Assembly (NCBI RefSeq): GCF_024223415.1
Contig: NZ_CP100500.1
Reading direction: 5' to 3' (one strand)
From: Escherichia coli
GTDB taxonomy: Bacteria; Pseudomonadota; Gammaproteobacteria; Enterobacterales; Enterobacteriaceae
Length of the DNA: 64,000 nucleotides
Shown here: piece by piece, positions 1 to 64,000 of the stretch
Numbering within the stretch: position 1 is the stretch's first letter
How the letters are laid out: the number at the start of each line of letters is the position of its first letter
Program-made: the position numbers and the translations under genes
Notes under the pieces: model-generated
Told to the model about the DNA's origin: nothing
Database searches by the model: none
The model's input: the letters and a program-made list of their open reading frames with translations, nothing else

Positions 1-72
1 GCGAAGCGCGTAACCGTTGCCCGTCCGGTTGTGTCGCTGTATTCGCCGCCCGTATCCGTCAGGGGGAAACCT

Positions 73-303
73 ATGCACAATAAAACAACACCGGACGCAG
101 CAGAAGAAGCAATGCAAATACTGATACGTGCGCTCGTTGATGTTACCCACATGGTGGAGATTATGGAGAGAAAATCACAGTCGGAGCACGACAAAAGAAA
201 ACTTAAAACAATAAAAATAATTGCCAAAAACTCGCTGATAAAAGTTACAGACATCCTTAATGAGGACATTAAAAGAATCAGGGAGAAAGTGTGTGATGCA
301 TAA
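73..303 (+). CDS. hypothetical small protein of satellite-like element (about 77 aa)
   Basis: ORF 31..303 in track; ATG at 73 preceded by AGGGGG RBS; no recognisable family. Confidence 0.35.
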   Translation: MHNKTTPDAAEEAMQILIRALVDVTHMVEIMERKSQSEHDKRKLKTIKIIAKNSLIKVTDILNEDIKRIREKVCDA

Positions 304-523
304 AATACCTTTTGATGTTCTTATTCATTCTGAAAACGCATTAATCCGTGCAAAGGAAATGGACGCATTACTACTTAAGTTAATTGATGTGCCGGAAAGT
401 GGCGATGAATCTGATTCAATAATGTTTTCTGCCGTGCGTACGCTATTAACGCATGTTATTAATGAATTAAATACAGTGATGGCAATTCACGAGAATAATA
501 AAGCGCAGCACACCGGAGAATAA
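296..523 (+). CDS. hypothetical small protein (about 75 aa)
   Basis: ORF in track; internal ATG at 296 (MHKIPF...) with GGGAGAAAG RBS, overlaps stop of upstream ORF; no recognisable family. Confidence 0.35.
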   Translation: MHKIPFDVLIHSENALIRAKEMDALLLKLIDVPESGDESDSIMFSAVRTLLTHVINELNTVMAIHENNKAQHTGE

Positions 524-528
524 AAACC

Positions 529-828
529 ATGAAAAATAAAAATTCTGGCGTTAATGCCAGCGGCCCCGCTCGGCCTGAATTTATGAACGGCGATATTTAC
601 CGCGACCAGTACGGCGGCACGGTAACGATTAAAGGCGTGGAGGAACGGCGCATCACTTACCGCCGTGAAGGCTACGAATATGATTGCGTGATGCCTGTTT
701 ATCAGTTCCGGCGTGATTTTTCTCTGGTACAGGCAGCGCCCCGCAGTAAACCAACCAGCAGGGAGAAAGCACGCGCCAATATTCAGGAAATAAAAAAGAT
801 GCTTAACGTATTCAGGGGTAAAAAATGA
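529..828 (+). CDS. hypothetical protein (99 aa)
   Basis: ORF in track, stop overlaps start of primase gene (operon-like coupling); no recognisable family. Confidence 0.4.
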   Translation: MKNKNSGVNASGPARPEFMNGDIYRDQYGGTVTIKGVEERRITYRREGYEYDCVMPVYQFRRDFSLVQAAPRSKPTSREKARANIQEIKKMLNVFRGKK

Positions 829-2573
829 AACTGGCACCGAACGTAAAAAAACAGCCGCGTGGAATAAAACACAAAGACACAGAGGTGATTATCTTTGCGG
901 GTAGTGATGCCTGGGCGCACGCGAAACAGTGGCAGGAACAGGACGGCCCCGCATCCGGCGATGATGTGCCGCCTGTGTGGCTCGGGCCAAATCAGCTTGC
1001 TGAACTGGATGCACTGAAAATTGTACCGGAGGGAAAAAAACGCGTAAGGCTGTACAGGGCCGGAGAACTGGATTTGGTGGAGACCAAAAAGATTGGTCAG
1101 AAGCTGGCGGCGGCAGATATTCAGGATGCGAATTTTTACTCTGAAGGAATGCACGGCCAGAAGGTGCAGAACTGGCGGCGCTATCTGAGTGCTGAGCGTG
1201 AAAATATTGCCGCAGGGCTTACCATGCCGGAACAGAAAAAAGCACAACTTTCACAGATGGCAGACAGTGAACGGGCACAGCTTCTTTCTTCCCGCTTTGA
1301 TGGTGTCTGCGTCCATGCAGAAAGTGAAATCGTTCACGTATGGCGCGGCGGGGTATGGTGTCCGGTCAGCACAATGGAACTTAGCCGCGAAATGGTGGCG
1401 ATCTATTCAGAGCACAGGGCCACTTTCAGCAAGCGCGTAATCAATAACGCCGTGGAAGCGTTAAAAGTTATTGCCGAACCAATGGGCGAGCCGTCCGGCG
1501 ATTTGCTGCCGTTCGCCAATGGTGCGCTTGACCTGAAAACGGGGGAATTTTCCCCGCACACGCCGGAGAACTGGATCACCACGCACAACGGCATTGAGTA
1601 CACGCCACCAGCACCAGGGGAGAATATCTGCGACAACGCGCCAAACTTTCATAAATGGCTTGAGCACGCAGCCGGAAAAGACCCGCGCAAGATGATGCGT
1701 ATATGTGCCGCGCTGTACATGATTATGGCGAACCGGTACGACTGGCAGATGTTTATTGAGGCCACCGGAGACGGCGGGAGCGGCAAAAGTACATTCACAC
1801 ACATAGCCAGCCTTCTGGCAGGGAAACAGAACACGGTAAGCGCTGAGATGACATCGCTTGATGATGCTGGTGGGCGTGCGCAGGTTGTCGGGAGTCGGCT
1901 TATTGTCCTGGCAGACCAGCCGAAATATACAGGCGAAGGAACGGGCATCAAGAAAATCACGGGCGGAGACCCCGTGGAAATAAACCCGAAATATGAGAAG
2001 CGTTTTACGGCGGTAATCAGGGCGGTGGTGCTGGCTACCAACAATAACCCGATGATATTCACCGAACGGGCCGGAGGTGTGTCACGTCGTCGCGTAATTT
2101 TCCGTTTCGACAATATCGTCAGTGAGGCTGAAAAAGACAGGGAGCTACCGGAAAAGATTGCGGCTGAAATCCCTGTCATTATCCGCCGCTTGCTGGCGAA
2201 CTTTGCCGACCCTGAAAAGGCACGGGCTTTACTCATTGAACAGCGAGACGGTGATGAAGCTCTGGCAATAAAGCAACAGACGGATCCGGTTATTGAGTTT
2301 TGCCAGTTTCTGAATTTTCTGGAGGAAGCGCGCGGCCTGATGATGGGCGGCGGCGGTGACTCTTCCAGGTACACGACCAGAAACAGCCTTTACCGCGTCT
2401 ATCTGGCGTTTATGGCGTATGCAGGCAGGAGCAAACCGCTAAACGTAAATGACTTTGGCAAGGCTATGAAGCCAGCGGCGAAAGTTTACGGACATGAATA
2501 TATAACGCGCAGGATTAAAGGGTTTACGCAAACCAACGTGACAACAACAGACGACTGCGACGCGTTTTTATAA
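825..2573 (+). CDS. phage/plasmid primase-helicase, P4/D5 family C-terminal domain with P-loop NTPase
   Basis: 582 aa ORF; Walker A motif GDGGSGKST followed by hydrophobic strand plus acidic Walker B-like LIVLADQ; architecture typical of satellite/PICI pri-rep proteins; iteron cluster immediately downstream. Confidence 0.75.
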   Translation: MKLAPNVKKQPRGIKHKDTEVIIFAGSDAWAHAKQWQEQDGPASGDDVPPVWLGPNQLAELDALKIVPEGKKRVRLYRAGELDLVETKKIGQKLAAADIQDANFYSEGMHGQKVQNWRRYLSAERENIAAGLTMPEQKKAQLSQMADSERAQLLSSRFDGVCVHAESEIVHVWRGGVWCPVSTMELSREMVAIYSEHRATFSKRVINNAVEALKVIAEPMGEPSGDLLPFANGALDLKTGEFSPHTPENWITTHNGIEYTPPAPGENICDNAPNFHKWLEHAAGKDPRKMMRICAALYMIMANRYDWQMFIEATGDGGSGKSTFTHIASLLAGKQNTVSAEMTSLDDAGGRAQVVGSRLIVLADQPKYTGEGTGIKKITGGDPVEINPKYEKRFTAVIRAVVLATNNNPMIFTERAGGVSRRRVIFRFDNIVSEAEKDRELPEKIAAEIPVIIRRLLANFADPEKARALLIEQRDGDEALAIKQQTDPVIEFCQFLNFLEEARGLMMGGGGDSSRYTTRNSLYRVYLAFMAYAGRSKPLNVNDFGKAMKPAAKVYGHEYITRRIKGFTQTNVTTTDDCDAFL

Positions 2574-2860
2574 TTTTTTGTAATTGCTGTCTACCCTGTC
2601 TACCTGAGTAAAGAAAAATACATTTAATTCAGTGCATTAAGTTAGGTAGATAGCCTTTTTTTACTGTCTACCCACTATCTACCCTCTCTACCTGATTTTA
2701 CCAGAATCAGACAGGGAGGTAGACACGGGGTAGATAGTGGATAAAAGCACTCTACCCCGCTGAAAGCCGCGCCATTACTGGCATGAGGGCCACTAAGGTA
2801 GGTAAGGTAGACAAGGGGAGGCACAACTCAAAACTTTTTAAACGAGGGGGTAAAAATAAA
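2574..2860. repeat. iteron cluster, putative replication origin (GTCTACC / GGTAGAC repeats)
   Basis: At least ten copies of 7-mer GTCTACC / GGTAGAC (and variants CTCTACC, GGTAGAT) in both orientations within about 290 bp, directly 3' of the primase gene. Confidence 0.6.
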
Positions 2861-2861
2861 A

Positions 2862-3119
2862 ATGCACACATCAGAAAAATTTAACAATCAGAAGAAATCA
2901 CATAACCGCGCCATTGACCTTACAGAGCACTGGCTGAGGGTGGCGATAAAAATCATCGACCGCAACGCGGGAGAAGGATACGCGAAAGCACATCCCGAAC
3001 TGATAAGCGCATTCATGACCACAGCGGCGGCAAACTTTGCCACGTTGACAGAACGGGAGATTGCCGAAGCGGAACAGGTGACAACCATCAATGTTAAAAC
3101 CGGAGAGCAGACAGCATGA
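2862..3119 (+). CDS. hypothetical protein (85 aa)
   Basis: ORF in track with GGGGG RBS upstream; stop overlaps next gene start. Confidence 0.4.
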   Translation: MHTSEKFNNQKKSHNRAIDLTEHWLRVAIKIIDRNAGEGYAKAHPELISAFMTTAAANFATLTEREIAEAEQVTTINVKTGEQTA

Positions 3120-3526
3120 CAGCACAGATAGCGGCTTACGGGCGGCTGGTGGACGACCCGCAGACAAAACAGACCAGCAAGGGAACACCGATGACGCTGG
3201 CACGTATGGCGGTATCGCTGCCATGCAGCCAGGCACAGGATGGACAGGCGACGTTATGGCTATCGGTCATCGCATTTGGTAAGCAGGCCGACTTCCTGGC
3301 TAAACATCAAAAAGGCGACGTTGCCAGCGTATCCGGCACGATGCAGGTCAGCCAGTGGACCGGACAGAACGGGGAAACGCGGCAGGGTTATCAGGTTATT
3401 GCAGACAGCGTAATCAGTGCCCGTGCGGCACGTCCTGGCGGGAACAGACGCAAAACCACAGGCACACAGGGTAATCAGCCACCAGCGGGAGGCGATGACC
3501 CTTACGGTGATGATATTCCGTTCTGA
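3116..3526 (+). CDS. single-stranded DNA-binding protein (SSB-like, OB fold with acidic DDIPF tail)
   Basis: 136 aa; N-terminal OB-fold-like region, Gly/Pro/Gln-rich linker and C-terminal ...DDPYGDDIPF characteristic of SSB tails. Confidence 0.6.
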   Translation: MTAQIAAYGRLVDDPQTKQTSKGTPMTLARMAVSLPCSQAQDGQATLWLSVIAFGKQADFLAKHQKGDVASVSGTMQVSQWTGQNGETRQGYQVIADSVISARAARPGGNRRKTTGTQGNQPPAGGDDPYGDDIPF

Positions 3527-3536
3527 GGGGGTGACG

Positions 3537-3809
3537 ATGGTACATGACCGGATAGCGGAGGAACTGGAGGCGAAAGGATTTTACCGGAGGGCGGCCGCGC
3601 GATGGGGTGAAGTTATGAGGCTGGTGAGCACTGACAAGGAGCGCGAACAGGTGGCAATGCGACGGCTGGAATGTTCACAGAAGGCACAGAGGCCACCGGA
3701 GCCGCCGGATGATTTAGGCGCTCTGAAAAGGTCAGTTAATCGCACTGAAAAACAAATGGGGATAGCTGGTATTGGCAAAGCAATATGGCGCAACTACCCG
3801 CAGAAGTGA
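3537..3809 (+). CDS. PerC-family-like transcriptional regulator (about 90 aa)
   Basis: Internal ATG at 3537 with GAGGGGG RBS; sequence MVHDRIAEELEAKGFYRRAAARWGEVM resembles N-terminal signature I recall for PerC/Pch-like activators; assignment from memory only. Confidence 0.45.
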   Translation: MVHDRIAEELEAKGFYRRAAARWGEVMRLVSTDKEREQVAMRRLECSQKAQRPPEPPDDLGALKRSVNRTEKQMGIAGIGKAIWRNYPQK

Positions 3810-3816
3810 GCACACA

Positions 3817-3839
3817 GCCGGAGCAATCCGGCTTTTTTG
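3817..3839 (+). terminator. rho-independent terminator
   Basis: GCCGGAGCAATCCGGC hairpin followed by TTTTTT. Confidence 0.6.
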
Positions 3840-3844
3840 CACCC

Positions 3845-3890
3845 AAAAAAAGCCCGATAAGTACAGGAGGCATCTTATCGGGCTTTTGCA
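3845..3890. terminator. second hairpin, possibly bidirectional terminator
   Basis: A-run, AGCCCGATAAG ... CTTATCGGGCT inverted repeat, then T-rich. Confidence 0.45.
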
Positions 3891-3966
3891 TATGAGGTTT
3901 TTTTTGGTGCACTGACACACATGATCGGGATAATCATTTCATAATTTGCAACGTAACTCAATATTG

Positions 3967-3994
3967 TTGCGCAAAATGCAATCATGATTATAAT
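3967..3994 (+). promoter_or_regulatory. sigma70-like promoter (-35 TTGCGC, 16 bp spacer, -10 TATAAT) upstream of capsid module
   Basis: Consensus -10 TATAAT at 3989-3994 with -35-like TTGCGC at 3967-3972; followed by perfect 8+2+8 palindrome CTGGATGAACATCCAG at about 4001-4016. Confidence 0.45.
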
Positions 3995-4050
3995 CAGGAC
4001 TGGATGAACATCCAGTTATGATTTTTTAAGTCAAAGAGGAATTTCTGACT

Positions 4051-4257
4051 ATGGCAGAAGAGAAAAAAGGCGGGGTGACGGTCTACATAAGCCCCGACAT
4101 CGTGGAGGCGCTCAAGGAACGCCACCAGCAGAATGTAAAAGCAGGCATTGCGGCAGGACTTGATCCGCTGGCGATGGTTGAGCCGTCAACAGGCTGGCAG
4201 GTGCGTACCTATTTACGTGCGGCGCTGGGTATCAATCAGGTTCACGGAGGTGAATAA
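4051..4257 (+). CDS. hypothetical small protein (68 aa), first gene of capsid module
   Basis: ORF in track with AAGAGGAA RBS; stop overlaps start of major capsid gene. Confidence 0.45.
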   Translation: MAEEKKGGVTVYISPDIVEALKERHQQNVKAGIAAGLDPLAMVEPSTGWQVRTYLRAALGINQVHGGE

Positions 4258-5312
4258 TGACAGGCAAAGCAACGGCACTTACAACTAACCAGCTTTTCGC
4301 GTACCTGAATCGCGGGGATATTTCGGAATTAAAATTCAGTCCGCTGTTTACCACGCTGTTTTTCCCGAACGTGGCGACCTTCAACACCCAAAACATCATG
4401 CTGGACACCCTGGACATTGAAGAGGTTACGATGTCAGCGTTCTGTTCGCCTATGGTGGGTAGTCAGGTCCAGCGCGATAAAGGGTACGAAACCAGCACAA
4501 TCAAACCTGGCTACATGAAGCCAAAGCACGAAATCGATCCAACAAAGACCATCATGCGCATGGCTGGAGAAGATCCGGCACAGCTTAACGACCCAACCTA
4601 TCGCCGTATGCGCCTGATTACTGGCAACATGCGCCGCCAGGTAAACGCCATTAAAGCGCGTGTTGAATGGCTGGCGGTGAATGCGGTAACGACCGGAAAA
4701 AACATCATTGAGGGCGAAGGCATAGAACGCTATGAAATCGACTGGAAAATACCGGAAAACTGCATCATACAGCAGGCCAGTGGTAAAAAATGGTCCCAGC
4801 AGGATAAAGACATGCACGACCCAATCTATGACATCGAGCTTTATGCTGATCAGGCAGGTTGCCCCGCCAACGTCATGATTATGGGCGGTGAGGTATGGCG
4901 CACATTACGCAGCTTTAAAAAATTCCGTGAACTGTACGATCTTTCCCGTGGATCAGAATCCGCCGCCGAGCTGGCCTGTAAAAACCTGGGCGAAGTGGTG
5001 AGCTTTAAAGGCTATCTTGGTGATCTGGCCCTTATCGTCTATTCCGGCAAATACACTGACAGCGACGGCACCGAAAAATATTTCCTTGAGCCTGATTTGC
5101 TGGTCCTGGGTAACACCAATAATAAAGGGCTGGTGGCATATGGTGCGATTATGGATCAGGAAGCGGTAAGAACGGGCGCAACGCAAAACATGTACTACCC
5201 GAAAAACTGGATTGAGGACGGCGATCCGGCGATTGAGTACGTGCAGACGCACAGCGCACCGCAGCCGGTACCGGCAGATATTCGCAAATTTGTTACCGTC
5301 AAAATTGCTTAA
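4257..5312 (+). CDS. major capsid protein, lambda gpE family
   Basis: 351 aa; segments FSPLFTTLFFPN and PGYMKPKHEIDP match lambda gpE (FDPLFLRLFFRES, PGYVKPKHEVNP) as I recall it; similar length (341 aa) and conserved C-terminal block. Confidence 0.8.
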   Translation: MTGKATALTTNQLFAYLNRGDISELKFSPLFTTLFFPNVATFNTQNIMLDTLDIEEVTMSAFCSPMVGSQVQRDKGYETSTIKPGYMKPKHEIDPTKTIMRMAGEDPAQLNDPTYRRMRLITGNMRRQVNAIKARVEWLAVNAVTTGKNIIEGEGIERYEIDWKIPENCIIQQASGKKWSQQDKDMHDPIYDIELYADQAGCPANVMIMGGEVWRTLRSFKKFRELYDLSRGSESAAELACKNLGEVVSFKGYLGDLALIVYSGKYTDSDGTEKYFLEPDLLVLGNTNNKGLVAYGAIMDQEAVRTGATQNMYYPKNWIEDGDPAIEYVQTHSAPQPVPADIRKFVTVKIA

Positions 5313-5323
5313 CGGGGGATTCT

Positions 5324-5659
5324 ATGGACGCTCCATATATTGAGTTATTTGCAGGCAGCCAGCAGGTATCCACGACGCTGGTACATTTTGCCGCTGATGC
5401 TGGCGTTATTCAGGAATTTACCCCGCTGATGCTGGCAGACAATGGCGAGTTTAAGGCGTGGGATGGTCAGGAATCTGGCAAAGCTGTTTATCTGACTTCG
5501 CACCCCGTGGACACGTCAAAGCAGAAATCAGCACAGTGTTACAAAACGGGGATATTCAATATTGCCGCCGTTAACTGGCCTGACAGCGTCGACACCGATG
5601 CGAAAAAATGCGCCGCCTTTGCGGGTTCCGGCGTATCCGTTCAGCCGCTGGCCCGATAA
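5324..5659 (+). CDS. head decoration protein, lambda gpD family
   Basis: 111 aa; TPLMLADNGEFKAWDG and YKTGIFN...AAFAGSGVSV match lambda gpD (TPLMLDTSSRKLVAWDG, YKSGTF...TAFAGTAISIV); same size as gpD. Confidence 0.7.
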   Translation: MDAPYIELFAGSQQVSTTLVHFAADAGVIQEFTPLMLADNGEFKAWDGQESGKAVYLTSHPVDTSKQKSAQCYKTGIFNIAAVNWPDSVDTDAKKCAAFAGSGVSVQPLAR

Positions 5660-5671
5660 GCAGGGGGAACG

Positions 5672-6085
5672 ATGGCAACGAATGAAAGTATCATGACGCT
5701 ACCGCTGGCGAGTAAATTTAAAGCCGAAGCGCGGGCAATGGCTGACAGAGGTTTATCAACCTACGAGGCCATACACCGACTAAACAAACTGGAAGAACAG
5801 GACAAGCCGCGCGCTGATGCGATTATGGCGCTTCATGAATCTGACGACTACCAGCCGCTGTTACGTGCAATGGCTAACGTGCCTTGTATCGATGTTGGTA
5901 CGGCTAAAAGCATCCTTAGCATGACCATAGAGCAGGAACGCCCGAAGGTTGCACCAGAGCTTACTTCAGCCTTTGAAAACTTTATGGACATGCACAGCCC
6001 GAAAGCCGTATCAGCTGGCATGGCATACGATGGCAGAACCCCGTGCGATGACGGCGACATCGACCGCATACTGAAAACCATCTGA
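5672..6085 (+). CDS. hypothetical protein (137 aa) of capsid/packaging module
   Basis: ORF in track with GGGGGA RBS; no family recognised. Confidence 0.45.
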   Translation: MATNESIMTLPLASKFKAEARAMADRGLSTYEAIHRLNKLEEQDKPRADAIMALHESDDYQPLLRAMANVPCIDVGTAKSILSMTIEQERPKVAPELTSAFENFMDMHSPKAVSAGMAYDGRTPCDDGDIDRILKTI

Positions 6086-6091
6086 GACAAG

Positions 6092-6115
6092 GCCGGAGAA
6101 ATCCGGCTTTTTTTG
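6092..6115 (+). terminator. rho-independent terminator
   Basis: GCCGGAGAAATCCGGC hairpin followed by TTTTTTT; same terminator module as at 3817. Confidence 0.6.
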
Positions 6116-6200
6116 CGGGTCCTTTCCGGCATGTGGACCCGTTACGGGGCGTCGACCTCGCACGTTTTCGCTATTTATGACGTTTTTCCGTGAAGGTGAC
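6110..6200 (+). other. lambda-type cos site 1 (cosQ-like, cosN GGGCGTCGACCT at 6147-6158, downstream segment)
   Basis: GGGTCCTTTCCGG...GTTACGGGGCGTCGACCTCGCACGTTTTCGCTATTTATGA closely matches the lambda cos region as I recall it (ACGGGTCCTTTCCGG...GTTACGGGGCGGCGACCTCGCGGGTTTTCGCTATTTATGAAAATTTTCCGG). Confidence 0.7.
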
Positions 6201-6247
6201 ACCACCACCACTTGATTAATATTTAACCATGTAGTTAAGGTAACATT

Positions 6248-6682
6248 ATGATTGATAAAGCTTGTTTTGTAAGTCAGCAGGAAATAGCTGAACATTTCAA
6301 TGTTAACAGAACCACTATTCGCGCATGGACCAAACAGGGGATGCCGTATCTTAATGCGGATCGCGGAAAGTCTGGCGGTTATCACATCGGGCATACATTG
6401 TTTTGGTATTCAGGTAAAAGCCATCTTCAGACCATCGGATATCACGTAGAAACCAGTGCGCTGGAAAAAATTATGTTTGCCAGGCTGCTTTCATCTGAGC
6501 GTGACGAGTACTCCAGTGAAGAAACAGAACATCGATTTGATGAAGGTTTGCAGATTTACGGCTATTCACCGGAAGATGTGAGCAAGGCACGAAATAAAAT
6601 GGCTGGCTTTCTGGCTGGGTGGCGTCATGCCGTAAGCGTTCGCCGTGCCAGCATGGAGCAATCAGCCGATACAGAACAGTAA
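6248..6682 (+). CDS. terminase small subunit, lambda Nu1-like (N-terminal winged HTH)
   Basis: 144 aa; QQEIAEHFNVNRTTIRAWTKQGMPYL...HTLFWYSGK aligns with lambda Nu1 KKQLADIFGASIRTIQNWQEQGMPVL...AVIKWYAER; about 90 bp downstream of cosN-like site as in lambda. Confidence 0.7.
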   Translation: MIDKACFVSQQEIAEHFNVNRTTIRAWTKQGMPYLNADRGKSGGYHIGHTLFWYSGKSHLQTIGYHVETSALEKIMFARLLSSERDEYSSEETEHRFDEGLQIYGYSPEDVSKARNKMAGFLAGWRHAVSVRRASMEQSADTEQ

Positions 6683-6729
6683 AGCCGATAACTTGTTAAT
6701 CACGCGCAGCAATGCGTGTGATTTTTGCA

Positions 6730-6850
6730 CACTTCCGGTTAACGGGTACGATGTCCGGTTTGTTTGTACATTTTTTGCACATGTCCGGTTCGCAGAAAGC
6801 ATGTTTTTATATTTTTCAGATAGTTAACTTGCAGAGAAACCGGACATGGA
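6730..6850. repeat. repeated TGTCCGGTT motifs (putative cosB-like terminase small-subunit binding sites)
   Basis: CACTTCCGGTT (6732), GATGTCCGGTT (6759), CATGTCCGGTT (6790) direct, and AACCGGACATG (6839) inverted. Confidence 0.5.
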
Positions 6851-6935
6851 TCCCGAAAAATTTTCATAAATAGTGAAAACGCGCGGGTTCGACGCCCCGT
6901 AACGGGCCATAATTCCAGAAGGACCCGACGACACC
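6830..6935 (-). other. lambda-type cos site 2, inverted relative to cos site 1
   Basis: Reverse complement reads GGGTCCTTCTGG...CCCGTTACGGGGCGTCGAACCCGCGCGTTTTCACTATTTATGAAAATTTTTCGGG, paralogous to site at 6110-6200 and to lambda cos. Confidence 0.65.
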
Positions 6936-6960
6936 AGACTATCAGAGCGATGGGGGCACA

Positions 6961-7242
6961 ATGACAGAAGCCGAACTACTGGGATTAATCCGCCGCGTTA
7001 CCGGAATCAGCCAGCAGCATGACGAACAGGCCACGCAGCCGGACAGCGTGACCGCCGAAAATTATGTGCGTGTTGTTGCGGAGGTGATGCGCCGTGACGG
7101 TATTGAGCTTAACGGCGTGGATATGCGCGACATACGGATCCGCGTTCTGGAAATGCTGGCATACCGTCGCCGCGTGCAGACGTACAGGGAAAAAGCAAAA
7201 ATAACGTACCACTGGAAGAAGCCGGAACGACTGCGTACGTAA
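6961..7242 (+). CDS. hypothetical protein (93 aa)
   Basis: ORF in track; weak RBS; last ORF of element before repeat-rich end. Confidence 0.3.
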   Translation: MTEAELLGLIRRVTGISQQHDEQATQPDSVTAENYVRVVAEVMRRDGIELNGVDMRDIRIRVLEMLAYRRRVQTYREKAKITYHWKKPERLRT

Positions 7243-7366
7243 TACGTACGGACATCGAGATAACGCAAAATTGCGCTGGCTACATCCCTCACATCTGAGG
7301 ACTGATAACAAGCTGCCTGAAAGACAGTCACAAACTACGAAATTTTCGCAGTTTAATTAATGGTCA

Positions 7367-7670
7367 GCTTAATCGCTAACCCGCTGATATTTTCGGAAAC
7401 ATCAATTTGAGGAAGTCGGCGCGGTAACTCGCTGAACTTAAAGCAAAGCGCAAAATTGCGCTGATTACTGGTTGGAATTGTTCCAGAGTGCAAATTTGCA
7501 CTCTGGCCTAACCCGTTGATTATTTCGAAAACCTGCAATGCAGGAAATCGGGGAAGTAAGCCTAAGCTATTGATTGTTTCGAAAACCACCATTGGGGGAT
7601 GTCGGGAAAGTAAGACTAACCCATTGATTCTTCCACAATCCTCAATGTGAGGAGGCCGGACATCGTGACA
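7367..7670. repeat. four imperfect direct repeats of about 54 bp (CTAACCCNTTGAT...GTAAG), three in tandem
   Basis: Units at about 7373-7427, 7507-7560, 7562-7615, 7616-7670 share CTAACCC(G/A)(C/T)TGAT ... TCGG..AAGTAAG and each contains a short internal inverted repeat. Confidence 0.6.
7483..7506. promoter_or_regulatory. 24-bp perfect palindrome CCAGAGTGCAAATTTGCACTCTGG
   Basis: Perfect dyad symmetry seen directly; nearby related inverted repeats GCGCAA-AA-TTGCGC at 7448-7461 and CGCAA-AA-TTGCG at 7264-7275. Confidence 0.5.
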
Positions 7671-7954
7671 GAGCGTGACAACCAGGTAACTAATCTCGCT
7701 GGTGGGCGTGATGTCGATATGGTGATCCCCATAACGGGTTATCCGTGATCATCCACCAGCTTCATGGCAGATAGCCGGAAAATGATAACGGTTAAGCAAA
7801 ACTGCCAGCAAATTTCCCTTTTGTTTGTTATTGTTCGTCGTTGTTCGTAGAGCTTCAACAAAATGTGTGGTCAGTTGTGTGGTCAGTTTTGAGGTTTTTA
7901 ATTCTTATGTGCTGAAAAACTTATTAATTATCAACTGATAACAAAAATTAGTAA

Positions 7955-8048
7955 GAAATACCCGTATCACCTGATCTGGATAATGCCAGCGTAGGGAAGT
8001 CACGGACCACCAGGTCATTGCTTCTTCACGTTATGGCAGGAGCAAACT
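7955..8048 (+). promoter_or_regulatory. 3' portion of thiM TPP riboswitch (thi-box) and expression platform; 5' half of aptamer absent
   Basis: GAAATACCCGTATCACCTGATCTGGATAATGCCAGCGTAGGGAAGT matches the well-studied E. coli thiM aptamer 3' half from memory; expected upstream GGGGTGCCCTTCTGCGTGAAGGCTGA is replaced by AT-rich unrelated sequence. Confidence 0.6.
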
Positions 8049-8837
8049 ATGCAAGTCGACCTGCTGGGTTCAGCGCAATCTGCGCACGCGTTACACCTTT
8101 TTCACCAACATTCCCCTCTTGTGCACTGCATGACCAATGATGTGGTGCAAACCTTTACCGCCAATACCTTGCTGGCGCTCGGTGCATCGCCAGCGATGGT
8201 TATCGAAACCGAAGAGGCCAGTCAGTTTGCGGCTATCGCCAGTGCCTTGTTGATTAACGTTGGCACACTGACGCAGCCACGCGCTCAGGCGATGCGTGCT
8301 GCCGTTGAGCAAGCAAAAAGCTCTCAAACACCCTGGACGCTTGATCCAGTAGCGGTGGGTGCGCTCGATTATCGCCGCCATTTTTGTCATGAACTTTTAT
8401 CTTTTAAACCGGCAGCGATACGTGGTAATGCTTCGGAAATCATGGCATTAGCTGGCATTGCTAATGGCGGACGGGGAGTGGATACCACTGACGCCGCAGC
8501 TAACGCGATACCCGCTGCACAAACACTGGCACGGGAAACTGGCGCAATCGTCGTGGTCACTGGCGAGATGGATTATGTTACCGATGGACATCGTATCATT
8601 GGTATTCACGGTGGTGATCCGTTAATGACCAAAGTGGTAGGAACTGGCTGTGCATTATCGGCGGTTGTCGCTGCCTGCTGTGCGTTACCAGGCGATACGC
8701 TGGAAAATGTCGCATCTGCCTGTCACTGGATGAAACAAGCCGGAGAACGCGCAGTCGCCAGAAGCGAGGGGCCAGGCAGTTTTGTTCCACATTTCCTTGA
8801 TGCGCTCTGGCAATTGACGCAGGAGGTGCAGGCATGA
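8049..8837 (+). CDS. thiM: hydroxyethylthiazole kinase
   Basis: 262 aa ORF, recognised ThiM sequence; overlaps thiD start. Confidence 0.95.
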
Positions 8838-9634
8838 AACGAATTAACGCTCTGACGATTGCCGGTACTGATCCGAGTGGTGGTGCGGGGATTCAGGCCG
8901 ATCTTAAAACCTTCTCGGCACTTGGCGCTTATGGTTGCTCAGTTATTACTGCACTGGTGGCGCAAAATACCCGTGGCGTACAGTCGGTGTATCGCATTGA
9001 GCCTGATTTTGTCGCCGCCCAGCTCGATTCGGTGTTCAGCGATGTGCGAATCGATACCACTAAAATCGGTATGCTGGCGGAAACCGATATTGTTGAAGCG
9101 GTGGCAGAACGGTTGCAACGTTATCAGATCCAAAACGTGGTACTCGACACCGTTATGCTGGCAAAAAGCGGCGACCCGCTGCTTTCACCTTCGGCGGTTG
9201 CTACGCTGCGCAGTCGATTATTGCCACAGGTTTCATTAATAACGCCAAACTTGCCCGAAGCTGCCGCCTTGCTCGACGCGCCACACGCGCGCACCGAACA
9301 GGAAATGCTGGAACAAGGGCGATCGCTGTTGGCGATGGGCTGTGGCGCAGTGCTAATGAAAGGTGGTCATCTGGATGATGAGCAAAGCCCGGACTGGCTG
9401 TTTACCCGCGAGGGTGAACAACGGTTTACCGCACCGCGCATTATGACCAAAAACACCCACGGCACTGGTTGTACACTCTCTGCGGCGTTGGCTGCACTAC
9501 GCCCGCGCCATACAAACTGGGCTGACACCGTACAGGAGGCAAAAAGCTGGCTTTCATCGGCGTTAGCCCAGGCCGACACGCTGGAAGTTGGTCACGGTAT
9601 TGGTCCGGTTCACCACTTCCACGCCTGGTGGTGA
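8834..9634 (+). CDS. thiD: hydroxymethylpyrimidine / phosphomethylpyrimidine kinase
   Basis: 266 aa ORF, recognised ThiD. Confidence 0.95.
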
Positions 9635-9689
9635 GCACCGTACTATAGCTGCTTTGGTTATTGTCAGCCTTTGGCACTGACATTCAGGG

Positions 9690-10517
9690 ATGAAACCAAT
9701 GCAGCTAAGAATTACCAGTCGAAAAAAACTCACCTCTCTATTATGCGCTCTTGGGCTAATTTCCATCGTTGCAATTTATCCGCGTCAGACGGTGAATTTT
9801 TTCTATTCGACAGCAGTTCAGATTACAGACTACATCCACTTCTACGGTTATCGCCCGGTTAAATCTTTCGCTATTCGCATTCCTGCCAGTTACACCATTC
9901 ACGGAATAGATGTTTCGCGCTGGCAGGAGCGGATCGACTGGCAGCGGGTGGCAAAAATGCGCGACAACGGTATCCGCTTACAGTTTGCTTTTATTAAGGC
10001 GACGGAAGGCGAAAAGCTGGTGGACCCCTATTTTTCGCGTAACTGGCAACTAAGCCGCGAAAATGGCCTGCTGCGTGGGGCGTATCATTATTTCTCCCCG
10101 TCGGTATCCGCTTCAGTTCAGGCGAGATTATTTCTGCAAACGGTGGATTTCTCACAAGGCGATTTCCCTGCCGTGCTGGACGTAGAAGAACGGGGAAAAT
10201 TATCGGCAAAAGAATTACGCAAGCGGGTAAGTCAGTGGCTAAAAATGGTCGAAAAAAGTACGGGGAAAAAGCCGATTATTTACTCAGGAGCCGTTTTTTA
10301 TCACACCAATCTGGCGGGCTATTTCAATGAATATCCGTGGTGGGTGGCTCACTACTATCAACGTCGTCCGGACAATGACGGAATGGCCTGGCGCTTCTGG
10401 CAGCATTCCGACCGTGGACAGGTAGATGGCATCAATGGTCCGGTGGATTTTAATGTATTTAATGGCACGGTGGAGGAGTTGCAGGCATTCGTTGATGGGA
10501 TTAAAGAAACGCCTTAA
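9690..10517 (+). CDS. yegX: glycoside hydrolase family 25 (lysozyme-like) protein
   Basis: 275 aa; N-terminal hydrophobic segment; GH25-like region (IHGIDVSRWQ...); conserved position next to thiD. Confidence 0.8.
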   Translation: MKPMQLRITSRKKLTSLLCALGLISIVAIYPRQTVNFFYSTAVQITDYIHFYGYRPVKSFAIRIPASYTIHGIDVSRWQERIDWQRVAKMRDNGIRLQFAFIKATEGEKLVDPYFSRNWQLSRENGLLRGAYHYFSPSVSASVQARLFLQTVDFSQGDFPAVLDVEERGKLSAKELRKRVSQWLKMVEKSTGKKPIIYSGAVFYHTNLAGYFNEYPWWVAHYYQRRPDNDGMAWRFWQHSDRGQVDGINGPVDFNVFNGTVEELQAFVDGIKETP

Positions 10518-10568
10518 ATAAGAAGCAGTGATATACTCCCACCAGACTCCCCGGCAGGAAAAAGACAA

Positions 10569-11315
10569 ATGGAACAAGCGCATACCCAGCTGATTGCCCA
10601 ACTGAACGAGCGTATTTTAGCGGCGGATAACACGCCGCTTTATATTAAGTTTGCCGAAACGGTAAAAAATGCCGTGCGCAGCGGGGTGCTGGAGCATGGC
10701 AATATTTTGCCCGGTGAGCGTGATTTAAGTCAGTTAACCGGCGTTTCGCGCATTACGGTGCGCAAGGCGATGCAGGCGCTGGAAGAAGAGGGTGTGGTGA
10801 CGCGTTCGCGCGGTTACGGCACGCAGATCAACAACATCTTCGAATACTCGTTGAAAGAAGCGCGAGGTTTTTCTCAGCAGGTGGTATTGCGCGGGAAAAA
10901 GCCCGATACGCTATGGGTTAACAAGCGTGTCGTGAAATGTCCCGAAGAAGTCGCGCAGCAGCTGGCGGTCGAAGCAGGAAGTGATGTCTTTTTGCTTAAG
11001 CGTATTCGCTATGTCGATGAAGAAGCGGTATCGATTGAGGAATCGTGGGTTCCGGCGCATTTAATTCATGATGTTGATGCCATCGGGATTTCACTTTATG
11101 ACTATTTCCGCAGCCAGCACATTTACCCACAACGTACGCGTTCCCGCGTTAGCGCCCGGATGCCAGATGCCGAGTTTCAGTCACATATTCAGTTAGATAG
11201 CAAAATACCGGTGCTGGTGATCAAGCAAGTGGCGCTTGACCAACAGCAACGGCCTATTGAATACAGCATTAGCCACTGTCGCAGCGATCTATACGTTTTT
11301 GTGTGCGAGGAGTAG
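10569..11315 (+). CDS. yegW: GntR-family transcriptional regulator
   Basis: 248 aa; N-terminal GntR-type HTH, UTRA-like C-terminus. Confidence 0.85.
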   Translation: MEQAHTQLIAQLNERILAADNTPLYIKFAETVKNAVRSGVLEHGNILPGERDLSQLTGVSRITVRKAMQALEEEGVVTRSRGYGTQINNIFEYSLKEARGFSQQVVLRGKKPDTLWVNKRVVKCPEEVAQQLAVEAGSDVFLLKRIRYVDEEAVSIEESWVPAHLIHDVDAIGISLYDYFRSQHIYPQRTRSRVSARMPDAEFQSHIQLDSKIPVLVIKQVALDQQQRPIEYSISHCRSDLYVFVCEE

Positions 11316-12254
11316 TTCCTCGCGCGTTGGCGCACAATCACCGCCCCGATGCCCGACAACCCACGACGCCACTGCATTGCCCAGTAATACGGCATCCGCC
11401 AGTGGCAGACCAGAGGCCAGCCCGGCAAGTACGCCACCGGCATGACTGTCGCCCGCCCCAATGGTGTCGACAACTTGCGTTGGAAATGCCGGAATGCAGC
11501 CAGAAGCGTCGTTGCTGAAATACCATGCGCCTTCTTTATCGAGACGAACGATCAACGGCGCGGCAAATTTCTCCTGCCATTGTTTGCCAAGTGTTGTTAT
11601 CTCTGCGGATAAAGCAAAACGTTCGGCGGCAATCTCAGCCTCTTGACGATTGAGCGACACTAAAGGTCGACAGGCCATGATCCGCGCCAGTAATGCATCC
11701 GGGATATCGCCAATACGTGGGCCAAAATCGATAAACGGCGTCACGTCTTGCAGCTTTTCCAGCCATTCCACTAATAATTCGCCGCAGGGCGAGGCCAGTT
11801 GATAACCGGAAAAATAGAGCAGGCTGCCAGGCGCAACGGTTAATCGCGCCAGACACTGGCGATTCCACTGATTTTCCACACCGCTGAATGACATAAAAGT
11901 GCGTTCGCCATCCGGCTCAACCAGCGCCAGACACCAGCCGTTATCACCTTCGGCGTTATCGATCAGGCTGATTAAGCCCTCTTTTGCCATCCGGTTGCGA
12001 ATAATCTCCGCCCACACGCCCTGACCGAGCGGCAAGGCATTACCCGCTTCGATGCCGAGGCGCTTTAACGCCACGGCAATATTCAGTGCGCAGCCGCCAA
12101 CGTTAACGCTCTGCTGTTTCAGTTCGATATCGCACCCACGCCAGGGGAGGGCATAAGCGTCGGCGATCACGTCAATGACCGCCGCGCCGACGACCATCAC
12201 CGACTGACGCGTGGTTAATTCAGGCAGCAGCGTGTGTAATCGAGCGCCGCTCAT
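11289..12254 (-). CDS. yegV: PfkB-family sugar/nucleoside kinase
   Basis: 321 aa; PfkB motifs (GGCALN, DTIGAGD); conserved synteny. Confidence 0.85.
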   Translation of the reverse strand: MSGARLHTLLPELTTRQSVMVVGAAVIDVIADAYALPWRGCDIELKQQSVNVGGCALNIAVALKRLGIEAGNALPLGQGVWAEIIRNRMAKEGLISLIDNAEGDNGWCLALVEPDGERTFMSFSGVENQWNRQCLARLTVAPGSLLYFSGYQLASPCGELLVEWLEKLQDVTPFIDFGPRIGDIPDALLARIMACRPLVSLNRQEAEIAAERFALSAEITTLGKQWQEKFAAPLIVRLDKEGAWYFSNDASGCIPAFPTQVVDTIGAGDSHAGGVLAGLASGLPLADAVLLGNAVASWVVGHRGGDCAPTREELLLAHKNV

Positions 12255-13255
12255 ACCGCCTCCCGTTGTTGACGATATTTCGCCAGCGCTGTGGCATAGC
12301 GGTTGAAATCAAGCTGATTTACCGCATCCAGCTCCGCCTTTAACGCAGGATCGATAGCGTTAATGCCATGCAACGCGCCGCAGATTGCCGTCGCCATAGC
12401 ACCGATGGTGTCTGTATCGCCGCCAAGGTTAGCGCACAGTACGGCGCAACGGTTCGGGTCGGTTTGTGCCAGTTCAACCAGCGCAATGGCGCACGGAACG
12501 GACTCAATAGTGCTGGTACCTGCGCCAACGACCTGGTAAAGCTGTTCGCTGGCGGATTCGGTGCCGTCGGCATTGCGCACAATTTTCAGCGCAATCTCCA
12601 ACCGCGCTGCCAGTGAGGCGCTGAACGTAGTGATGCGTTTTTGCTGTGCATGTCGCGCAATTGAAGGCAGGGAATCAACAATCGCTGACCAGCTTTCTCC
12701 GTCAATGGCACGAGAAATCGCCCATGCGATGACTACCGCGCCTGCAACCGCCAGATCGGATTTATGGGTCGGGCTGGACGCCAGCGCTACATCATCAATA
12801 AAGGAATCAACATCACGCGCCGGAAGCAAACAACCTAATGGCGAGACGCGCATCGCTGCGCCGTTGGTCACGCCGTTGTTTTCCAGTTCAGCAACGGGTT
12901 TACCGTCGCGAATGGCGTTAAGCGCAATCTTCGAGGTCGGACCTAGTACGTTTTTGTTAAAGGCGTCGAAACGCAGCGCCCAGTCGAGAATATTACGCCC
13001 AATCAGATCCGGATCGATCTTGCCTTCACGTTCCAGTAACGCATCCGCCAGACACAGCGCCATCGAGGTATCGTCGGTGAATTCGGCGCGGTTAAAATAA
13101 CAGGCCGCGTTATTCTCCTTTGGTCCAGGAAGAAAACGGTCAATCCAGCCAAAGTGTGCTTTAACGCGGCTGCGTGGCCAAAGCTCGGAGGGCATCCCCA
13201 TCGCATCCCCTAACGCCTGCCCATAAAGAGCACCGAGAATACGTTCTGTTTTCAT
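12251..13255 (-). CDS. yegU: ADP-ribosylglycohydrolase family protein
   Basis: 334 aa; ADP-ribosylglycohydrolase-like sequence; translationally coupled to yegT and yegV. Confidence 0.85.
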   Translation of the reverse strand: MKTERILGALYGQALGDAMGMPSELWPRSRVKAHFGWIDRFLPGPKENNAACYFNRAEFTDDTSMALCLADALLEREGKIDPDLIGRNILDWALRFDAFNKNVLGPTSKIALNAIRDGKPVAELENNGVTNGAAMRVSPLGCLLPARDVDSFIDDVALASSPTHKSDLAVAGAVVIAWAISRAIDGESWSAIVDSLPSIARHAQQKRITTFSASLAARLEIALKIVRNADGTESASEQLYQVVGAGTSTIESVPCAIALVELAQTDPNRCAVLCANLGGDTDTIGAMATAICGALHGINAIDPALKAELDAVNQLDFNRYATALAKYRQQREAV

Positions 13256-14529
13256 TTAACTTCCCCTTGTGTCAACGCAATATCGCGATCATCGACCTTG
13301 ATAGCCGTAATTTCGTTGTCGGATTCGCGGAAAAAAATCATGAACAGCACGGCGATAATGGCAATCATCACCGCGCCGAAAGTCCACATCCCGGACCAGT
13401 TGAAAGTCAGTCCGTTTACCGGTTCCTGATAAGCGAACATCTTTTCCATCATCACACCGCCAAGACGATAGCCGAGCAAACTGCCGAAGCCCTGGCAGCA
13501 GAGCGTGATCAGCCCCTGCGCAGCGGTACGCATATGCACGGGGGCTTTTTTATCGACATAGATGTAAGCGGTAACGTAGTAAAAATCGTAACTTACGCCG
13601 TGAAGCAAAATACCGAGGAACAGTAACGCGTAGGTGAAATATTCATCCGCACTACCGTAAATAAAGAAGCCATAGCGGATCGCAGCGGTGACCAGACCAA
13701 GCAATAATACCTTTTTGATACCAAAGCGTTTAGTGAAAAACGGCAATGCCAGCATAAAGAAGATTTCAGAGAACTGGCCGAGCGTCATCCAGCCGGTGGC
13801 GTTTTTCATGCCAACTTCGGTCAGATAACCGTTGGCAAAGATGTAATAGAACGCTAGTGGCATCGCAAACAGGAATGAACAGAAGAAAAAGACGAGGAAG
13901 TTTTTATCGCGCAGCAGGATCAGCGCATCCAGGCCGAGCATGACTTTAATATCCATTTTGCCGGTGCTTTTTGGTGGCGTGTCGGGCAGGAAAAACGCAA
14001 ACACACCGAGCAGAGCAGAACTTCCGGCGGTAATCAGCAGCGGGATGTTAGTCGGTGAGATATCGGCATACCCCAGTATTTGCGGCAAGAAACCACATGC
14101 CAGACCGGAGGCAATCCAGCCGATAGTGCCCATCACACGAATGCGCGGGAAATCACGCTCAACATCCGGCACGTTGGCAAAAGCGATGCTGTTAGTCAGC
14201 GCAATGGTCGGCATATAGGTTAGCGAGTAGGCCAGCAGTAACGGGAAGAACCCGGCAAAAGTGGTCTGTTGCGCAGCGAAATACATCAGCAGCGCGCCTG
14301 CGAACATCAATACCGCCAGCACTTTCTGCGCCGAGAAAAAGCGGTCAGTGATGGAGCCAACCAGAATTGGCGACAGGATCGCCGCAATGGCGGTACAGGC
14401 ATACGACCAGCCAATTTCTCCGGCACTAAAACCGCTTTTACTTAACCACAACCACAATGGCACAAACCACGCGCCCCAGATAAACCATTCAACAAACATC
14501 ATGAACGACAGCTTTGCTGTTGTTTTCAT
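13252..14529 (-). CDS. yegT: nucleoside:H+ symporter family MFS transporter
   Basis: 425 aa polytopic membrane protein. Confidence 0.85.
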   Translation of the reverse strand: MKTTAKLSFMMFVEWFIWGAWFVPLWLWLSKSGFSAGEIGWSYACTAIAAILSPILVGSITDRFFSAQKVLAVLMFAGALLMYFAAQQTTFAGFFPLLLAYSLTYMPTIALTNSIAFANVPDVERDFPRIRVMGTIGWIASGLACGFLPQILGYADISPTNIPLLITAGSSALLGVFAFFLPDTPPKSTGKMDIKVMLGLDALILLRDKNFLVFFFCSFLFAMPLAFYYIFANGYLTEVGMKNATGWMTLGQFSEIFFMLALPFFTKRFGIKKVLLLGLVTAAIRYGFFIYGSADEYFTYALLFLGILLHGVSYDFYYVTAYIYVDKKAPVHMRTAAQGLITLCCQGFGSLLGYRLGGVMMEKMFAYQEPVNGLTFNWSGMWTFGAVMIAIIAVLFMIFFRESDNEITAIKVDDRDIALTQGEVK

Positions 14530-14785
14530 CTTTTAATTCCTTCATGACAGGTAATGTAAGGTACGCGATGACAATACCACTTAATAATACCTTTTAAATA
14601 CCTTTGCGGTGAAAACTTGACCGCGCTAACATTTTTTCTGATGAATCGAGCCAACAGAAAACGCTGAAAAAACATCCAAAAGATGGAAAAACTCGCCCGT
14701 AACGACCAGGATTATGATTGCCCGCAAAAGGCGGGCCAGGAAAATCCATAGCCGATATCCAATCGGAATTTACGGGAGCATAGTA

Positions 14786-15838
14786 ATGACAGATATTGCG
14801 CAGTTGCTTGGCAAAGACGCCGACAACCTTTTACAGCACCGTTGTATGACTATTCCTTCTGACCAGCTTTATCTCCCCGGACATGACTACGTAGACCGCG
14901 TGATGATTGACAATAATCGCCCGCCTGCGGTGTTACGTAATATGCAGACGTTGTACAACACCGGGCGTCTGGCTGGCACAGGATATCTTTCTATTCTGCC
15001 GGTTGACCAGGGGGTTGAGCACTCTGCCGGAGCTTCATTTGCTGCTAACCCGCTCTACTTTGACCCGAAAAACATTGTTGAACTGGCGATCGAAGCGGGC
15101 TGTAACTGTGTGGCGTCAACTTACGGCGTGCTGGCGTCGGTATCGCGGCGTTATGCGCATCGCATTCCATTCCTCGTCAAACTTAATCACAACGAGACGC
15201 TAAGTTACCCAAACACCTACGATCAAACGCTGTATGCCAGCGTGGAGCAGGCGTTCAACATGGGCGCGGTGGCGGTTGGTGCGACTATCTATTTTGGCTC
15301 GGAAGAGTCACGTCGCCAGATTGAAGAAATTTCTGCGGCTTTTGAACGTGCGCACGAGCTGGGCATGGTGACAGTGCTGTGGGCCTATTTGCGTAACTCC
15401 GCCTTTAAGAAAGATGGCGTTGATTACCATGTCTCCGCCGACCTGACTGGTCAGGCGAACCATCTGGCGGCAACCATAGGTGCAGATATCGTCAAACAAA
15501 AAATGGCGGAAAATAACGGCGGCTATAAAGCGATTAATTACGGTTATACCGACGATCGCGTGTACAGCAAGTTAACCAGCGAAAACCCGATTGATCTGGT
15601 GCGTTATCAGTTAGCTAACTGCTATATGGGCCGGGCTGGGTTGATAAACTCCGGCGGTGCTGCGGGCGGTGAAACTGACCTCAGTGATGCAGTGCGTACT
15701 GCGGTTATCAACAAACGCGCTGGCGGAATGGGGCTGATTCTTGGACGTAAAGCGTTCAAGAAATCGATGGCTGACGGCGTGAAACTGATTAACGCCGTGC
15801 AGGACGTTTATCTCGATAGCAAAATTACTATCGCCTGA
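14786..15838 (+). CDS. fbaB: class I fructose-bisphosphate aldolase
   Basis: Start at internal ATG 14786 ([16 protein letters not shown]) giving 350 aa as in FbaB. Confidence 0.9.
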
Positions 15839-15841
15839 TAC

Positions 15842-15990
15842 GCCTTATACGGACAACACCACCCCGTAGGACGGATAAGGCGTTTACGCTGCATCCGGCA
15901 ACCTATGCCTGATGCGACGCTGAAGCGTCTTATCATGCCTACATAGCACTGCCACGTATGTTTACACCGCATCCGGCATAAAAACACGCG
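15842..15990. repeat. REP/BIME cluster
   Basis: Multiple GCCGGATGCGGCG / CGCATCCGGC-type palindromic units. Confidence 0.7.
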
Positions 15991-16000
15991 CACTTTGCTA

Positions 16001-16029
16001 CGGCTTCCCCCGGGAGGCCGTTTTTTTTG
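16001..16029 (+). terminator. rho-independent terminator
   Basis: CGGCTTCCCCCGGGAGGCCG hairpin followed by TTTTTTTT. Confidence 0.6.
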
Positions 16030-16089
16030 CCTGTCATTCTGGATTAATTTTCACATTGTCGTTTTTGTGATCGTTATCTCGACATTTAA

Positions 16090-18289
<2,200 letters not shown>

Positions 18290-18298
18290 GGACGGTAT

Positions 18299-18751
18299 AT
18301 GACTAACCTGTTTGTTCGTAGCGGAATTTCTTTTGTCGATCGTAGCGAAGTTTTAACCCATATCGGTAATGAGATGCTCGCCAAAGGTGTGGTTCATGAT
18401 ACCTGGCCACAGGCATTAATTGCCAGAGAAGCAGAATTCCCTACCGGGATAATGCTTGAGCAGCACGCTATTGCAATACCGCATTGTGAGGCGATTCATG
18501 CTAAGTCGTCAGCCATTTATCTGTTAAGGCCAACAAATAAAGTTCATTTTCAGCAAGCGGATGATGATAACGACGTGGCGGTATCGTTGGTTATTGCGTT
18601 GATTGTGGAAAATCCGCAGCAGCAATTGAAACTTTTACGCTGTTTATTTGGCAAGTTACAACAGCCCGATATCGTCGAGACACTAATCACTCTTCCTGAA
18701 ACCCAGTTAAAGGAATACTTCACAAAGTATGTTTTAGATTCAGACGAATAA
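18299..18751 (+). CDS. gatA: galactitol PTS EIIA component
   Basis: 150 aa, operon position. Confidence 0.9.
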   Translation: MTNLFVRSGISFVDRSEVLTHIGNEMLAKGVVHDTWPQALIAREAEFPTGIMLEQHAIAIPHCEAIHAKSSAIYLLRPTNKVHFQQADDDNDVAVSLVIALIVENPQQQLKLLRCLFGKLQQPDIVETLITLPETQLKEYFTKYVLDSDE

Positions 18752-18781
18752 ATCCCTCTGTAACAATAAAAAGGACTATTT

Positions 18782-19066
18782 ATGAAACGCAAGATTATTG
18801 TCGCTTGCGGAGGCGCGGTTGCGACCTCTACGATGGCGGCGGAAGAAATTAAAGAGTTGTGTCAGAATCATAATATTCCTGTTGAATTAATCCAGTGTCG
18901 GGTTAATGAAATAGAAACCTATATGGATGGTGTGCATTTGATATGCACCACTGCCAAAGTGGATCGTAGTTTTGGCGATATTCCGTTAGTTCACGGCATG
19001 CCTTTTATTTCTGGTATCGGTATCGAAGCATTACAAAATAAAATTCTGACTATCTTACAGGGGTGA
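18782..19066 (+). CDS. gatB: galactitol PTS EIIB component
   Basis: 94 aa, operon position. Confidence 0.9.
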
Positions 19067-19069
19067 CCT

Positions 19070-20425
19070 ATGTTTTCAGAAGTCATGCGTTATATTCTCG
19101 ACCTCGGCCCTACGGTGATGCTGCCGATTGTCATCATTATTTTTTCTAAAATATTAGGCATGAAGGCAGGCGATTGCTTTAAAGCGGGTCTGCATATCGG
19201 GATTGGCTTTGTTGGCATTGGCCTTGTGATTGGCTTAATGCTGGATTCCATTGGCCCGGCGGCGAAAGCGATGGCGGAAAATTTCGACCTGAATCTGCAT
19301 GTGGTCGATGTTGGCTGGCCGGGCTCTTCACCAATGACCTGGGCGTCGCAAATTGCGCTGGTGGCGATTCCGATTGCGATTCTGGTTAACGTGGCGATGT
19401 TACTGACCCGTATGACGCGGGTGGTAAATGTTGATATCTGGAATATCTGGCATATGACCTTCACCGGCGCGTTGCTGCATCTGGCAACCGGTTCATGGAT
19501 GATAGGGATGGCAGGTGTGGTAATTCACGCGGCGTTTGTTTATAAGCTCGGCGACTGGTTTGCCCGCGATACCCGAAATTTCTTTGAGCTGGAAGGTATT
19601 GCTATTCCGCACGGTACGTCGGCGTATATGGGGCCGATTGCGGTGCTGGTCGATGCTATCATCGAGAAAATCCCAGGCGTTAACCGAATTAAATTTAGCG
19701 CCGACGATATTCAGCGCAAATTTGGTCCATTTGGCGAGCCTGTCACCGTGGGTTTTGTGATGGGGCTGATTATCGGCATCCTCGCGGGTTACGATGTCAA
19801 AGGTGTATTGCAGCTGGCGGTAAAAACGGCGGCAGTGATGCTGCTAATGCCACGGGTGATTAAACCCATCATGGATGGTTTAACGCCCATCGCTAAGCAG
19901 GCTCGTAGTCGTTTACAGGCGAAGTTCGGCGGTCAGGAGTTCCTGATTGGCCTTGATCCGGCGTTGCTGCTGGGACATACGGCGGTGGTATCGGCAAGCC
20001 TGATTTTTATCCCACTCACCATTTTAATTGCTGTTTGTGTGCCGGGTAATCAGGTGCTGCCGTTTGGCGATCTTGCCACCATCGGCTTCTTCGTGGCGAT
20101 GGCGGTCGCCGTGCATCGTGGAAATCTGTTCCGCACCTTAATCTCGGGTGTCATCATTATGAGCATCACCCTGTGGATCGCGACGCAAACTATTGGTTTG
20201 CACACCCAACTGGCGGCTAATGCTGGGGCGTTAAAAGCCGGGGGTATGGTGGCTTCAATGGATCAGGGCGGTTCTCCCATTACCTGGTTACTGATTCAGG
20301 TTTTCTCCCCGCAAAATATTCCCGGTTTCATTATTATCGGTGCAATTTATCTGACCGGTATTTTCATGACCTGGCGTAGAGCGCGTGGCTTTATTAAACA
20401 AGAGAAAGTCGTTCTCGCAGAATAA
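19070..20425 (+). CDS. gatC: galactitol PTS EIIC component
   Basis: 451 aa polytopic membrane protein. Confidence 0.9.
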   Translation: MFSEVMRYILDLGPTVMLPIVIIIFSKILGMKAGDCFKAGLHIGIGFVGIGLVIGLMLDSIGPAAKAMAENFDLNLHVVDVGWPGSSPMTWASQIALVAIPIAILVNVAMLLTRMTRVVNVDIWNIWHMTFTGALLHLATGSWMIGMAGVVIHAAFVYKLGDWFARDTRNFFELEGIAIPHGTSAYMGPIAVLVDAIIEKIPGVNRIKFSADDIQRKFGPFGEPVTVGFVMGLIIGILAGYDVKGVLQLAVKTAAVMLLMPRVIKPIMDGLTPIAKQARSRLQAKFGGQEFLIGLDPALLLGHTAVVSASLIFIPLTILIAVCVPGNQVLPFGDLATIGFFVAMAVAVHRGNLFRTLISGVIIMSITLWIATQTIGLHTQLAANAGALKAGGMVASMDQGGSPITWLLIQVFSPQNIPGFIIIGAIYLTGIFMTWRRARGFIKQEKVVLAE

Positions 20426-20472
20426 TTTTTACCTGAGGGGGAGGTTATCCCCCTTAACAATCAGGAGTTTTT

Positions 20473-21513
20473 ATGAAATCAGTGGTGAATGATACTGATG
20501 GTATCGTGCGCGTTGCAGAAAGCGTCATTCCTGAAATTAAACATCAGGATGAGGTGCGGGTAAAAATTGCCAGCTCGGGCTTATGTGGTTCCGATTTACC
20601 CAGGATATTTAAAAATGGTGCACATTATTATCCAATAACGTTAGGCCATGAATTTAGCGGCTATATTGATGCGGTGGGATCCGGTGTTGATGATTTACAC
20701 CCTGGCGATGCGGTTGCCTGTGTGCCGTTATTACCCTGTTTTACTTGTCCAGAGTGTCTGAAAGGGTTTTATTCCCAGTGCGCAAAATATGATTTTATTG
20801 GCTCGCGGCGTGATGGTGGATTTGCTGAATATATTGTCGTTAAGCGAAAAAATGTCTTTGCTCTACCCACGGATATGCCTATTGAGGATGGGGCTTTTAT
20901 TGAGCCGATTACCGTTGGTCTGCATGCTTTTCATTTAGCGCAAGGTTGTGAGAATAAAAACGTTATTATTATTGGTGCCGGAACCATTGGCCTGCTGGCC
21001 ATTCAGTGCGCTGTCGCGCTGGGAGCAAAGAGTGTGACGGCGATCGACATTAGTTCAGAAAAACTGGCACTGGCAAAATCTTTCGGTGCGATGCAAACAT
21101 TTAACAGTAGCGAAATGAGCGCGCCGCAAATGCAGAGCGTTTTACGCGAACTGCGCTTTAATCAGCTTATCCTCGAGACGGCTGGCGTACCGCAAACTGT
21201 CGAACTGGCGGTAGAGATTGCCGGTCCTCATGCCCAACTGGCGCTGGTGGGCACGTTGCATCAGGATCTGCATTTAACATCGGCAACGTTTGGCAAAATA
21301 TTGCGTAAAGAGCTGACGGTTATCGGCAGTTGGATGAACTACTCCAGCCCTTGGCCGGGGCAGGAGTGGGAAACGGCGAGCCGGTTGCTGACAGAACGTA
21401 AGTTAAGCCTGGAGCCATTAATCGCTCACCGTGGAAGCTTTGAAAGCTTCGCCCAGGCGGTGCGTGACATCGCTCGTAATGCTATGCCGGGCAAAGTGTT
21501 GCTCATTCCCTGA
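20473..21513 (+). CDS. gatD: galactitol-1-phosphate 5-dehydrogenase (Zn-dependent MDR family)
   Basis: 346 aa; zinc ADH motifs (GHEFSG, GAGTIG). Confidence 0.9.
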   Translation: MKSVVNDTDGIVRVAESVIPEIKHQDEVRVKIASSGLCGSDLPRIFKNGAHYYPITLGHEFSGYIDAVGSGVDDLHPGDAVACVPLLPCFTCPECLKGFYSQCAKYDFIGSRRDGGFAEYIVVKRKNVFALPTDMPIEDGAFIEPITVGLHAFHLAQGCENKNVIIIGAGTIGLLAIQCAVALGAKSVTAIDISSEKLALAKSFGAMQTFNSSEMSAPQMQSVLRELRFNQLILETAGVPQTVELAVEIAGPHAQLALVGTLHQDLHLTSATFGKILRKELTVIGSWMNYSSPWPGQEWETASRLLTERKLSLEPLIAHRGSFESFAQAVRDIARNAMPGKVLLIP

Positions 21514-21612
21514 AACCGCGGGCCAGCGTGATGCTGGCCCGGTATTGTGCAAAACAGATCATTCACCAATGGTCCCCCTTCGTTTACACTAGCCACAATT
21601 GAATATGGGTAA

Positions 21613-22392
21613 ATGACGATGAATTCATTCGAGCGAAGGAATAAGATCATCCAATTAGTGAATGAACAGGGAACCGTGCTTGTTCAGGATCTGGCGGGAG
21701 TATTTGCTGCCTCGGAAGCGACAATCCGTGCCGATTTGCGCTTTCTCGAACAAAAAGGCGTGGTTACGCGCTTTCATGGCGGTGCGGCGAAAATAATGTC
21801 TGGTAATAGTGAAACCGAGACCCAGGAAGTCGGGTTTAAAGAGCGATTTCAGCTCGCCAGCGCGCCAAAAAACAGAATAGCGCAGGCGGCAGTCAAAATG
21901 ATCCACGAAGGGATGACCGTTATTCTCGACAGCGGAAGTACGACAATGCTTATCGCCGAAGGATTAATGACCGCCAAAAATATCACGGTGATTACCAACA
22001 GTCTCCCGGCAGCGTTTGCCCTTTCCGAAAATAAAGACATTACTCTGGTCGTCTGTGGTGGCACGGTCCGCCATAAAACGCGCTCGATGCATGGTTCCAT
22101 TGCCGAGCGTTCATTACAGGATATTAATGCCGATTTAATGTTTGTCGGTGCTGATGGTATTGATGCGGTTAATGGTATTACGACCTTTAATGAAGGTTAT
22201 TCTATTAGCGGTGCGATGGTCACAGCCGCTAATAAAGTGATTGCCGTTCTCGATTCATCGAAATTTAACCGTCGCGGTTTTAATCAGGTACTACCAATCG
22301 AAAAAATTGACATTATTATTACCGATGATGCTGTGTCAGAGGTGGATAAACTGGCATTGCAGAAGACGCGGGTAAAATTAATTACGGTGTAG
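21613..22392 (+). CDS. gatR: DeoR-family repressor of gat operon, apparently intact
   Basis: 259 aa DeoR-like HTH plus sugar-binding domain; uninterrupted ORF. Confidence 0.8.
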   Translation: MTMNSFERRNKIIQLVNEQGTVLVQDLAGVFAASEATIRADLRFLEQKGVVTRFHGGAAKIMSGNSETETQEVGFKERFQLASAPKNRIAQAAVKMIHEGMTVILDSGSTTMLIAEGLMTAKNITVITNSLPAAFALSENKDITLVVCGGTVRHKTRSMHGSIAERSLQDINADLMFVGADGIDAVNGITTFNEGYSISGAMVTAANKVIAVLDSSKFNRRGFNQVLPIEKIDIIITDDAVSEVDKLALQKTRVKLITV

Positions 22393-22396
22393 TATT

Positions 22397-22443
22397 GTTC
22401 TGTATGCCGGATAAGGTGTTTACACCGCATCCGGCATTACGGA
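22397..22443. repeat. REP element
   Basis: GCCGGATAAGG ... CGCATCCGGCA palindromic unit. Confidence 0.6.
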
Positions 22444-22473
22444 TTCTCCCTGGTTCAAGAGAGAATAGTTTGA

Positions 22474-23373
22474 TTAACGCAACAGTGGACAATCTGGTGG
22501 CAGACGGCAACGCAACGCTGCCGGAAGTATTTCAATATGAAAATTTTGCCCACTCAACGGTTCGCCATCAAGATTAAAGGTGATGTCGTGTGGTGCCTGA
22601 ATATCAAACCACGACGAAGCGCCTTCGATAATATTCGGGTTATCTTCGTCAGATTTTAAGGTTGATACGAGAGCCGGAAGTATTTCATCGCCGGTAAAAA
22701 TGCGCAGTTGCAGCAAGCCATCGTTAATTAACGCGTTCGGACACAATTGCTGACCGCCACCGGCCTGACGCCCGTTACCAATACCAATGACCAGGGCGTC
22801 ACCTTGCCAGTGAAAGTTTTCACCGCGGATTTCACAACGGTCCGGTTGCAGAGTATCCATGCGCATTAAGCCATGAATGATGTAAGAGACGCCACCCAGC
22901 GCGGCTTTTAATTTTTCCGGCGTTTCTGTGGTAATACGCGTCCCAAATCCGCCTGTCGCCATATTAATAAAACAGGTTTGTTTGTTGACCTGCGCCATAT
23001 CTATCGCAATGGCGTTACCGGCAATTGCCAGTTTCAGCGCCTTATCCAGTGCCTCAGGAATCCCTACACTGGTGGCAAAATCATTGGCGGTTCCTAATGG
23101 CAAAATTCCCAGCGCGGGTATGTCATCCCCCTCACACTGAATCAACGCCGTAGAAACTTCATTAATGGTGCCATCGCCACCACCGGCAATCACCGTTGCG
23201 ACGCCCAACTTCCGGGCCTCCTCTACATATCGTGCGGCATCGCCTTTCTCCCAGGTGACCCGCACATGGATCGTCATTCCTTCCTCACGCAACAGCATAA
23301 TTGCTTCGCGCAAGGGTAAATTGTCAGTACTTTTGCCATTAAGAATCAGTAAGCTGGCGGGAAATTCTGCCAT
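22474..23373 (-). CDS. yegS: lipid kinase (diacylglycerol kinase catalytic-domain family)
   Basis: Start at [15 protein letters not shown] (ATG at 23373) giving 299 aa; the 355 aa track ORF is an upstream in-frame extension. Confidence 0.9.
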
Positions 23374-23777
23374 GATCGTATGTGCCTTTATGATTGGTCT
23401 GTAGATAGTGTAGAGCAGAAAAGAAAAGGTGGAGTCAGAACAGGATGAAAGTCGGAGGATAAAAGTCAGTTCAAGTATGGAGGATTCAGTGGTTACCACC
23501 AGGAGCTTGCAATGGGGACAGCGAATACTAACGGCAGCCACCGATAAATTTCAAAAAAGAGAATATACCTAATATTCAACTAAACGGTGGCATCTTCAAT
23601 ATAATATATTAAAGCCCTCATGGAGTTACCCGGAAGGGCCTCCATGTCCGTAATTCCTACTTATGTAGGAAATGTTGTACAGAACATTTATTATAATCCT
23701 ATTCAATTATAATAATCATGCCATTATTATATTTAAACACTAGAGAGTGTCGTTGGTATTTAATGGGGGAAGGTGAG

Positions 23778-24095
23778 ATGAAAAAGATAGCTGCTATATC
23801 ATTAATTAGTATTTTTATTATGTCTGGTTGTGCTGTGCATAATGATGAGACAAGTATCGGTAAATTTGGTCTTGCATATAAAAGTAATATTCAGCGTAAA
23901 CTCGATAACCAATACTACACCGAAGCCGAAGCTTCTTTAGCCAGGGGTAGAATATCTGGTGCAGAAAATATAGTAAAAAATGATGCAACTCATTTCTGTG
24001 TTACTCAGGGCAAAAAAATGCAAATAGTTGAGCTGAAGACAGAAGGTGTAGGATTACATGGTGTCGCTCGTCTGACATTCAAATGTGGAGAGTGA
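23778..24095 (+). CDS. yegR: putative lipoprotein (105 aa)
   Basis: Start at MKKIAAISLISIFIMSGCAV (lipobox SGC) with GGAAGGTGAG RBS; AT-rich surroundings. Confidence 0.65.
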   Translation: MKKIAAISLISIFIMSGCAVHNDETSIGKFGLAYKSNIQRKLDNQYYTEAEASLARGRISGAENIVKNDATHFCVTQGKKMQIVELKTEGVGLHGVARLTFKCGE

Positions 24096-24425
24096 GAATA
24101 TTTTTTGGTAAGCGTCAAATATGCGCTTTCTGGCTGTGCGTAGCCGGAACCTGTGGGAGCACGATGCCGATAAGTGAAAGGCATCGTGCTATGAAGGAGG
24201 ATTCTATCGATGTGGTCAATGGAAGACGGTTACCAGAGATAGGGCTTATGCATAAAAAAATAAGCCCGTGTAAGGGAGATTACACAGGCTAAGGAGGTGG
24301 TTCCTGGTACAGCTAGCATTTTATGGGTTATGTTTTTCAGCGAAACGGATGATAACCTTAATAAATGCAGCTGTATGTGATCGGTTTCTAAGAATTTTCC
24401 ATCCGGGAAAAATAATCGAAATTAA

Positions 24426-25787
24426 TCACTTACCGTGTGGGTTACGCGTGGTTTCCCCGGAGAAATTACGCATCAGCAGAGCGTAATTGAGCTCAAGATC
24501 CTGCGGGACCGGGAGCCACACAGTATAACCATCGCCTGGTGCGACCGGCATCGCTTCACCTTTGGCGTTTTCCATGTGCTCAAGGGTAAAGTTAATGTTG
24601 CCTTGCGGCGTCATCAGCTCAAGGCTGTCGCCAACGGAGAATTTATTTTTCACCGCTACCGCCGCGAGGTCCCCCTTGCGCTCACCGGTAAACTCACCAA
24701 CAAACTGCTGGCGGTCAGAAACTGAATAACCGTATTCGTAGTTCTGATAATCGTCGTGAGTATGACGACGCAGGAAACCTTCGGTATAGCCACGATGCGC
24801 CAGACCTTCCAGAGTTTCCAGCAGGCTGGTATCGAACGGTTTGCCCGCAGCGGCGTCATCGATAGCTTTACGGTAAACCTGTGCGGTGCGTGCGCAATAG
24901 TAGAAAGATTTAGTACGGCCTTCGATTTTCAGCGAATGCACGCCCATTTTGGTCAGGCGTTCTACATGGGCGATGGCGCGCAGATCTTTCGAGTTCATGA
25001 TGTAAGTGCCGTGCTCATCTTCAAACGCGGTCATATACTCGCCCGGACGCTGGGCTTCTTCGATCATAAACACTTTGTCGGTTGGCGCGCCGATACCCAG
25101 CGTCGGCTCAACATTTTGCACCGGAATCGGCTCGTACTTGTGTACGATGTTGCCAACGTCATCTTCTTTCCCTTCCTGGACGTTGTACTCCCAGCGGCAG
25201 GCGTTGGTGCAGGTACCCTGGTTCGGATCGCGCTTGTTGATATAGCCAGAGAGCAGGCAGCGACCGGAGTAGGCCATGCACAGTGCGCCGTGAACGAAGA
25301 TCTCGATCTCCATATCCGGCACCTGATTGCGGATCTCTTCAATCTCTTCCAGCGACAGCTCGCGAGAGAGGATCACGCGGGTCAGGCCCATTTGCTGCCA
25401 GAATTTCACCGTCGCCCAGTTTACGGCGTTAGCCTGCACCGAGAGGTGGATCGGCATTTCAGGGAAGTGCTCACGCACCAGCATAATCAGCCCTGGATCG
25501 GACATAATCAGCGCATCCGGCCCCATTTCCACCACCGGTTTCAGGTCACGGATAAAGGTTTTCAGCTTGGCGTTGTGCGGTGCAATGTTGACCACGACAT
25601 AAAACTTTTTCCCCAGCGCGTGGGCTTCATTGATGCCGAGCTGAAGATTTTCGTGGTTGAATTCGTTGTTGCGCACACGCAGGGAGTAACGCGGCTGGCC
25701 CGCATAAACAGCATCTGCGCCATAAGCGAAAGCGTAACGCATATTTTTCAGCGTTCCCGCCGGGGAAAGGAGTTCCGGTTTAAACAT
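24426..25787 (-). CDS. yegQ: peptidase U32 family protein
   Basis: 453 aa, recognised U32 collagenase-like sequence. Confidence 0.9.
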   Translation of the reverse strand: MFKPELLSPAGTLKNMRYAFAYGADAVYAGQPRYSLRVRNNEFNHENLQLGINEAHALGKKFYVVVNIAPHNAKLKTFIRDLKPVVEMGPDALIMSDPGLIMLVREHFPEMPIHLSVQANAVNWATVKFWQQMGLTRVILSRELSLEEIEEIRNQVPDMEIEIFVHGALCMAYSGRCLLSGYINKRDPNQGTCTNACRWEYNVQEGKEDDVGNIVHKYEPIPVQNVEPTLGIGAPTDKVFMIEEAQRPGEYMTAFEDEHGTYIMNSKDLRAIAHVERLTKMGVHSLKIEGRTKSFYYCARTAQVYRKAIDDAAAGKPFDTSLLETLEGLAHRGYTEGFLRRHTHDDYQNYEYGYSVSDRQQFVGEFTGERKGDLAAVAVKNKFSVGDSLELMTPQGNINFTLEHMENAKGEAMPVAPGDGYTVWLPVPQDLELNYALLMRNFSGETTRNPHGK

Positions 25788-25933
25788 AATTCTCTCGTTC
25801 TGATGACAGGTCAGATCCGCTTCACCTGATGAAGCGGTTAGGGGAGTGCCCCCACTTTAAGGGCGGGCATTGTAGCGCTGTGGGGGGATCTGGTAAAGCG
25901 CCGGACGCCAACAACCCACGCCCGGCATCGTAA

Positions 25934-26266
25934 TTACGTATTGTCTTTCACCGTCTGGCTTGTGCCATTGGCTTTAACGGAGGCAATTCCGGTTTCACGA
26001 GATTGCGCGGTGGCGTACATCTGGCTGGAGCCGATAATTTGATGATTAGCGGCTTTCAGATTGAAATAGAATTTGCCGTTACTTGCCGTTTTTTTCTCAT
26101 AGCGTTCTTCTTGCGGGCTGTTGCTACGCACCGACGCGATGCCCTTTTCCGCAGAGGCTTTTGAGGTATAAAGCTCGCTGGTGAGGATAGTCTCACCATT
26201 GCCCGCTTTTAGCACAAACCGGAACTGATTATCACTGCTCTTACTGAGTTCAAACCAACCAGCCAT
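25934..26266 (-). CDS. yegP: UPF0339 family protein (110 aa)
   Basis: Start at MAGWFELSKSS; tandem duplicated motif; track ORF has 13-codon upstream extension. Confidence 0.8.
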   Translation of the reverse strand: MAGWFELSKSSDNQFRFVLKAGNGETILTSELYTSKASAEKGIASVRSNSPQEERYEKKTASNGKFYFNLKAANHQIIGSSQMYATAQSRETGIASVKANGTSQTVKDNT

Positions 26267-26456
26267 AATGACTCCTTGATTGAAATTGTGTATCGAAAAC
26301 AGCATCTAAAGGTGCTGTTTACCGATTAAAGTATGAGCGATTTTCTGATGCCTGCCAGGGCGGAGAGATAATGTCAGTTTGCTGACCATGCGTGGGATAA
26401 TGTTGCCGGATCTGGTCTGAACGCCATCTCCGGCTAACAAAATAATGTCGCTAAAA

Positions 26457-27179
26457 CTAAACGATGCGGCAGGCGTCGGCTTCCCAGCGGTAACCGACGC
26501 CATAAACGGCGCGGATAAATGACTGTTCGGCGTCGAGAGATTCCAGCTTGCGGCGCAGGTTTTTAATGTGGCTGTCGATGGTGCGGTCGGTTACTACGCG
26601 GTAGTCGTCATAAAGATGATTGAGCAATTGCTCGCGGGAGAACACTTTTCCTGGTTCGTGAGAGAGCGTTTTCAGCAGACGAAATTCCGCAGGCGTCAGG
26701 TCAAGCATTTTACCGCGCCATGAAGCCTGAAAACGACCTTCGTCGATAATCAACGGGCTTTCAGCATCCTGTTGCTGCAACTCGCGCTGCGGTTTGCAAC
26801 GGCGCAAAATGGTTTTGACGCGCGCTACCACTTCCCGTGGGCTGTACGGCTTACAGATATAATCATCTGCGCCAATCTCCAGCCCCAGCAGGCGATCGAT
26901 CTCTTCGATTTTTGCCGTCACCATCACGATCGGAATGTCAGAAAAACGACGAATTTCCCGGCACAGCGTCAGGCCATCGGTGCCAGGGAGCATCAGATCT
27001 AACAGGATCAGATCCGGTGGTGTCTGGCGCACATACGGCAGTACCTGATCGCCGTGGCTGATAAGCGTCGGCGCATAGCTCGCAGCACGCAGATAATCAA
27101 TGAGCAACTGCCCCAGCTTCGGTTCATCTTCCACGATCAAAATACGCGGTGTGTTTTCGTCGATTGGTAACTCGGTCAT
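26457..27179 (-). CDS. baeR: two-component response regulator (OmpR family)
   Basis: 240 aa; receiver domain plus winged helix. Confidence 0.95.
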
Positions 27180-28579
27180 ACTTCTCTCTGTAAATCCCGT
27201 TCCAGCGGTAACTCTACTGTAATGCTTACCCCGCCAAAAGGCGAATGGGCAGCAATAATGCGACCATTATGTGCTTCAACAATGTTCAGGCAAATCGCCA
27301 GCCCCAGCCCGGAACCGCCGCTGGCACGGTTGCGGGAACCTTCGGTGCGATAAAAACGTTCAAACAATTTTTGTAGCTGATCGTCACTGACACCTGGCGC
27401 ACTGTCGGCAAAGGTCAGGCGCACCGTTTTGTCGCGCTGCCCGGCAGAGATTTGCAGGCTGCCGCCGCTGTCAGTGTAGCGCAGGCTGTTTTCCAGTAAG
27501 TTATTGAATAACTGCATTAAACGGTCGCGATCGCCAAATACGGTAATACTGTCTGGCAGGGAAAATTGCAGTTTCAGGCCACGACTGGCGAATCGTTCGC
27601 GAAATGCGCCGCCCGCCACTTCCAGCAGTGGGATCAAATCTACCGGTGCTTTTTGATAGGCGAGAGCGCCTTCATCAGACATCGACAACTGATGGAGATC
27701 GTCAACCAGTTTGGTCAGTGTACCGACCTCCGCCTGTAAAGACGCCACCGTCTCCGGCGTGAATTTACGCACGCCATCCTGAATGGCTTCCAGTTCACCG
27801 CGCAGCACCGCTAATGGCGTACGCAGTTCGTGAGAAATATCGGCCATAAAATCGCGCCGCATTTGCTGGTTTTTCTCCAGTGTGCTGGCAAGCTGGTTGA
27901 AGTCTTGCGCCAGTTTGCCCAGTTCATCTTCACTGGTGGGCGTTACGCGGGTAGTGAAATCGCCCGCCGCCAGTTTGTGCGTGCCATCGACAAGTCGTTT
28001 TACCGGTGCCAGTAAACCGCGCGCCAGCAGAAAAGTGGCAAGTGCCGCGAGTAACGTTGCCAGGGCGACAATCAACCAGCTGGTTTGCCGCTGTTGTTTA
28101 TCGAAATTGATATCAGTATTGCGCGTTAACCGCTCAACGGGGGAGGCGATCACCGCGCCAACTTCCGCACCGTTGACCAGAATGGGTCGCCGTGTACCGT
28201 CAGGTGGAATCGGCGCTCGCGGACCAACCAGCACTTTGTTGTTTTGATCAACCACCCAGAACTGGGTACGCCAGCCGTGCGGTGGCATACCCGGGCCGGG
28301 TTTATCTTCCGAATTATCGTGTTCAAATGAACGCAGGATCTGAAAGACAAAGCGATCATTGTTGCGCAGGAAGCGCCAGTTGCCATGCTGCGCATACTGC
28401 TCGCCAAGCGCATCACTTAACAGTTGTAATCGCTGTTCATTACCATGCTTGATGTAATCAATAAAGCCACGCTCAAAACTGATACGCACCGCCCAGTGCA
28501 TACTGATCAGCAAGACAATGCAGGTGGCGAAAATCGCCAGAAACAGTTTGCCGGTAATACCGGGTCGCCAGAACTTCAT
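27176..28579 (-). CDS. baeS: envelope-stress sensor histidine kinase
   Basis: 467 aa; HAMP, HisKA (HELRTP) and HATPase domains. Confidence 0.95.
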
Positions 28580-29991
28580 TGCGCGCTCCTTTTTCGCCGC
28601 GAAATAGCTACATTTTGATGCGTATCGTTCGGCACTCTGGCAAAGATGAACGCCGGAAGGGCGATGATCAACGCCATGCTAAGCCAGGTGTACATAAAGA
28701 CGGTTTGTGTGGTGCCGCTGTCGACGCTGACATGCTGTGAACCAAAAAGTCCCAGCAACAGCCCGGCGATAGTGACGCCGATACTCATCGACAATTGCAT
28801 AATCATCGACAGCAGGCTGTTGCCGCTGCTCGCCAGATTGTCCGGGAGATCTTTCAGCGTCAGGGTGTTCATGGAGGAGAAACGCGTCGAGTTGACCATC
28901 CCTTGTAAAAACAGGACGAACGGCAAAACGTAGTACCAGCCCAGCAGGGCGGTAGTCATAAACAACAGGGTGACCAGCGACAGACCCAGCGTGGTCGCTA
29001 CCAGTACCCGACGATAACCAAAGCGATTCACCACCTGTACCACAATTCGCTTCATTCCCATGCTGCCAAGCACCATCGGGATCATCATCAGTCCGGCATG
29101 AAACGGCGAGAAACCGAGGCCAATTTGCAGGAAAACCGGTGTCATAAAGGGCAACATGCCACTGCCAATACGTCCGGCAAAGCTCCCCGCCAGGCCCAGC
29201 GAAAAGGTACGAGTACGGAACAGTTTCAGACTGAACAGGGCACGGTTGTTATTTCTGGCGTGCAGCAGATAAAGCACCAGTGCCACCACGCCAACTGCGA
29301 CCAGGCCTGCAATCGTCAGCGGCGATAAACCTGTACCTTTACTGCCGTCCAGCGCCAGGGTTAATACCGCCATGCCAACCGCCAGCAATAAAAATCCGGA
29401 GAGATCAAAGCGCCGCGTCTGCATGGTGTAGTTTGGCATTAACAGCAATGTGGCGATCGCACCGATAATCCCCACCGGAATGTTGATCAAAAAGATACAG
29501 TGCCACGATGCGTACTCCACCAGCAGACCGCCGAGCGCCGGACCGAGCAGCGGACCGACCTGACCGGGTAACGTGACAAAGGTCATCGCCGCCATATATT
29601 GCTCGCGCGGTACGATTTTCATCACCGTCAATCTGCCGACCGGCACCATCATCGCGCCGCCAACGCCCTGTAACGCGCGTGCCAGCAACAGTTCGTTCAG
29701 CGTGCCGGAAAGCGCGCAAAACAGTGAACCGAGAGTAAACAGCACGATGGCGGTAAAGAAAATATTGCGCACGCCGACTTTGTCCGCCAGCCAGCCGCTG
29801 GCGGGCAGCATCACCGCCACGGTCAGCACATAAGAGACAATGACCATGTGCATATGCAACGGACTTTCCCCGAGGCTTTGCGCCATTGAGGGAAGGGCGG
29901 TGTTTACGATGGTGGTGTCCAGCGACTGCATAAAGAAGCCGAAAGCCACAATCCACAATTGCCAACGGGTGCTGTCGGGAAGATCTGTCAT
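28576..29991 (-). CDS. mdtD: MFS efflux transporter
   Basis: 471 aa, 14-TMS MFS-like. Confidence 0.95.
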
Positions 29992-32900
29992 TTACTCGGT
30001 TACCGTTTGTTTAGGTTTACGCGAAAAACGCAGCCGCAGACGGTCGAAAAAGAGATACACCACCGGCGTGGTATACAGCGTAAGGAGCTGGCTCATTACC
30101 AGTCCGCCGACAATGGTGATCCCCAGGGGTTGCCGCAGCTCCGAGCCGTCGCCGCCCGACAATACCAGCGGCAGCGCACCAAACAGCGCCGCCAGGGTAG
30201 TCATCATAATCGGGCGAAAACGCAGCAGACAGGCCTGGAAAATAGCTTCCTGCGGCGTCAGGTTACCGTGCCGTTGGGCTTCAAGCGCAAAATCGACCAT
30301 CATAATGGCGTTTTTCTTCACGATGCCGATTAATAGCATGATCCCTATCAGGGCGATTAGGCTGAACGGGGCATTGAACAGCTCCAGCGCCAACAGCGCT
30401 CCAACGCCCGCCGAGGGCAGGGTGGAGAGAATCGTCAGCGGATGTACGTAACTCTCGTAAAGGATACCCAGCACGATATACACCGTGGCGATGGCGGCGA
30501 TAATCAGGATCACCTGCGAGTTCATCGTCTCCTGGAACACCTGCGCCGTGCCGGCAAAACTGCCGCGCACCGTCGAAGGCACACCAAGCTGGGTCATTGC
30601 GCGATCGATCGCCGCACTGGCGTCCGAGAGCGATTTTCCGGTCGGCAGGTTAAACGAAATGGTCGAGGCCGCCGATAATCCCTGATGATTCACCGATAGT
30701 GGGGCATTCGCCGGTTGCCATTTAGCGAAATACGACAGCGGGATCGCTTTGCCTTCGTTATTGATAACGAACATTTTTTCCAGCGCACTGATGTCCTGGG
30801 TATAGCGCGGATCCACTTCCATCACCACTTTATACTGGTTCATCGGCTGGTAAATGGTCGAGATTTGCCGCTGACCGAAGGCGTTATTTAACAGACTGTT
30901 GGCGGCTTGTACGTCGATTCCCAGCCGTGCCATGGTGTCGCGGTCGTAAACCAGATTCATCTCCGCGCCGTTATCCTGCTGATCGGAGTTCACGTCCGCC
31001 AGTTCCGGCAACGTCGCCAGTTTTTTGCGGATTTTCGGCTCCCATTCTCGCAGTGCCGCCAGGTCGTCGGATAACAACGTGTACTGGTAGCTGGCGTTCG
31101 ACTGACGCCCACCAACGCGAATATCCTGTACCGCCATCAGGAACAGATTCGCCCCCGGTTCTTTCGCCAGTTTTACGCGCAGACGGTCGATAATTTGCTG
31201 CGCCGTTTCGCTGCGTTCGTCGCGTGGCTTGAGGGTGATAAACATCATCCCGCTGTTCACTCGCGAACCGCCTGTAAAGCCGGTGACATTATCCACTGCC
31301 GGATCGTCACGGATAATTTTCATGAAATCCTGCAACTTACCGCGCATCGCCTGAAACGAAATACTCTGATCCGCCTGAATCCCGCCCATCAACACGCCAG
31401 TGTCCTGCTCCGGGAAGAAGGTTTTCGGGATCGAGATATACAGCCAGATATTCAGCGCAATGGTGCCAAGCAGCACCACGCCCACCAGACGGGTATGATT
31501 GAGCACCCATTTCAGTGACTTGCCGTAGCCTTGTTGCAGGGCTACCAACATGCGACCAAAACCACGCAGTCGCTTTTGCTCGCGCGGCTTGCTGGCTTTC
31601 AGCATCCAGCCACACATCATTGGCGTTAATGTCAGAGAAACCAGCAACGATATACCAATGGCGACAGAAAGCGTCACGGCAAATTCGCGTAACAGTCGGC
31701 CCGGCAATCCGCCCATCAACAGCAGCGGCAGGAACACCGCCACCAGTGACAGACTCATCGACAGCACCGTAAAACCGACTTCGCGAGTACCTTGCAGTGC
31801 GGCTTGCAACGGTTTCATTCCCGCTTCCAGATGACGTGCAATGTTTTCCAGCACCACGATGGCGTCATCCACCACGAAACCAGTAGCGATGGTGAGCGCC
31901 ATTAACGAAAGGTTATTGAGACTGAATCCGCACAGGTACATCGCCGCAAACGTACCAATCAGCGAAACCGGCACCGAAACGGCGGGAATAATAGTGGCGC
32001 GACCCGAGCGCAGGAATAAAAACACCACCAGAATCACCAGCGCCACCGAGATAATCAGCGTTTGCTCGACTTCTTCCAGCGAGGCGCGAATGGTGGGGGA
32101 GCGATCCTGGGCAATTTGCAGATCAATCGCCGCCGGAATGGTTTCCTGCAACTCCGGTAATTTTGCCCGGATGCTGTCAACCGTCTGGATAATATTGGCT
32201 TCCGGCAGTTTGCGGATCATCAGTAAAATAGCCGGTTTGGCGTTGGTCATCCCGGCGTTGCGCACATCCTGCACTGAGTCGGTCACCGTCGCCACATCGC
32301 CCAGACGAACCGCGCCGCCGTTGTTGTAGTGAATAATCAACGGCTGATATTCAGCGGCGGTTTTTAGCTCATCATTGGTCTGGATCTGCCAGCGGTGAGT
32401 GCCATCTTCCAGCGCGCCCTGCGGTTTACGCACGTTGGCATTGCTGACGGCGGTGCGTACGTCGTCCAGCGACACGCCCTGATTAAACAGCGCCTGCGGA
32501 TTCAGCCCGACGCGTACGGCGGGCAGTGAGCTGCCTCCGACATCGACATCACCAACACCGTCGATTTGCGAAATCGTCGGAGCCAGCTGCGTCGAGGCGA
32601 AATCGTACAGTTCACCCTGCGAATAAGTATCGGACGTCAGCGTGAGGATCATAATTGGTGCATCCGACGGGTTCGCTTTGCGATAGGTCGGGCGGCTGGG
32701 CATCCCACTGGGCAGCAAACTTTGTGCAGCGTTGATCGCCGCCTGCACATCACGCGCTGCGCCGTTGATATCCCGGTCAAAATCAAACTGCAAAATAATA
32801 CGCGTGCTGCCGAGCGAACTGCTGGAGGTCATTTCACTGACTCCGGCAATGCGCCCAAGTGAGCGCTCCAGCGGCGTGGCAACGGAAGACGCCATTGTTT

Positions 32901-33069
32901 CTGGTGACGCACCGGGCAGCGAGGCGCTGACCATAATCACCGGAAAATCGACCTGCGGCAGCGGGGCGACCGGCAGCATACGGAAGCCCAGTATGCCGCA
33001 CAGGGTAATGGCAACCGACAGTAAAATCGTCGCCACCGGACGGTAAATGAAGAGGGCAAAAAACTTCAC
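29992..33069 (-). CDS. mdtC: RND multidrug efflux pump subunit
   Basis: 1025 aa RND permease. Confidence 0.95.
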
Positions 33070-36000
33070 TTACGCCTCCTCTTCATGACGGGCAAAGCGG
33101 CTTTTGGTCCACAATGCCAGGCGGTCGAACAGCAGATAAATCACCGGCGTGGTGAACAGCGTCAGCACCTGGCTGACAATCAGGCCGCCGACCATGCCGA
33201 TACCTAACGGACGACGCAGTTCCGCGCCGACCCCGGTACTCAACATCAGCGGCAGCGCGCCAAGCAGAGCCGCCAGGGTGGTCATCAGGATCGGACGAAA
33301 ACGCAACAGACAAGCCTGGTAGATTGCCTCGCGCGGCGACATGCCTTGCTCGCGCTCGGCAGCCAGCGCGAAGTCGATCATCATGATGGCGTTCTTCTTC
33401 ACGATACCGATCAGCAAAATAATGCCGATAATCGCAATCACATCCAGTTCGCTACCAGCAATCAGCAACGCCAGCAGTGCGCCAACCCCTGCGGTGGGTA
33501 GCGTCGAGAGAATGGTGATCGGGTGAATAAAGCTCTCGTACAGAATGCCGAGCACGATATACATCGCCACCACCGCCGCGACAATCAGCCAGACAGTGCT
33601 GCCCAGCGCCGACTGGAAGGCGAGGGTGCTGCCCTGGAACTGCGTGGTGATATCCACCGGCAGATTCAGCGTCTTTTCGGTGTCCATAATCGCCTGCACC
33701 GCATCGCCCAGCGAATAGTTATCCGGCACGTTAAAGGAGATGGTCGTTACCGGGAACTGATCCAGATGGTTGATGGAGAGCGGCGCAAAACGCTGCTCAA
33801 TTTTGGCAATTGAGCTTAGCGGCACCACGCCGCCGTCGCTGCTGGTCAGGCGAATGGTATCCAGCGCCGCGAGGCCTGGGGTATTTTCGGTGTTGTGCTC
33901 CAGCACCACGCGATACTGGTTGGCCTGAGTATAAATAGTGGAAATCAGCCGCTGACCAAACGCGTTGTACAGGGCGTTATCGACATCCGCCATGCTGATC
34001 CCCAGACGGCTGGCGCTGTCGCGATCAACATTGACATACGCCACCAGCCCTTTGTCCTGCCAGTCGCTGGAGACATCAGAAAGCTGTGGCAGTTGCTGGA
34101 GTTTTTCCATCAACTGTGGCACCCAGGTACTGAGCGCATCCAGTGACGTGGCCTGCAAGGTAAACTGGTACTGGGTGCGGCTGACCTGAGTATCAATAGT
34201 CAGATCCTGCGTTGGTTGCAGGAAGAGATCGACGCCCGGCACTTTATCTACCGCCGTTTGCAGACGGGCGATGACTTTTTGCACCCGATCATCACGTTCA
34301 TCCAACGGTTTGAGGTTGATTTGTAAACGTGCACTGTTCAGCGACGGGTTAGTGCCATCAACGCCAACAAATGAGGTCAGGCTTTGCACTGCCGGATCCT
34401 GCAAAATCACGTCCGCGACCTGGCGTTGTCGCTGGGCCATATTGGCAAAGGAGCTGGATTGCGGTGCCTGCAAAGTGCCCTGAATAATGCCATTGTCCTG
34501 TACCGGGAAGAAACCTTTCGGAATGAACACCCACAGCAGCACGCTAAGCAGCAGCGTGCTGAGTGCCACGCTTAAGGTCAGCCACGGATGATTCAGCACT
34601 TTCGCCAGTCCACGACCATAGGCGGCGATTATCCTGTCGAACATTTTTTCCGAGGCACGGGAGAAGCGGTTCTGTTTACGCAACGACTCCTGGCTGAGCA
34701 TCCGCGCGCACATCATCGGTGTCAGGGTCAGCGACACCACCGCTGAGATCAAAATCGCTACCGCCAGGGTAATAGCAAATTCGCGGAACAGTCGCCCGAC
34801 GATATCGCCCATAAACAGCAGTGGGATCAACACCGCAATCAGCGAGAAGGTCAGCGAGATAATGGTAAAGCCGATTTCACCTGCGCCCTTGAGCGCCGCC
34901 GCCAACGGTTTTTCGCCTTTTTCGATATAGCGGGAAATGTTTTCGATCACTACGATGGCGTCATCGACCACGAATCCGGTGGCGATAGTTAACGCCATCA
35001 GTGTCAGGTTATTGATTGAAAAATCGAGAAACACCATAACCGCAAAAGTGCCGATTAACGACAGCGGTACAGCAACACCGGGAATGATGGTCGCCGGAAT
35101 ATTGCGCAAAAACAGGTAGATAATCATGACTACCAGCGCGATAGCCATCATCAATTCAAACTGAGTATCATCGACGGATGCGCGGATATTGGTGGTGCGA
35201 TCGGAAAGCACTGTCACCTTCACCGATTTCGGCAGACTCTCAGTGAGCTGTGGCAGCATCTGCCGAATGCTGTCGGCGGTGGAGATAATGTTAGCACCGG
35301 GCTGGCGCTGAACATTCATCACAATGGCCTGTTCTTTGTTCGCCCACGCGCCGAGCCAGCTGTTTTCTGCACCTTGCTCTACAGTTGCGACATCGCCCAG
35401 ACGAATTGGCGCGCCGTTCTGGTAGGCGATGATTAGCTGGCGATACTCTTCGGCGGATTGCATCTGGTCGTTCGCGGAAAGCGTGACCGCACGGGAAGGG
35501 CCGTCGAGGCTACCTTTTGCCGAGTTAACGTTAGCGCCGGTAATGGCGGTGCGCACGGTTTCGCTGGTCAGGCCGAGGGCGGCAATCGCCTGAGCGTTAA
35601 GTTTGACGCGAACAGCCGGACGCTGACCGCCGGAAAGCGTCACCAGGCCGACGCCGGAAATCTGCGAGATTTTCTGCGCGACGCGGGTTTCCACCATATC
35701 TTCCACTTGCGTCATCGGCATGGCGGTTGAGGTGACGGCGAGCGTCATGATCGGCGGATCTGCCGGGTTCACTTTGCTGTAAACCGGCGGGTTAGGCAGA
35801 TCGCTCGGTAGCAGGTTAGTGGCGGCGTTAATCGCGGCCTGCACTTCCTGCTCGGCGACATCGAGCGGTAATGTTAGCTGGAACTGTAAGGTGATAACTG
35901 ACGCACCGCCGGAACTTTGCGACGACATCTGTTTCAGGCCAGACATCTGCCCGAACTGGCGCTCGAGCGGCGCGGTAACGGCAGAGGTCATGACATCCGG

Positions 36001-36192
36001 GCTTGCACCTGGGTAAAGCGTGACTACCTGAATGGTCGGATAGTCCACTTCCGGCAGCGCCGAAACGGGCAGGGCGCGATAACCGATAATCCCGGCGAGT
36101 AAGATCGCCACCATCAGCAGCGTGGTGGCGACAGGACGCATAATAAACAGGCGAGACGGGCCGCCTGTGCTGCTCGGGGGTAACACCTGCAT
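33070..36192 (-). CDS. mdtB: RND multidrug efflux pump subunit
   Basis: 1040 aa RND permease. Confidence 0.95.
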
Positions 36193-37439
36193 CAGGAGCG
36201 TGCTCCTTTTTTCGCGTATTCGCGGCTGGTGGCTTTCTCTTCTGGAGTGGTGGCGCTCTGGGCTTCCACCACTTCCACTTTCGCCCCTTCGGTCAGGCGA
36301 TCAATGCCGTCTGTCACCACGCGATCGCCCGCAGAAATACCTGCACGGATCACCACTTTCTGACTGTCCTGAATGCCCGGCGTCACCAGATGTTTGCTGA
36401 CCTTGTTTTCACTATTCAGCACCCAGACAAAATGGCCTTCATTGCCCATTTGCAGGGCGGCTGATGGGATCACTACGGCGTTTTGTTCGGTGTCGACTAA
36501 CATGCGCGCGTTAACAAACTGATTGGGAAACAGCGCATCATCCTGATTATTAAAGCGTGCTTTCACTTTAATCGTACCGGTTGTGGCATCGATTTGGTTA
36601 TCGAGACTTAACAGCGTGCCTTCACTTAATTTCTTCGAGTTGGTGCGATCCCAGGCTTCTACCACCAGCGGTTTTCCGGCTTTCTGCGCCTGCACTACGG
36701 TAGCGATATCGCTTTCCGGCAGGGTAAAGACTAAATCGATAGGATGCGTCTGGGTGATCACCACGATCCCGGTGGTATCACCACTGGAGATTTGGTTACC
36801 AACATCAACCTGCTTGAGACCAACGCGACCATCGACTGGTGCGGTAATCCGGCTCCAGTCGAGTTGCAGCTGCGCGCTGGCAACGCTTGCTTCATCAGCC
36901 TTAATGGTGCCTTCGGTTTCACTGACCAGCGCCTGTTGGGCATCCAGCTCCTGGCGGGAAACGAGATTGGTTTTTGCCAGTTGTTGATAACGCGCCAGGT
37001 CACGGCGGGCGTTGGCAAGCGTGGCTTTATCTTTTGCCAGTTGGCCCTGGGCTTGTGCTAATGCAACTTTGAACTGGCTGGGGTCAATTTCTGCCAGTAA
37101 ATCGCCTGCTTTGACCTGCTGGCCTTCCTGGAAATGTAACGCTATCAGTTGGCCGTCCACGCGGCTGCGCACCGTAACGGTATTAGCGGCGGTAATGGTG
37201 CCAAGCCCGGTGAGGTAACGCGGAACTGCCTGTTCTACGGCGGTCGCCGCCTGAACCGGGGCTAATGGGCCGGAACGCATACCACGGCGACCACCCGCTG
37301 GCGATTGCTGCGCTTGTTTCGTCGCCCCTGGGGCTGCACTCCGGGAGTCATTGCGGCCTTGCCAGAACCAGAATGCGGCGATGGCGGCGATAACCACCAC
37401 GATTACGATTACCCAACGGGATTTATAACTGCCTTTCAT
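36192..37439 (-). CDS. mdtA: RND efflux membrane fusion protein
   Basis: Start at [12 protein letters not shown] (ATG at 37439) giving 415 aa; track ORF is an upstream extension. Confidence 0.9.
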
Positions 37440-37669
37440 CGTTAAGAGTTTCTCTTCCTGAAACGTTTCGCGGAATGATACTAGTGTAGCCAGCCAATAA
37501 GGGAGAAAAATGGAGGAATTATGAAACACTATCGGGAATCGTCTGAATGGCGGGCACATTTGCGAGCACGCATCCAGTAATAACACAGGAAACTATTTTA
37601 TCTACGCGTTAGCGATAGACTGCATACAGGGCGAAAGGAGGTAAGCCGCAGATTTCAGCCGGATGCTGA

Positions 37670-37810
37670 AACGGGAAAGCCCCTCCCGAGGAAGGGGCCT
37701 TAAATAAGGAAAGGGTCATGATGAAGCTACTCATCATCGTGGTGCTCTTAGTGATTAGCTACCCAGCATACTAAGACTACCAGGGCGGGGGAAACCCCGC
37801 TCTACCCTCA
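37670..37810 (-). ncRNA. Sib-family antisense sRNA (antitoxin), copy 1, approximate bounds
   Basis: On minus strand: -35 TTGACA (rc of 37839-37844) and -10-like CATACT downstream of ibs stop; hairpin GCCCCTCCCGAGGAAGGGGC at 37679-37699 as terminator; bounds inferred. Confidence 0.45.
37718..37774 (+). CDS. Ibs-family type I toxin peptide (MMKLLIIVVLLVISYPAY)
   Basis: 18-codon hydrophobic ORF with AAGG RBS, below six-frame track length cutoff; resembles IbsA-E peptides. Confidence 0.7.
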   Translation: MMKLLIIVVLLVISYPAY

Positions 37811-37997
37811 CTCCTGAAAGTATGCCTTCACGATAAGATTGTCAATCCGCAGGATTTGCCGTCTGCGATCCTGCCAGCAAAAATTCTTTGCGAGACGTTA
37901 CGCAATAATCACACTGGAAACTATTTTATCTGCAAGTCAGCGATAGACTAAGTGCATGGCGAAAGGAGGTAAGCCGACGATTTCAGCGGGACGCTGA

Positions 37998-38138
37998 AAC
38001 GGGAAAGCCCCTCCCGAGGAAGGGGCCTTAAATAAGGAAAGGGTCATGATGAAGCTACTCATCATCGTGGTGCTCTTAGTCATAAGCTTCCCCGCTTACT
38101 AAGACTACCAGGGCGGGGGAAACCCCGCTCTACCCTCA
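37998..38138 (-). ncRNA. Sib-family antisense sRNA, copy 2, approximate bounds
   Basis: Same promoter and hairpin elements as copy 1 within repeat 2. Confidence 0.45.
38046..38102 (+). CDS. Ibs-family type I toxin peptide (MMKLLIIVVLLVISFPAY)
   Basis: Second repeat copy, 18-codon hydrophobic ORF. Confidence 0.7.
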   Translation: MMKLLIIVVLLVISFPAY

Positions 38139-38327
38139 CTCCTGAAAGTATGCCTTCACGATAAGATTGTCAATCCGCAGGCTTTGTAGTCTGCGATCCT
38201 GCCAGCAAATATTCTTTGCGAGTCGTTACGCAATAATCACAGAGGAAACTATTTTATTCACGCGTTAGCGATAGCCTGCATTCAGGGCGAAAGGAGGTAA
38301 GCCGATGATTTCAGCGGGACGCTGAAA

Positions 38328-38470
38328 CGGGAAAGCCTCTCCCGGAGAAGAGGGCTTTTAATAAGGAAAGGGTTATGATGAAGCACGTCATCATACTGGT
38401 GATACTCTTAGTGATTAGCTTCCAGGCTTACTAAGAACACCAGGGGGAGGGGGAAACCTCTCCCTAACCC
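38328..38470 (-). ncRNA. Sib-family antisense sRNA, copy 3, approximate bounds
   Basis: Divergent copy; hairpin AGCCTCTCCCGGAGAAGAGGGCTTT at about 38335-38358. Confidence 0.4.
38375..38434 (+). CDS. Ibs-family type I toxin peptide (MMKHVIILVILLVISFQAY)
   Basis: Third, more divergent repeat copy, 19-codon hydrophobic ORF. Confidence 0.7.
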   Translation: MMKHVIILVILLVISFQAY

Positions 38471-38654
38471 TCACTCCTGAAATTATGTCACTCCGCCCTT
38501 AGTGTCAATCGACGGCTCTCCGTTCTTGCGAGGCGAATAGCAAAATTTTCTGCGCCGCCGGGCCTAATTCTGAAAGTTTCTTCGTTTGCTCTTATTTCAT
38601 TATTGCAGTCGGTATGATACCGGACCTCAATAATTCTCTAAGAAAGGATTTCTT

Positions 38655-39314
38655 ATGAGCGAACAAATCACGTTTGCCACCAGCGATTTTGCCAGTAACC
38701 CGGAACCACGTTGCCCCTGCATTTTGCTGCTGGATGTTTCTAGCTCGATGAGCGGCAGACCCATTAATGAACTTAACGCCGGATTGGTTACCTTTCGCGA
38801 TGAGCTGCTTGCCGATTCGCTGGCCTTAAAAAGAGTGGAACTCGGTATTGTGACGTTCGGCCCGGTGCATGTGGAACAACCCTTTACCAGCGCCGCTAAC
38901 TTTTTCCCGCCCATCCTGTTTGCCCAGGGGGATACGCCAATGGGGGCCGCCATTACCAAAGCCCTGGATATGGTTGAAGAGAGGAAACGTGAGTACCGCG
39001 CAAATGGTATTTCGTATTATCGCCCGTGGATTTTCCTGATCACCGATGGCGCTCCAACCGATGAGTGGCAGGCTGCCGCCAACAAAGTGTTTCAGGGGGA
39101 AGAAGATAAGAAATTTGCCTTCTTTTCCATCGCTGTTCAGGGGGCGGATATGAAGACGCTGGCACAAATCAGCGTTCGTCAGCCTTTGCCTCTGCAAGGA
39201 TTACAATTCCGTGAACTGTTTAGCTGGTTATCCAGTTCGCTGCGTTCGGTTTCCCGCTCCACGCCGGGAACGGAAGTTGTGCTGGAAGCGCCAAAAGGCT
39301 GGACGTCAGTGTGA
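38655..39314 (+). CDS. yegL: von Willebrand factor A (vWA / TerY-like) domain protein
   Basis: 219 aa; MIDAS motif [11 protein letters not shown]; overlaps start of next gene. Confidence 0.85.
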
Positions 39315-40072
39315 GCTGGCGTCTGGTTTATGCATCCGCTGTTGGAACGTCGCACATTAGCGCTGATTTACCTTGTCAGGATGCCTGCCAGATGCAGGTT
39401 GCCTGGTTAAACGATCAGCAACCATTACTGGTGATGTTTCTTGCTGATGGTGCAGGCAGCGTCTCGCAGGGTGGCGAAGGCGCGATGCTCGCCGTCAATG
39501 AAGCGATGGCTTATATGTCGCAAAAAGTGCAGGGTGGGGAATTGGGGCTTAATGATATCCTCGCCACGGATATTGTGCTGACTATTCGTCAGCGACTTTT
39601 TGCCGAGGCGGAAGCCAAAGAATTAGCAGTTCGCGATTTTGCCTGCACGTTTCTGGGATTGATTTCATCGGCTAATGGCACCTTGATTATGCAGATTGGC
39701 GATGGCGGCGTGGTGGTGGATTTTGGTCACGGTCTGCAATTGCCGCTTACGCCGATGGTGGGTGAATATGACAATATGACGCACTTCATTACCGATGAAG
39801 ATGCCGTTTCCAGACTGGAAACTTTCACCAGCACTGAGCGTGTGCATAAAGTTGCAGCATTTACGGATGGTATCCAGCGACTGGCGTTAAATATGCTGGA
39901 TAATTCTCCTCATGTACCTTTCTTTACCCCGTTTTTCAATGGACTGGCGTCAGCAACGCAGGAACAACTCGATTTATTACCTGAATTGTTAAAGCAGTTT
40001 TTGTCCAGCCCGGCGGTAAACGAGCGTACGGATGATGATAAAACGTTGGCACTGGCGCTGTGGTTACCATGA
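39311..40072 (+). CDS. yegK: PP2C-family Ser/Thr protein phosphatase
   Basis: 253 aa; PP2C-like acidic metal-binding motifs ([14 protein letters not shown]); overlaps kinase start. Confidence 0.8.
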
Positions 40073-42009
40073 AACCCACTTTATATACTGCTACTGGTGA
40101 GTGCGTTACGCCAGGCCGTGAACTGGGCAAAGGCGGTGAAGGCGCGGTTTATGATATCAATGAGTTTGTCGATAGCGTCGCCAAGATTTATCACACGCCG
40201 CCACCCGCCTTAAAACAGGACAAACTTGCCTTTATGGCTGCGACAGCTGACGCGCAATTGTTGAATTATGTCGCCTGGCCGCAGGCAACGCTTCACGGTG
40301 GACGAGGCGGAAAAGTTATCGGTTTTATGATGCCAAAAGTTTCTGGTAAAGAACCGATTCATATGATCTATAGCCCGGCACATCGTCGTCAACGTTACCC
40401 TCATTGTGCGTGGGATTTTCTACTCTATGTTGCGCGCAATATTGCTTCATCTTTTGCTACGGTTCACGAGCACGGGCACGTCGTGGGTGACGTAAACCAG
40501 AACAGTTTTATGGTAGGTCGCGACAGCAAAGTGGTACTGATTGATAGCGACTCCTTTCAGATTAACGCCAATGGCACACTGCATTTATGCGAAGTCGGCG
40601 TGTCGCATTTTACGCCGCCAGAGCTACAAACCTTGTCGTCATTTGTCGGCTTTGAACGCACAGAAAATCACGATAATTTTGGCCTTGCGTTGCTGATTTT
40701 TCACGTCTTGTTTGGTGGCCGGCATCCTTATTCTGGTGTGCCGCTTATCTCTGATGCGGGTAATGCGCTGGAGACGGATATTACCCATTTCCGTTATGCC
40801 TACGCGTCAGATAATCAGCGACGTGGTTTAAAACCGCCGCCACGATCGATTCCGCTATCGATGTTACCGAGTGATGTTGAAGCCATGTTTCAGCAGGCAT
40901 TCACGGAAAGTGGCGTGGCAACCGGGCGTCCGACGGCTAAAGCGTGGGTAGCGGCACTTGATTCTCTGCGCCAACAGTTAAAGAAATGTCCCGTTTCGGC
41001 AATGCATGTTTATCCCGCTCATTTGACCGACTGCCCGTGGTGTGCGCTGGATAATCAAGGCGTTATCTATTTTATTGATCTCGGCGAAGAGGTCATTACC
41101 ACCGGCGGGGATTTTGTGCTGGCAAAAGTCTGGGCGATGGTGATGGCGTCAGTAGCACCGCCAGCATTGCAACTGCCATTACCCGATCATTTCCAACCGA
41201 CTGGCAGGCCGCTTCCTTTAGGCCTGTTACGGCGCGAATACATCATTCTGCTTGAGATCGCACTGTCAGCATTATCGCTGCTGCTTTGCGGCCTTCAGGC
41301 AGAACCGCGTTATATTATTTTGGTTCCTGTGCTGGCGGCTATCTGGATTATTGGCAGTCTGACAAGCAAAGCGTACAAAGCAGAAGTTCAGCAACGCCGT
41401 GAGGCATTTAATCGTGCGAAAATGGACTATGACCATTTAGTCCGCCAGATCCAGCAGGTAGGCGGCCTGGAAGGTTTTATCGCCAAACGGACGATGCTCG
41501 AAAAAATGAAGGACGAAATTCTCGGGTTACCGGAAGAAGAGAAACGCGCTCTGGCAGCACTTCATGACACTGCAAGGGAACGGCAGAAGCAGAAGTTTCT
41601 GGAGGGATTTTTTATTGATGTTGCCTCTATTCCCGGCGTTGGCCCTGCGCGTAAAGCGGCGTTACGGTCTTTTGGTATTGAAACAGCCGCAGATGTTACC
41701 CGTCGTGGCGTTAAGCAAGTGAAAGGGTTTGGCGACCATCTGACCCAGGCGGTTATCGACTGGAAAGCGAGCTGTGAACGCCGTTTTGTGTTCAGGCCGA
41801 ATGAAGCGATAACGCCAGCAGACAGACAAGCGGTAATGGCGAAAATGACCGCCAAACGACATCGGCTGGAATCGACGTTGACTGTCGGCGCGACAGAGTT
41901 GCAGCGATTCCGCCTTCATGCTCCAGCACGGACCATGCCGTTGATGGAACCTTTACGTCAGGCGGCAGAAAAACTGGCTCAGGCGCAGGCAGATTTAAGC
42001 CGCTGCTGA
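40060..42009 (+). CDS. yegI: Ser/Thr protein kinase-like protein with C-terminal helix-hairpin-helix region
   Basis: 649 aa; glycine-rich loop GKGGEGAVY, VAKIY lysine, HGHVVGDVNQNS catalytic loop, predicted TM segments, HhH-like GxG repeats near C-terminus. Confidence 0.85.
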   Translation: MVTMKPTLYTATGECVTPGRELGKGGEGAVYDINEFVDSVAKIYHTPPPALKQDKLAFMAATADAQLLNYVAWPQATLHGGRGGKVIGFMMPKVSGKEPIHMIYSPAHRRQRYPHCAWDFLLYVARNIASSFATVHEHGHVVGDVNQNSFMVGRDSKVVLIDSDSFQINANGTLHLCEVGVSHFTPPELQTLSSFVGFERTENHDNFGLALLIFHVLFGGRHPYSGVPLISDAGNALETDITHFRYAYASDNQRRGLKPPPRSIPLSMLPSDVEAMFQQAFTESGVATGRPTAKAWVAALDSLRQQLKKCPVSAMHVYPAHLTDCPWCALDNQGVIYFIDLGEEVITTGGDFVLAKVWAMVMASVAPPALQLPLPDHFQPTGRPLPLGLLRREYIILLEIALSALSLLLCGLQAEPRYIILVPVLAAIWIIGSLTSKAYKAEVQQRREAFNRAKMDYDHLVRQIQQVGGLEGFIAKRTMLEKMKDEILGLPEEEKRALAALHDTARERQKQKFLEGFFIDVASIPGVGPARKAALRSFGIETAADVTRRGVKQVKGFGDHLTQAVIDWKASCERRFVFRPNEAITPADRQAVMAKMTAKRHRLESTLTVGATELQRFRLHAPARTMPLMEPLRQAAEKLAQAQADLSRC

Positions 42010-42020
42010 GCCATTTTCTT

Positions 42021-43373
42021 TTAACGAAACACCACTTCCGCCCAGCGTGCCAGCCCGGCGGTGACGGAGCCAAAGTCATCGCCGCCTGCAATCGGAATTC
42101 CCGGCAACTGTTCTGCCAGCGCTTTTTTAATCAGCGGCGAACGGGCGCTACCGCCGGTCAGGTAGATAACGTCCGGTTTTTCCTGGGCGTTATCCAGGGC
42201 CAGTTGCACCTGTTCCAGAATCCGCGCCAGTGGCTGGCTGAGGGCGCTTTCCAGCCCTTGCTGGCTAATCAGCGTAGCCAGTTCATCGCTGATAAACGGC
42301 AGTGAGGCGCGGGTTTCCGCTACGCTTGAAAGAGCAATTTTGCACTCTTCTGCGCTACGCACCAGGCGATAGCTTAAACGCTGACGCCAGACTTTCTGTA
42401 GCAGGGCCACTTTTTCCGGTTCGCGGGCATCGCGTACCAGATCGTTAAGCAGACGACCGTTGGCACTACTGTAGAAATCACTCTGCGCAGGTACGTCGTT
42501 GATGGCAACCGCATTCCACCACGGCAGAATCGGCAGGGCGATGCCTTTTTCGGTTTCGCCACCCATGCCCAGTAACGGCATCAGGTTTTTAAACGCCAGT
42601 GCGATGTCCAGATCGTTACCGCCAATACGGCAACCACTGTGACCCAGCAGGCTGGCTTCACGATCGAGACGCGAACGCCACTGCGGCCCCATCAGCAGCA
42701 ATGAACAGTCAGTCGTACCACCGCCGATATCCACCACCAGCACCCGTTTTTCTTCCTGCAAGGTGGCTTCGTAATCCAGCCCAGCCGCGACCGGCTCGTA
42801 CTGGAATACCACGTCCCTGAATCCGGCACGCTTCGCCGCGCGTTCCAGAATCCCTTGCGCCTGGGCGTTTGCTTCATCGCCGCCCAGCCCCTGGAAGTTG
42901 ATCGGGCGACCAATCACCGCCTGAGTAATCGCTTCTGGCAGCTGCGCCTGCGCCTGCTGGCGAATGTGCAACATCATTGCGCAGACCAGATCCTCAAACA
43001 GCGCTACCTGCTGCGGTTTTAAGCCGCTGGCACCGAGGAACGATTTTGGTGATTTCACAAACCACACTTCTTCTGGATCATCAATGTACTGTGCCAGTGA
43101 GGAAAGACCGAACTGCACGCTTTTCGCCGTAACATCGATATCTTCTTCGCGGTTATAACGAATCGCCCGACGTAACAGCGCCTGCGTTTCATCGTCGTCT
43201 GCCGGAACATCATGATGGCGGTACAGCCATTCACTTACTGCTTCACGCGTTGGCGCGCAAAGCATTGAAGGCAGCAGCGTGCTGTCGTTTTCCATTTTCA
43301 GTAATTGCGGTTTACCGTCACGCATGACCGCCACTGAACAGTTTGCTGTACCGTAATCAAAACCAATAAACAC
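42021..43373 (-). CDS. yegD: Hsp70/actin-like ATPase chaperone
   Basis: 450 aa; Hsp70-family NBD motifs (IGFDYGTAN, DIGGGTTD). Confidence 0.9.
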   Translation of the reverse strand: MFIGFDYGTANCSVAVMRDGKPQLLKMENDSTLLPSMLCAPTREAVSEWLYRHHDVPADDDETQALLRRAIRYNREEDIDVTAKSVQFGLSSLAQYIDDPEEVWFVKSPKSFLGASGLKPQQVALFEDLVCAMMLHIRQQAQAQLPEAITQAVIGRPINFQGLGGDEANAQAQGILERAAKRAGFRDVVFQYEPVAAGLDYEATLQEEKRVLVVDIGGGTTDCSLLLMGPQWRSRLDREASLLGHSGCRIGGNDLDIALAFKNLMPLLGMGGETEKGIALPILPWWNAVAINDVPAQSDFYSSANGRLLNDLVRDAREPEKVALLQKVWRQRLSYRLVRSAEECKIALSSVAETRASLPFISDELATLISQQGLESALSQPLARILEQVQLALDNAQEKPDVIYLTGGSARSPLIKKALAEQLPGIPIAGGDDFGSVTAGLARWAEVVFR

Positions 43374-43506
43374 GAATTAATCCCCATGCCGGTGAAGAAG
43401 GGGCGTGACTTTAGCGAAATGTTGCCGTCGCGACAACCGGAATATGAAAGCAAAGCGTAGCGTCTGAATAACGTTTATGCTGAAAGCGGATGAATAAGGA
43501 GATGCG

Positions 43507-44355
43507 ATGTATACCCTGAACTGGCAGCCGCCGTATGACTGGTCGTGGATGTTGGGATTTCTCGCCGCCCGTGCGGTGAGTGGTGTGGAAACGGTCGCTG
43601 AGGATTATTATGCCCGTAGTCTGGCGGTGGGCGAATATCGCGGCGTGGTGACTGCTATTCCGGATATAGCCCGCCATACTCTGCACATAAATTTAAGTGC
43701 AGGTTTAGAACCCGTTGCCGCTGAGTGTCTGGCGAAAATGAGCCGCCTGTTTGATCTGCAATGTAACCCGCAGATTGTTAACGGTGCGTTGGGCAAGTTA
43801 GGCGCGGCGCGGCCCGGATTGCGTTTACCCGGCTGTATTGATGCTTTTGAGCAGGGTGTGCGGGCGATTTTAGGCCAACTGGTGAGCGTGGCGATGGCGG
43901 CAAAATTGACTGCCAAAGTTGTACAGCTTTATGGCGAACGGCTGGATGATTTTCCGGAGTATATCTGCTTCCCCACGCCTCAGCGGCTGGCAGCAGCCGA
44001 CCCGCAGGCATTAAAAGCGTTAGGCATGCCGTTGAAACGGGCAGAGGCACTGATTCATCTGGCAAATGCGGCGCTGGAGGGCAGCTTACCAATGACAATT
44101 CCGGGCGATGTGGAGCAGGCGATGAAAACGCTGCAAACTTTTCCGGGTATCGGGCGCTGGACGGCGAATTATTTCGCTTTGCGTGGCTGGCAGGCGAAAG
44201 ATGTTTTTCTGCCGGATGATTATCTGATTAAACAGCGATTTCCGGGGATGACACCGGCACAAATCCGCCGTTATGCCGAGCGCTGGAAGCCCTGGCGTTC
44301 TTATGCGCTGTTGCATATCTGGTATACGGAAGGCTGGCAACCAGACGAAGCATGA
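43507..44355 (+). CDS. alkA: 3-methyladenine DNA glycosylase II
   Basis: 282 aa, recognised AlkA with HhH-GPD region. Confidence 0.95.
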   Translation: MYTLNWQPPYDWSWMLGFLAARAVSGVETVAEDYYARSLAVGEYRGVVTAIPDIARHTLHINLSAGLEPVAAECLAKMSRLFDLQCNPQIVNGALGKLGAARPGLRLPGCIDAFEQGVRAILGQLVSVAMAAKLTAKVVQLYGERLDDFPEYICFPTPQRLAAADPQALKALGMPLKRAEALIHLANAALEGSLPMTIPGDVEQAMKTLQTFPGIGRWTANYFALRGWQAKDVFLPDDYLIKQRFPGMTPAQIRRYAERWKPWRSYALLHIWYTEGWQPDEA

Positions 44356-44359
44356 CGTT

Positions 44360-44445
44360 GGTCGCCGGATGCGGTGCGAGCGCCTTATCCGGCCTGGGGA
44401 ATGAGCGATTTGTAGGCATGATAAGACGCGTTAGCGTCGCATCAG
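44360..44445. repeat. REP elements
   Basis: GCCGGATGCGG / GACGCATCAGGC-type palindromic units. Confidence 0.65.
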
Positions 44446-44463
44446 GCGATGGGGAAGCACGCC

Positions 44464-47400
44464 TCAGTTAATCGCGAAATAACTACTATTCACCAGCAAA
44501 TCCAGCGGTTGGGCATCGGCAATCACCTCACCATAAATCAGATCGACGCCGATGCCAGAAAGCGTATCCATCACTAAGGGTAAAACGACTGGCCCGGCGA
44601 TGGTTTTCATCCCGAGTCGCTGAGCGTGCCCCTGAATAATCGTAATCAGCATCTCATCCATCAAATTACCCTGCACGTTGGCGCATAACTCACCATCAAG
44701 TAGCAGGTAATCTGCCATATTCGCTTTCAGCGAGTTGAAGATTTGCAGATCGCGGCCCACCTGGCTGAGCACTATCCGACATCCCGCCAGCCGCAGTTTT
44801 TGCACGCTTTCTGCGTGATCTAAAATCGCTTCAGCCGGAATAATCAGATGTAATAACCGTGGTGGTAGAGGGCTATTTTCCAGCTGCTCAAGCAGATCAT
44901 TCACCAGCGTGGCGCTACTCAAACCGGCAACGGAAAGGGGGAGGGAGATGCTTATGCCTTTACTGGCAACCGCTTTTGCGGCCTGCTGGAAAAATTCGTG
45001 GAATACCCGGCGGTCAAGAGCATGGCTAAGCGCCGGATCGCTGAAGCTACGACGAAATGTTTGTTCATCAATAATCTCGCCTTCGCAACTCCAGAGCTTA
45101 AGTGAAATCAGCCACAAATTACGCGCTTCCGGGATCCGTGGCGAAGCGACACCGTGGGCGAGCATCATCAACTGATTCTCTTTAATCATCCGCCACTGTT
45201 CATCAAGCGACATCGCCGCCCGTTCGCTATGTGCGGCAGCTTGCTGCGGTTCGTAAACCGTCACCCGGCCCCGGCCACCATTTTTGGAGGCATAACAGGC
45301 GATATCAGCCTGCGACATCACTTCTGCCGCCTGATGATTGTTGTCATCAATCAAGGTAATCCCGGCACTGGCACCTACCCGATGCACACGGCCTTCCCAT
45401 ATAAAGTGATAGTCATTCACGGCACTGATAATGCGTGTAGCGATAAAACGCGCGCTTTCAACATTACAGTCTGGTAGCAGCAGACCAAATTCATCCCCAC
45501 CGAGTCGCGCCAGCACGTCGCTGGAACGCAGCATACTCAGCATTAACGACGCCAGTTCGCGCAGCAAAGCGTCACCCGCCGCATGCCCGGCGCTGTCATT
45601 CACCGCTTTAAAGCGATCAAGATCGATAAACACCAGGGCATGTCGCTGATGTGTACTGTTTACCGTTTGCAGCAGGATACGCAGTTGTTTCTCAAAACTG
45701 GCGCGGTTGGCGAGATGCGTCAGTGCATCATGGGAGGCGCTGTAGCTCAGCTGGCGCAGCATTTTGCGTGATTCGGTAACGTCCTGAATCACCAGAACCG
45801 AACCAATATTGCTGCCGTCCAGAGTACTTAACGGCGTAATACAGTAATGCACGTCGTAACTGCCGCCGCTCCGACAGTGCAACACCACATCTTGCTCGAT
45901 CGCGGAACGTGAGGTGTCGGCACTGTAAATGTTCTCCATTAATGGTCCGTTGTCGCCAAAAGTAATATGCAACACCGTCAGGAGCGGAACACCTAACGCT
46001 TCTTCCTGCGTCCAGCCGCTCATCTTCTCCGCCACTGGATTCATAAAGGTAATTTTCATCGCCATATCAATACAGACCACGGCTTCACCGATGGAATCAA
46101 GCGTAATGTGCAGGCGCTCTTTTTCCTGAAACAATGCCTCGTTAAGCTGTTTAACCTCAGTCATATCCATATTAATGCCGAGCAGGCGTTCGACTTCGCC
46201 TTCTTTATTCAGTACCCGGTTGGCGAGGGCGCGGATATGGCGGATGCCATCTTTCACGGCAATGCGAAATTCCAGCTTAAAGGGCGAGCGTGATTGCAAC
46301 GAATCACGAATCACTTTTTCGGCGTGTTGGCGATCTTCCGGCAATACACACTCGTACCACACCTGCCAGTTCGGTTTGATATGCGGAGGAATTTCATACA
46401 GCTCGAACATCCGCTTATCCCAGCTAAAAATATTCGGCTTCAACTCCCACTCCCAGATGCCAATCCCGCCCGCTTCGTTAGCCAGCGTGATGCGCTCCAT
46501 CAGTTGCTGATTGACCTGTTCGGTGCGTTTTAGCTCGTTAATGTCTTCAATCTGAGCGATAAAATAGAGCGGCGTGCCATCCGTGTGGCGCACCAGTGAG
46601 ACGGCAAGCAACGCCCAGACAACATCGCCATTGCGGTTGTAGTAGCGTTTTTCCATTGAATAGGTGTTTATTTCACCGCTTATCAGCTTTTCAACCTGTT
46701 GGAGATCTTTATTGAGATCCTCCGGCCAGGTCAGTTGCTGAAAGGTGAGTCCGCGCAGCTCTTCCTGACTGTACCCGAGAAACTGGCAGAGCGCTTTGTT
46801 GGTTTGCAGCCATTGTCCCTCGGTGCCCACTAACGCCATACCGATAGCGGAATATTCCATCGCGTTCCGAAAGTGGGTTTCGCTTTCGGAAATGTGTTTG
46901 CGTTCCGCACGAAAGGCATACATCACCATGGTCATGATGTTGGCGGGCAGCAGGATCAGCAAAAACGGTAGCCACGGCATATGGCTCATCAGGTACGTAC
47001 GCGGCGTAGCAAGCAGGGAGGGATCCGCGGCCATCATCAGCGACACCATCATCACCGTGGTAAGGAAGATCAAAAAGGCTTCCATTCGTGGCAGACGCAC
47101 GGCGCTCCACATCAACAGCACAATAATGAAAGTAAAAGGCCACGGCAGATACAGCATCGAAAGCCAGCTTAACGTCAGTGTGATGGCTAACGTGAGCAGC
47201 GACTCAAAAAGCAACCGTGGGTTGCGATGGCGCAGCAGATAGTGTGGTTTAAATAACAATCCCAGCGGCACCAGTGCCAGAGCGCCGATGGATTCTGACA
47301 GTACCCATATCAAAAATGCCCTGAGAGGATCGTCTCCGGGCGTCAGCAGGACAACCAGAACACCCCCCAACAGAGGCGGAACAATGGCGCTGCCGAGTGC

Positions 47401-47781
47401 CAGACGCAGCCAGTCAGCCAGATTTTGCAAGGGGTTATACCACGGCAGCAATTTACGTAGCAGCACTGCCCCGACCACGGCTTCAACAATATTGATGGTC
47501 GTCCAGGTCATGTTCAGCGAGCTGGTGGAAAAAAGCAGGATGGATGCGGCGATATTTCCCAGCGAACAGCTCAGCGCAATTCCCGGCCACATGCGCCCGG
47601 CATGGCGATAAAACGCCACCATCATGATGGACGTCGGGAACCACAGTGGGGCGAGTTGGGTGCCAAACTGCGAAAGCTCAAGCGAGAAAAGGGTAAAGAT
47701 AAACGAGACTAAACCTAAACTGACCAGGTGAAGCAGCGGGTGGGGCAGGGCAATTAATACATGCTGTGATTGTTTGCTCAT
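44464..47781 (-). CDS. dgcE: multidomain diguanylate cyclase (MASE1 - PAS - GGDEF - EAL)
   Basis: 1105 aa; N-terminal polytopic domain, PAS region, GGDEF motif (RLGGDEFGLL), C-terminal EAL-like domain. Confidence 0.9.
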   Translation of the reverse strand: MSKQSQHVLIALPHPLLHLVSLGLVSFIFTLFSLELSQFGTQLAPLWFPTSIMMVAFYRHAGRMWPGIALSCSLGNIAASILLFSTSSLNMTWTTINIVEAVVGAVLLRKLLPWYNPLQNLADWLRLALGSAIVPPLLGGVLVVLLTPGDDPLRAFLIWVLSESIGALALVPLGLLFKPHYLLRHRNPRLLFESLLTLAITLTLSWLSMLYLPWPFTFIIVLLMWSAVRLPRMEAFLIFLTTVMMVSLMMAADPSLLATPRTYLMSHMPWLPFLLILLPANIMTMVMYAFRAERKHISESETHFRNAMEYSAIGMALVGTEGQWLQTNKALCQFLGYSQEELRGLTFQQLTWPEDLNKDLQQVEKLISGEINTYSMEKRYYNRNGDVVWALLAVSLVRHTDGTPLYFIAQIEDINELKRTEQVNQQLMERITLANEAGGIGIWEWELKPNIFSWDKRMFELYEIPPHIKPNWQVWYECVLPEDRQHAEKVIRDSLQSRSPFKLEFRIAVKDGIRHIRALANRVLNKEGEVERLLGINMDMTEVKQLNEALFQEKERLHITLDSIGEAVVCIDMAMKITFMNPVAEKMSGWTQEEALGVPLLTVLHITFGDNGPLMENIYSADTSRSAIEQDVVLHCRSGGSYDVHYCITPLSTLDGSNIGSVLVIQDVTESRKMLRQLSYSASHDALTHLANRASFEKQLRILLQTVNSTHQRHALVFIDLDRFKAVNDSAGHAAGDALLRELASLMLSMLRSSDVLARLGGDEFGLLLPDCNVESARFIATRIISAVNDYHFIWEGRVHRVGASAGITLIDDNNHQAAEVMSQADIACYASKNGGRGRVTVYEPQQAAAHSERAAMSLDEQWRMIKENQLMMLAHGVASPRIPEARNLWLISLKLWSCEGEIIDEQTFRRSFSDPALSHALDRRVFHEFFQQAAKAVASKGISISLPLSVAGLSSATLVNDLLEQLENSPLPPRLLHLIIPAEAILDHAESVQKLRLAGCRIVLSQVGRDLQIFNSLKANMADYLLLDGELCANVQGNLMDEMLITIIQGHAQRLGMKTIAGPVVLPLVMDTLSGIGVDLIYGEVIADAQPLDLLVNSSYFAIN

Positions 47782-48098
47782 TACCGCTTTATCCGCAAGA
47801 CCTGGTCGCCAGTATTCGTTTCTGTGTTTATGCTAGTACAAAAGTTTTACATTTTATATGCGAATTGCTCATAAAGTGACGTAAAGGCGGATAATTTGCG
47901 CAACTGCGTATAACATTTTTTACCTTACATAAAACTGATCAACGTAATTTGCCCCCGGGAATTCTTTGTCAACAATTAACTCTGAGCGCGCGGCAACGCT
48001 ATTCGACTGGTATCAGACGGATGAAATCCCTATAATTGCCGCGTTTGGCGCTTCGTCGCCCCCTTCCTAACATCCAGGTTAATCAGGTCGCTAAATAT

Positions 48099-48740
48099 AT
48101 GACTGATCAGTCTCATCAGTGCGTCATTATCGGTATCGCTGGCGCATCGGCTTCCGGCAAGAGTCTTATTGCCAGTACCCTTTATCGTGAATTGCGTGAG
48201 CAAGTCGGTGATGAACACATCGGCGTAATTCCCGAAGACTGCTATTACAAAGATCAAAGCCATCTGTCGATGGAAGAACGCGTTAAGACCAACTACGACC
48301 ATCCCAGCGCGATGGATCACAGTCTGCTGCTTGAGCATTTACAAGCGTTGAAACGCGGCTCGGCAATTGACCTGCCGGTTTACAGCTATGTTGAACATAC
48401 GCGTATGAAAGAAACGGTGACGGTTGAGCCGAAGAAGGTCATCATTCTCGAAGGCATTTTGTTGCTGACGGATGCGCGTTTGCGTGACGAACTTAACTTC
48501 TCCATTTTCGTTGATACCCCGCTGGATATCTGCCTGATGCGCCGCATCAAGCGTGACGTTAACGAGCGTGGGCGTTCAATGGATTCAGTGATGGCGCAAT
48601 ATCAAAAAACCGTGCGCCCGATGTTCCTGCAATTCATTGAGCCTTCTAAACAATATGCGGACATTATCGTGCCGCGCGGCGGGAAAAACCGCATCGCGAT
48701 CGATATATTGAAAGCGAAAATAAGTCAGTTCTTTGAATAA
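48099..48740 (+). CDS. udk: uridine/cytidine kinase
   Basis: Start at [22 protein letters not shown] (213 aa, P-loop). Confidence 0.95.
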
Positions 48741-48831
48741 GCTTGATAAATTGTGTACCGTTCAGTGATAACCTGGTATGCCCTTGACGTAATTGGCGTT
48801 AAGGGAGTGATGCGCGAAAGGAGAAAATGCC

Positions 48832-49413
48832 ATGCGTCTGTGTGACCGAGATATTGAAGCCTGGCTTGATGAAGGCCGTTTGTCGATCAACCCACGTCCG
48901 CCAGTGGAGCGTATTAACGGCGCGACGGTGGATGTACGCCTGGGCAATAAATTTCGTACCTTCCGTGGTCACACGGCAGCGTTTATCGATCTGAGCGGTC
49001 CCAAAGATGAAGTGAGCGCCGCGCTTGACCGCGTGATGAGCGATGAGATCGTTCTCGACGAGGGCGAGGCGTTCTATCTTCACCCAGGAGAGCTGGCGCT
49101 GGCGGTGACGCTGGAGTCGGTGACGCTGCCAGCCGATCTGGTGGGCTGGCTGGACGGGCGTTCCTCACTGGCGCGTCTGGGGCTGATGGTGCACGTCACC
49201 GCGCACCGCATCGATCCGGGCTGGTCTGGTTGCATTGTGCTGGAGTTCTACAACTCCGGTAAGCTGCCGCTGGCGCTGCGTCCGGGCATGTTAATTGGTG
49301 CGCTGAGCTTTGAGCCGCTTTCCGGCCCGGCGGCGCGACCTTACAACCGCCGTGAAGATGCGAAATATCGCAACCAGCAGGGCGCGGTAGCCAGCCGAAT
49401 CGATAAAGACTAA
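48832..49413 (+). CDS. dcd: dCTP deaminase
   Basis: 193 aa, recognised Dcd. Confidence 0.95.
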
Positions 49414-49434
49414 TTCAGGCCCATTGAGGATACC

Positions 49435-51288
49435 ATGAGACGATTTCTGACGACGCTGATGATACTCCTGGTCGTGCTGGTGGCCGGGTTATCTGCGTTA
49501 GTGTTGCTGGTGAATCCGAATGATTTCCGCGACTATATGGTCAAGCAAGTTGCTGCACGTAGCGGTTATCAATTGCAGCTCGACGGGCCACTGCGTTGGC
49601 ACGTCTGGCCGCAGCTTAGTATCCTCTCCGGGCGAATGTCTCTCACCGCCCAGGGCGCAAGCCAGCCACTGGTTCGCGCCGACAACATGCGTCTGGACGT
49701 GGCGCTTTTACCACTACTGAGTCATCAACTGAGCGTTAAGCAGGTGATGCTAAAAGGGGCAGTGATCCAACTGACGCCGCAGACGGAAGCGGTGCGCAGT
49801 GAAGACGCTCCGGTTGCACCGCGCGACAATACCTTGCCGGATCTGTCAGACGATCGCGGATGGTCGTTTGATATATCCAGTCTTAAGGTGGCGGACAGCG
49901 TTCTGGTGTTCCAGCATGAAGATGACGAGCAGGTGACAATCCGCAATATCCGCCTGCAAATGGAACAAGATCCCCAACATCGTGGCTCATTTGAGTTTTC
50001 TGGGCGGGTTAATCGCGATCAGCGCGATCTCACGATATCCCTTAACGGTACGGTAGATGCTTCTGATTATCCGCATGATTTAACGGCGGCTATTGAACAA
50101 ATTAACTGGCAGTTGCAGGGTGCCGATTTACCAAAACAAGGTATTCAGGGGCAGGGGAGTTTCCAGGCCCAGTGGCAGGAGTCACATAAACGCCTTTCAT
50201 TTAACCAAATCAGCTTGACCGCCAATGACAGTACGCTGAGCGGGCAAGCACAGGTTACGCTGACAGAGAAACCGGAATGGCAGCTGAGGCTGCAATTCCC
50301 GCAACTGAATCTTGACAACCTCATCCCGCTTAATGAAACAGCGAATGGTGAAAACGGTGCCGCGCAGCAGGGGCAGAGCCAATCAACGTTGCCGCGCCCG
50401 GTTATTTCTTCGCGTATTGATGAACCGGCCTATCAGGGACTGCAAGGCTTTACGGCTGATATTTTGTTGCAGGTCAGTAACGTGCGCTGGCGCGGAATGA
50501 ATTTTACAGATGTTGCCACGCAAATGACCAACAAGTCGGGTTTGCTGGAAATTACTCAACTGCAGGGCAAGCTTAACGGTGGACAGGTTTCACTGCCGGG
50601 CACGCTGGACGCGACATCAATAAATCCGCGGATAAACTTCCAGCCACGGCTGGAAAACGTTGAGATTGGTACCATTCTGAAGGCGTTTAACTATCCGATT
50701 TCGTTGACCGGAAAAATGTCACTGGCTGGTGATTTCTCCGGTGCTGACATAGATGCCGACGCATTCCGCCACAACTGGCAAGGACAGGCACATGTCGAAA
50801 TGACCGACACGCGCATGGAAGGGATGAACTTCCAGCAGATGATTCAGCAAGCGGTAGAGCGTAATGGCGGTGATGTGAAGGCCGCTGAAAACTTTGATAA
50901 CGTGACGCGGCTTGACCGCTTTACCACCGATTTGACGTTGAAGGATGGCGTCGTGACGTTAAACGACATGCAAGGTCAATCGCCTGTGCTGGCGCTGACA
51001 GGGGAAGGCATGTTGAATCTGGCAGATCAAACCTGCGACACCCAGTTTGATATTCGGGTCGTGGGTGGCTGGAACGGGGAAAGCAAACTGATTGATTTCC
51101 TGAAAGAAACGCCAGTACCGCTGCGGGTTTATGGCAACTGGCAGCAACTCAATTACAGCCTGCAAGTGGATCAGTTACTGCGCAAACATCTACAGGACGA
51201 AGCGAAACGTCGCCTGAATGACTGGGCCGAGCGGAATAAAGATTCCCGTAATGGCAAAGATGTGAAGAAGTTGCTTGAGAAGATGTAG
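49435..51288 (+). CDS. asmA: outer-membrane assembly protein AsmA
   Basis: 617 aa, N-terminal TM anchor. Confidence 0.95.
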   Translation: MRRFLTTLMILLVVLVAGLSALVLLVNPNDFRDYMVKQVAARSGYQLQLDGPLRWHVWPQLSILSGRMSLTAQGASQPLVRADNMRLDVALLPLLSHQLSVKQVMLKGAVIQLTPQTEAVRSEDAPVAPRDNTLPDLSDDRGWSFDISSLKVADSVLVFQHEDDEQVTIRNIRLQMEQDPQHRGSFEFSGRVNRDQRDLTISLNGTVDASDYPHDLTAAIEQINWQLQGADLPKQGIQGQGSFQAQWQESHKRLSFNQISLTANDSTLSGQAQVTLTEKPEWQLRLQFPQLNLDNLIPLNETANGENGAAQQGQSQSTLPRPVISSRIDEPAYQGLQGFTADILLQVSNVRWRGMNFTDVATQMTNKSGLLEITQLQGKLNGGQVSLPGTLDATSINPRINFQPRLENVEIGTILKAFNYPISLTGKMSLAGDFSGADIDADAFRHNWQGQAHVEMTDTRMEGMNFQQMIQQAVERNGGDVKAAENFDNVTRLDRFTTDLTLKDGVVTLNDMQGQSPVLALTGEGMLNLADQTCDTQFDIRVVGGWNGESKLIDFLKETPVPLRVYGNWQQLNYSLQVDQLLRKHLQDEAKRRLNDWAERNKDSRNGKDVKKLLEKM

Positions 51289-51305
51289 GTTACCAGGTGA
51301 CCAGT

Positions 51306-51346
51306 CCTGTAGGCCTGATAAGACACGTAAAGCGTCGCATCAGGCG
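51306..51346. repeat. REP element
   Basis: GCCTGATAAGAC ... GCGTCGCATCAGGC palindrome. Confidence 0.65.
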
Positions 51347-51580
51347 TTCGTGGCGGCATCATTATATTCTGAATATGTAAGATCGAAGGCTGTGCCGTTC
51401 ACTTGATGTTCCTCGTTACTATGGAACGCTCAAGCCGGTGAACGTGCCAGGGTGGCTCAATCGCCACCACCCTGGCAACCCGGGCCCACACCCCCGCTGT
51501 GATGTCCATGTACCACAGACAACGCTTCATTGCTGAAGTTATAAGGCGTTACGCAGCATCGGGTAAAATGACCGATACCA

Positions 51581-53164
51581 TCACACCTCGTACTCCATCT
51601 CGCCATCCTTACGCAGCGGTATAATCTGCACCTTCTGCACGCGATGGCTTTCTACCTGCAACGTTTTAAGCAAATAATCCCCCACCTGAACTTCTTCGCC
51701 AGGTTTTGGAATACGCTGCAAATACTCCATCAACAGCCCGGCAATGGTGTGATATTCACGTTTTTCATCCAGCGGCAGCGGCACATATTGCACCAGATCC
51801 TCCAGCGGCATATGACCATTCGCCGTCCAGGAACCGTCCGCATTCTTCTGAATATCATGGCGGGCGTCGATCTCTTCCACTTCGTTCGGTAAGTTACCGG
51901 CAATGGTTTCAGTGACGTCACTTAATGTCACAATCCCTTCCACCGAGCCAAACTCATCCACCACAAAAGCAAAGTGCGTGCGGGCATTACGGAACTGCTC
52001 CAGGGCAGGTAACAACGGCAAGGTTTCCGGGAACACCAGCGGCTGGCGAATCAACACCCGCAGGTTGAGCGGTTCGCCGCGCAGAGACTGTTGTAGCAGG
52101 TCGATAACGTGAACAACACCGAGCAAATCTTCTGCGTCATCACCGTCGGTAACCACCAGCCGCGTATGCTGATTTCGCTCCAGCAACTGGCGGATCTCGT
52201 CTTCCGGCGCGTTGAGATCGATATGCTCAATATCGTGGCGCGACGTCATAATGCTGCTGACGGTACGCTGGTTAAGATTTAGTACCCGCTCAATCATCCG
52301 CCGTTCCTGCGGATTAAAGATCTGCTGGTTACCATGATCCACCAGCATGGACGCGGTTTCGGCGTCCAGTTCCGCATCTTCTTTTTGCCCGCTAAGCAGG
52401 CGCATTACCGCTTCGGTAGTCCGCTGGCGCAGCGTCTGGTTAGCGGAAAGAAAACGTCGCCGGTTAAAGATAGCCAACTGATTGAGCGCCTCGATCATCA
52501 CCGAGAAACCAATGGCAGCGTACAGGTAGCCTTTCGGAATGACGAAGCCGAAACCTTCTGCCACCAGGCTAAAGCCAATCATCAACAGGAAGCTTAAGCA
52601 GAGAATAACGATCGTCGGGTGACTGTTAACAAATTGCGTTAACGGCTTGCTGGCCATCAACATCAGGCTGATAGCGATAACCACGGCGGCCATCATGACC
52701 AGTAAATGGTCGACCATCCCGACGGCGGTAATCACTGAGTCGAGTGAGAAAATGGCGTCCAGTACCACAATTTGCGTCACCACGCCCCAGAACTTCGCAC
52801 CTTTGCGTTGTGTGGGATTATTGCTGTCTTTCCCTTCCAGCCGTTCGTTCAGCTCCATCGTGGCTTTGAACAACAGGAAGAAACCACCAAACAGCATGAT
52901 TAAGTCGCGGGCGCTAAAGGTAAACGAGCGGAAGCTGAACAGCGGTTGAGTCAGGGTGACCAGCCAGGAGATTGACGCCAGCAGTAACAGGCGCATTAAC
53001 ATTGCCAGCAGCAGCCCGGTAACCCGTGCGCGGTCACGCTGCTTCGGCGGTAGTTTTTCGGCGAGGATGGCAATAAAGACCAGGTTATCAATGCCGAGGA
53101 CCAGTTCGATCACAATCAGCGTGATTAACCCGGCCCAGATAGACGGATCGGCAATCCATTCCAT
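51581..53164 (-). CDS. yegH: TerC-family membrane protein with CBS and CorC domains
   Basis: Start at [13 protein letters not shown] giving 527 aa. Confidence 0.9.
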
Positions 53165-53632
53165 AGTAAGTACAAAACCTATTCGTTGTATGACAAATGT
53201 CACAATTCGATCATGGATAAATCGGGGCAAAAATGCAATGTTGCAGCACTATTTATCTCATATTATTTGAGGGTAATAACCTCACATTATCCCTGAATTA
53301 AAAGTGGTAATAATAAAACATTATTTAAGAAATATCGCATGTGGAGGCGCAATATTAAATATTGTCAACCTAAAGAAACTCCTAAAAACCATATTGAATG
53401 ACACTTAATATAATTCTTAAAAATAGCCAATTGCCGAATTGTTACCTTGCCTGCTATTCCGTTAGCTGTAACACTTCCTCCTGCATTATTGGAGAGCCAA
53501 TATTCAATTACCATAATGTCACCTTATATTCGGAAGTTAATTTCCGCAATAACCCTTTCTCATCAACGATTGTATGCAGAGAGGGTTTGAAAAATTAAGC
53601 TAAATCAGTGTATTGGTAGCTAAAAAGCCAGG

Positions 53633-53644
53633 GGCGGTAGCGTG
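53633..53644 (+). promoter_or_regulatory. ops element (GGCGGTAGCGTG) / JUMPstart, RfaH recruitment site in cps leader
   Basis: Exact ops consensus in long AT-rich leader about 180 bp upstream of wza. Confidence 0.75.
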
Positions 53645-53822
53645 TCTGGATGCCTGAAAGACCAGTCTGAATTATTCTGTCAATAGCCTGCGGATGAAAT
53701 CAATTTTTTTAGGACTGATGCCAGTTAAATTTGTATTCAATTAACTGCAAGGTAAATGTGCATGGCGACATTGCTATTAATAGTGCACAGGATAATTACT
53801 CTGCCAAAGTGATAAATAAACA

Positions 53823-54962
53823 ATGATGAAATCCAAAATGAAATTGATGCCATTATTGGTGTCAGTAACCTTGATAAGCGGTTGCACAGTACTTCCGGGC
53901 AGCAATATGTCGACGATGGGCAAAGACGTCATCAAACAGCAGGACGCTGATTTCGATCTCGACAAAATGGTGAATGTTTATCCGCTGACCCCGCGCCTGA
54001 TTGACCAATTACGCCCACGCCCGAATGTAGCGCGCCCCAATATGACGCTGGAAAGTGAGATCGCGAATTACCAGTATCGCGTCGGGCCGGGCGACGTTCT
54101 GAATGTCACCGTCTGGGATCACCCGGAACTCACCACGCCAGCCGGTCAGTACCGCAGCTCCAGCGACACCGGCAACTGGGTACAGCCTGACGGCACTATG
54201 TTTTACCCGTATATCGGCAAGGTCCACGTAGTCGGGAAAACGCTCGCTGAAATCCGCAGTGATATTACCGGGCGCTTAGCGACGTACATCGTTGACCCGC
54301 AGGTGGATGTTAATATCGCCGCCTTCCGCTCGCAAAAGGCCTATATCTCAGGTCAGGTGAATAAATCCGGTCAACAGGCGATCACCAACGTACCACTGAC
54401 CATTCTCGACGCCATCAACGCCGCAGGTGGCCTGACCGACACCGCTGACTGGCGCAACGTGGTGCTAACACACAATGGTCGTGAAGAACGCATTTCTTTG
54501 CAGGCGCTGATGCAAAACGGCGACCTCAATCAGAACCGACTGCTTTACCCCGGCGATATTCTCTACGTGCCGCGTAATGATGATCTGAAAGTGTTTGTGA
54601 TGGGTGAAGTGAAGAAACAGAGCACCCTGAAAATGGACTTTAGCGGCATGACCCTGACTGAAGCCCTGGGCAATGCCGAAGGTATCGACATGACCACCTC
54701 CAACGCCAGCGGCATCTTTGTCATTCGTCCGCTGAAAGGCGAGGGCGGGCGTAACGGCAAGATTGCCAATATCTACCAGCTGGATATGTCCGATGCCACG
54801 TCGCTGGTGATGGCGACAGAATTCCGCCTGCAACCTTATGACGTGGTGTATGTCACCACCGCCCCGGTTTCCCGCTGGAACCGTCTGATCAATCAGTTGC
54901 TGCCAACTATTAGCGGTGTCCGTTACATGACGGATACAGCCAGCGACATTCATAACTGGTAA
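53823..54962 (+). CDS. wza: outer-membrane polysaccharide export lipoprotein
   Basis: 379 aa; lipobox ISGC. Confidence 0.95.
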
Positions 54963-54967
54963 TCGTC

Positions 54968-55411
54968 ATGTTTAACAACATCTTAGTTGTCTGTGTCGGC
55001 AATATTTGCCGTTCCCCGACGGCGGAACGCTTACTGCAACGTTATCACCCGGAGCTGAAAGTGGAGTCCGCTGGACTCGGCGCGCTGGTCGGTAAGGGCG
55101 CTGATCCTACCGCTATCAGCGTCGCCGCAGAACATCAACTGTCTCTGGAAGGTCACTGTGCCCGTCAAATCAGCCGCCGTCTGTGTCGCAACTACGACCT
55201 GATTTTGACCATGGAAAAGCGCCATATCGAACGCTTATGCGAGATGGCACCGGAGATGCGCGGCAAAGTGATGCTGTTTGGTCACTGGGATAACGAATGT
55301 GAAATCCCCGATCCGTATCGCAAAAGCCGGGAAACGTTTGCAGCGGTGTACACATTACTTGAACGGTCTGCCCGCCAGTGGGCGCAGGCATTGAACGCAG
55401 AGCAGGTATAA
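54968..55411 (+). CDS. wzb: low-molecular-weight protein-tyrosine phosphatase
   Basis: 147 aa; CVGNICRS P-loop. Confidence 0.95.
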   Translation: MFNNILVVCVGNICRSPTAERLLQRYHPELKVESAGLGALVGKGADPTAISVAAEHQLSLEGHCARQISRRLCRNYDLILTMEKRHIERLCEMAPEMRGKVMLFGHWDNECEIPDPYRKSRETFAAVYTLLERSARQWAQALNAEQV

Positions 55412-55413
55412 GA

Positions 55414-57576
55414 ATGACAGAAAAAGTAAAACAACATGCCGCTCCGGTAACGGGCAGTGATGAAATCGATATTGGTCGCCTGGTCGGCACCGTCATTGAA
55501 GCGCGCTGGTGGGTGATTGGCATCACCACCGTATTCGCCCTCTGTGCCGTGGTTTACACCTTCTTCGCCACGCCGATTTATAGTGCCGACGCACTGGTAC
55601 AAATCGAGCAAAACAGCGGCAATTCGTTAGTGCAGGACATTGGTTCGGCATTAGCCAACAAACCGCCTGCATCGGACGCCGAGATCCAGTTGATTCGTTC
55701 GCGTCTGGTGCTTGGTAAAACGGTGGACGATCTCGACCTCGATATTGCAGTGAGCAAAAACACGTTCCCGATTTTCGGTGCGGGCTGGGATCGCCTGATG
55801 GGACGTCAGAACGAGACGGTGAAAGTGACCACCTTTAACCGCCCGAAAGAGATGGCGGATCAGGTGTTTACGCTTAATGTGCTGGACAACAAAAACTACA
55901 CCCTGAGCAGCGACGGCGGCTTTAGCGCCCGGGGGCAAGCGGGCCAGATGCTGAAAAAAGAAGGCGTCACGCTGATGGTTGAAGCCATTCACGCCAGCCC
56001 GGGCAGTGAGTTTACCGTCACCAAATACTCCACGCTGGGGATGATCAACCAACTGCAAAACAGCCTGACGGTAACGGAGAACGGCAAAGACGCTGGCGTT
56101 TTGAGCCTGACTTATACCGGTGAAGATCGTGAACAGATCCGCGACATTCTTAACAGCATCGCCCGTAACTATCAGGAACAAAATATTGAGCGCAAATCGG
56201 CGGAAGCGTCGAAAAGCCTCGCCTTCCTCGCGCAACAGTTACCGGAAGTACGTAGCCGCTTGGATGTTGCCGAAAACAAACTGAATGCCTTCCGTCAGGA
56301 TAAAGATTCTGTTGATCTGCCGCTGGAAGCAAAAGCGGTGCTCGATTCGATGGTGAACATCGATGCGCAGTTGAACGAACTGACCTTTAAAGAGGCGGAA
56401 ATCTCCAAGCTGTACACCAAAGTTCACCCGGCGTACCGCACGCTGCTGGAGAAACGTCAGGCGCTGGAAGACGAAAAAGCCAAACTTAACGGTCGCGTAA
56501 CGGCGATGCCGAAAACCCAGCAGGAGATTGTCCGTCTGACCCGCGATGTCGAGTCTGGTCAGCAGGTCTATATGCAACTGCTGAATAAAGAGCAGGAGCT
56601 GAAAATCACCGAGGCCAGCACCGTCGGCGATGTGCGCATTGTTGACCCGGCAATCACTCAGCCTGGCGTGCTGAAACCGAAGAAAGGGCTGATTATCCTT
56701 GGGGCGATTATTCTTGGCCTGATGCTCTCTATCGTGGGTGTGCTGCTGCGCTCGTTGTTTAATCGTGGCATCGAAAGCCCGCAGGTGCTGGAAGAACACG
56801 GTATCAGCGTCTATGCCAGCATCCCGTTGTCGGAATGGCAGAAAGCGCGCGATAGCGTCAAAACCATCAAAGGAGTTAAACGCTATAAACAGAGCCAGCT
56901 ACTGGCGGTGGGGAATCCAACCGATCTGGCGATTGAAGCCATCCGCAGTCTTCGTACCAGTTTGCACTTCGCGATGATGCAGGCGCAGAACAATGTGTTG
57001 ATGATGACCGGGGTTAGCCCGTCAATCGGTAAAACCTTTGTCTGCGCCAACCTGGCGGCGGTGATCAGCCAGACCAATAAACGGGTGTTGTTGATCGACT
57101 GCGATATGCGCAAAGGCTACACCCACGAGCTGTTGGGCACCAATAACGTCAATGGCCTGTCGGAAATTCTGATTGGTCAGGGCGATATTACTACCGCTGC
57201 TAAACCCACTTCGATTGCCAAATTTGACCTGATCCCGCGCGGTCAGGTACCGCCAAATCCTTCTGAACTGTTGATGAGCGAACGCTTTGCCGAACTGGTG
57301 AACTGGGCGAGTAAAAACTACGACCTGGTGTTGATTGATACGCCGCCGATTCTGGCAGTGACCGATGCGGCAATTGTTGGTCGTCATGTCGGAACCACGT
57401 TAATGGTGGCGCGTTATGCGGTCAACACATTGAAAGAAGTGGAAACCAGTCTGAGCCGCTTTGAGCAAAATGGTATTCCGGTGAAAGGGGTGATTCTGAA
57501 CTCCATCTTCCGCCGCGCCAGCGCGTATCAGGATTATGGCTATTACGAATACGAATATAAGTCGGATGCGAAATAA
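55414..57576 (+). CDS. wzc: tyrosine autokinase / polysaccharide co-polymerase
   Basis: Start MTEKVKQHAAP (720 aa); Walker A and C-terminal Tyr-rich tail YYEYEY. Confidence 0.95.
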   Translation: MTEKVKQHAAPVTGSDEIDIGRLVGTVIEARWWVIGITTVFALCAVVYTFFATPIYSADALVQIEQNSGNSLVQDIGSALANKPPASDAEIQLIRSRLVLGKTVDDLDLDIAVSKNTFPIFGAGWDRLMGRQNETVKVTTFNRPKEMADQVFTLNVLDNKNYTLSSDGGFSARGQAGQMLKKEGVTLMVEAIHASPGSEFTVTKYSTLGMINQLQNSLTVTENGKDAGVLSLTYTGEDREQIRDILNSIARNYQEQNIERKSAEASKSLAFLAQQLPEVRSRLDVAENKLNAFRQDKDSVDLPLEAKAVLDSMVNIDAQLNELTFKEAEISKLYTKVHPAYRTLLEKRQALEDEKAKLNGRVTAMPKTQQEIVRLTRDVESGQQVYMQLLNKEQELKITEASTVGDVRIVDPAITQPGVLKPKKGLIILGAIILGLMLSIVGVLLRSLFNRGIESPQVLEEHGISVYASIPLSEWQKARDSVKTIKGVKRYKQSQLLAVGNPTDLAIEAIRSLRTSLHFAMMQAQNNVLMMTGVSPSIGKTFVCANLAAVISQTNKRVLLIDCDMRKGYTHELLGTNNVNGLSEILIGQGDITTAAKPTSIAKFDLIPRGQVPPNPSELLMSERFAELVNWASKNYDLVLIDTPPILAVTDAAIVGRHVGTTLMVARYAVNTLKEVETSLSRFEQNGIPVKGVILNSIFRRASAYQDYGYYEYEYKSDAK

Positions 57577-57597
57577 CGACGCCTGCATTCGCACCGC

Positions 57598-57636
57598 CCC
57601 GTAGGCCGGATAAGGCGCTCACGCCGCATCCGGCAA
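57598..57636. repeat. REP element
   Basis: GCCGGATAAGGCG ... CGCATCCGGC palindrome. Confidence 0.65.
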
Positions 57637-57668
57637 GTAAACCAGCTCATAAGCCGGGAGTACAACCT

Positions 57669-58508
57669 ATGAAAGACAATCCGCTGATCTCAATCTATAT
57701 GCCAACCTGGAACCGCCAACAACTGGCGATTCGGGCAATAAAATCGGTTTTGCGCCAGGACTACAGCAACTGGGAGATGATCATCGTGGATGATTGCTCC
57801 ACCTCCTGGGAACAACTGCAACAGTACGTCACCACCCTCAACGATCCGCGTATCACTTACATTCACAACGACATTAACAGCGGGGCGTGCGCGGTACGTA
57901 ACCAGGCGATTATGCTGGCGCAAGGGGAATACATCACCGGGATCGATGATGATGATGAATGGACACCCAACCGTCTGAGCGTCTTCCTCGCCCATAAACA
58001 GCAACTGGTCACTCACGCCTTTTTGTACGCTAACGACTACGTTTGCCAGGGCGAAGTCTATTCCCAACCAGCAAGTTTGCCGCTGTATCCCAAATCGCCG
58101 TATTCACGCCGCCTGTTCTATAAACGCAATATCATTGGCAATCAGGTCTTTACCTGGGCGTGGCGTTTCAAAGAGTGTTTGTTCGATACCGAACTGAAAG
58201 CGGCACAGGATTACGACATCTTCCTGCGGATGGTGGTGGAGTATGGCGAACCGTGGAAAGTGGAAGAGGCGACGCAGATCCTGCATATCAATCACGGTGA
58301 AATGCAGATCACCTCGTCACCGAAAAAATTCTCCGGATACTTCCACTTTTACCGCAAGCACAAAGACAAATTCGACCGCGCCAGCAAAAAATATCAGCTG
58401 TTTACCCTCTACCAGATCCGCAATAAACGCATGACCTGGCGCACTTTGCTGACGCTGCTGTCGGTGCGTAACGGCAAACGTCTGGCTGATGGTATTCGGG
58501 GGCGCTAA
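57669..58508 (+). CDS. wcaA: colanic acid glycosyltransferase (GT2)
   Basis: 279 aa, operon position. Confidence 0.9.
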   Translation: MKDNPLISIYMPTWNRQQLAIRAIKSVLRQDYSNWEMIIVDDCSTSWEQLQQYVTTLNDPRITYIHNDINSGACAVRNQAIMLAQGEYITGIDDDDEWTPNRLSVFLAHKQQLVTHAFLYANDYVCQGEVYSQPASLPLYPKSPYSRRLFYKRNIIGNQVFTWAWRFKECLFDTELKAAQDYDIFLRMVVEYGEPWKVEEATQILHINHGEMQITSSPKKFSGYFHFYRKHKDKFDRASKKYQLFTLYQIRNKRMTWRTLLTLLSVRNGKRLADGIRGR

Positions 58509-58510
58509 AG

Positions 58511-58999
58511 ATGCTGGAAGATCTGCGCGCCAACAGCTGGAGTTTACGCCCGTGCTGCATGGTTCTTGCCTATCGCGTCGCTCATTTTTGTTCGGTGTGG
58601 CGCAAAAAGAACGTCCTCAACAATCTGTGGGCGGCCCCGCTGCTGGTGCTGTATCGCATTATCACCGAATGCTTTTTCGGTTATGAAATCCAGGCTGCCG
58701 CGACCATTGGCCGCCGCTTTACTATCCATCACGGTTACGCCGTAGTGATCAATAAAAACGTGGTAGCGGGGGATGATTTTACCATTCGCCACGGCGTCAC
58801 TATCGGCAATCGTGGTGCCGATAACATGGCATGTCCACACATTGGCAACGGCGTCGAACTCGGTGCCAACGTCATTATTCTTGGTGATATCACGCTTGGT
58901 AACAACGTCACCGTGGGCGCGGGTAGCGTGGTGCTCGACTCTGTCCCGGACAACGCGCTGGTGGTGGGAGAAAAAGCGCGAGTGAAGGTAATTAAATGA
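58511..58999 (+). CDS. wcaB: colanic acid acetyltransferase (hexapeptide repeat)
   Basis: 162 aa left-handed beta-helix repeats. Confidence 0.9.
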   Translation: MLEDLRANSWSLRPCCMVLAYRVAHFCSVWRKKNVLNNLWAAPLLVLYRIITECFFGYEIQAAATIGRRFTIHHGYAVVINKNVVAGDDFTIRHGVTIGNRGADNMACPHIGNGVELGANVIILGDITLGNNVTVGAGSVVLDSVPDNALVVGEKARVKVIK

Positions 59000-60213
59000 A
59001 TATTTTGCAATTTAATGTGCGACTGGCGGAAGGCGGGGCAGCAGGTGTGGCGTTAGATCTCCACCAGCGTGCGCTGCAACAGGGGCTGGCGTCACATTTT
59101 GTCTACGGTTACGGCAAAGGCGGCAAAGAGAGTGTCAGCCATCAAAACTATCCGCAGGTCATCAAACATACGCCGCGGATGACTGCAATGGCGAATATTG
59201 CCCTGTTTCGTCTGTTTAATCGCGATCTGTTTGGCAATTTCAATGAGTTATATTGCACCATTACTCGTACACCGGGTCCGGTGGTCCTGCATTTTCATGT
59301 GCTGCACAGCTACTGGCTAAATCTTAAGAGCGTGGTGCGCTTTTGCGAAAAGGTGAAAAACCACAAACCGGATGTCACTCTGGTCTGGACGCTGCACGAC
59401 CACTGGAGTGTAACCGGACGCTGCGCCTTTACCGACGGTTGCGAAGGCTGGAAAACGGGCTGCCAGAAATGCCCGACCTTAAATAACTATCCGCCGGTGA
59501 AGATTGATCGGGCGCACCTGCTGGTGGCGGGCAAACGCCAGTTATTCCGTGAGATGCTGGCGCTGGGCTGTCAGTTTATTTCCCCCAGCCAGCATGTGGC
59601 TGACGCTTTCAATAGCCTGTACGGTCCAGGGCGTTGCCGGATTATCAATAACGGTATTGATATGGCAACCGAAGCGATTCTGGCGGATCTGCCTCCGGTG
59701 CGCGAAACTCAGGGCAAGCCGAAAATCGCGGTGGTGGCGCATGACCTGCGTTACGACGGCAAGACTAACCAGCAACTGGTGCGTGAGATGATGGCGCTGG
59801 GCGACAAAATTGAACTGTATACCTTTGGTAAGTTCTCGCCGTTCACCGCTGGCAACGTGGTTAATCACGGCTTTGAAACTGACAAGCGCAAGTTGATGAG
59901 CGCGCTCAATCAGATGGATGCGCTGGTGTTCAGTTCTCGCGTCGATAACTACCCGCTGATTTTGTGTGAGGCGTTATCAATTGGCGTGCCGGTGATTGCC
60001 ACCCATAGCGACGCGGCGCGTGAAGTGTTGCAAAAATCCGGCGGTAAAACCGTCAGCGAAGAAGACGTGCTGCAACTGGTCCAGTTAAGCAAACCGGAAA
60101 TCGCGCAGGCGATATTTGGTACCACGCTGGCTGAGTTCAGCCAACGCAGCCGCGCGGCCTACAGTGGACAACAGATGCTGGAGGAGTATGTCAACTTCTA
60201 TCAGAATCTGTAG
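58996..60213 (+). CDS. wcaC: colanic acid glycosyltransferase (GT1)
   Basis: 405 aa. Confidence 0.9.
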   Translation: MNILQFNVRLAEGGAAGVALDLHQRALQQGLASHFVYGYGKGGKESVSHQNYPQVIKHTPRMTAMANIALFRLFNRDLFGNFNELYCTITRTPGPVVLHFHVLHSYWLNLKSVVRFCEKVKNHKPDVTLVWTLHDHWSVTGRCAFTDGCEGWKTGCQKCPTLNNYPPVKIDRAHLLVAGKRQLFREMLALGCQFISPSQHVADAFNSLYGPGRCRIINNGIDMATEAILADLPPVRETQGKPKIAVVAHDLRYDGKTNQQLVREMMALGDKIELYTFGKFSPFTAGNVVNHGFETDKRKLMSALNQMDALVFSSRVDNYPLILCEALSIGVPVIATHSDAAREVLQKSGGKTVSEEDVLQLVQLSKPEIAQAIFGTTLAEFSQRSRAAYSGQQMLEEYVNFYQNL

Positions 60214-61405
60214 CTACCTGCTGCTGCCGCTGATCTACCTGCTGGTTAACGTCAAAATCGCCCAGCTTGGCGAAAGTTTTCCCATCACCATCGTCACTTT
60301 TTTACCTGTCTTGTTACTGCTGTTTTTAGAACGCATCAGCGTTAAAAAATTGATGATTGCCTTAGGGATTGGCGCGGGACTCACGGCGTTTAACTACCTG
60401 TTTGGTCAGTCGTTGGATGCCAGTAAATACGTCACTTCAACCATGCTGTTTGTCTATATTGTGATCATTATTGGCATGGTGTGGAGTATTCGCTTTAAAA
60501 CGATTTCGCCACACAACCATCGTAAGATATTACGTTTCTTTTATCTGGTGGTCGGGCTGGTGGTGGCGCTGGCGGCGGTGGAGATGGCGCAAATTATCCT
60601 CACCGGTGGCAGCAGTATTATGGAGTCGATTTCGAAATATCTGATTTACAGCAATAGCTATGTGCTGAATTTCATCAAATTCGGCGGCAAGCGCACGACA
60701 GCACTTTATTTCGAACCGGCATTTTTCGCTCTGGCATTAATCTCAATTTGGCTCAGCATCAAACAGTTTGGTATCAAAACGCCTAAAACCGATGCTATGA
60801 TTCTCGCAGGGATAATATTATCCGGATCGTTTTCAGGGGTTATGACCTTTATCCTGTTTTATTTGCTGGAGTGGGCATTTCAATATCTGAATAAAGAGGC
60901 GATTAAGAAAAAGTTACCGTTAGCATTGATTTCTCTGGCTGTATTCCTGGTTGGTGTGGTAATCGCGTTTCCTTATATTTCCACCCGTCTGGGCGATTTA
61001 GGTACGGAAGGATCGTCATCGTATTATCGTATTGTCGGTCCGCTGGTGATGGTCGGTTATTCTTTGACCCATATTGACGGTGTAGTCAGATTTGGCTCAC
61101 TTTATGAATATGTTGCATCATTCGGAATATTTAACGGTGCGGATGTCGGAAAAACCATAGACAATGGTTTGTATCTGCTGATTATTTATTTTTCCTGGTT
61201 CGCGGTGTTTTTATCGCTGTGGTACATGGGGAAAGTGATAAAAATGATGATCAACGCTTTTGGTGATAACCGCAATTTTCGCGTGCAATTATATCTTTTT
61301 ACTCCGGTATCGCTGTTTTTTACCGGTTCGATATTTAGCCCGGAATATGCATTTTTAATCGTCTGTCCGTTTATTTTTCGAAAAGCGTTAAATATTACGA
61401 GGTAA
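60188..61405 (+). CDS. wcaD: colanic acid polymerase
   Basis: Start at [19 protein letters not shown]; polytopic membrane protein. Confidence 0.85.
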
Positions 61406-61415
61406 GAATAAGAAC

Positions 61416-62162
61416 ATGTTGCTTAGCATAATCACTGTCGCGTTTCGTAACCTCGAAGGGATAGTCAAAACACATGCCTCGCTGGCGCATCTGGCGCAGG
61501 CGGACGATATCAGCCTCGAATGGATTGTTGTCGATGGCGGTTCCAACGACGGTACCCGTGAGTATCTGGAAAATCTCAATGGTATCTATAATCTACGCTT
61601 TGTCAGCGAGCCAGATAACGGTATCTACGACGCCATGAACAAAGGCATTGCGATGGCACAAGGCAAGTTCGCGTTGTTTCTCAACTCGGGCGATATTTTT
61701 CATCAGGATGCCGCAAATTTTGTCCGTAAGTTAAAAATGCAAAAAGATAACGTGATGATCACCGGCGATGCGCTGCTGGATTTTGGCGACGGGCATAAAA
61801 TTAAGCGTAGCGCCAAACCGGGTTGGTATATTTATCACAGCCTGCCCGCCAGTCATCAGGCGATATTTTTCCCGGTATCCGGCTTGAAGAAATGGCGTTA
61901 TGACCTGGAATATAAAGTTTCTTCCGACTACGCGCTGGCGGCCAAAATGTATAAAGCCGGTTATGCATTTAAAAAACTCAATGGCCTGGTGTCTGAATTT
62001 TCCATGGGTGGGGTATCTACCACCAATAATATGGAATTGTGTGCTGACGCGAAAAAAGTCCAACGGCAAATATTACATGTGCCTGGCTTTTGGGCTGAAT
62101 TATCCTGGCATTTACGCCAACGTACTACCTCAAAGACGAAAGCCTTATATAACAAAAGCTGA
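61416..62162 (+). CDS. wcaE: colanic acid glycosyltransferase (GT2)
   Basis: 248 aa. Confidence 0.9.
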
Positions 62163-62177
62163 ATATAAGGGAAAACG

Positions 62178-62726
62178 ATGCAAGATTTAAGCGGTTTCTC
62201 GGTGCCGAAAGGGTTCCGGGGTGGCAACGCTATTAAAGTGCAATTGTGGTGGGCAGTACAGGCAACATTATTTGCCTGGTCGCCACAAGTATTGTATCGC
62301 TGGCGGGCATTTTTATTACGTTTATTCGGGGCAAAAATAGGAAAAAACGTAGTTATTCGTCCGTCAGTAAAAATTACCTATCCGTGGAAATTAAACTTAG
62401 GTGATTACGCGTGGGTCGGCGATGAGGTCAATTTATATACCCTCGGTGAAATAACCATTGGCGCACATTCGGTGATATCGCAAAAAAGTTATTTATGCAC
62501 CGGGAGCCACGACCATGCAAGTCAACATTTCACCATTAACGCCACGCCTATTGTGATTGGCGAGAAATGCTGGCTGGCAACCGATGTCTTTGTTGCCCCA
62601 GGCGTCACAATCGGCGACGGCACCGTCGTGGGTGCACGAAGCAGTGTTTTTAAATCGCTTCCGGCAAATGTGGTTTGCCGGGGGAATCCCGCAGTGGTGA
62701 TACGCGAACGCGTTGAAACTGAATAA
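62178..62726 (+). CDS. wcaF: colanic acid acetyltransferase (hexapeptide repeat)
   Basis: 182 aa. Confidence 0.9.
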   Translation: MQDLSGFSVPKGFRGGNAIKVQLWWAVQATLFAWSPQVLYRWRAFLLRLFGAKIGKNVVIRPSVKITYPWKLNLGDYAWVGDEVNLYTLGEITIGAHSVISQKSYLCTGSHDHASQHFTINATPIVIGEKCWLATDVFVAPGVTIGDGTVVGARSSVFKSLPANVVCRGNPAVVIRERVETE

Positions 62727-62752
62727 ATTCAAAAAATACAGAGGAATAAGAC

Positions 62753-63874
62753 ATGTCAAAAGTCGCTCTCATCACCGGTGTAACCGGACAAGACGGTTCT
62801 TACCTGGCAGAGTTTCTGCTGGAAAAAGGTTACGAGGTGCATGGTATTAAGCGTCGCGCATCGTCATTCAACACCGAACGCGTGGATCACATTTATCAGG
62901 ATCCGCACACCTGCAACCCGAAATTCCATCTGCATTATGGCGACCTGAGTGATACCTCCAACCTGACGCGCATTTTGCGTGAAGTGCAGCCGGATGAAGT
63001 CTACAACCTGGGCGCAATGAGCCACGTTGCGGTTTCTTTTGAGTCACCGGAATATACCGCTGACGTCGACGCGATGGGTACGCTGCGCCTGCTCGAGGCG
63101 ATCCGCTTCCTCGGTCTGGAAAAGAAAACCCGTTTCTATCAGGCTTCCACCTCTGAACTGTATGGTCTGGTGCAGGAAATTCCGCAGAAAGAAACCACGC
63201 CGTTCTACCCGCGATCTCCGTATGCGGTCGCCAAACTGTACGCCTACTGGATCACCGTTAACTACCGCGAATCCTACGGCATGTACGCCTGCAACGGTAT
63301 TCTCTTCAACCATGAATCCCCGCGCCGTGGCGAAACCTTCGTTACCCGCAAAATTACCCGCGCAATCGCCAACATCGCCCAGGGGCTGGAGTCGTGCCTG
63401 TACCTCGGCAATATGGATTCCCTGCGTGACTGGGGCCATGCCAAAGACTACGTAAAAATGCAGTGGATGATGCTGCAACAGGAACAGCCAGAAGATTTCG
63501 TTATCGCGACCGGCGTTCAGTACTCCGTACGTCAGTTCGTGGAAATGGCGGCGGCACAGCTGGGCATCAAACTGCGCTTTGAAGGCACGGGCGTTGAAGA
63601 GAAGGGCATTGTGGTTTCCGTCACCGGACATGACGCGCCGGGCGTTAAACCGGGTGATGTGATTATCGCCGTTGACCCGCGTTACTTCCGTCCGGCTGAA
63701 GTTGAAACGCTGCTCGGCGACCCGACCAAAGCGCACGAAAAACTGGGCTGGAAACCAGAAATCACCCTCAGAGAGATGGTGTCTGAAATGGTGGCTAATG
63801 ACCTCGAAGCGGCGAAAAAACACTCTCTGCTGAAATCTCACGGCTACGACGTGGCGATCGCGCTGGAGTCATAA
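62753..63874 (+). CDS. gmd: GDP-mannose 4,6-dehydratase
   Basis: 373 aa; SDR Rossmann motif [10 protein letters not shown]. Confidence 0.95.
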
Positions 63875-63876
63875 GC

Positions 63877-64000
63877 ATGAGTAGACAACGCATTTTTATT
63901 GCTGGCCATCGTGGGATGGTCGGTTCTGCCATCAGGCGGCAGCTCGAACAGCGCGGTGATGTGGAACTGGTATTACGCACCCGCGACGAGCTGAACCTGC
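63877..64000 (+). CDS. fcl: GDP-L-fucose synthase, 5' partial (runs off window end)
   Basis: MSRQRIFIAGHRGMVGSAIRRQLEQRGDVELVLRTRDELNL matches Fcl N-terminus. Confidence 0.9.
   Translation, partial: MSRQRIFIAGHRGMVGSAIRRQLEQRGDVELVLRTRDELNL

Follow-up and report, generated by a model that had tools for sequence, protein, structure and literature searches.

Background

The closest described relative of the island analysed here is EcCICFT073 of E. coli CFT073, which is of the O-island 51 type (Fillol-Salom 2018, 2019). It is the well-studied model among Gram-negative phage-inducible chromosomal islands (PICIs), satellites that hijack lambda-like phages to get packaged. Experiments on EcCICFT073 established induction by AlpA, the function of pri and of the origin, a pair of cos sites (cos1, cos2), a requirement for TerS and the phage size of the packaged DNA, and it is for EcCICFT073 only that helper-dependent induction, packaging and high-frequency transfer have been demonstrated (PMC6092414). 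Rather than being a terminase subunit, its RppA protein (c1503) forms an Rpp-TerS heterocomplex with the helper TerS and retargets that TerS, via cosB, to the island cos (PMC6739421), of which cos1 is the site required for transfer (PMC6092414, PMC6739421). Deletion of its capsid gene (c1499) or decoration gene (c1500) neither lowered transfer by resident prophages nor relieved interference, and c1499::cat islands transferred at up to 1e6 per ml (PMC6092414). Among the genes downstream of ori, all except c1503 failed to inhibit lambda when expressed (PMC6739421).

Capsid genes and P4-type primases also occur in other satellites. The capsid-forming PICIs (cf-PICIs) of the EcCIEDL933 type (Alqurainy et al.) share the int-alpA-rep backbone and encode a major capsid protein, but their gene content further includes portal, protease, head-tail connectors, TerS, TerL and HNH, and they produce small capsids of their own. 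SaPIbov5, likewise a cos-packaged island, encodes in Ccm a homologue of the helper HK97-fold capsid protein; Ccm redirects capsid size and causes interference, whereas deleting the EcCICFT073 homologue affects neither. Satellite phage P4, whose helper is P2, has a primase domain of the same family and is cos-packaged by its helper, yet PICIs and P4 are treated as separate lineages by the PICI authors (PMC6092414).

Identity and extent of the island

We analysed a 64,000-nt stretch of E. coli DNA (contig NZ_CP100500.1; the window), of which positions 1-7967 very probably make up two thirds, on the right-hand side, of a Gram-negative PICI belonging to the EcCICFT073/Rpp type. It is inserted between rcnR and thiM, in the TPP riboswitch of the latter, and its tyrosine integrase gene is predicted beyond the left edge. 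An earlier note had described a phage satellite that combines a P4-type replicase and an iteron origin with lambda-type E and D homologues, a Nu1-like protein and two cos sites. This description holds up in searches of PHROGs, NCBIfam, Pfam and PDB, in hexamer counts and in cos alignments, and the genes, the iteron cluster and both cos sites were all recovered where it had placed them (Table 1).

Table 1. Features of the island in positions 1-7967 of the window
Feature	Position	Strand	Evidence
Two small overlapping early-region ORFs (31-303, 90 aa; 260-523, 87 aa)	31..523	+	phrog_5146, phrog_2196
DUF4222 protein, 99 aa	529..828	+	phrog_285 (E 3e-31); DUF4222 annotation in relatives
Pri-Rep, P4-family primase/D5-type helicase replication initiator, 582 aa	825..2573	+	phrog_864 (E 8e-168); TIGR01613 (109 bits, cut-off 108.7)
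Predicted replication origin immediately 3' of pri; 10 iterons (TCTACC/GGTAGA) in either orientation	2590..2811		hexamer count
Conserved 85-aa protein	2862..3119	+	phrog_1231 (E 1e-47)
Single-stranded DNA-binding protein (SSB)	3116..3526	+	phrog_44 (E 2e-40); TIGR00621 above cut-off
PerC-family transcriptional activator, 90 aa	3537..3809	+	Pfam PF06069 (E 1.2e-38, full length)
Terminator-like hairpin after the PerC gene	3816..3833		terminator scan
Conserved 68-aa protein encoded at the start of the capsid cassette	4051..4257	+	phrog_3255 (E 9e-36)
Homologue of gpE-type (HK97-fold) major capsid proteins, orthologous to c1499	4257..5312	+	PDB 3BQW (E 3e-229); lambda gpE 7VI9 (E 9e-81)
Homologue of gpD/SHP-type head decoration proteins, orthologous to c1500	5324..5659	+	phrog_49 (E 1.5e-27)
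137-aa protein, Nu3-related by homology searches	5672..6085	+	phrog_1999 (E 6e-62); C-terminal part of phrog_53 (head maturation protease; E 1e-7)
Hairpin plus T-run after the 137-aa ORF	6092..6114		read from sequence
cos1: lambda-like cosQ, cosN GGGCGTCGACCT (6147-6158), adjacent conserved segment	6124..6193	+	alignment with lambda and CFT073 cos
rppA allele, 144 aa, Nu1-like wHTH plus own dimerisation helix	6248..6682	+	95% identical to CFT073 RppA/c1503; RppC PDB 6HLK (E 1.6e-33)
cos2: second cos, in the opposite orientation to cos1, with cosN GGGCGTCGAACC (minus strand, 6886-6897)	6851..6920	-	inverted repeat, cos alignment
Conserved 93-aa protein	6961..7242	+	phrog_1561 (E 2e-56)
Four ~54-nt repeats, each with a small hairpin (7374-7427, 7506-7559, 7560-7613, 7614-7667)	7374..7667		repeat search
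~70-nt arm segment with TGTGTGGTCAGT twice in tandem	7821..7890		tandem-repeat search
attR core AGAAATACCCGTAT; the island's right-hand junction, within the aptamer of the thiM TPP riboswitch	7954..7967		empty-site and PKF11 att alignment

The left 8 kb is a new copy of a known satellite family and not a novel kind of capsid-making satellite. EcCICFT073 aligns with the window at ~91% nucleotide identity over 6.7 kb (498-7226/7235), and together with its relatives it covers 84-87% of the query at about that identity in an identical gene order, from DUF4222 through the P4-type Pri-Rep, iteron ori, SSB, PerC, gpE-like capsid protein, gpD-like decoration protein, 137-aa protein, cos1, RppA and cos2 to the 93-aa ORF. 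The RppA, capsid and decoration proteins are each 95% identical to those of EcCICFT073 and SSB 98%, as against just 66% for PerC. The islands also differ in integration module and site (between roxA and phoQ in CFT073) and in ~700 bp of extra repeat-rich right-arm DNA in the window (7243-7953). The pairing of E/D-type capsid genes with a P4-type replicase, which had been thought unusual, is the standard layout of the EcCICFT073 family, and a capsid gene is found in 21 of the 29 reference Gram-negative PICIs (PMC10111431).

No identical island occurs among 5,426 complete E. coli genomes, where the best matches cover 82% of the query at 94% identity (H10, H11) or 87% at 90.9% (H1), so that function is extrapolated here from a relative of 91-95% identity. 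The satellite family is carried by roughly 1% of complete E. coli genomes, and the attR junction is common to 75 of the 5,426. As one more copy of a characterised family the island is, as a whole, of little import; newly described here are the Nu3-related 137-aa gene, the dN/dS of the capsid gene, the variability of RppA residues 52-64 and the att site in the thiM riboswitch.

The element had been expected to continue beyond position 1, and relatives indeed encode int and alpA to the left of the part visible here. The PICI of PKF11 (NZ_CP156706), at rcnR/thiM, has int, alpA and attL and measures 11.6 kb from att to att, within the ~10-20 kb typical of PICIs. It shares the att site, right arm and attR core of the window, and its pri, ssb, perC, capsid, decoration and Nu3-like products are 95-99% identical, but a 180-aa annotated small terminase, only 21% identical to the window's RppA, occupies the rppA position. 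The visible 8 kb is PICI-like in its unidirectional genes and, by the ORF list and PHROGs searches of 1-7950, in lacking portal, protease, TerL, tail and lysis genes, as the earlier note had observed. It also holds that the element does not lie inside a lambdoid prophage, since it is followed on the right by thiM-thiD-yegX and the PKF11 island abuts rcnR. No helper prophage is visible within the 64-kb window.

Replication module

The small ORFs at the left end are co-linear with those upstream of DUF4222 in CFT073, STEC434 and PKF11. Pri-Rep shares 90-95% amino acid identity with PICI pri products at a dN/dS of 0.11-0.18, and is followed directly by the iteron origin, as in PICIs; 10 of the window's 33 TCTACC/GGTAGA hexamers fall within these 222 bp, while chance expectation for the whole 64 kb is 13.6. 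The functional ori of EcCICFT073 occupies the matching position after pri (PMC6092414). Further downstream, the 85-aa protein has no NCBIfam or PADLOC match, and the SSB gene shows a dN/dS of 0.09-0.37.

cos sites and RppA

The two cos sites form a 70-nt inverted repeat flanking rpp, with 79% complementarity, and are convergent as in EcCICFT073. At cos1, the cosN has one mismatch to lambda and differs by one base from CFT073, and a non-lambda cosB follows that reaches the rpp start. The cosN of cos2 is three bases off both lambda and CFT073, and this site has its own cosB-like CCGGACAT repeats at 6700-6860; relative to EcCICFT073, G6T is found in both cosN sequences. Alignment with lambda and CFT073 reveals the combination characteristic of this PICI type, a helper-like cosQ and cosN with a differing cosB, and cosB diverges from lambda just as it does in CFT073.

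The gene between the sites had been read as a Nu1-like TerS. The Nu1-like N-terminal wHTH stands, but the protein is RppA, which needs and hijacks the helper TerS (PMC6739421), and its resemblance to lambda Nu1 is limited to the N-terminus, with only 15 of 48 residues identical. Residues L51 and F121 are conserved, as expected of the EcCICFT073/Rpp type. The differences from CFT073 RppA consist of K18N and six substitutions clustered in residues 52-64, and because these six lie beside the TerS-contact residue L51, the helper range of the window's RppA may differ from that of the model island. Variation among RppA alleles is likewise almost wholly in residues 52-64; alleles differing almost only at the TerS-contacting helix are the pattern expected of an arms race with helper phages, which makes these natural alleles candidates for a differing helper range. 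Beyond cos2, the 93-aa protein has no Pfam or PADLOC match.

Extrapolating from the model island, we propose that a lambdoid helper phage would turn on the island's AlpA activator, upon which the island would excise and Pri-Rep would fire the iteron origin, using the island's own SSB. An RppA dimer, whose structure mimics the domain by which Nu1 binds DNA, would use this likeness to capture that protein, the small terminase of the helper, and the mixed complex would no longer recognise the phage cosB and would instead bind the island cosB beside cos1. The helper TerL would then cut the lambda-like cosN, such that island concatemers would enter helper-made, phage-sized heads with helper tails, and phage packaging would be blocked in consequence.

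The capsid cassette and alternative readings

Together, the Nu3-related gene and its gpE-like and gpD-like neighbours constitute a conserved cassette under purifying selection that is intact in all relatives examined, and the 68-aa gene, whose product had no significant match in Pfam, precedes the capsid gene in every relative compared. The proposed gpE and gpD similarities are upheld by the matches to PDB 3BQW (the crystal structure of the CFT073 capsid homologue), 7VI9 and 1TD0. The capsid homologue is 43% identical to lambda gpE and belongs to a clade whose identity to phage capsid proteins, in a comparison with 375 phage records, does not exceed 47%; with the lowest dN/dS of the island (0.06-0.13), its gene is under strong purifying selection. 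The decoration homologue matches phage 21 SHP (1TD0, E 5e-13) and lambda gpD (E 4e-9), and is 36% identical to one lambdoid D protein. The 137-aa product, with no Pfam match, matches a lambdoid phage's Nu3 domain by tblastn, at 36% over 83 aa, and is linked to Nu3 by a bridging protein (P0008) that matches the 137-aa ORF (E 1e-5), phrog_1999 (E 1e-41) and lambda Nu3 (E 2e-16). Judging by these matches, it is related to the lambda scaffold, which amends the earlier statement that no scaffold gene is present. By locus-tag order, c1501 is probably the Nu3-like gene of EcCICFT073. A Nu3-related gene beside strongly conserved capsid and decoration homologues sharpens the question of what the cassette does.

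The earlier note had proposed a capsid-encoding satellite that borrows portal, TerL and tails from the helper. On this reading, gpE-, gpD- and Nu3-like proteins of the island would build satellite-specific, possibly small, heads on a borrowed portal, with only portal, TerL and tails coming from the helper. The intact cassette, the strong constraint on a capsid gene of a separate clade and the scaffold-related neighbour would all fit such a satellite; moreover, the published tests used islands with a marker in c1501 or with c1499 replaced, and packaged DNA was sized with lambda and not with the native helper. The EcCICFT073 deletions and phage-sized particle DNA nevertheless speak against this proposal, expression of the post-ori genes other than c1503 left lambda uninhibited, and the portal, protease and head-completion genes of true cf-PICIs are absent (in 1-7950, no ORF matched portal, prohead protease, connectors, TerS or TerL/HNH in PHROGs and NCBIfam). 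We therefore consider own-capsid formation improbable. For the same reasons of marker position and choice of helper, and given the intact cassette and the strong constraint on a capsid gene from a divergent clade, we allow a small but somewhat greater chance that the 68aa-gpE-gpD-Nu3' genes serve a capsid-related role missed by the publications. The products might co-assemble into helper heads or remodel them, form small heads when the helper is the native one, or poison lambdoid phages that are not helpers.

A remnant of a defective lambdoid prophage in which E, D, part of Nu3 and cos survive beside a degenerate Nu1 would account for four genes and a cos homologous to lambda. Yet the lambda order is Nu1-A-W-B-C/Nu3-D-E-FI-FII-tail, whereas the order here is E-D-Nu3'-cos-rpp-cos, then attR and thiM. 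Furthermore, this compact cassette is found again at several sites in the chromosome, each time with int/alpA/pri modules of PICIs, all genes of the island are intact and under purifying selection, and the model island is mobile in experiments, so that such a remnant is extremely unlikely. Of the P4 gene set, only the primase domain is shared: the island is without sid, psu and delta, its layout differs, and no other ORF has such a family match in PHROGs.

Right arm and the thiM riboswitch

The right arm of the PICI contains the four ~54-nt repeats, which match no Rfam family, and the ~70-nt segment, which in PKF11 also adjoins attL, upstream of int (L003 5001-5070), and probably carries arm-type integrase sites. 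The end of the element, previously put at 7950, is corrected to 7953, or 7967 with the att core: chromosomal identity begins at 7954 in 5,400+ genomes, and the core was defined against the empty site and the attR and attL of PKF11. The Rfam TPP score falls from 71.2 bits in the empty site to 36.4 bits at the window junction. The target of this type of integrase is thus the TPP riboswitch of thiM, the aptamer of which is split by the insertion, and thiMD may be deregulated in carriers as a result.

A new allele of a characterized phage-satellite island

Re-analyzing the island (window 1-7967) by ORF listing and family searches, we found that every gene call made in the earlier note is borne out (see table). 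From DUF4222 onward, the island corresponds gene for gene to the E. coli CFT073 locus, which is ordered int, alpA, small ORFs, DUF4222, pri, (ori), 85-aa, ssb, perC, 68-aa, capsid, decoration, 137-aa, 144-aa, 93-aa. This locus is EcCICFT073, the model Gram-negative PICI, and the element thus adds a new copy or allele to a satellite family that is already known and experimentally characterized. The iterons proposed downstream of the primase are likewise real, with TCTACC or its complement occurring ten times in 2590-2811; the 64-kb window as a whole contains 33 copies, compared with 13.6 expected by chance.

Features of the island in the window, with coordinates in other loci where available
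Feature	Position	Strand	Sequence or support
P4-family primase/helicase	825-2573		phrog_864 E 8e-168; TIGR01613 above its cut-off
SSB	3116-3526		family searches
PerC domain, full-length	3537-3809		Pfam E 1e-38
Major capsid protein, gpE-type	4257-5312		structure match
Decoration protein, gpD/SHP-type	5324-5659		structure match
cosN of cos1	6147-6158	plus	GGGCGTCGACCT
144-aa protein with N-terminal Nu1-like winged helix-turn-helix	6248-6682		
RppA codons 52-64	6401-6439		
cosN of cos2	6886-6897	minus	GGGCGTCGAACC
Riboswitch-split region	7880-8014; L004 1465-1561; L003 (PKF11 locus) 4870-4915		

A megablast search of 5,426 complete E. coli genomes identified 31 genomes covering at least 80% of the island, including all CFT073 assemblies (~91% identity across window 498-7226/7235), and no exact or near-exact copy was found in this collection. 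The top matches were two genomes (H10 and H11) with 94% identity over 82% of the query and a third (H1) with 90.9% identity over 87%, while the cos-rpp-cos module reached 98.1% identity at best.

Several searches of the remaining sequence returned no assignment. Pfam gave no significant family for the 137-aa, 68-aa and 93-aa ORFs, NCBIfam had no match for the capsid cassette, PADLOC defence models did not match any of eight small ORFs, and Rfam over 1-12000 detected nothing beyond a TPP aptamer in truncated form and, on the iterons, a miRNA match attributable to chance. The island of E. coli PKF11, which occupies the same att site, carries a C4 antisense RNA scoring 68.5 bits together with its a1/b1 target in an icd-like region (L003 8275-8479); this relative has its C4 upstream, whereas Rfam detected none in window 1-600.

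Packaging module and RppA

The two cos sites reported in the earlier note are borne out and lie in an inverted repeat of 70 nt, with arms at 6124-6193 and 6851-6920. Both align to lambda through cosQ, cosN and the conserved stretch beside them, and diverge where lambda has cosB. In lambda and EcCICFT073 cosN is GGGCGGCGACCT; the window copy differs by G6T in both sites and by two further changes in cos2, so that its cohesive ends would depart from those of lambda at one base in cos1 and at three in cos2. The interval from the rpp stop codon to cos2 (6700-6860), where a cosB of the inverted cos2 would sit, contains several CCGGACAT / ATGTCCGG and TTTTTGCACA..TCCGGTT repeats, which may be R-element-like binding sites.

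The 144-aa protein encoded between the cos sites has 95% identity to RppA (c1503 of CFT073) and matches the RppC crystal structure 6HLK (E 2e-33); of 48 N-terminal residues, only 15 are common to it and lambda Nu1. Relative to CFT073, the window rppA carries seven nonsynonymous and no synonymous changes. Across 11 compared alleles, 10 residues vary, and six of these (52, 54, 59, 61, 62 and 64, in mixed combinations) directly follow L51, the residue whose mutation to aspartate (L51D) abolishes TerS binding (PMC6739421). K18N was found in the window allele alone, which reads N18, F52, Y54, H59, Q61, T62 and G64. This clustering suggests diversifying selection on helper specificity, a lead rather than a test, since the allele sample was small and drawn from the top BLAST matches.

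By analogy with the model island, a lambdoid helper phage would induce alpA, and AlpA would then turn the island on (PMC6092414). In EcCICFT073, excision and replication need int and pri, with the region 3’ of pri as the origin, and transfer by lambda and phi80 requires cos1, one of two cos sites, as well as the helper TerS (PMC6092414). An RppA dimer is expected to bind helper TerS by mimicking the TerS DNA-binding domain, yielding a heterocomplex that would leave phage cosB unrecognized and recognize the cosB of cos1 (PMC6739421). Phage packaging would consequently be blocked and that of the island promoted (PMC6739421). The packaged EcCICFT073 DNA is phage-sized (PMC6092414). The PKF11 island measures 11.6 kb from att to att, and by our own arithmetic four such lengths give 46.5 kb, near the 48.5 kb of the lambda genome.

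A conserved capsid cassette of the PICI family

The earlier note proposed a capsid-encoding satellite. That the element is a satellite holds, while on present evidence it is not a capsid-former: the reading is only partly supported, because published deletions were negative and the genes of a capsid-former are absent. Specifically, deletion of c1499 (capsid) or c1500 (decoration) leaves lambda interference intact and does not diminish transfer by resident prophages, and EcCICFT073 islands in which cat replaces c1499 transfer at up to 1e6 per ml (PMC6092414). The capsid-forming cf-PICIs additionally possess portal, protease, connectors, TerS, TerL and HNH genes, none of which occurs in the window island; portal, protease, large terminase, tail and lysis genes were all missing from 1-7950 in ORF listing and family searches. 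On the grounds of gene content and order we rejected a cf-PICI, as well as a P4-like satellite and a defective prophage. The pairing of E/D capsid genes with a P4-type primase, which the earlier note considered unusual, is the norm for this PICI family, since 21 of the 29 reference Gram-negative PICIs carry a capsid gene (PMC10111431). A capsid-related role of the cassette, although unlikely in our view, may still exist, because the published negatives carry a caveat: the marked islands had tetA within c1501 or cat substituted for c1499, and the size of particle DNA was studied using lambda as helper (PMC6092414). Judging by locus-tag order, the Nu3-like gene probably corresponds to c1501.

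The capsid homologue is in essence the CFT073 protein whose crystal structure is PDB 3BQW (“putative capsid protein of prophage”). Its gene is under strong purifying selection, with dN/dS values (0.09 against CFT073, 0.13 against STEC434 and 0.06 against PKF11) among the lowest in the island. Among 375 matching phage records, none exceeds 47% identity to the protein, which forms a long-separated, satellite-specific clade.

Sequence similarity indicates that the 137-aa ORF is scaffold-related. It matches the C-terminal end of phrog_53, a head-maturation protease/scaffold family (E 1e-7), and aligns to residues 416-493 of a lambdoid C/Nu3 polyprotein with 36% identity over 83 aa. Furthermore, a 195-aa representative (P0008) forms a bridge, matching the ORF (E 1e-5), the family of that ORF, phrog_1999 (E 1e-41), and lambda Nu3 (E 2e-16). 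The family is narrow, with only nine representative clusters in an exhaustive phmmer search, and no paper describing a PICI-Nu3 pairing was found in the literature searched.

The cassette moves as a module, and in the PKF11 island it is joined to a different packaging gene, a 180-aa annotated TerS. The question of what the gpE/gpD/Nu3-like cassette does is family-wide and extends beyond the window locus. The island of E. coli Ch1 (NZ_CP127316, L006 1-9200) carries the 68aa-capsid-decoration-Nu3’-cos-rpp-cos cassette as in the window, and differs in having a RepA-family helicase in place of the P4-type primase and an extra ProQ/FinO-family gene.

Integration within the thiM riboswitch

In virtually every genome, identity with the E. 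coli chromosome begins at window 7954. Aligning the window with the empty site of UMNK88 and the occupied site of PKF11 revealed a 14-bp core, AGAAATACCCGTAT, at 7954-7967, which recurs at attL of PKF11. Left of position 1, roughly 3.5 kb holding int, alpA and an attL copy of this core beside rcnR would be predicted. The core falls within the aptamer of the thiM TPP riboswitch, as annotated for the empty site. A tRNA scan found none in the window, so the att site is not a tRNA. The Rfam TPP aptamer scores 36.4 bits in the window versus 71.2 in the empty site (gathering threshold 54.3), its 5’ half and native promoter having been displaced to attL, more than 11 kb away. The attR junction is common to 75 of the 5,426 complete genomes, and because the island splits the aptamer, carriers may regulate thiMD differently. 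A segment of ~70 nt containing tandem TGTGTGGTCAGT is found close to each end of the PKF11 island as well as at window 7821-7890, and probably constitutes integrase arm sites. To the right of the island lies ordinary chromosome (thiM, thiD, yegX and further genes), with no obvious prophage in the window’s list of unannotated ORFs.

The right arm of the island also contains a repeat region (7374-7667) with no Rfam family and no ORF with a family match. It comprises four ~54-nt repeats sharing the conserved frame CTAACCC.TTGAT..TTTCGAAAAC ... TCGG..AAGTAA, each holding a small hairpin whose stem sequence varies by copy (for example CCTGCAATGCAGG and CCTCAATGTGAGG). Additional palindromes are found at 7264-7283 and 7449-7468.

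Follow-up and report, generated by a model that had tools for sequence, protein, structure and literature searches.

The prototype Gram-negative PICI is EcCICFT073, whose iterons are drawn in Figure 2a of Fillol-Salom et al. (2018, ISME J, PMC6092414). In such islands the origin is the region immediately 3' of the initiator gene: a cloned EcCICFT073 pri-ori segment keeps a thermosensitive plasmid at the restrictive temperature, the Δpri plasmid gives no colonies, and deletion of ori significantly reduced colony formation but did not abolish it (PMC6092414). Overexpression of AlpA leads to pri-dependent runaway replication of the island, and the island family is AlpA-regulated and transcribed unidirectionally from the alpA promoter (PMC6092414). 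The rule given for SaPIs and PICIs places 6-12 iterons, surrounding an AT-rich region, directly 3' of rep (PMC6092414). A SaPI origin is defined by at least two iterons on either flank of its AT-rich region, in opposite directions, and the SaPI Reps bind their iterons via a C-terminal winged helix and load themselves. In P4, the alpha protein binds TGTTCACC repeats, of which the P4 record annotates 16 as 'type 1' (13 being TGTTCACC) in ori and crr, in both orientations and 9-11 bp apart; ori and crr lie 4.5 kb apart, and crr is directly 3' of the alpha gene. An oriV of the P1/RepFIB type is built from DnaA boxes, Dam-methylated 7-mers and iterons of 17-22 bp, which stand upstream of rep and are also its operator.

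Phage-inducible islands of this kind are about 10-15 kb long, carry int and alpA and lack a complete set of phage genes. The whole stretch of DNA analyzed here (the window, 64 kb) begins inside an island. The island ends near 7463, beside thiM, and its integrase end lies outside the window, the int gene and the HTH regulator upstream being seen in the homologous CFT073 island. The repeats lie in a 288-bp spacer (2574-2861) between the stop codon of a 582-aa ORF and the ATG of an 85-aa ORF, and the features of the region are as follows.

825..2573, + strand: pri-rep gene, 582 aa, initiator/helicase, with its TAA stop at 2571-2573
Pri-Rep residues 1-135: TOPRIM-like domain
Pri-Rep residues 151-280: D5_N (Pfam)
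Pri-Rep residues 314-415: SF3 P-loop family DUF5906 (Pfam)
Pri-Rep residues 485-573: Pox_D5 (Pfam)
2280..2555, + strand: Pri-Rep codons 486-577, winged-helix putative origin-binding domain, homologous to the P4 alpha domain (PDB 1KA8)
2448-2450 and 2457-2459, + strand: codons 542 and 545, which track the iteron flavour
2588-2595 and 2597-2604, + strand: iterons 1 and 2, both TGTCTACC, 9 bp start to start
2605-2644, no strand: AT-rich stretch (~23% G+C) between iterons 2 and 3, the presumed unwinding element on the SaPI/PICI model
2645-2652, − strand: iteron 3, TATCTACC; C-type relatives have two copies here
2665-2672, 2676-2683 and 2685-2692, + strand: iterons 4-6, TGTCTACC, TATCTACC and TCTCTACC
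2718-2725 and 2729-2736, − strand: iterons 7 and 8, TGTCTACC and TATCTACC, convergent with iterons 4-6
2749-2756, + strand: iteron 9, ACTCTACC
2760-2782, + strand: conserved non-iteron block CTGAAAGCCGCGCCATTACTGGC, that is CTGAAA-GCCGCGCCATTACTGG-C, between iteron 9 and iterons 10-11
2797-2804, − strand: iteron 10, degenerate, TACCTACC
2806-2813, − strand: iteron 11, TGTCTACC
2830-2861, + strand: conserved AAAACTTTTTAAACGAGGGGGT and A-rich leader, including the RBS (GAGGGGG, 2844-2850) of the next gene
2862-3119, + strand: 85-aa ORF, phrog_1231, downstream gene of the replication module
3116-3526, + strand: gene for an SSB (single-stranded-DNA-binding protein), downstream in the replication module

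The exact heptamer GTCTACC/GGTAGAC occurs five times in the 64-kb window, each time within 2589-2812, and its 6-bp core, TCTACC/GGTAGA, ten times in 2590-2811 (starting on the + strand at 2590, 2599, 2667, 2678, 2687 and 2751, and on the − strand at 2645, 2718, 2729 and 2806), with a degenerate eleventh copy, GGTAGG, at 2797-2802. By 7-mer these eleven copies are five GTCTACC, three ATCTACC, two CTCTACC and one ACCTACC, six on the + and five on the − strand, in agreement with the initial annotation, which had counted ten or more copies, close variants of the motif included, in the two orientations. With the 5' flank included the repeat unit is 8 bp, T(G/A)TCTACC, and adjacent copies are 9-11 bp apart, start to start. 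The remaining 23 core copies in the window are unclustered, with at most one per 300 bp; at the background rate ten or more cores in 288 bp have a Poisson probability of 4e-17, and in 2000 shuffles of the spacer no non-trivial 6-mer reached more than five copies, against ten observed. The array has an 88-bp periodicity (2587-2607 resembles 2675-2695, and 2717-2730 resembles 2805-2818) and an imperfect palindrome centered near 2706 with arms at 2669-2684 and 2728-2743. It does lie, as was first described, in a non-coding stretch after the replicase stop (2571-2573), the first iteron starting at 2588, while of the spacers, AT-rich in that description, only 2605-2644 is strongly so (~23% G+C), and 2757-2796 is G+C-rich (57-62%). 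No sigma-70-like + strand promoter and no terminator were found in a scan of 2300-3200, and therefore the genes downstream of the spacer are probably transcribed by read-through from upstream. Over the same interval Rfam gave no known RNA family, only sub-threshold matches to miRNA-like hairpins that arise from the convergent iterons. There is no GATC in the origin (2574-2861), and its only DnaA-box-like sequence, TTATCCACT (2736-2744, − strand), is unconserved in relatives and probably not functional.

The spacer is 97% identical to that 3' of pri-rep (labeled 'DNA primase family protein') in E. coli CFT073, and its matches lie in hundreds of complete E. coli chromosomes, with none in a plasmid. 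The CFT073 island is 11 kb long, lies between roxA and phoQ, and encodes an integrase, an HTH regulator, small ORFs, a DUF4222 gene, the primase-family gene, the 85-aa ORF, ssb, and PerC-like, capsid-like and decoration-like proteins. The window island is a different copy, adjoining thiM rather than lying between roxA and phoQ and 91.6% identical to CFT073 over 498-7235, with which it shares the genes that flank the origin (the DUF4222 gene, pri-rep, orf85, ssb, PerC-like, capsid-like and decoration). The iterons are also the same, except that the window's degenerate copy 10 is a perfect GGTAGA in CFT073. Since a 97%-identical sequence is an origin in published work, the initial annotation was right to read the array as a likely replication origin, and the homologies considered below agree with it; the earlier publication of the near-identical sequence had been missed there. 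We propose, at a probability of roughly 0.9, that 2574-2861 is an EcCICFT073-type PICI origin in which the iterons are the sites of the Pri-Rep winged helix, a reading that covers both together. The repeat array, its position and its homologies are established by the sequence, and the origin function by the literature on the CFT073 origin. As an origin it is a further copy of the published EcCICFT073 type and nothing new in kind. What is added to the published origin is the link to P4, a two-residue specificity switch, a doubtful primase domain and, above all, the conserved block.

The SaPI/PICI-type architecture recognized at the outset is borne out in three elements. Specifically, the iterons begin at 2588, immediately 3' of the initiator gene; eleven copies flank the AT-rich region in opposite directions, two + copies standing to the left of 2605-2644, and to its right a first copy on the − strand followed by further + and − copies; and the initiator combines an SF3 helicase with a winged helix at its C-terminus (D5_N, DUF5906 and Pox_D5; 7OLA and 1KA8). 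SaPIbov1, SaPI1 and SaPI5 likewise have their origins immediately 3' of the initiator gene with iterons in both orientations around an AT-rich region, and the SaPI initiators are SF3 helicases with the same C-terminal domain. The differences from the SaPIs are that the window iterons are 8 bp long instead of 5-6 bp, that the array is asymmetric, with two copies to the left of the AT-rich stretch and nine to the right, and that islands of this type are transcribed unidirectionally under AlpA control (PMC6092414).

The relationship with P4 is close in both DNA and protein. The window iteron TGTCTACC and the P4 type-1 repeat TGTTCACC are equal at six of eight positions, with the two central bases differing, and the spacing of 9-11 bp, the use of both orientations and the placement of the array at the position of crr are all as in P4. 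In a search of solved structures, the helicase part of Pri-Rep matches the SaPI5 PriRep structure 7OLA (E=8e-15) and residues 486-577 match the origin-binding domain of P4 alpha, 1KA8 (E=1e-8). When the two proteins are compared directly, Pri-Rep 139-577 and P4 alpha 324-762 are 41% identical (E=3e-114), and their binding domains alone about 33%. The 2018 paper speaks of 'distant homology' (PMC6092414), and by sequence comparison the relationship is much closer than that. In a model of the C-terminal domain, used only for placing secondary structure since its overall confidence is low (mean pLDDT 60, core ~80), a helix at 519-532, a helix at 541-554 and a β-hairpin at 557-574 form a helix-turn-helix and wing. 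The N-terminal primase domain of P4 alpha (~320 aa), on the other hand, is replaced in Pri-Rep by an unrelated 135-aa domain, and a profile comparison of the two detected no similarity. This domain is TOPRIM-like by fold only: on manual inspection of the family alignment, neither of the acidic features that an active TOPRIM should have, the Glu following strand 1 and the DxD following strand 3, is conserved. The initial annotation had called the protein a primase, a label given without evidence of primase activity, and a so-called primase that has no recognizable catalytic primase domain raises the question of who primes. The same N-terminal domain also occurs fused to RepA-type (AAA_25) helicases.

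The resemblance to P4 suggests another role for the array, namely that it is a cis-acting replication enhancer like crr and that synthesis starts elsewhere in the island, since it is directly 3' of an alpha-like gene, which is the place of crr and not of ori, and since both the iteron and the protein are P4-like. In P4, however, ori and crr are both required, while the PICI has a single iteron cluster: no second, P4-ori-like cluster was found in the part of the island within the window or in the 18.6-kb CFT073 locus, which comprises the whole island and has one TCTACC cluster (11 copies) plus two isolated copies. The cloned pri-ori segment alone is, moreover, enough for plasmid replication (PMC6092414), and we regard the enhancer reading as very unlikely. 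A P4 alpha-dependent origin in the strict sense (ori + crr) was rejected because the iteron differs at two of eight positions and there is only one cluster, and an iteron-plasmid oriV of the P1/RepFIB type because there is no GATC, the DnaA-box-like site is unconserved, and the iterons are 8 bp long and downstream of the gene. That the repeats are primarily operators through which AlpA, a PerC-like protein or an autoregulating Pri-Rep controls the orf85-ssb-capsid genes, replication being secondary, is suggested by the array's position just upstream of the next gene and by the iterons of plasmids such as P1, which double as operators of the rep promoter, but it is scarcely credible given that no + strand promoter or terminator is predicted here, that the island family is transcribed from the alpA promoter (PMC6092414), and that the iteron flavour covaries with residues of Pri-Rep and not with the widely differing downstream genes.

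This covariation emerged from 86 related loci (the window's own, seven from E. coli genomes and 78 out of 80 from IMG/VR), which give 62 distinct origin sequences. The 2830-2861 stretch was the anchor of the search, which partly accounts for its near-invariance among the retrieved loci. In the seven E. coli relatives (spacer 72-97% identical) TCTACC is present in 9-11 copies whose aligned positions and orientations are kept, and across all 86 loci the count is 6-11, mostly 9-11. Although its sequence differs, the stretch that separates iterons 2 and 3 is AT-rich in every origin type. The iterons come in two flavors, a T-type, T[G/A]TCTACC, in 40 of the 86 loci, the window and CFT073 among them, and a C-type, C[N]TCTACC, in the other 46. 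Only columns 542 and 545 of the 582-residue alignment separate the two, N542/G545 accompanying T-type iterons and A542/S545 accompanying C-type iterons with one exception (L078) in the 86. The model places these residues at the start, within the first turn, of what is predicted to be the recognition helix, which precedes the β-hairpin wing.

Linkage of the C-terminal codons to the adjacent origin could contribute to this association. Nearly fixed differences between the flavors number dozens in the origin itself and only seven in the last 440 nt of pri-rep, five of them within 2447-2457, where codons 542 and 545 lie, and two in the 114 nt from codon 545 to the stop, so that a divergent block beginning inside pri-rep is not a sufficient account. 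The similarity of Pri-Rep as a whole does not follow the flavor, as some C-type proteins are 95% identical to that of the window and some T-type proteins only 90%, and the module is therefore a mosaic; the downstream genes, for their part, differ widely between islands whose replication origin is the same. We take the covariation as good, though not decisive, evidence for the repeats being sites of the initiator. If read in this way from the sequences, the natural N542A/G545S switch, which goes together with the replacement of T(G/A)TCTACC iterons by C(N)TCTACC ones, would amount to a testable specificity code for the winged helix of P4 and the PICIs, one that bears on incompatibility and cross-replication of co-resident satellites.

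Based on the SaPI model and the homology with P4, we now put forward a mechanism of initiation in which, for the window sequence, we infer the binding by the winged helix, self-loading, the site of melting and the part of the block in priming. Induction of AlpA by a helper phage would lead to synthesis of Pri-Rep, whose C-terminal winged helices are expected to bind the eleven 8-bp iterons, by analogy without a need for ATP. The bound protomers would then assemble into hexameric SF3 rings on either side of the AT-rich stretch at 2605-2644, where melting would take place, and the rings would enter the DNA without a separate loader and move apart, with the SSB encoded by the island two genes downstream coating the unwound strands. 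Priming would fall to Pri-Rep if its TOPRIM-like domain is active and otherwise to the host DnaG. We propose that the block GCCGCGCCATTACTGG (2766-2781) serves DnaG as the site of the first RNA primer, which would begin opposite T2779 of the CTG and extend to the left, with the predicted sequence 5'-AGUAAUGGCG.

The block is the best-conserved part of the spacer: among the 62 distinct PICI-family origins CATTACTG is invariant in all 62, and the changes seen are single bases scattered over the left half of the block. Its consensus is GCCGCGCCA-N3-CTGG, and A-rich bases usually stand in front of it. In viral contigs the exact sequence GCCGCGCCATTACTG occurs in at least 120 stretches, and 15 of the matches listed for it are PICI origins. 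The other viral matches listed include unrelated iteron arrays, with the repeats GTTGGACAAC, CATGTGCGG, GGTTCATCG, GGTTCGACG, ATGCGCGG, ACTATAGTTAC and GCACCAAATNTGTACGG, and in each of these the block is within or beside the array. Many of these arrays are inside a lambda O-like or DnaD-like initiator gene with a DnaB-like helicase gene after it, and in such genes the block, read on the other strand, encodes SNGAA. It is found in the annotated putative origin of Sf6 gene 43, in the O genes of HK75, mEpX2, HK106, HK629, mEp234 and CUS-3, in Stx2a phages, in Chi-like Salmonella phages beside primase and helicase genes, and in P1-like phage-plasmids and small plasmids. About a third of the exact 15-mer matches listed for viral contigs are a coding-sequence coincidence, RKKDRRAITALLRKF, and a match in pHCM2 is a Walker-A motif; both were set aside as unrelated. 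The block is absent from P4 ori and crr.

With one genome per species, the 18-mer AAGCCGCGCCATTACTGG gave 22 matches where about nine are expected by chance on our own estimate, and ten of the 22 are inside short-repeat arrays as against 7% of control tiles (binomial P=1e-6). Its hosts include Aeromonas, Zoogloea, Massilia, a Hahellaceae genome, Brenneria, Sporomusa and Desulfotomaculum, that is, the exact 18-mer is present in Gammaproteobacteria, Betaproteobacteria and Firmicutes beside unrelated iterons and initiators. In Zoogloea it stands beside a ParA-like gene and an initiator that looks TrfA-type as judged by its sequence alone, without a profile search, and the exact 16-mer is found in a Moraxella plasmid with a RepB (Rep_3) initiator encoded upstream. 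Taken over all families, the initiators beside the block are unrelated to each other (P4-family and other helicase-primases, lambda O-like and DnaD-like organizers, RepA of P1/RepFIB, Rep_3 and TrfA). The conservation of the block is real and statistically solid. A literature search for its sequence returned nothing relevant, and we found no description of its conservation across families in the searchable literature, the coverage of which is incomplete. The 'conserved region' (CR) of pHW126/pIGRK was considered as an earlier description and rejected, as the G+C content of these replicons is low and no sequence that matches the block is reported for them.

In the oriR core of P1 and P7, the G+C-rich stretch GCAG-GCCGCGCCACGTCTGG-C, which separates the five Dam-methylated GATC 7-mers from the RepA iterons, is the same element as 2762-2782 of the window, GCCGCGCCA and CTGGC being identical in the two with three variable bases between them. 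The initiator (RepA), the iterons, the DnaA boxes and the Dam-methylated 7-mers of P1/P7 are different. The surroundings of the block differ as well, since in P1 it abuts the unwinding repeats whereas in the PICI it is not adjacent to the AT-rich stretch. When P1 is compared with P1-like phages of the RepFIB type, homology ends at the block. The block connects the PICI origin with the P1 oriR core, with the O-gene origins of lambdoid phages and with origins of plasmids from different phyla. It is conceivable, and in our judgment rather doubtful, that (R)AAGCCGCGCCA-N3-CTGG, 16-22 bp in all, is a universal core element of the origins of bacterial mobile elements.

The leading specific hypothesis for what the block does, and a tentative one to which we would give well short of even odds, is that it is a start site for primase. 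The invariant CTG is the start trinucleotide of DnaG and the block is about as long as a primer, both of which were noted before any comparison with primase sites. In phage G4, primase starts at the T of CTG, and the template of the G4 complementary-strand origin at the primer start reads GAAAGCCGC-CGTCCC-TACTG-C, compared with GAAAGCCGC-GCCAT-TACTG-GC in the window, a match that is unlikely to be due to chance. The two contexts are not the same, however. A start signal of the G4 type is a 5'-CTG-3' that lies 3' of stable stem-loops on a single strand coated with SSB. In G4 and alpha3 three hairpins are needed, with GCCGCC forming the 3' arm of stem-loop I, while the block has no equivalent of that stem-loop; in alpha3, moreover, the AAA of the G4 motif is a variable hairpin loop and is replaced by TTA. 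These differences weaken the primase reading, as do the tolerance to sequence change reported for the P1 stretch and the inconsistent orientation of the block toward the AT-richest flank, both described below. If the block is a primase start, it would explain the G+C-rich stretch of P1 oriR, which has long been unexplained, and would mark the exact nucleotide at which the leading strand starts in many phage, plasmid and satellite origins.

The main rival is that the block is only a G+C-rich spacer or 'clamp' that fixes a distance and limits melting, as has been proposed for P1 oriR, with no partner that recognizes its sequence, and that its identity in different origins reflects descent together with exchange of cores. 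We consider this quite possible, if below an even chance. The G+C-rich stretch of P1 oriR is the same element, and in the mutagenesis of Brendler, Abeles and Austin (1991) it reportedly tolerates changes in sequence, its length mattering more; the homology between P1 and the RepFIB-type phages ends at the block, as is expected of a module junction. A pure spacer is, however, expected to drift, yet the 18-mer is exact in three bacterial groups and CATTACTG never varies in the distinct PICI origins, and the PICI block is not next to the AT-rich stretch. A third possibility, after a primase start and a clamp, is the involvement of another host factor. If the block is a primase start or some other sequence-specific site, what has so far passed for a simple spacer would have one testable explanation, and the block would be a useful guide to origins when phage and plasmid sequences are searched for them.

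Across families there is no support for a fixed side of the block relative to the AT-richest flank (16 left, nine right and eight undecided). Where it follows a helicase or primase gene the block is on the coding strand of that gene in six of seven loci, as it is in the window, and in Desulfotomaculum, a MAG contig (L227) and Vreelandella it is 40-100 nt 3' of a primase-helicase gene.

Among the 86 related islands compared, the difference between T-type and C-type iterons is tracked solely by two positions of Pri-Rep, N542/G545 in proteins associated with T-type origins versus A542/S545 in those with C-type origins, and codons 542-545 correspond to window positions 2448-2459. The retrieved locus L078 provides the single natural mismatch, in which an A/S protein is found with a T-type origin.

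The pri-rep-ori-orf85 module, which ends with the 85-aa ORF directly after the origin, is common to the window and the E. coli islands L002, L004, L006, and L007, and ssb comes next in all except L007. The modules that lie downstream differ greatly between these four islands and the window (3500-7400). In the window and in the near-identical island EcCICFT073 (CFT073) this is a capsid-like plus decoration set, and other E. coli islands carry a ClpP-protease/capsid fusion or a terminase small subunit with a capsid. Since the same pri-rep-ori-orf85 stands beside such different neighbors, the replication module is swapped between islands as one unit. Within the island intergenic gap at 6086-6247, GGGCGTCGACCT at 6147-6158 has one mismatch to lambda cosN, GGGCGGCGACCT. 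EcCICFT073 is reported to have two cos sites, and this sequence is a candidate for one of them.

Non-iteron features within the origin include:

2736-2744, - strand, DnaA-box-like site TTATCCACT, 8/9 matches to TTATCCACA
2760-2782, non-iteron block CTGAAAGCCGCGCCATTACTGGC

The DnaA-box-like site sits between iterons 8 and 9 and is probably fortuitous because, although a copy is kept in CFT073, it is missing from the more diverged origin types. The core of the block at 2760-2782 is found again in unrelated origins, namely in the G+C-rich stretch of P1/P7 oriR and in lambdoid O-gene origins, as well as in Rep_3/TrfA plasmids and, across several phyla, on the 3' side of helicase genes (loci listed besides the window: L089, L101, L105, L108, L115, L119, L128, L129, L209-L217, and L219-L240), and the block is similar to the primase start site of phage G4. 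A second copy of its centre, CCGCGCCATT, occurs 139 bp downstream at 2906-2915 within the 85-aa ORF (context AACCGCGCCATTGAC) and may be a coincidence. In L119, an IMG/VR contig, a DnaB-like helicase ORF of 797 aa (9800-12193 in the contig orientation as analysed) adjoins an O-gene origin, and from its translation the protein appears to be split by a putative intein-like insert.

The chromosomal part of the window contains no tRNA genes and the following elements:

15869-15939, naRNA4
24258-24343, CyaR
37703-38508, three SIB antitoxin RNAs in tandem
53606-53644, JUMPstart element

Follow-up and report, generated by a model that had tools for sequence, protein, structure and literature searches.

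A 64,000-nucleotide stretch of Escherichia coli DNA (the window) carries, at 3537–3809, a small gene, here called perC, that lies between the replication genes and the capsid genes of a satellite. The question raised by this locus is whether the product of the gene serves the satellite, by switching on the late genes that follow it, or acts mainly on genes of the host. The initial annotation had likened the 90-aa product to PerC/Pch-type activators on the basis of an N-terminal motif, and had suggested from its position that it could activate the late genes of the satellite.

A pchE-like gene of the PerC family

The gene and its candidate ribosome-binding site are as follows.

3537–3809, + strand: pchE-like perC gene encoding a 90-aa protein of the PerC family (PF06069), assigned from the open reading frame, the Pfam match, the identity to PchE and dN/dS
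3525–3531, + strand: Shine–Dalgarno-like GAGGGGG, read from the sequence, 5 nt 5′ of the perC ATG and overlapping the ssb stop codon

The frame is intact, running for 90 codons from an ATG at 3537 to a stop codon that ends at 3809, and the product begins with MVHDRIAEELEAKGFYRRAAARW. This ATG lies 10 nt downstream of the stop codon of ssb (3524–3526). A longer alternative frame from a GTG at 3417 appears in the list of open reading frames, but all homologues begin with MVHD or MIxD and we therefore place the start at 3537.

The initial annotation had named a profile search as the check on its family assignment, with the lack of a PerC match as the outcome that would count against it. The search found PerC: residues 1–89 align to positions 1–89 of the 90-position PF06069 profile (E = 1.1e-38, 131.8 bits; cut-off 22.6), and the product also matches the PHROG family phrog_994 (E = 1.6e-41). 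PerC was the sole Pfam match of the product, with no homology to Ogr/Delta zinc fingers or to Q. Identity of the protein is 75% to PchE, 73% to the CFT073 protein and 51% to EcCIMP1_025. In an alignment of 59 diverse representatives of the family, the columns that are invariant or at least 90% conserved correspond to D4, A7, L10, E11, G14, R17, R18, A19, R22, W23, C46, M74 and G75, all of which the window protein has; it contains a single cysteine. Conservation in the family is highest in the N-terminal motif AEELEAKGFYRRAAARW. The proposed PerC/Pch resemblance thus extends from one end of the protein to the other, and the motif on which it was based is the best-conserved part of the family.

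With 90 aa and a position inside an EcCICFT073-like phage-inducible chromosomal island (PICI), the product has the size (~80–100 aa) and the setting of a small mobile-element protein. A six-frame HMM scan of the 64-kb window found no second PerC-family open reading frame. The family as a whole is small, with 264 clusters at 50% identity among 1.8 billion representative proteins.

perC lies in an EcCICFT073-type PICI

The features of the island around perC are given below.

1–7967, + strand: part inside the window of an EcCICFT073-like PICI, with int and alpA beyond the left edge and the attR core AGAAATACCCGTAT at 7954–7967
825–2573: P4/D5-type primase (domains D5_N, DUF5906 and Pox_D5, plus TIGR01613)
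2581–2820: iteron-rich replication origin, with many CTGTCTACC/GGTAGACA iterons in both orientations
2862–3119: 85-aa open reading frame, with ssb forming the end of the replication module
3116–3526, + strand: ssb (Pfam SSB, E = 7e-17), directly 5′ of perC
4051–6682, + strand: late module, with 93–95% amino-acid identity to the CFT073 genes
4051–4257, + strand: 68-aa open reading frame, first of the late module
4257–5312, + strand: lambda-E-type major capsid protein (Pfam Phage_cap_E, E = 1e-50)
5324–5659, + strand: lambda-D-type decoration protein (Pfam HDPD, E = 2e-17)
5672–6085, + strand: 137-aa open reading frame of the late module
6248–6682, + strand: RppA homologue, 95% identical to the CFT073 protein

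The window from position 1 to ~7967 holds the right-hand two thirds of a Gram-negative PICI that shares 91.6% nucleotide identity over 498–7226 with the CFT073 PICI, EcCICFT073, which is the class prototype. The int and alpA genes are present in relatives at 91–94% identity. Judged from its primase, iteron origin and Rpp (redirecting phage packaging) homologue, the element is an EcCICFT073-type PICI. The satellite context assumed in the initial annotation is therefore sound, as is the location that it gave to perC, between the replication genes (primase, origin and ssb) and the capsid module. CFT073, Sakai Sp7 and the cf-PICI loci all keep the order ssb then perC. In EcCICFT073 the capsid and decoration genes are known as c1499 and c1500 (PMC6092414) and RppA as c1503 (PMC6739421), names that we assigned to the CFT073 genes by function and position.

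Several features of the neighbouring sequence are recorded here in their own right. The origin region is long and imperfectly palindromic, and gives rise to spurious Rfam microRNA matches on both strands at 2655–2747. The 68-aa open reading frame, which is found only in enterobacterial elements, overlaps the start of the capsid gene (ATGA). It has no Pfam domain, and its AlphaFold2 model (strand-helix-helix, pLDDT 78), in which a resemblance to a ribbon-helix-helix protein may be seen, gave no significant match in a Foldseek search of the PDB. We considered for this protein a possible role as an autoregulator at the inverted repeat of 3998–4017. The N-terminus of the RppA homologue has weak HTH/BldC-type matches. 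The 137-aa open reading frame matches phrog_1999. In addition, its residues 47–118 align (E = 1e-7) with the C-terminal end of phrog_53, a family of head maturation proteases; we take this part to correspond to the lambda C/Nu3 scaffold region. If this scaffold reading is true, the island encodes homologues of the lambda capsid and decoration proteins and possibly of the scaffold.

The PICI is integrated inside the aptamer of the thiM TPP riboswitch (window 7880–8048). We defined the att core by setting an empty site (L210) beside the attL and attR of a cf-PICI integrated at that site (L006); it is a 14-bp sequence, AGAAATACCCGTAT, at 7954–7967 of the window and is common to both ends of that cf-PICI. 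At the empty site the riboswitch measures 97 nt, of which the window matches all but the first 36, such that only the 3′ 61 nt are left at thiM in the window. Here the Rfam TPP model scores 36 bits against a gathering score of 54, the 5′ helices having been replaced by island sequence. Insertion in the aptamer therefore separates thiMD from its promoter and from the first 36 nt of the riboswitch. Homology to relatives at other chromosomal sites stops near 7463, and the island runs on to the att core at 7954; the ~490 bp in between (7464–7953) are common to islands at the thiM site. Two copies of a direct repeat, GTGTGGTCAGTT (~7865–7888), may be integrase arm-type binding sites.

Terminators and the late promoter region

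Between perC and the late module we found four further elements.

3816–3839, + strand: intrinsic terminator 1, AGCCGGAGCAATCCGGC followed by a T run, from the terminator scan; 3′ boundary of the perC cassette
3843–3893, no strand assigned: terminator 2, bidirectional-looking, a perfect 14-bp inverted repeat (3848–3861/3874–3887) with an A run on one side and a T run on the other
3967–3994, + strand: putative capsid-module promoter, TTGCGC, 16-nt spacer, TATAAT, read from the sequence
3998–4017, + strand: inverted repeat or 5′ hairpin, GACTGGAT GAAC ATCCAGTT, then a T-rich run; terminator-like in the scan

The ssb stop codon bounds the perC cassette on the left and terminator 1 on the right. 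Terminator 1 has the form AGCCGGAG(C/A)AATCCGGCTTTTT, and in relatives without PerC it stands within ~10–20 nt 3′ of the ssb stop codon. The terminator AGCCGGAG(A/C)AATCCGGCTTTTT occurs twice in Sakai Sp7 (L154), at 8050–8075 and 8404–8428, closing first pchE and then a 74-aa open reading frame. Recombination between repeated copies of the terminator could explain the clean gain and loss of perC. The arms of terminator 2 are 100% complementary and the element is kept in 55 of 56 distinct upstream variants, with or without PerC, the one other variant having a deletion in the 5′ arm.

A promoter scan of the + strand from 2500 to 4400 returned no sigma-70-like site, from which we infer that ssb and perC are co-transcribed. 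A promoter of its own for perC, within the 3′ end of ssb, was considered and rejected on the same empty scan. The putative capsid-module promoter has a perfect −10 element and a weak −35 element, the latter below the −35 threshold of the scan, and sits in a 34% GC trough. Between its −10 element and the ribosome-binding site of the 68-aa open reading frame lies the repeat at 3998–4017, a perfect 8-bp inverted repeat (AACTGGAT GAAC ATCCAGTT) that is kept in essentially all 56 upstream variants, PerC+ and PerC− alike. The few changes in it among these variants are one-sided, without compensatory changes; possible roles are those of operator, 5′ mRNA hairpin and attenuator.

We also considered control of the late promoter by a helper through mimicry of lambdoid pR′/qut/tR′ signals. 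This is unsupported, because none of 50,697 phage records resembled the sequence at 3810–4060. AlpA was considered as a late activator too; the regions upstream of CFT073 alpA and Icd, which were read for a shared motif, gave no convincing match to the TTGCA-type repeats at 3940–3985.

perC is an optional cassette

We gathered 80 IMG/VR loci with the capsid protein as the anchor, so that the sample is unbiased by PerC; 76 of them include the upstream anchor gene. By HMM scan, 45 of the 76 loci have a PerC-family open reading frame between ssb and the late module, and the other 31 have none there. Counted as distinct ssb-to-late-module intervals, 36 are PerC+ and 25 are PerC−. A PerC gene elsewhere in the locus is present in only 2 of the 31 slot-negative loci. 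In STEC434, a complete relative, perC is precisely absent: terminator 1 lies within ~10 nt of the ssb stop codon, the downstream promoter region is conserved, and no PerC-family open reading frame was found in the element or in 5 kb on each side. The ~150 bp 5′ of the late module, which include the −35 and −10 elements, the inverted repeat and the ribosome-binding site, are nearly invariant among the 56 distinct variants and are the same in PerC+ and PerC− elements.

Two loci with an empty slot, L110 and L111, carry a PerC-family gene (48% identity) at their far right end (~9240–9640), after a 93-aa open reading frame; the position recalls that of the PerC-like gene of EcCIMP1 (9535–9816 of L209).

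PerC alleles and late modules have been reassorted. The nearest late-module relatives of the window, L088 and L090, have a capsid protein that is 99% identical, and yet the PerC protein encoded in their slot is only 48% identical. It is followed by a gene of ~260 codons that is ProQ/FinO-like, as judged by eye and by pairing with the RefSeq annotation. By sequence identity, the slot between ssb and the late module is shared by at least two PerC lineages, diverged to 48% identity. Conversely, an allele type with 76% identity precedes both lambda-E-type and HK97-type modules, whose upstream regions are unrelated. The order ssb, PerC, small open reading frame, capsid module recurs in cf-PICIs that combine a DUF927 primase with an HK97-type capsid module, and 36 of 39 HK97-type cf-PICI loci from IMG/VR have PerC, although these loci are nearly clonal. 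The slot is thus kept in PICIs with unrelated capsid modules (lambda-E and HK97) and unrelated primases, which hints at a role in satellite biology beyond that of an accessory gene.

The family extends to other mobile elements. PerC homologues occur on 385 plasmid records, in unrelated contexts, and EcCIMP1, a PICI without capsid genes, has one at its distal end. In bona fide phage genomes there was a single PerC-family match in 50,697 records (E ≤ 1e-5). Taken from these genome comparisons, our conclusion is that the PICI replication operon carries perC at its 3′ end as an optional cassette. Its presence/absence polymorphism offers natural near-isogenic pairs for asking what PchE-type proteins do in a satellite.

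The predicted fold resembles protein-interaction domains

The AlphaFold2 model of the window protein family, built from 59 diverse members, is confident (pLDDT 87) and has five helices, and its first ~50 residues superpose on TPR repeats. With the PerC model, a Foldseek search of the PDB gave nothing significant; the nearest structural neighbours are domains for protein interaction (TPR), and no DNA-binding fold was recognised. The NCBIfam profile of the ANR (AraC negative regulator) family (NF033650) aligns to residues 7–52 over nearly the whole of its 54 positions (E = 0.0077), at 16.1 bits against a curated cut-off of 32, which places the window protein outside the family. Short members of the PerC family gave similar alignments over nearly the full profile, with 7 of 10 matching at E values of 2e-6 to 5e-3 (16–27 bits). 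The profile matches point to a remote relation between PerC and ANR proteins, without membership. Neither the island sequence within the window (Pfam, ten open reading frames) nor the fully annotated CFT073 relative yielded an AraC-family gene.

Late activator or host regulator

The idea that PerC activates the capsid-module promoter, put forward in the initial annotation, finds no support in the comparison of islands. The same late module stands without a slot PerC in 31 of the 76 loci, and without any PerC in STEC434; the ~150-bp upstream region is alike in PerC+ and PerC− elements; and PerC alleles and late modules reassort. Obligatory co-occurrence with the late operon that it controls, the mark of a dedicated late activator such as P2 Ogr, P4 Delta or lambda Q, is not seen for perC. 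Taken together, the comparisons speak against PerC as an activator that the capsid promoter requires and that recognises a specific sequence.

Stated in full, the idea would make PerC an early-to-late coupling factor of the satellite, the final product of the replication operon, which would switch on the AT-rich capsid/packaging promoter next to it, most plausibly through relief of H-NS silencing and not through sequence-specific activation. Among the genes, perC comes last before the late promoter, much as Q does before pR′ in lambda, and it keeps this slot in PICIs with unrelated late modules. A late promoter with a weak −35 element in a 34% GC trough is, moreover, the kind of DNA that H-NS silences, group 1 Pch proteins are H-NS anti-silencers (PMC4764244), and the PICI literature that we covered gives no account of what activates the late operon. 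However, the loci that have the same late module and promoter and no slot PerC, the promoter region shared by PerC+ and PerC− elements, and the free reassortment of alleles and modules all speak against coupling, as do the homologues on plasmids and in a capsid-less PICI. In addition, the capsid and decoration genes 3′ of the promoter are dispensable for transfer of EcCICFT073 (PMC6092414). We consider a coupling function rather unlikely.

In a related proposal, PchE-type PerC proteins would belong primarily to the satellite and would not be virulence regulators in the first place; they would be optional H-NS anti-silencers that are made from a helper-induced early operon and open the AT-rich late promoter. 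This would explain why two PerC lineages are found in one slot before unrelated capsid modules. If it were true, anti-silencing would have evolved for the spread of satellites, and what Pch proteins do to LEE, curli and flagella would be a by-product of it. We nevertheless judge it to be improbable.

Satellites often encode small proteins aimed at regulators of the helper, and perC lies in the induced part of the island. PerC might therefore act on the expression of the helper phage, either aiding induction of the satellite or interfering with the phage. EcCIMP1, which has a PerC-like gene, affects helper biology (PMC11773190), an effect that has not been assigned to that gene. However, when the post-ori genes of EcCICFT073 were expressed singly, only c1503 (RppA) cut plaquing by lambda (PMC6739421), in a clone set from which the perC homologue was perhaps absent. 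perC is also optional among near-identical islands, and phage genomes are nearly without the family (the single match given above). An action on the helper is accordingly quite improbable.

The dN/dS of perC against its homologues is 0.23–0.48 over the full length and 0.15–0.34 over residues 1–57, which indicates purifying selection, strongest in the N-terminal domain. It is therefore highly improbable that perC is a decaying or functionless passenger, even though the gene is often absent and the CFT073 allele encodes only 82 aa and diverges at the C-terminus, given also its intact frame, its fully conserved family motifs and its homologues, at 60–98% nucleotide identity, in 878 of 5,426 complete E. 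coli genomes.

The reading that we prefer, with a probability of roughly 0.6, is that perC is a PchE-type (group 3) PerC gene, carried as an optional PICI cassette, whose product acts as an accessory regulator of host genes. The gene would be transcribed together with ssb from upstream PICI promoters. Its product would act in trans through protein–protein contacts, not through sequence-specific DNA binding, and the partners would be nucleoid-associated silencers or activators. The all-helical, TPR-like model, the remote ANR match and the published action of Pch on H-NS together suggest such a protein-contact mechanism, which would explain how different alleles can activate, repress or ignore the same promoter. 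The precedents are group 1 Pch, which displaces H-NS from the LEE1 promoter, and the ANR proteins, which bind AraC-type activators and H-NS; as an account of PchE-type proteins, a mechanism with H-NS or AraC-type partners would be an extrapolation from these two groups. The main effect of PerC would be to re-program host genes or other horizontally acquired genes, and perC would be an accessory regulator of the lysogenic-conversion type, with no required step in the life cycle of the satellite. That PerC homologues on mobile elements cross-regulate host genes, as the initial annotation also stated, agrees with the literature (PMC4764244, PMC6265319, PMC11773190).

The gene type is already known, being annotated in RefSeq and published as PchE or PICI-encoded PerC, and the present finding adds little beyond one more allele of it, in an element whose type has likewise been published. 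perC is of use as an annotation marker of EcCICFT073-type PICIs, and is a candidate helper-mobilisable modifier of host surface and virulence expression (curli, flagella and LEE).

Comparison with known PerC, Pch and ANR proteins

The closest characterized relative is PchE of E. coli O157:H7 Sakai (ECs_1588, annotated as pchE/PchE). The two proteins, both of 90 aa and both of the group 3 type, are identical at 67 of 89 residues (75%) without gaps, and the quarter of residues at which PchE differs fall mostly in the C-terminal third. The genes occupy the same slot, directly 3′ of ssb and 5′ of the PICI capsid module; the position of pchE next to ssb on OI-51 has been reported (PMC3378721). The Sakai slot belongs to the prophage-like element Sp7, equivalent to OI-51/CP-933C and to EcCIEDL933, the prototype capsid-forming PICI. 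The islands themselves differ: that of the window has a lambda-E/D-type capsid module with Rpp and is at thiM, whereas that of PchE has an HK97-type capsid-forming module and lies between roxA and phoQ. The O157 allele of PchE is reported to repress csgD and curli with little effect on LEE (PMC6265319) and to down-regulate flagella (PMC7369912). After SOS-inducing treatment the pchE mRNA reportedly fell rather than rose (PMC6265319), which is not easily reconciled with simple co-transcription within an operon induced by the helper.

The homologue in EcCICFT073 (WP_000233305.1, C_RS07000), which RefSeq names 'PerC family transcriptional regulator', shares both the type of island and the slot. 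Its protein is 73% identical to that of the window but has 82 aa, with a different C-terminal end, in place of 90. Regulators of the PerC family are common in Gram-negative PICIs according to a 2025 study (PMC11773190), and some E. coli PICIs had earlier been reported to encode PerC variants (PMC6092414).

EPEC PerC and EHEC PchA, PchB and PchC (group 1) belong to the same Pfam family as the window protein, have the same N-terminal motif and are likewise borne on mobile elements. Group 1 Pch activates LEE1 (ler) only by displacing the H-NS/StpA/Hha complex (PMC4764244); group 3 proteins, unlike those of group 1, do not activate LEE (PMC6265319). The outcome at LEE1 accordingly varies with the allele, PerC being an activator and EcCIMP1_025 a repressor, and PchE and the CFT073 protein being without effect (PMC11773190, PMC6265319). 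The lack of effect of the EcCICFT073 and EcCIEDL933 proteins concerns LEE1 fusions and is given here as PMC11773190 cites it from Porter 2005. For EcCIMP1_025, ANR-like behaviour has been suggested (PMC11773190).

Members of the ANR family such as Aar (NF033650) are small helical proteins, as is the window protein. The window protein differs from them in an extra C-terminal region of ~35 residues, which has a conserved MG motif of its own.

Follow-up and report, generated by a model that had tools for sequence, protein, structure and literature searches.

The intergenic region at 3888-4050 raises the question of how the capsid genes behind it are controlled. A promoter lies in this region with an inverted repeat at its predicted start, and the repeat could serve as the operator of a repressor, as a structure in the RNA, or as neither. 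The region was analyzed within a 64,000-nucleotide stretch of Escherichia coli DNA, referred to here as the window. A first-pass annotation of this DNA had described a near-consensus promoter with a perfect palindromic operator, a repressor-controlled switch for the capsid genes that might sense a signal from a helper phage.

The island and its capsid operon

Positions 1 to ~7600 of the window are an EcCICFT073-like Gram-negative phage-inducible chromosomal island (PICI), an assignment based on the presence in the window of genes for a primase, SSB, PerC, capsid, decoration protein, and Rpp. The gene order is that of the PICIs EcCICFT073 and CP-933C (O-island 51), in which primase, SSB, PerC, a c1499-like capsid gene, a c1500-like decoration gene, and Rpp follow one another (PMC6092414, PMC6739421). 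The conserved intergenic promoter region is found in the O157 and Nissle 1917 copies as well. The window begins inside the island, so that int and alpA, which are present in close relatives, lie to the left of it. The right end of the island lies at ~7600-8049, shortly before thiM (8049-8837) and thiD (8834-9634). The following features make up the island around the intergenic region.

825-2573: primase gene
3116-3526: SSB gene
3537-3809, + strand: PerC-family regulator gene, the last of the upstream (replication) module (PHROG transcriptional-activator families; RefSeq "PerC family transcriptional regulator" in close relatives)
3816-3838, + strand: intrinsic-terminator-like hairpin AGCCGGAGCAATCCGGCT followed by TTTTTT, closing the upstream module (terminator scan)
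3845-3887, no strand assigned: second terminator, bidirectional-looking, with an A-run, GCCCGATAAG...CTTATCGGGC, and a T-run (sequence reading; conserved in relatives)
4051-4257, + strand: 68-aa ORF, phrog_3255, translationally coupled to the capsid gene and always first after the promoter
4257-5312, + strand: major capsid homologue of the lambda gpE type (phrog_29, E 3e-109; PF03864 in relatives)
5324-5659, + strand: head decoration homologue of the lambda gpD type (phrog_49, E 1.5e-27; PF02924 in relatives)
5672-6085, + strand: 137-aa protein that resembles head maturation proteases in their C-terminal portion, the scaffold (phrog_1999; phrog_53, E 1e-7)
6248-6682, + strand: Rpp (redirecting phage packaging) homologue of 144 aa with a wHTH small-terminase-like N-terminus (PDB 6HLK RppC, E 1.6e-33)
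6701-6727, + strand: first terminator-like site after the promoter

The two terminators at 3816-3838 and 3845-3887 insulate the capsid/Rpp module from the upstream module and leave the intergenic region 3888-4050 between them and the first ORF. A conserved promoter within this region precedes the capsid/packaging genes of the satellite (capsid gene at 4257), in agreement with the first-pass description of a promoter in front of a capsid module. No terminator-like site was found on the + strand between 4017 and 6701, and the operon probably ends at 6701-6727. The 163-bp gap at 6086-6247, before the Rpp gene, contains weak promoter-like sites at 6196 and 6223 and could hold a cos site or a separate promoter. 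In an Edwardsiella relative, a lambda-type portal gene (Phage_portal_2; L017:4620-5213) stands after the capsid and decoration genes, an arrangement that points to a fuller head module downstream of this promoter type.

The PerC-family gene lies between the SSB gene and the promoter, and it is variably present among relatives. It is missing in L004 and in L008-L011, whose promoter is nonetheless unaltered, which makes an obligatory role for PerC in regulating the capsid promoter unlikely.

The promoter and the dyad at its predicted start

The elements of the intergenic region, with positions relative to the predicted start where these apply, are as follows.

3937-3951, no strand assigned: distal conserved dyad TTTCA-N5-TGCAA, centered at about -57 (TTKCA-N5-TGMAA across deep clades)
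3967-3972, + strand: -35 hexamer TTGCGC, with 3/6 matches to TTGACA; its TTGC is invariant in the family
3967-3981, no strand assigned: proximal conserved dyad TTGCG-N5-TGCAA, centered at about -27 and overlapping the -35 hexamer and the spacer
3989-3994, + strand: -10 hexamer TATAAT, a 6/6 match; TAAAAT in divergent clades
3998-4017, no strand assigned: candidate LexA (SOS) box GACTGGATGAACATCCAGTT, with a heterology index (HI) of 8.15, which would span about -3 to +17
4022-4027, + strand: T6 run in the leader, 5 nt past the dyad (sequence reading)
4034-4040, + strand: Shine-Dalgarno sequence AAGAGGA of the first ORF (sequence reading; nearly invariant in the alignment)

Read directly from the sequence, the two hexamers are separated by a 16-bp spacer (3973-3988). 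This arrangement, with hexamers 16 to 18 bp apart, is that of a sigma-70 promoter, and its start site is predicted. The label "near-consensus" overstates the match: the -10 hexamer is perfect, but the spacer has 16 bp and the -35 hexamer matches the consensus at only 3/6 positions, and TTGCGC-16-TATAAT falls below the threshold of a promoter scan of the window, which does not list it. Seven sites in the window combine TATAAT with a -35 hexamer that agrees with the consensus at three or more of six positions, so such a pattern alone is not rare. The core pattern that is invariant among relatives, TTGC-N6-TGCAAT-N3-GNTTAWAAT, occurs once in the window, with 0 occurrences expected.

Downstream of the -10 hexamer, the sequence runs through CAGG, the dyad at 3999-4016, TATGA, the T6 run, and the Shine-Dalgarno sequence to the ATG at 4051. 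Transcription is predicted to start at ~3999-4002. The dyad has the form ACTGGATG-AA-CATCCAGT, with 8-bp arms around a central AA, and it contains the 16-mer repeat CTGGATGAACATCCAG at 4000-4015, with 7-bp arms around the same nonpalindromic center. The first-pass annotation had placed a perfect inverted repeat at about 4001-4016; the repeat is present, one base further to the left, and the central AA makes it imperfect. Located 6 bp after the -10 hexamer, it would overlap the predicted start, as had been suggested.

Counting perfect repeats whose arms span 7 bp or more and whose spacer does not exceed 6 bp, the window has 52, versus 17-36 in five shuffled sequences. With 52 comparable repeats in the window, an inverted repeat alone is not rare. 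What goes beyond chance at this locus is the conservation and the LexA-box score, not the repeat or the promoter hexamers by themselves.

LexA boxes of gammaproteobacteria follow the consensus TACTG(TA)5CAGTA, that is, a CTG-N10-CAG geometry (PMC6590174), and they typically overlap the start site (PMC8072944). The 20-mer GACTGGATGAACATCCAGTT at 3998-4017 is a dyad of this geometry (20-bp consensus TACTGTATATATATACAGTA). To score it, the HI matrix was rebuilt by regression from 140 pairs of E. coli K-12 20-mers and HI values (PMC12527982, Table S1); the recovered matrix is additive, with an rmse of 0.0004. It gives the candidate box an HI of 8.15, which is within the LexA-binding range, since the published low-HI (LexA-binding) cluster has an upper bound of 13.6 and a peak at 7.3 (PMC12527982). 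The window contains 19 CTG-N10-CAG sites. The single low-HI site among them is the one at 3998-4017, and the next best scores 15.75. By chance, an HI of 8.14 or lower is expected at 1.3e-7 per position, which corresponds to 0.008 sites in 64 kb and 0.64 in 5 Mb.

Known E. coli boxes provide a scale for this value. Table S1 lists sequences and HI values without gene names, and the names are assigned here: the 20-mer CGCTGGATATCTATCCAGCA (HI 9.19) corresponds to the ruvAB box and AACTGTTTTTTTATCCAGTA (HI 6.11) to the uvrB box, with the recA box at HI 4.31. The capsid-promoter box scores better than the 20-mer assigned to ruvAB. It resembles the ruvAB and uvrB boxes in being a 20-bp dyad with CTGGAT and ATCCAG half-sites and an HI in the functional range, located at or next to a core promoter. 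Those SOS boxes govern DNA repair genes, whereas the candidate box heads the morphogenesis genes of a mobile element. Its placement at the predicted core promoter is also that of a LexA box, as it lies 4 nt past the -10 hexamer in 98/98 box-bearing loci.

On the basis of this match, we consider it likely that LexA binds the site at 3998-4017. The wider reading, that the dyad spans the start of a sigma-70 promoter for a morphogenesis/interference operon and is an operator of the host LexA (SOS) repressor, is the one we favor, with a confidence somewhat better than even. From the properties computed here (sequence, LexA score, rarity, fixed position, and conservation pattern), we infer the start site, the occupancy by LexA, and the regulatory effect. 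The promoter would drive expression of the 68-aa ORF, the capsid and decoration homologues, the scaffold-like protein, and probably also Rpp. In cells free of damage, LexA bound as a dimer across about -3 to +17 would hinder RNA polymerase. DNA damage would activate RecA and cause LexA to cleave itself, and the operon would then be freed at the moment when a lambdoid helper prophage is induced. Under such control, the signal would be DNA damage, by way of RecA-stimulated LexA cleavage, and not a product of the helper phage; SOS would merely coincide with helper induction. The earlier suggestion that a helper phage signal is sensed at this site is not supported: the operator matches that of the host LexA (HI 8.15) and gives no indication of a repressor specific to the element or the helper, and helper sensing in the PICI family is documented at the alpA promoter (PMC6092414).

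A different connection to a helper, mimicry of a helper late promoter or Q antitermination, was also considered and rejected. A search of 50,697 INPHARED phage records found no similar DNA (best E 0.03, a short AT-rich match), and no proper terminator follows the promoter.

Conservation of the box and alternative functions of the repeat

Of 5,426 complete E. coli genomes, about 612-619 contain the promoter region, among them O157:H7 (CP-933C/O-island 51) and Nissle 1917. For footprinting, 15 aligned E. coli copies were combined with Salmonella, Edwardsiella, and metagenomic relatives found via the 68-aa protein, and ~80 further copies were added by scanning IMG/VR with the invariant promoter core. 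The useful loci came from viral contigs: a DNA-pattern scan of genome contigs returned only chance matches in unrelated AT-rich genomes, and a search of genome contigs for related loci with the 68-aa protein found none. Of 112 related loci, 98 have the box at an identical offset, beginning exactly 4 nt downstream of the -10 hexamer; the loci are far from independent, many of them being near-identical.

These 98 loci contain 14 distinct 20-mers. The CTG and CAG are invariant, the HI is 5.4-9.9 throughout, and the variants of the relatives shift toward the LexA consensus, for example, ...CATACAG and ACTGTATATAAATTCAGT. In the relatives L020 and L021, the box differs from that of the window at 6/20 positions, and yet the HI values are 7.68 and 5.36 (TACTGTATATAAATTCAGTT). 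An equal number of random substitutions reaches these scores in 5e-4 and 4e-5 of trials, respectively. In Salmonella, a change of G..C to A..T looks compensatory, yet at box positions 9 and 12 it simply yields the bases of the LexA consensus. The p-values for L020 and L021, together with the HI range across the 14 variants, indicate purifying selection on LexA-likeness.

The repeat might instead act in RNA, either as a 5'-terminal stem-loop that stabilizes the mRNA or, with the T-run, as a leader attenuator or terminator. The terminator scan does list 3998-4017 plus the T-run, and if the RNA starts at 3999, its 5' end would fold into a hairpin of 7 bp (-7.5 kcal/mol, z = -2.98). Most related clades retain the T-run, among them the ones that lack the dyad, and it is missing in L020 and L021. 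The stability of the hairpin, however, depends on the start position, as a start at 4002 leaves only -3.2 kcal/mol (z = -0.5). The stem contains only three G-C pairs, and the U-run begins after a 5-nt gap. In 5 of the 14 box variants, an uncompensated G.A or U.U mismatch in mid-stem leaves only -1 to -2 kcal/mol, while the HI is 5.4-8.1, in several cases an improvement in the LexA score. The clades that lack the box form no stable hairpin. An intrinsic terminator or attenuator, which should have a stable G+C-rich stem directly followed by a U-tract and conserved as a structure, was rejected on these grounds. An Rfam search gave sub-threshold chance matches only. A function in RNA is therefore very improbable. 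To judge by the variants, the conserved property is LexA-likeness and not base pairing, because variants break the stem and yet keep a low HI.

The dyad could also be the operator of another repressor, encoded by the island or by the helper, with its likeness to a LexA box being a coincidence or mimicry. One example would be the 68-aa ORF, which always accompanies the promoter and might encode a ribbon-helix-helix autorepressor. Its product begins with the conserved GVxVYISPDIVEAL, after which two helices are predicted, and negative autoregulation by this protein would fit the flat expression in EDL933 described below. There is a faint match to BrnA, a ribbon-helix-helix antitoxin, with an E value of 0.36 for the protein of the window and 0.05 at best among the members of the alignment. 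This match is also the best that Pfam returned; NCBIfam returned none, and the best Foldseek match in the PDB has an E value of 3.9. None of these matches to a family or fold is significant, and the assignment of the 68-aa ORF as a ribbon-helix-helix autorepressor was rejected. An AF2 model of the protein (pLDDT 76) consists of an extended N-terminus and two helices.

The distribution of the protein and the direction of change in the dyad also argue against a private operator. The N-terminus of the 68-aa protein is identical in dyad-bearing and dyad-less clades, so that protein and dyad do not co-vary. The variants of the dyad move toward the LexA consensus, for which a private operator has no reason, and the two upstream dyads are better candidates for the sites of a private regulator. 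Control of the dyad by a repressor other than LexA is accordingly regarded as quite unlikely, and LexA remains the preferred binder.

Two clades lack the box and keep the promoter. In the 10 loci of the L012 type, decay of the box has left CTG-N10-ATG or GTG, and the 3 Edwardsiella loci have no box. Both clades retain the promoter, the upstream dyads, the T-run, and the Shine-Dalgarno sequence. Because two clades without the box retain the promoter, the box is dispensable. The box-less loci of E. coli (L012-L014, L023, L024, L107, L129, L156, and L159) and of Edwardsiella (L017, L018, and L105) are natural "box-minus" controls.

About 31 of the 112 related loci carry, 4-8 kb upstream of their capsid promoter, a second LexA-like box at the 3' end of int, in the int-alpA intergenic region. 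These int-end boxes have several unrelated sequence forms with HI values of 5.1-11.6 (for example, L139:1241-1260 and L194:5380-5399), and one of them, AACTGTACAAAAAACCAGTA, overlaps the int stop codon. The int-alpA region of the element in the window lies off its left end. Published alpA reporters are not SOS-inducible.

Expression in a relative, upstream dyads, and comparison with known systems

In strain EDL933, the element CP-933C belongs to the same type, shares the promoter, and carries a box of HI 7.6; expression data are available for it. After 2 h of ciprofloxacin treatment of EDL933, SOS genes were up 2- to 6.5-fold and the CP-933C primase was up 5.3-fold, whereas the capsid mRNA changed by -1.8-fold (PMC11125564 S1). 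The capsid protein was at 1.56-fold at 3 h and 1.03-fold at 12 h after ciprofloxacin (PMC11125564 S1), and this protein and a neighboring hypothetical protein were detectable in the uninduced proteome (PMC11125564). In a second data set, obtained at low sequencing depth, the capsid gene Z1847 had an RPKM of 2 in LB and 0 with antibiotics (PMC4048457). Z1846, just upstream of the capsid gene, had an RPKM of 69 in LB, versus 2 for the capsid gene.

In the one relative with data, SOS alone does not visibly induce the capsid operon, which, for one strain at late time points, is evidence against simple SOS control. Of the repressor-controlled switch proposed in the first-pass annotation, one part is retained, as a repressor operator at the start is the best reading of the dyad; the EDL933 expression argues against a simple on/off device. 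Even a high-quality LexA box need not lead to induction, as is known for the ssb box (PMC9505508). Possible reasons for the flat capsid expression in EDL933 are a second regulator acting at the upstream dyads, negative autoregulation of the operon, late sampling amid massive prophage induction, and a functionally weak box. Taking sequence and expression together, we put clear SOS induction from the candidate box in its native context at somewhat less than an even chance.

The same data bear on whether the box does anything at all. It might be real as a sequence and (nearly) inert, with a promoter that is approximately constitutive or run by whatever binds the upstream dyads, and with a box that is a decaying relic in some lineages. 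Such a reading would account for the absence of SOS induction of the EDL933 capsid gene in two data sets and for the detection of its protein without induction. It would also fit the loss of the box in two clades, and repeats of similar size are common in the window. An inert box is difficult to reconcile with the HI of 5.4-9.9 held in 14 variants, including the distant ones (p of 5e-4 to 4e-5 for L020 and L021), and the EDL933 data themselves represent one late time point, under massive prophage induction, in a cryptic element. We consider an inert box unlikely, although it retains a real share of the probability, and we continue to prefer a functional LexA operator.

The two upstream dyads, of the form TTKCA-N5-TGMAA and 30 bp apart, persist in E. 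coli, Salmonella, and Edwardsiella as well as in metagenomic relatives. The TTGC and TGCAAT of the proximal dyad are invariant in all relatives, Edwardsiella included, and the upstream dyads are more deeply conserved than the LexA box. In whole islands, TTKCA-N5-TGMAA occurs at the capsid promoter only, with 0.007-0.05 occurrences expected. This conservation suggests a second regulator, and since the dyads imply such a regulator, LexA is probably one input and not the whole switch. AlpA was rejected as the protein binding these dyads: in whole islands, the int-alpA region lacks the motif, so that no link to AlpA could be drawn. To our knowledge, the consensus sequences of CytR, CII, Fur, CRP, and the Mar box do not fit the upstream dyads either.

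One arrangement that would combine these elements is a two-input gate. LexA at +1 would report DNA damage, a second protein on the dyads would report the state of the island or helper, and release would need both. We offer this gate tentatively, as a minority possibility. If true, it would account for the lack of induction by SOS alone in EDL933, and the intergenic region would be the late checkpoint of the satellite.

The proposed control has a counterpart in another group of satellites. Operon I of the SaPIs, the packaging/interference module of these Staphylococcus aureus elements, is LexA controlled (PMC5052747, citing Ubeda et al. 2007). Both elements are phage satellites (PICIs) in which an operon for capsid-remodeling or morphogenesis, packaging, and interference functions follows the replication module and has an operator of the host SOS repressor in its promoter, in the present case by sequence. 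The genes are cpmAB, terS, and pti in SaPI operon I and the capsid and decoration homologues and Rpp here. The two systems differ in that they belong to different phyla, with unrelated genes and an unrelated promoter, and the Gram-negative CTG-N10-CAG is not the Firmicutes box. LexA control has been demonstrated for the SaPIs, whereas here it is predicted, and the expression data from one relative show no induction. The likeness is thus an analogy of mechanism, with no homology.

Temperate phages and colicin plasmids also provide precedents. The coliphage 186 tum promoter and the colicin operons are LexA-repressed mobile-element genes that use the host LexA as a sensor of DNA damage. Those promoters control a lysogeny switch or a lethal product, whereas the promoter studied here precedes a structural/packaging module of a satellite whose induction proceeds via AlpA. 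The literature covered on Gram-negative PICIs places AlpA-dependent induction at the alpA promoter and mentions neither the capsid promoter nor LexA (PMC6092414, PMC6739421). Full-text literature searches found no paper linking LexA to AlpA-type PICIs or satellites, and a search by locus tag yielded unrelated papers only; as far as we could find, LexA control of this promoter is unreported for these islands.

If LexA binds this site, Gram-negative PICIs wire their capsid, decoration, and Rpp module straight to the host SOS response, as SaPI operon I does. This would amount to regulatory convergence between unrelated satellites. Two decisions within the island would also be separated, with induction and replication governed by AlpA and the helper phage and with morphogenesis and interference governed by LexA and something else. 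The element concerned is carried by about 11% of complete E. coli genomes, those of O157 and Nissle 1917 included.

Follow-up and report, generated by a model that had tools for sequence, protein, structure and literature searches.

A gene for a capsid coat protein is present in most classical Gram-negative PICIs, for reasons that have been in question since 2018. Such a gene occurs in 21 of 29 reference islands (PMC10111431), and the sole reported knock-outs were without a phenotype. The same question is raised by a group of four genes near the start of the 64,000-nt stretch of E. coli contig NZ_CP100500.1 that was analysed here (the window). The original prediction had described a gpE-like gene placed before a gpD-like gene, bracketed by two uncharacterised ORFs of 68 and 137 codons (orf68 and orf137) and lacking a portal, a protease and a scaffold, and had proposed the two flanking ORFs as capsid-size or helper-interaction factors analogous to P4 Sid or SaPI CpmAB. 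The module turned out to be published already. It does not count as a new observation, and it is not a lambda head module that has become defective. As a known satellite module and not a new system it is mostly a negative result for genome scanning, and its value lies in what it adds to the older question.

The gene content identifies positions 1–7953 of the window as the right-hand portion of a PICI of the classical Gram-negative EcCICFT073 type (Table 1). EcCICFT073 matches window positions 1–7900 with 91.6% DNA identity over 85% and shares their gene order; content and order agree from pri to the right end, as does the arrangement of cos and rppA, and the six genes compared (the four capsid-operon genes, rppA and ssb) are 93–98% identical at the protein level. 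The two islands differ by ~8% at the nucleotide level, their PerC-like genes are just 68% identical, and EcCICFT073 is inserted between roxA and phoQ whereas the island described here adjoins thiM. Its right junction was mapped from the sequence common to 5424 of 5426 E. coli genomes, which begins at window position 7954 (query position 755). The window begins within the island, so that the left part (integrase, alpA) lies outside view; in six related islands examined this part holds regulatory and replication genes and no head genes, and the left ends of CFT073, Ch1, L005, L008 and L009 each have an integrase gene together with an HTH gene of the AlpA type. Several hallmarks of PICIs are present in the window: a primase gene followed by iterated repeats, which make up an own replicon, and a cosN site with an Rpp homolog but no terminase genes (neither Nu1 nor A has a homolog in the 64 kb), together with a head gene set that is incomplete and a lack of genes for tails or lysis (tblastn, 64-kb window). 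The repeats are probably the island's replication origin; the ori of PICIs sits 3′ of the replication gene (PMC6092414). The Rpp homolog corresponds to c1503 of EcCICFT073, which is RppA (PMC6739421). The cos region is found in most E. coli genomes. A single good cosN match, at 6147, was detected in the island part of the window; EcCICFT073 has been reported with two cos sites. A cosN-like site with two mismatches at 1961 lies inside pri and is probably a chance match.

Table 1. Features of the island and its right boundary (positions are those of the window).
Feature	Position	Strand	Basis and remarks
P4/D5-type primase-helicase (pri)	825..2573	+	phrog_864, E 8e-168; TIGR01613 primase_Cterm, 109 bits (cutoff 108.7)
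Short iterated tandem repeats CTGTCTACC / ACTATCTACCC / AAGGTAGAC, 3′ of pri; probable origin	2587..2816	.	Repeat search
Single-stranded DNA-binding protein (ssb)	3116..3526	+	phrog_44, E 1.7e-40; TIGR00621
Small PerC-family regulator, shortly before the operon	3537..3809	+	phrog_994, phrog_10396 'transcriptional activator'; PerC annotation in CFT073 and Ch1
Intrinsic terminator at the end of the preceding transcription unit	3816..3839	+	Terminator scan; 7-bp stem and T-run
Predicted capsid-operon promoter block TTTGCAACG	3945..3994	+	Weak -35 TTGCGC (3967-3972), ATGCAAT, perfect -10 TATAAT (3989-3994)
5′-leader hairpin and T-run	3998..4027	+	Terminator-like site; RNA fold -15 kcal/mol, z -2.4
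orf68, satellite-specific small protein (68 aa)	4051..4257	+	phrog_3255 (unknown function)
gpE-type HK97-fold major capsid (coat) protein, satellite clade (351 aa)	4257..5312	+	phrog_29, E 3e-109; lambda E match
gpD/SHP-type head decoration (cement) protein, satellite clade (111 aa)	5324..5659	+	phrog_49, E 1.5e-27
orf137, homolog of Nu3-type internal scaffolds, encoded on its own and lacking a protease domain (137 aa)	5672..6085	+	phrog_53, tblastn, phmmer, hhalign
Strong intrinsic terminator at operon end, GCCGGA-GAAA-TCCGGC and T7	6091..6121	+	Fold -18.6 kcal/mol, z -2.9
Lambda-type cosN GGGCGTCGACCT, followed by lambda-left-end-like sequence	6147..6158	.	1 mismatch to lambda
rppA homolog (redirecting phage packaging)	6248..6682	+	95% to 144-aa CFT073 protein; PDB RppC 6HLK, E 1.6e-33
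93-aa ORF, conserved	6961..7242	+	phrog_1561; 75-88% identical in L001, L004, L007 and L008
Right island/chromosome junction, upstream of thiM riboswitch	7953..7954	.	5424/5426 E. coli genomes

All four ORFs were found where they had been described, on the plus strand, and they form one operon (orf68, coat, cement, orf137) that extends from the promoter block to the terminator after orf137 and lies directly upstream of the island cos site and rppA. The single-operon reading follows from the flanking terminators, the conserved promoter block, the short intergenic gaps and a 1-nt overlap between the orf68 stop and the coat start, an overlap that is also seen in L005 and L007. The promoter block is near-invariant among the window, CFT073, Ch1, L007 and an Edwardsiella island, the proteins there being ~60% identical. 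A consensus sigma-70 scan listed no site between 3537 and 5580, which suggests that the predicted promoter is probably activator-dependent, and the product of the PerC-family gene is a candidate activator. The promoter region had no match in phage genomes, and hence no borrowed late promoter was detected. The leader hairpin, which is not kept in L007 or Edwardsiella, may act as an attenuator.

The coat protein is a full-length homolog of lambda E (43% identity over 343 aa, E 9e-93) and is ~95% identical to its CFT073 ortholog, for which a crystal structure exists (PDB 3BQW); its fold is of the HK97 type, and PF03864 (Phage_cap_E) is recorded on coat orthologs. The cement protein is a gpD/SHP homolog that shares 36% identity with lambda D and has SHP of phage 21 (1TD0, E 4.6e-13) as its best solved match, with PF02924 recorded on its orthologs. 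The E-like gene does stand ahead of the D-like gene, as originally described. When all head and tail proteins of lambda and of the phage-21-type phage PhiR12_2* were compared with the 64 kb by tblastn, matches were obtained solely for E, D and the C-terminus of Nu3. This upholds the reported lack of portal and protease in the window, and the same comparison returned no match for terminase, W, FI, FII or tail proteins.

The third match overturns the statement that a scaffold is lacking. We assign orf137, named 'phage head-tail connector protein' by PGAP, to the Nu3 (gp6) scaffold family of lambda and phage 21 and correct its name to scaffold homolog, its action as a scaffold being a prediction. 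Aligned by hhalign to a profile of phage-21-type Nu3, it matched the C-terminal part of C/Nu3 over residues 47–120 with a probability of 97.1% (E 7e-11). By tblastn, orf137 matched the C/Nu3 C-terminus of phage PhiR12_2* with E values of 3e-4 database-wide and 7.5e-7 locally; the orf137–Nu3 alignment is colinear, and the orf137–Nu3 score was reached by none of 300 shuffles. A phmmer match among 1.84 billion proteins was to a 195-aa Nu3-like protein (E 1e-5), and the match to phrog_53 (head maturation protease) covered positions 496–566 of 583 (E 1e-7). Direct BLASTP against lambda Nu3 gave nothing, the homology being visible only to phage-21-type Nu3 and at profile level. The protein has two 'IMxL...' helical repeats, an FExFMxxHSP tail and a conserved C-terminal IDRILKTI, and its AF2 model is all-helical; a fold search with it found no neighbour, and profile searches of orf137 and orf68 against PDB sequences returned nothing. 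Whereas the scaffold of lambda and phage 21 is nested in the S49 protease gene C, orf137 is a stand-alone gene downstream of D, and no S49 domain was found in the window. A match of the flanking ORFs to ordinary head proteins had been named as evidence against a special role, and such a match now exists for one of the two.

For orf68 there was no Pfam match, no tblastn match in 50,697 phage records (E ≤ 1) and no match among the lambda or PhiR12 head-region products. Its AF2 model (pLDDT 76) consists of a beta-hairpin and two helices and had no significant structural neighbour. Both orf68 and lambda gpW have 68 aa, yet they share no similarity, and an identification with gpW was rejected.

Comparison with other modules shows the gene order to be typical of satellites of this kind. 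PICI coats are 55–84% identical to one another and 42–47% identical to phage coats, which are 59–81% identical among themselves; no phage coat in the collection shares more than 47% identity with the coat in the window, and the coat of the Edwardsiella island shares only 46.5% with that of its enclosing prophage. E precedes D in six of six satellite modules, and the order C/Nu3-D-E holds in all four phage or prophage modules in which both genes were seen. Judged from these comparisons, E-before-D is the fixed order of an old satellite-specific clade and not a scrambled lambda module. The head modules of lambda and phage 21 have homologous coat, cement and scaffold C-terminal regions, and all three island proteins are nearest to the phage-21-type versions; their order Nu3-D-E differs from the island's E-D-Nu3′ by more than a circular permutation, and the portal, protease, terminase, W, FI and FII that they encode are missing from the island. 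The genes that flank the coat/cement pair behave differently from it. DNA identity to L007 is 47–64% in orf137 and 61–70% in orf68, compared with 77–94% in E-D and cos-rppA, and the termini of orf137 are invariant although it is otherwise divergent, a pattern that marks orf68 and orf137 as divergent, exchangeable alleles. A second PICI lineage (L008, L009) has E-D without the 68-aa gene and without a Nu3-like gene, and the Edwardsiella island has no scaffold gene, which makes neither orf68 nor the scaffold an obligatory companion of the coat.

All four operon genes are under purifying selection, with dN/dS values of 0.09–0.24 in near and far comparisons (coat 0.09–0.10, cement 0.11–0.19, orf68 0.14–0.15). 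Of 5426 complete E. coli genomes, 597 contain the module at a coverage of 80% or more, and a 98.6% identical copy of the cassette occurs in an island whose integrase and replicase differ. Captured late genes that are in decay and no longer serve a function would agree with the deletions having shown no phenotype in assays so far (PMC6092414), but the intact ORFs, the low dN/dS values, the retention of the stop/start overlap and promoter between Escherichia and Edwardsiella, and the presence of the module in those 597 genomes all speak against decay, and we regard this already disfavoured explanation as highly implausible.

Of the two halves of a lambdoid head module, homology searches thus show the island to encode the one that forms the shell (coat, cement and scaffold) and to lack the one for the portal vertex and packaging. 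Since the island has neither portal nor protease, any shell that it builds would have to engage helper proteins. The most likely role, held with slightly less than even confidence, is that of a shell kit which belongs to the satellite, is used conditionally and is assembled on the portals of helpers. After helper induction, island coat and its own scaffold would assemble on an initiator of helper portal and protease; the coat, given its distance from phage coats, may be too diverged to depend on helper Nu3 and D. Island cement would then stabilise the shell, giving satellite-built or mixed shells, which the terminase of the helper, steered by RppA towards the neighbouring cos, would load with island concatemers. 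Lambda Nu3 binds the portal B, the protease C, itself and E (PMC3224144). As the variable, exchangeable parts, orf68 and the scaffold would be the likeliest of the four products to touch helper proteins. The whole kit counts as accessory, being dispensable when lambda is the helper and leaving the size of the DNA packaged by it unchanged.

The latter point comes from published work on EcCICFT073, in which all DNA packaged with lambda was phage-sized and deletion of c1499 (coat) or c1500 (cement) neither relieved interference with lambda nor altered transfer by resident prophages (PMC6092414). When the genes after ori were cloned singly, c1503 (rppA) alone inhibited lambda (PMC6739421), and the authors state that EcCICFT073 uses full-size capsids (PMC6092414, PMC6739421). 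No later functional study of the coat, cement or flanking genes was found in the literature searched. Size redirection is accordingly unsupported for lambda, given phage-sized DNA and no effect of coat or cement deletion in an island 92% identical to ours. Particles indistinguishable from helper capsids had been named in advance as an outcome against size redirection, and the lambda data amount to at least half of that outcome. What stands of the proposal for the flanking ORFs is that they are satellite-specific and variable and that orf137 is a shortened scaffold homolog, as in a CpmB-like idea; what does not stand, with lambda, is size redirection. The analogy to P4 Sid and SaPI CpmAB has no counterpart in sequence, as neither ORF resembled Sid, Psu or CpmA/B (PHROGs gave only phrog_3255, phrog_1999 and phrog_53, and Pfam nothing significant).

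With natural helpers the coat, the short scaffold and/or orf68 could still force small capsids (T=4 or less) that would hold one or two island genomes and keep the helper genome out, much as Ccm of SaPIbov5 and CpmB of SaPI1 do. The published sizes of packaged DNA cover lambda only (PMC6092414), and PmCI172, which has a coat homolog, makes small capsids (PMC6893505; PMC6092414). Ccm resembles the island coat in being an HK97-fold homolog of the helper coat that is encoded by a cos-packaged satellite; it turns prolate capsids into small isometric ones and blocks the helper, whereas deletion of the EcCICFT073 coat has no such phenotype, and Ccm comes without the accompanying cement and scaffold that the island has. 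CpmB (with CpmA) is a satellite internal scaffold that acts on coat protein, formally the same idea as orf137, and a satellite scaffold with the C-terminal region of the helper scaffold follows the CpmB principle. CpmB acts on the helper coat and redirects size, whereas the island carries its own coat and its relative EcCICFT073 showed no size redirection with lambda. The two IMxL-type repeats in the 137 aa of the island scaffold, as against three in the ~200 aa of phage-21-type Nu3, would speak for size redirection. Lambda and phage-21-type heads are both T=7. Lambda Nu3 has one repeat, so that repeat number does not set size, and a ruler based on it was rejected. Taken with the phage-sized DNA, the persistence of interference after coat or cement deletion and the dissimilarity of both ORFs to known size-redirecting proteins, we consider size redirection unlikely.

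Another explanation is that coat, cement and scaffold co-assemble with, or titrate, the capsid parts of lambdoid phages other than lambda, poisoning their heads and protecting the host population. PICIs typically hold several interference mechanisms in this region (PMC6739421), and the divergent, exchangeable flanking alleles, with hints of excess non-synonymous change (one synonymous and six non-synonymous differences between orf137 and its Ch1 counterpart), would suit conflict interfaces. Coat and cement themselves are under strong purifying and not diversifying selection, however, the four operon proteins had no match to a defence model (PADLOC), lambda was inhibited by no single gene except c1503 (PMC6739421), and the coat and cement deletions gave no relief (PMC6092414), all of which make immunity through poisoned heads improbable.

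The coat set could also serve as a back-up copy. Related islands integrate in helper late genes, mostly the capsid gene E, where an own coat set would replace the interrupted or delayed helper function, and the operon would be a passenger in chromosomal islands such as the present one. Such helper-embedded PICIs (11capE type) share the coat clade and the E-D order, L005 lying inside a portal gene and L009 inside a capsid gene, whereas the island in the window sits in the chromosome beside thiM. The idea was raised in PMC10111431, which itself notes that the redundancy is not essential. The window island, CFT073 and Ch1 are chromosomal yet keep the operon under purifying selection, and a coat ~45% identical to helper coats makes simple substitution doubtful; we give a back-up function little chance.

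A shell kit assembled on helper portals, our preferred reading, places the island beside the cf-PICIs (e.g. EcCIEDL933), satellites with an own coat and a PICI-type left arm (int, alpA, rep). The gene set of these satellites further includes a protease, a portal, head-tail connectors, HNH and the two subunits of terminase, and the small capsids that they form are their own, whereas portal, protease, connector, TerS and TerL were not detected in the window by tblastn or PHROG scan. PICIs of the present type might be a 'half capsid-forming' intermediate between satellites that steal whole virions and cf-PICIs, which steal tails only. Coat, cement and scaffold of the island would form the shell, the portal would be stolen from the helper, and the hypervariable orf68 and the Nu3-like scaffold would be swappable adaptors that fit the shell to the portal and protease of a given helper; a different capsid size might also be set where certain natural helpers are concerned. 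This extended view is rather doubtful and is offered tentatively. The long-standing question of the coat gene can now be put more sharply, as the CFT073-type operon appears to be a co-adapted kit of coat, cement, Nu3-type scaffold and a satellite-only protein overlapping the coat gene, in which a coat/cement pair of old satellite descent is combined with interchangeable flanking genes. Beyond the capsid operon, the conserved 93-aa ORF downstream of rppA occurs in both PICI module types.

The first 7900 nt of the window (window 1-7900) aligned with positions 1381914-1388638 of the E. coli CFT073 chromosome as a single colinear piece of 91.6% identity. This CFT073 segment is EcCICFT073, the prototype Gram-negative phage-inducible chromosomal island (PICI), and its annotation holds the same gene series as the window: primase, an 85-aa ORF, SSB, a PerC-like regulator and a 68-aa ORF (orf68), followed by the major capsid protein, the head decoration protein and ORFs of 137 aa (orf137), 144 aa and 93 aa. 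The 144-aa protein corresponds to c1503, or RppA (PMC6739421), and matched the solved RppC structure 6HLK (E 1.6e-33). Taken as one claim, we regard the identification of an EcCICFT073-type PICI, with the operon anatomy tabulated here, as nearly certain. The ORF list showed four ORFs on one strand, exactly as originally predicted, and ORF order together with homology placed the E-like gene ahead of the D-like gene, as had been claimed. The orf68 stop codon and the coat start share one base, the remaining gaps in the operon are of 11-12 bases, and the operon is followed directly by the cos/rppA packaging switch.

Features of the capsid operon and the right part of the island (window coordinates)
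Feature	Position	Remarks
Intrinsic terminator	3816-3839	closes PerC-like gene
Promoter block	~3945-3994	TTTGCAACG; weak -35 TTGCGC, ATGCAAT, perfect -10 TATAAT (3989-3994)
Hairpin and T-run	3998-4027	in leader
orf68	4051-4257	68 aa; same strand as other three
Coat ORF	4257-5312	351 aa; same strand
Cement ORF	5324-5659	111 aa; same strand
orf137	5672-6085	137 aa; same strand
Strong terminator	6091-6121	ends operon
Lambda-type cosN	6147-6158	GGGCGTCGACCT; between operon terminator and rppA, followed by lambda-left-end-like sequence
rppA	6248-6682	144 aa
54-bp repeat array	7370-7650	TRF core 7508-7629
12-bp tandem duplication	7864-7888	TGTGTGGTCAGT x2
Right island end	~7953	
Flanking chromosome genes	8049-14529	

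Over 343 residues, the 351-aa protein shares 43% identity with lambda E (E 9e-93); it also matched phrog_29 (E 3e-109) and is a complete homolog of gpE. For the CFT073 coat protein there is a crystal structure of identical sequence (PDB 3BQW, 100%), which the window coat matched with E 2.7e-229. The 111-aa protein is homologous to gpD/SHP (36% identity to lambda D; phrog_49, E 1.5e-27), and its best solved relative is the SHP of phage 21 (1TD0, E 4.6e-13). When every head and tail protein of lambda and of the phage-21-type phage PhiR12_2* was compared by tblastn with the entire 64-kb window, matches were confined to E, D and the C-terminus of C/Nu3; portal, protease domain, terminase, W, FI, FII and tail proteins gave no match, in agreement with the earlier claim that the window lacks portal and protease. 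Judged by homology, the island has coat, cement and scaffold, and is without portal, protease, terminase or connector.

The absence of a scaffold, also part of the original prediction, was wrong, because orf137 is homologous to Nu3 scaffolds. Against PHROGs it matched the C-terminal part of a head-maturation-protease family (positions 496-566 of 583, E 1e-7), and tblastn of 50,697 phage genomes returned as sole target the last ~80 residues of the fused C/Nu3 of phage-21-type phages (35-36% identity, E 3e-4). Among 1.84 billion representative proteins, all of which were scanned, orf137 matched a 195-aa Nu3-like protein (E 1e-5), whose relatives are the C-termini of S49 peptidases. The orf137/Nu3 alignment score was reached by none of 300 shuffles, and profile-profile comparison of the orf137 island family with the Nu3 alignment gave a probability of 97.1% (E 7e-11). 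Phage-21-type scaffolds consist of three ~40-aa helical repeats ('..RIMxLxEAxGRE..PGMT.E.A..IL..'), then FExFMxxHSP and an acidic ..ML.. tail; orf137 lacks the first repeat but keeps the other two, as well as the motif (as FENFMDMHSP) and the tail, in an alignment that is colinear through to the C-terminus. Direct BLASTP of orf137 against lambda Nu3 gave no match, because lambda Nu3 has a single repeat. The AF2 model of orf137 is all-helical, with pLDDT ~90 over residues 1-90, and no solved structural neighbour was found. Five independent lines thus agree that orf137 is, by homology, a Nu3-type scaffold. The PGAP name for its family, 'phage head-tail connector protein', is misleading, and apparently derives from the obsolete phage 21 gpC label 'head-tail preconnector protein GP5 [contains scaffold protein GP6]'.

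Coat, cement and scaffold of the island are all nearest to phage-21-type versions. The window coat is 84% identical to that of the related L007 island, 63% to that of the Edwardsiella tarda island and 55% to that of the L008 island; island and phage coats share 42-47% identity, phage coats 59-81% with each other, and the cement proteins follow the same split. E precedes D in every satellite module examined (window, CFT073, Ch1, L007, L005/L006 and L008/L009), and the order is C/Nu3-D-E in all phage and prophage modules showing both genes (lambda, PhiR12_2*, Gifsy-1 and the Edwardsiella prophage). Sequence comparison thus defines the island coat and cement as a satellite-specific clade with fixed E-D order. 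E-D-Nu3' is no circular permutation of Nu3-D-E, so the arrangement goes back to an old rearrangement or assembly and does not reflect recent capture. At the Edwardsiella locus (L005; CM130058.1, 1-10120) a PICI interrupts a lambdoid prophage within its portal gene, in the order int, alpA, pri, a 70-aa ORF, E, D, the 3' part of the portal gene, then helper C, D, E, FI etc., so that two distinct D-E pairs stand less than 5 kb apart; the island coat is only 46.5% identical to that of its host prophage. The L009 island (E. coli APEC E12049, 1-11787) sits inside a lambdoid capsid gene E. Such positions bear on a rival explanation, that the operon is a back-up for helper-embedded islands; the island in the window abuts chromosome common to E. 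coli.

The promoter block (consensus TTTGCAAyG...TTGC...ATGCAATsATGATTAwAAT, upstream of orf68) is near-invariant from E. coli to Edwardsiella, in the window, CFT073, Ch1, Edwardsiella tarda and L007 islands, even though the proteins of the Edwardsiella island are only ~60% identical. TTGCA motifs are also present ahead of the coat gene in modules of the L008 type. A consensus sigma-70 scan listed no site in 3537-5580, and no match to the block was found in phage genomes. The promoter is probably activator-dependent, and the block is probably where an activator binds. The leader hairpin is not conserved in distant islands.

orf68 belongs to phrog_3255, a family without assigned function, and had no Pfam family and no match at E<=1 in 50,697 phage records. 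All its homologs, which come from Escherichia, Salmonella and Edwardsiella, stand upstream of an island coat gene. The one-base overlap with the coat gene recurs in the Edwardsiella tarda and L007 islands, which suggests that orf68 may be a partner of the coat protein. One lead is that it is a candidate ribbon-helix-helix protein. An identity with lambda W, which is of equal length, was ruled out by zero similarity, and no product of the lambda or PhiR12 head regions showed any.

One rival explanation holds the operon to be a functionless remnant. Relative to CFT073, dN/dS was 0.15 for orf68, 0.09 for the coat, 0.19 for the cement and 0.24 for orf137; relative to the more distant L007, it was 0.14, 0.10 and 0.11 for orf68, coat and cement, respectively. 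At 0.14-0.15, orf68 is a real gene. Of 5426 complete E. coli genomes, 597 carry the operon with at least 80% coverage, mostly at 90-95% identity, with Nissle 1917 and O157:H7 strains among them. Overall, the operon is conserved, under selection and regulated.

The capsid cassette of the E. coli Ch1 island is 98.6% identical to that of the window, while integrase, attachment site (tRNA-Pro) and replicase (a RepA-type helicase in Ch1) differ, which indicates strong modular exchange among islands. In Ch1 an inserted ProQ/FinO-family gene (L004 8309-8893) separates the PerC-like gene from the capsid operon. Nucleotide identity to L007 was 77-94% for coat plus cement and 83-93% for cos plus rppA, 47-64% for orf137 (window 5672-6085 vs L007 1873-2277) and 61-70% for orf68 (window 4051-4257 vs L007 255-461). 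Synonymous divergence of orf137 from L007 is saturated, and its invariant motifs are the N-terminal SIMxLPLASKF and the C-terminal IDRILKTI. Both flanking genes look like exchangeable alleles swapped by recombination. The L008 (E. coli ESBL_DR28) and L009 islands carry a second type of module, consisting of coat, cement and an unrelated 127-aa HTH protein, with neither orf68 nor a Nu3-like gene; L008 also has a true Nu1-like TerS and a conserved 94-aa ORF. The Edwardsiella set is orf70-E-D only. Because these islands differ there, coat and cement form the conserved core, and the flanking ORFs are lineage-specific and exchangeable. A HEPN and DUF262 gene pair in L009 is probable defence cargo. 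Non-synonymous differences exceed synonymous ones in rppA relative to CFT073 (7 to 0) and in orf137 relative to Ch1 (6 to 1), small numbers that hint at diversifying selection at helper-contact surfaces.

The coat (c1499) and cement (c1500) genes of EcCICFT073 were noted in 2018 and deleted by analogy with SaPIbov5 Ccm (PMC6092414). Neither deletion restored lambda plaquing, a result to be set beside the rival explanation of interference by poisoning, or reduced transfer by resident prophages (PMC6092414); among genes downstream of ori cloned singly, c1503 (rppA) alone inhibited lambda (PMC6739421). Particles from lambda with EcCICFT073 contained nothing but phage-sized DNA, which was taken as 'ruling out' size redirection (PMC6092414). 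According to reviews and later papers, EcCICFT073 encodes a coat homolog yet uses full-size capsids, and transfer does not need the coat genes found in 21 of 29 reference Gram-negative PICIs (PMC6893505, PMC10111431). No later functional study of the coat/cement operon genes was found in the literature searched. The observation behind the original prediction is largely correct, yet already known; the useful additions of the present analysis are the orf137 scaffold assignment, the satellite-specific clade of coat and cement with its fixed E-D order, and the allele-like mosaic behaviour of the two flanking genes together with the conserved promoter. The flanking ORFs had been put forward as candidates for capsid-size redirection or helper interaction. 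For lambda, size redirection is contradicted by these experiments on a 92%-identical island (phage-sized DNA, deletions without effect); small-capsid redirection with non-lambda helpers stands as a rival possibility.

Since coat and cement are dispensable with lambda, any role of the operon must be conditional. A tentative reading, to which we give somewhat less than even weight, is that the island coat, scaffold and cement build a satellite shell on the helper portal. After induction, the coat would assemble with its own scaffold on a helper portal/protease initiator; in lambda, incorporation of the portal depends on Nu3, whose binding partners are B, C, E and Nu3 itself (PMC3224144). Cement encoded by the island would then stabilise the shell, and helper terminase, redirected by RppA, would package island DNA. 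The island would have reason to carry a cognate scaffold and cement, since its coat, which shares no more than 47% identity with helper coats, may not fit helper Nu3/D. The variable body of orf137 and orf68 would face the helper, and the invariant orf137 C-terminus the coat.

Chromosomal sequence that 5424 of 5426 complete E. coli genomes have in common restarts at position 7954, just upstream of the thiM riboswitch, which sets the right island end. The window does not reach the left end, where integrase and alpA would be expected. Because no tRNA gene occurs anywhere in the 64 kb, the attachment site is not a tRNA. By their products, the flanking genes form what we take to be the thiM-thiD and yegX-yegW-yegV-yegU-yegT neighbourhood of the E. 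coli K-12 map; thiM alone is confirmed by annotation. The non-coding right arm, between the 93-aa ORF and the chromosome junction, contains a tandem array of about four 54-bp repeats (consensus CTAACCCATTGATTATTTCGAAAACCACC...). The 12-bp tandem duplication, which is perfect and lies ~65 bp inside the right junction, may be linked to integrase binding or to an att site.
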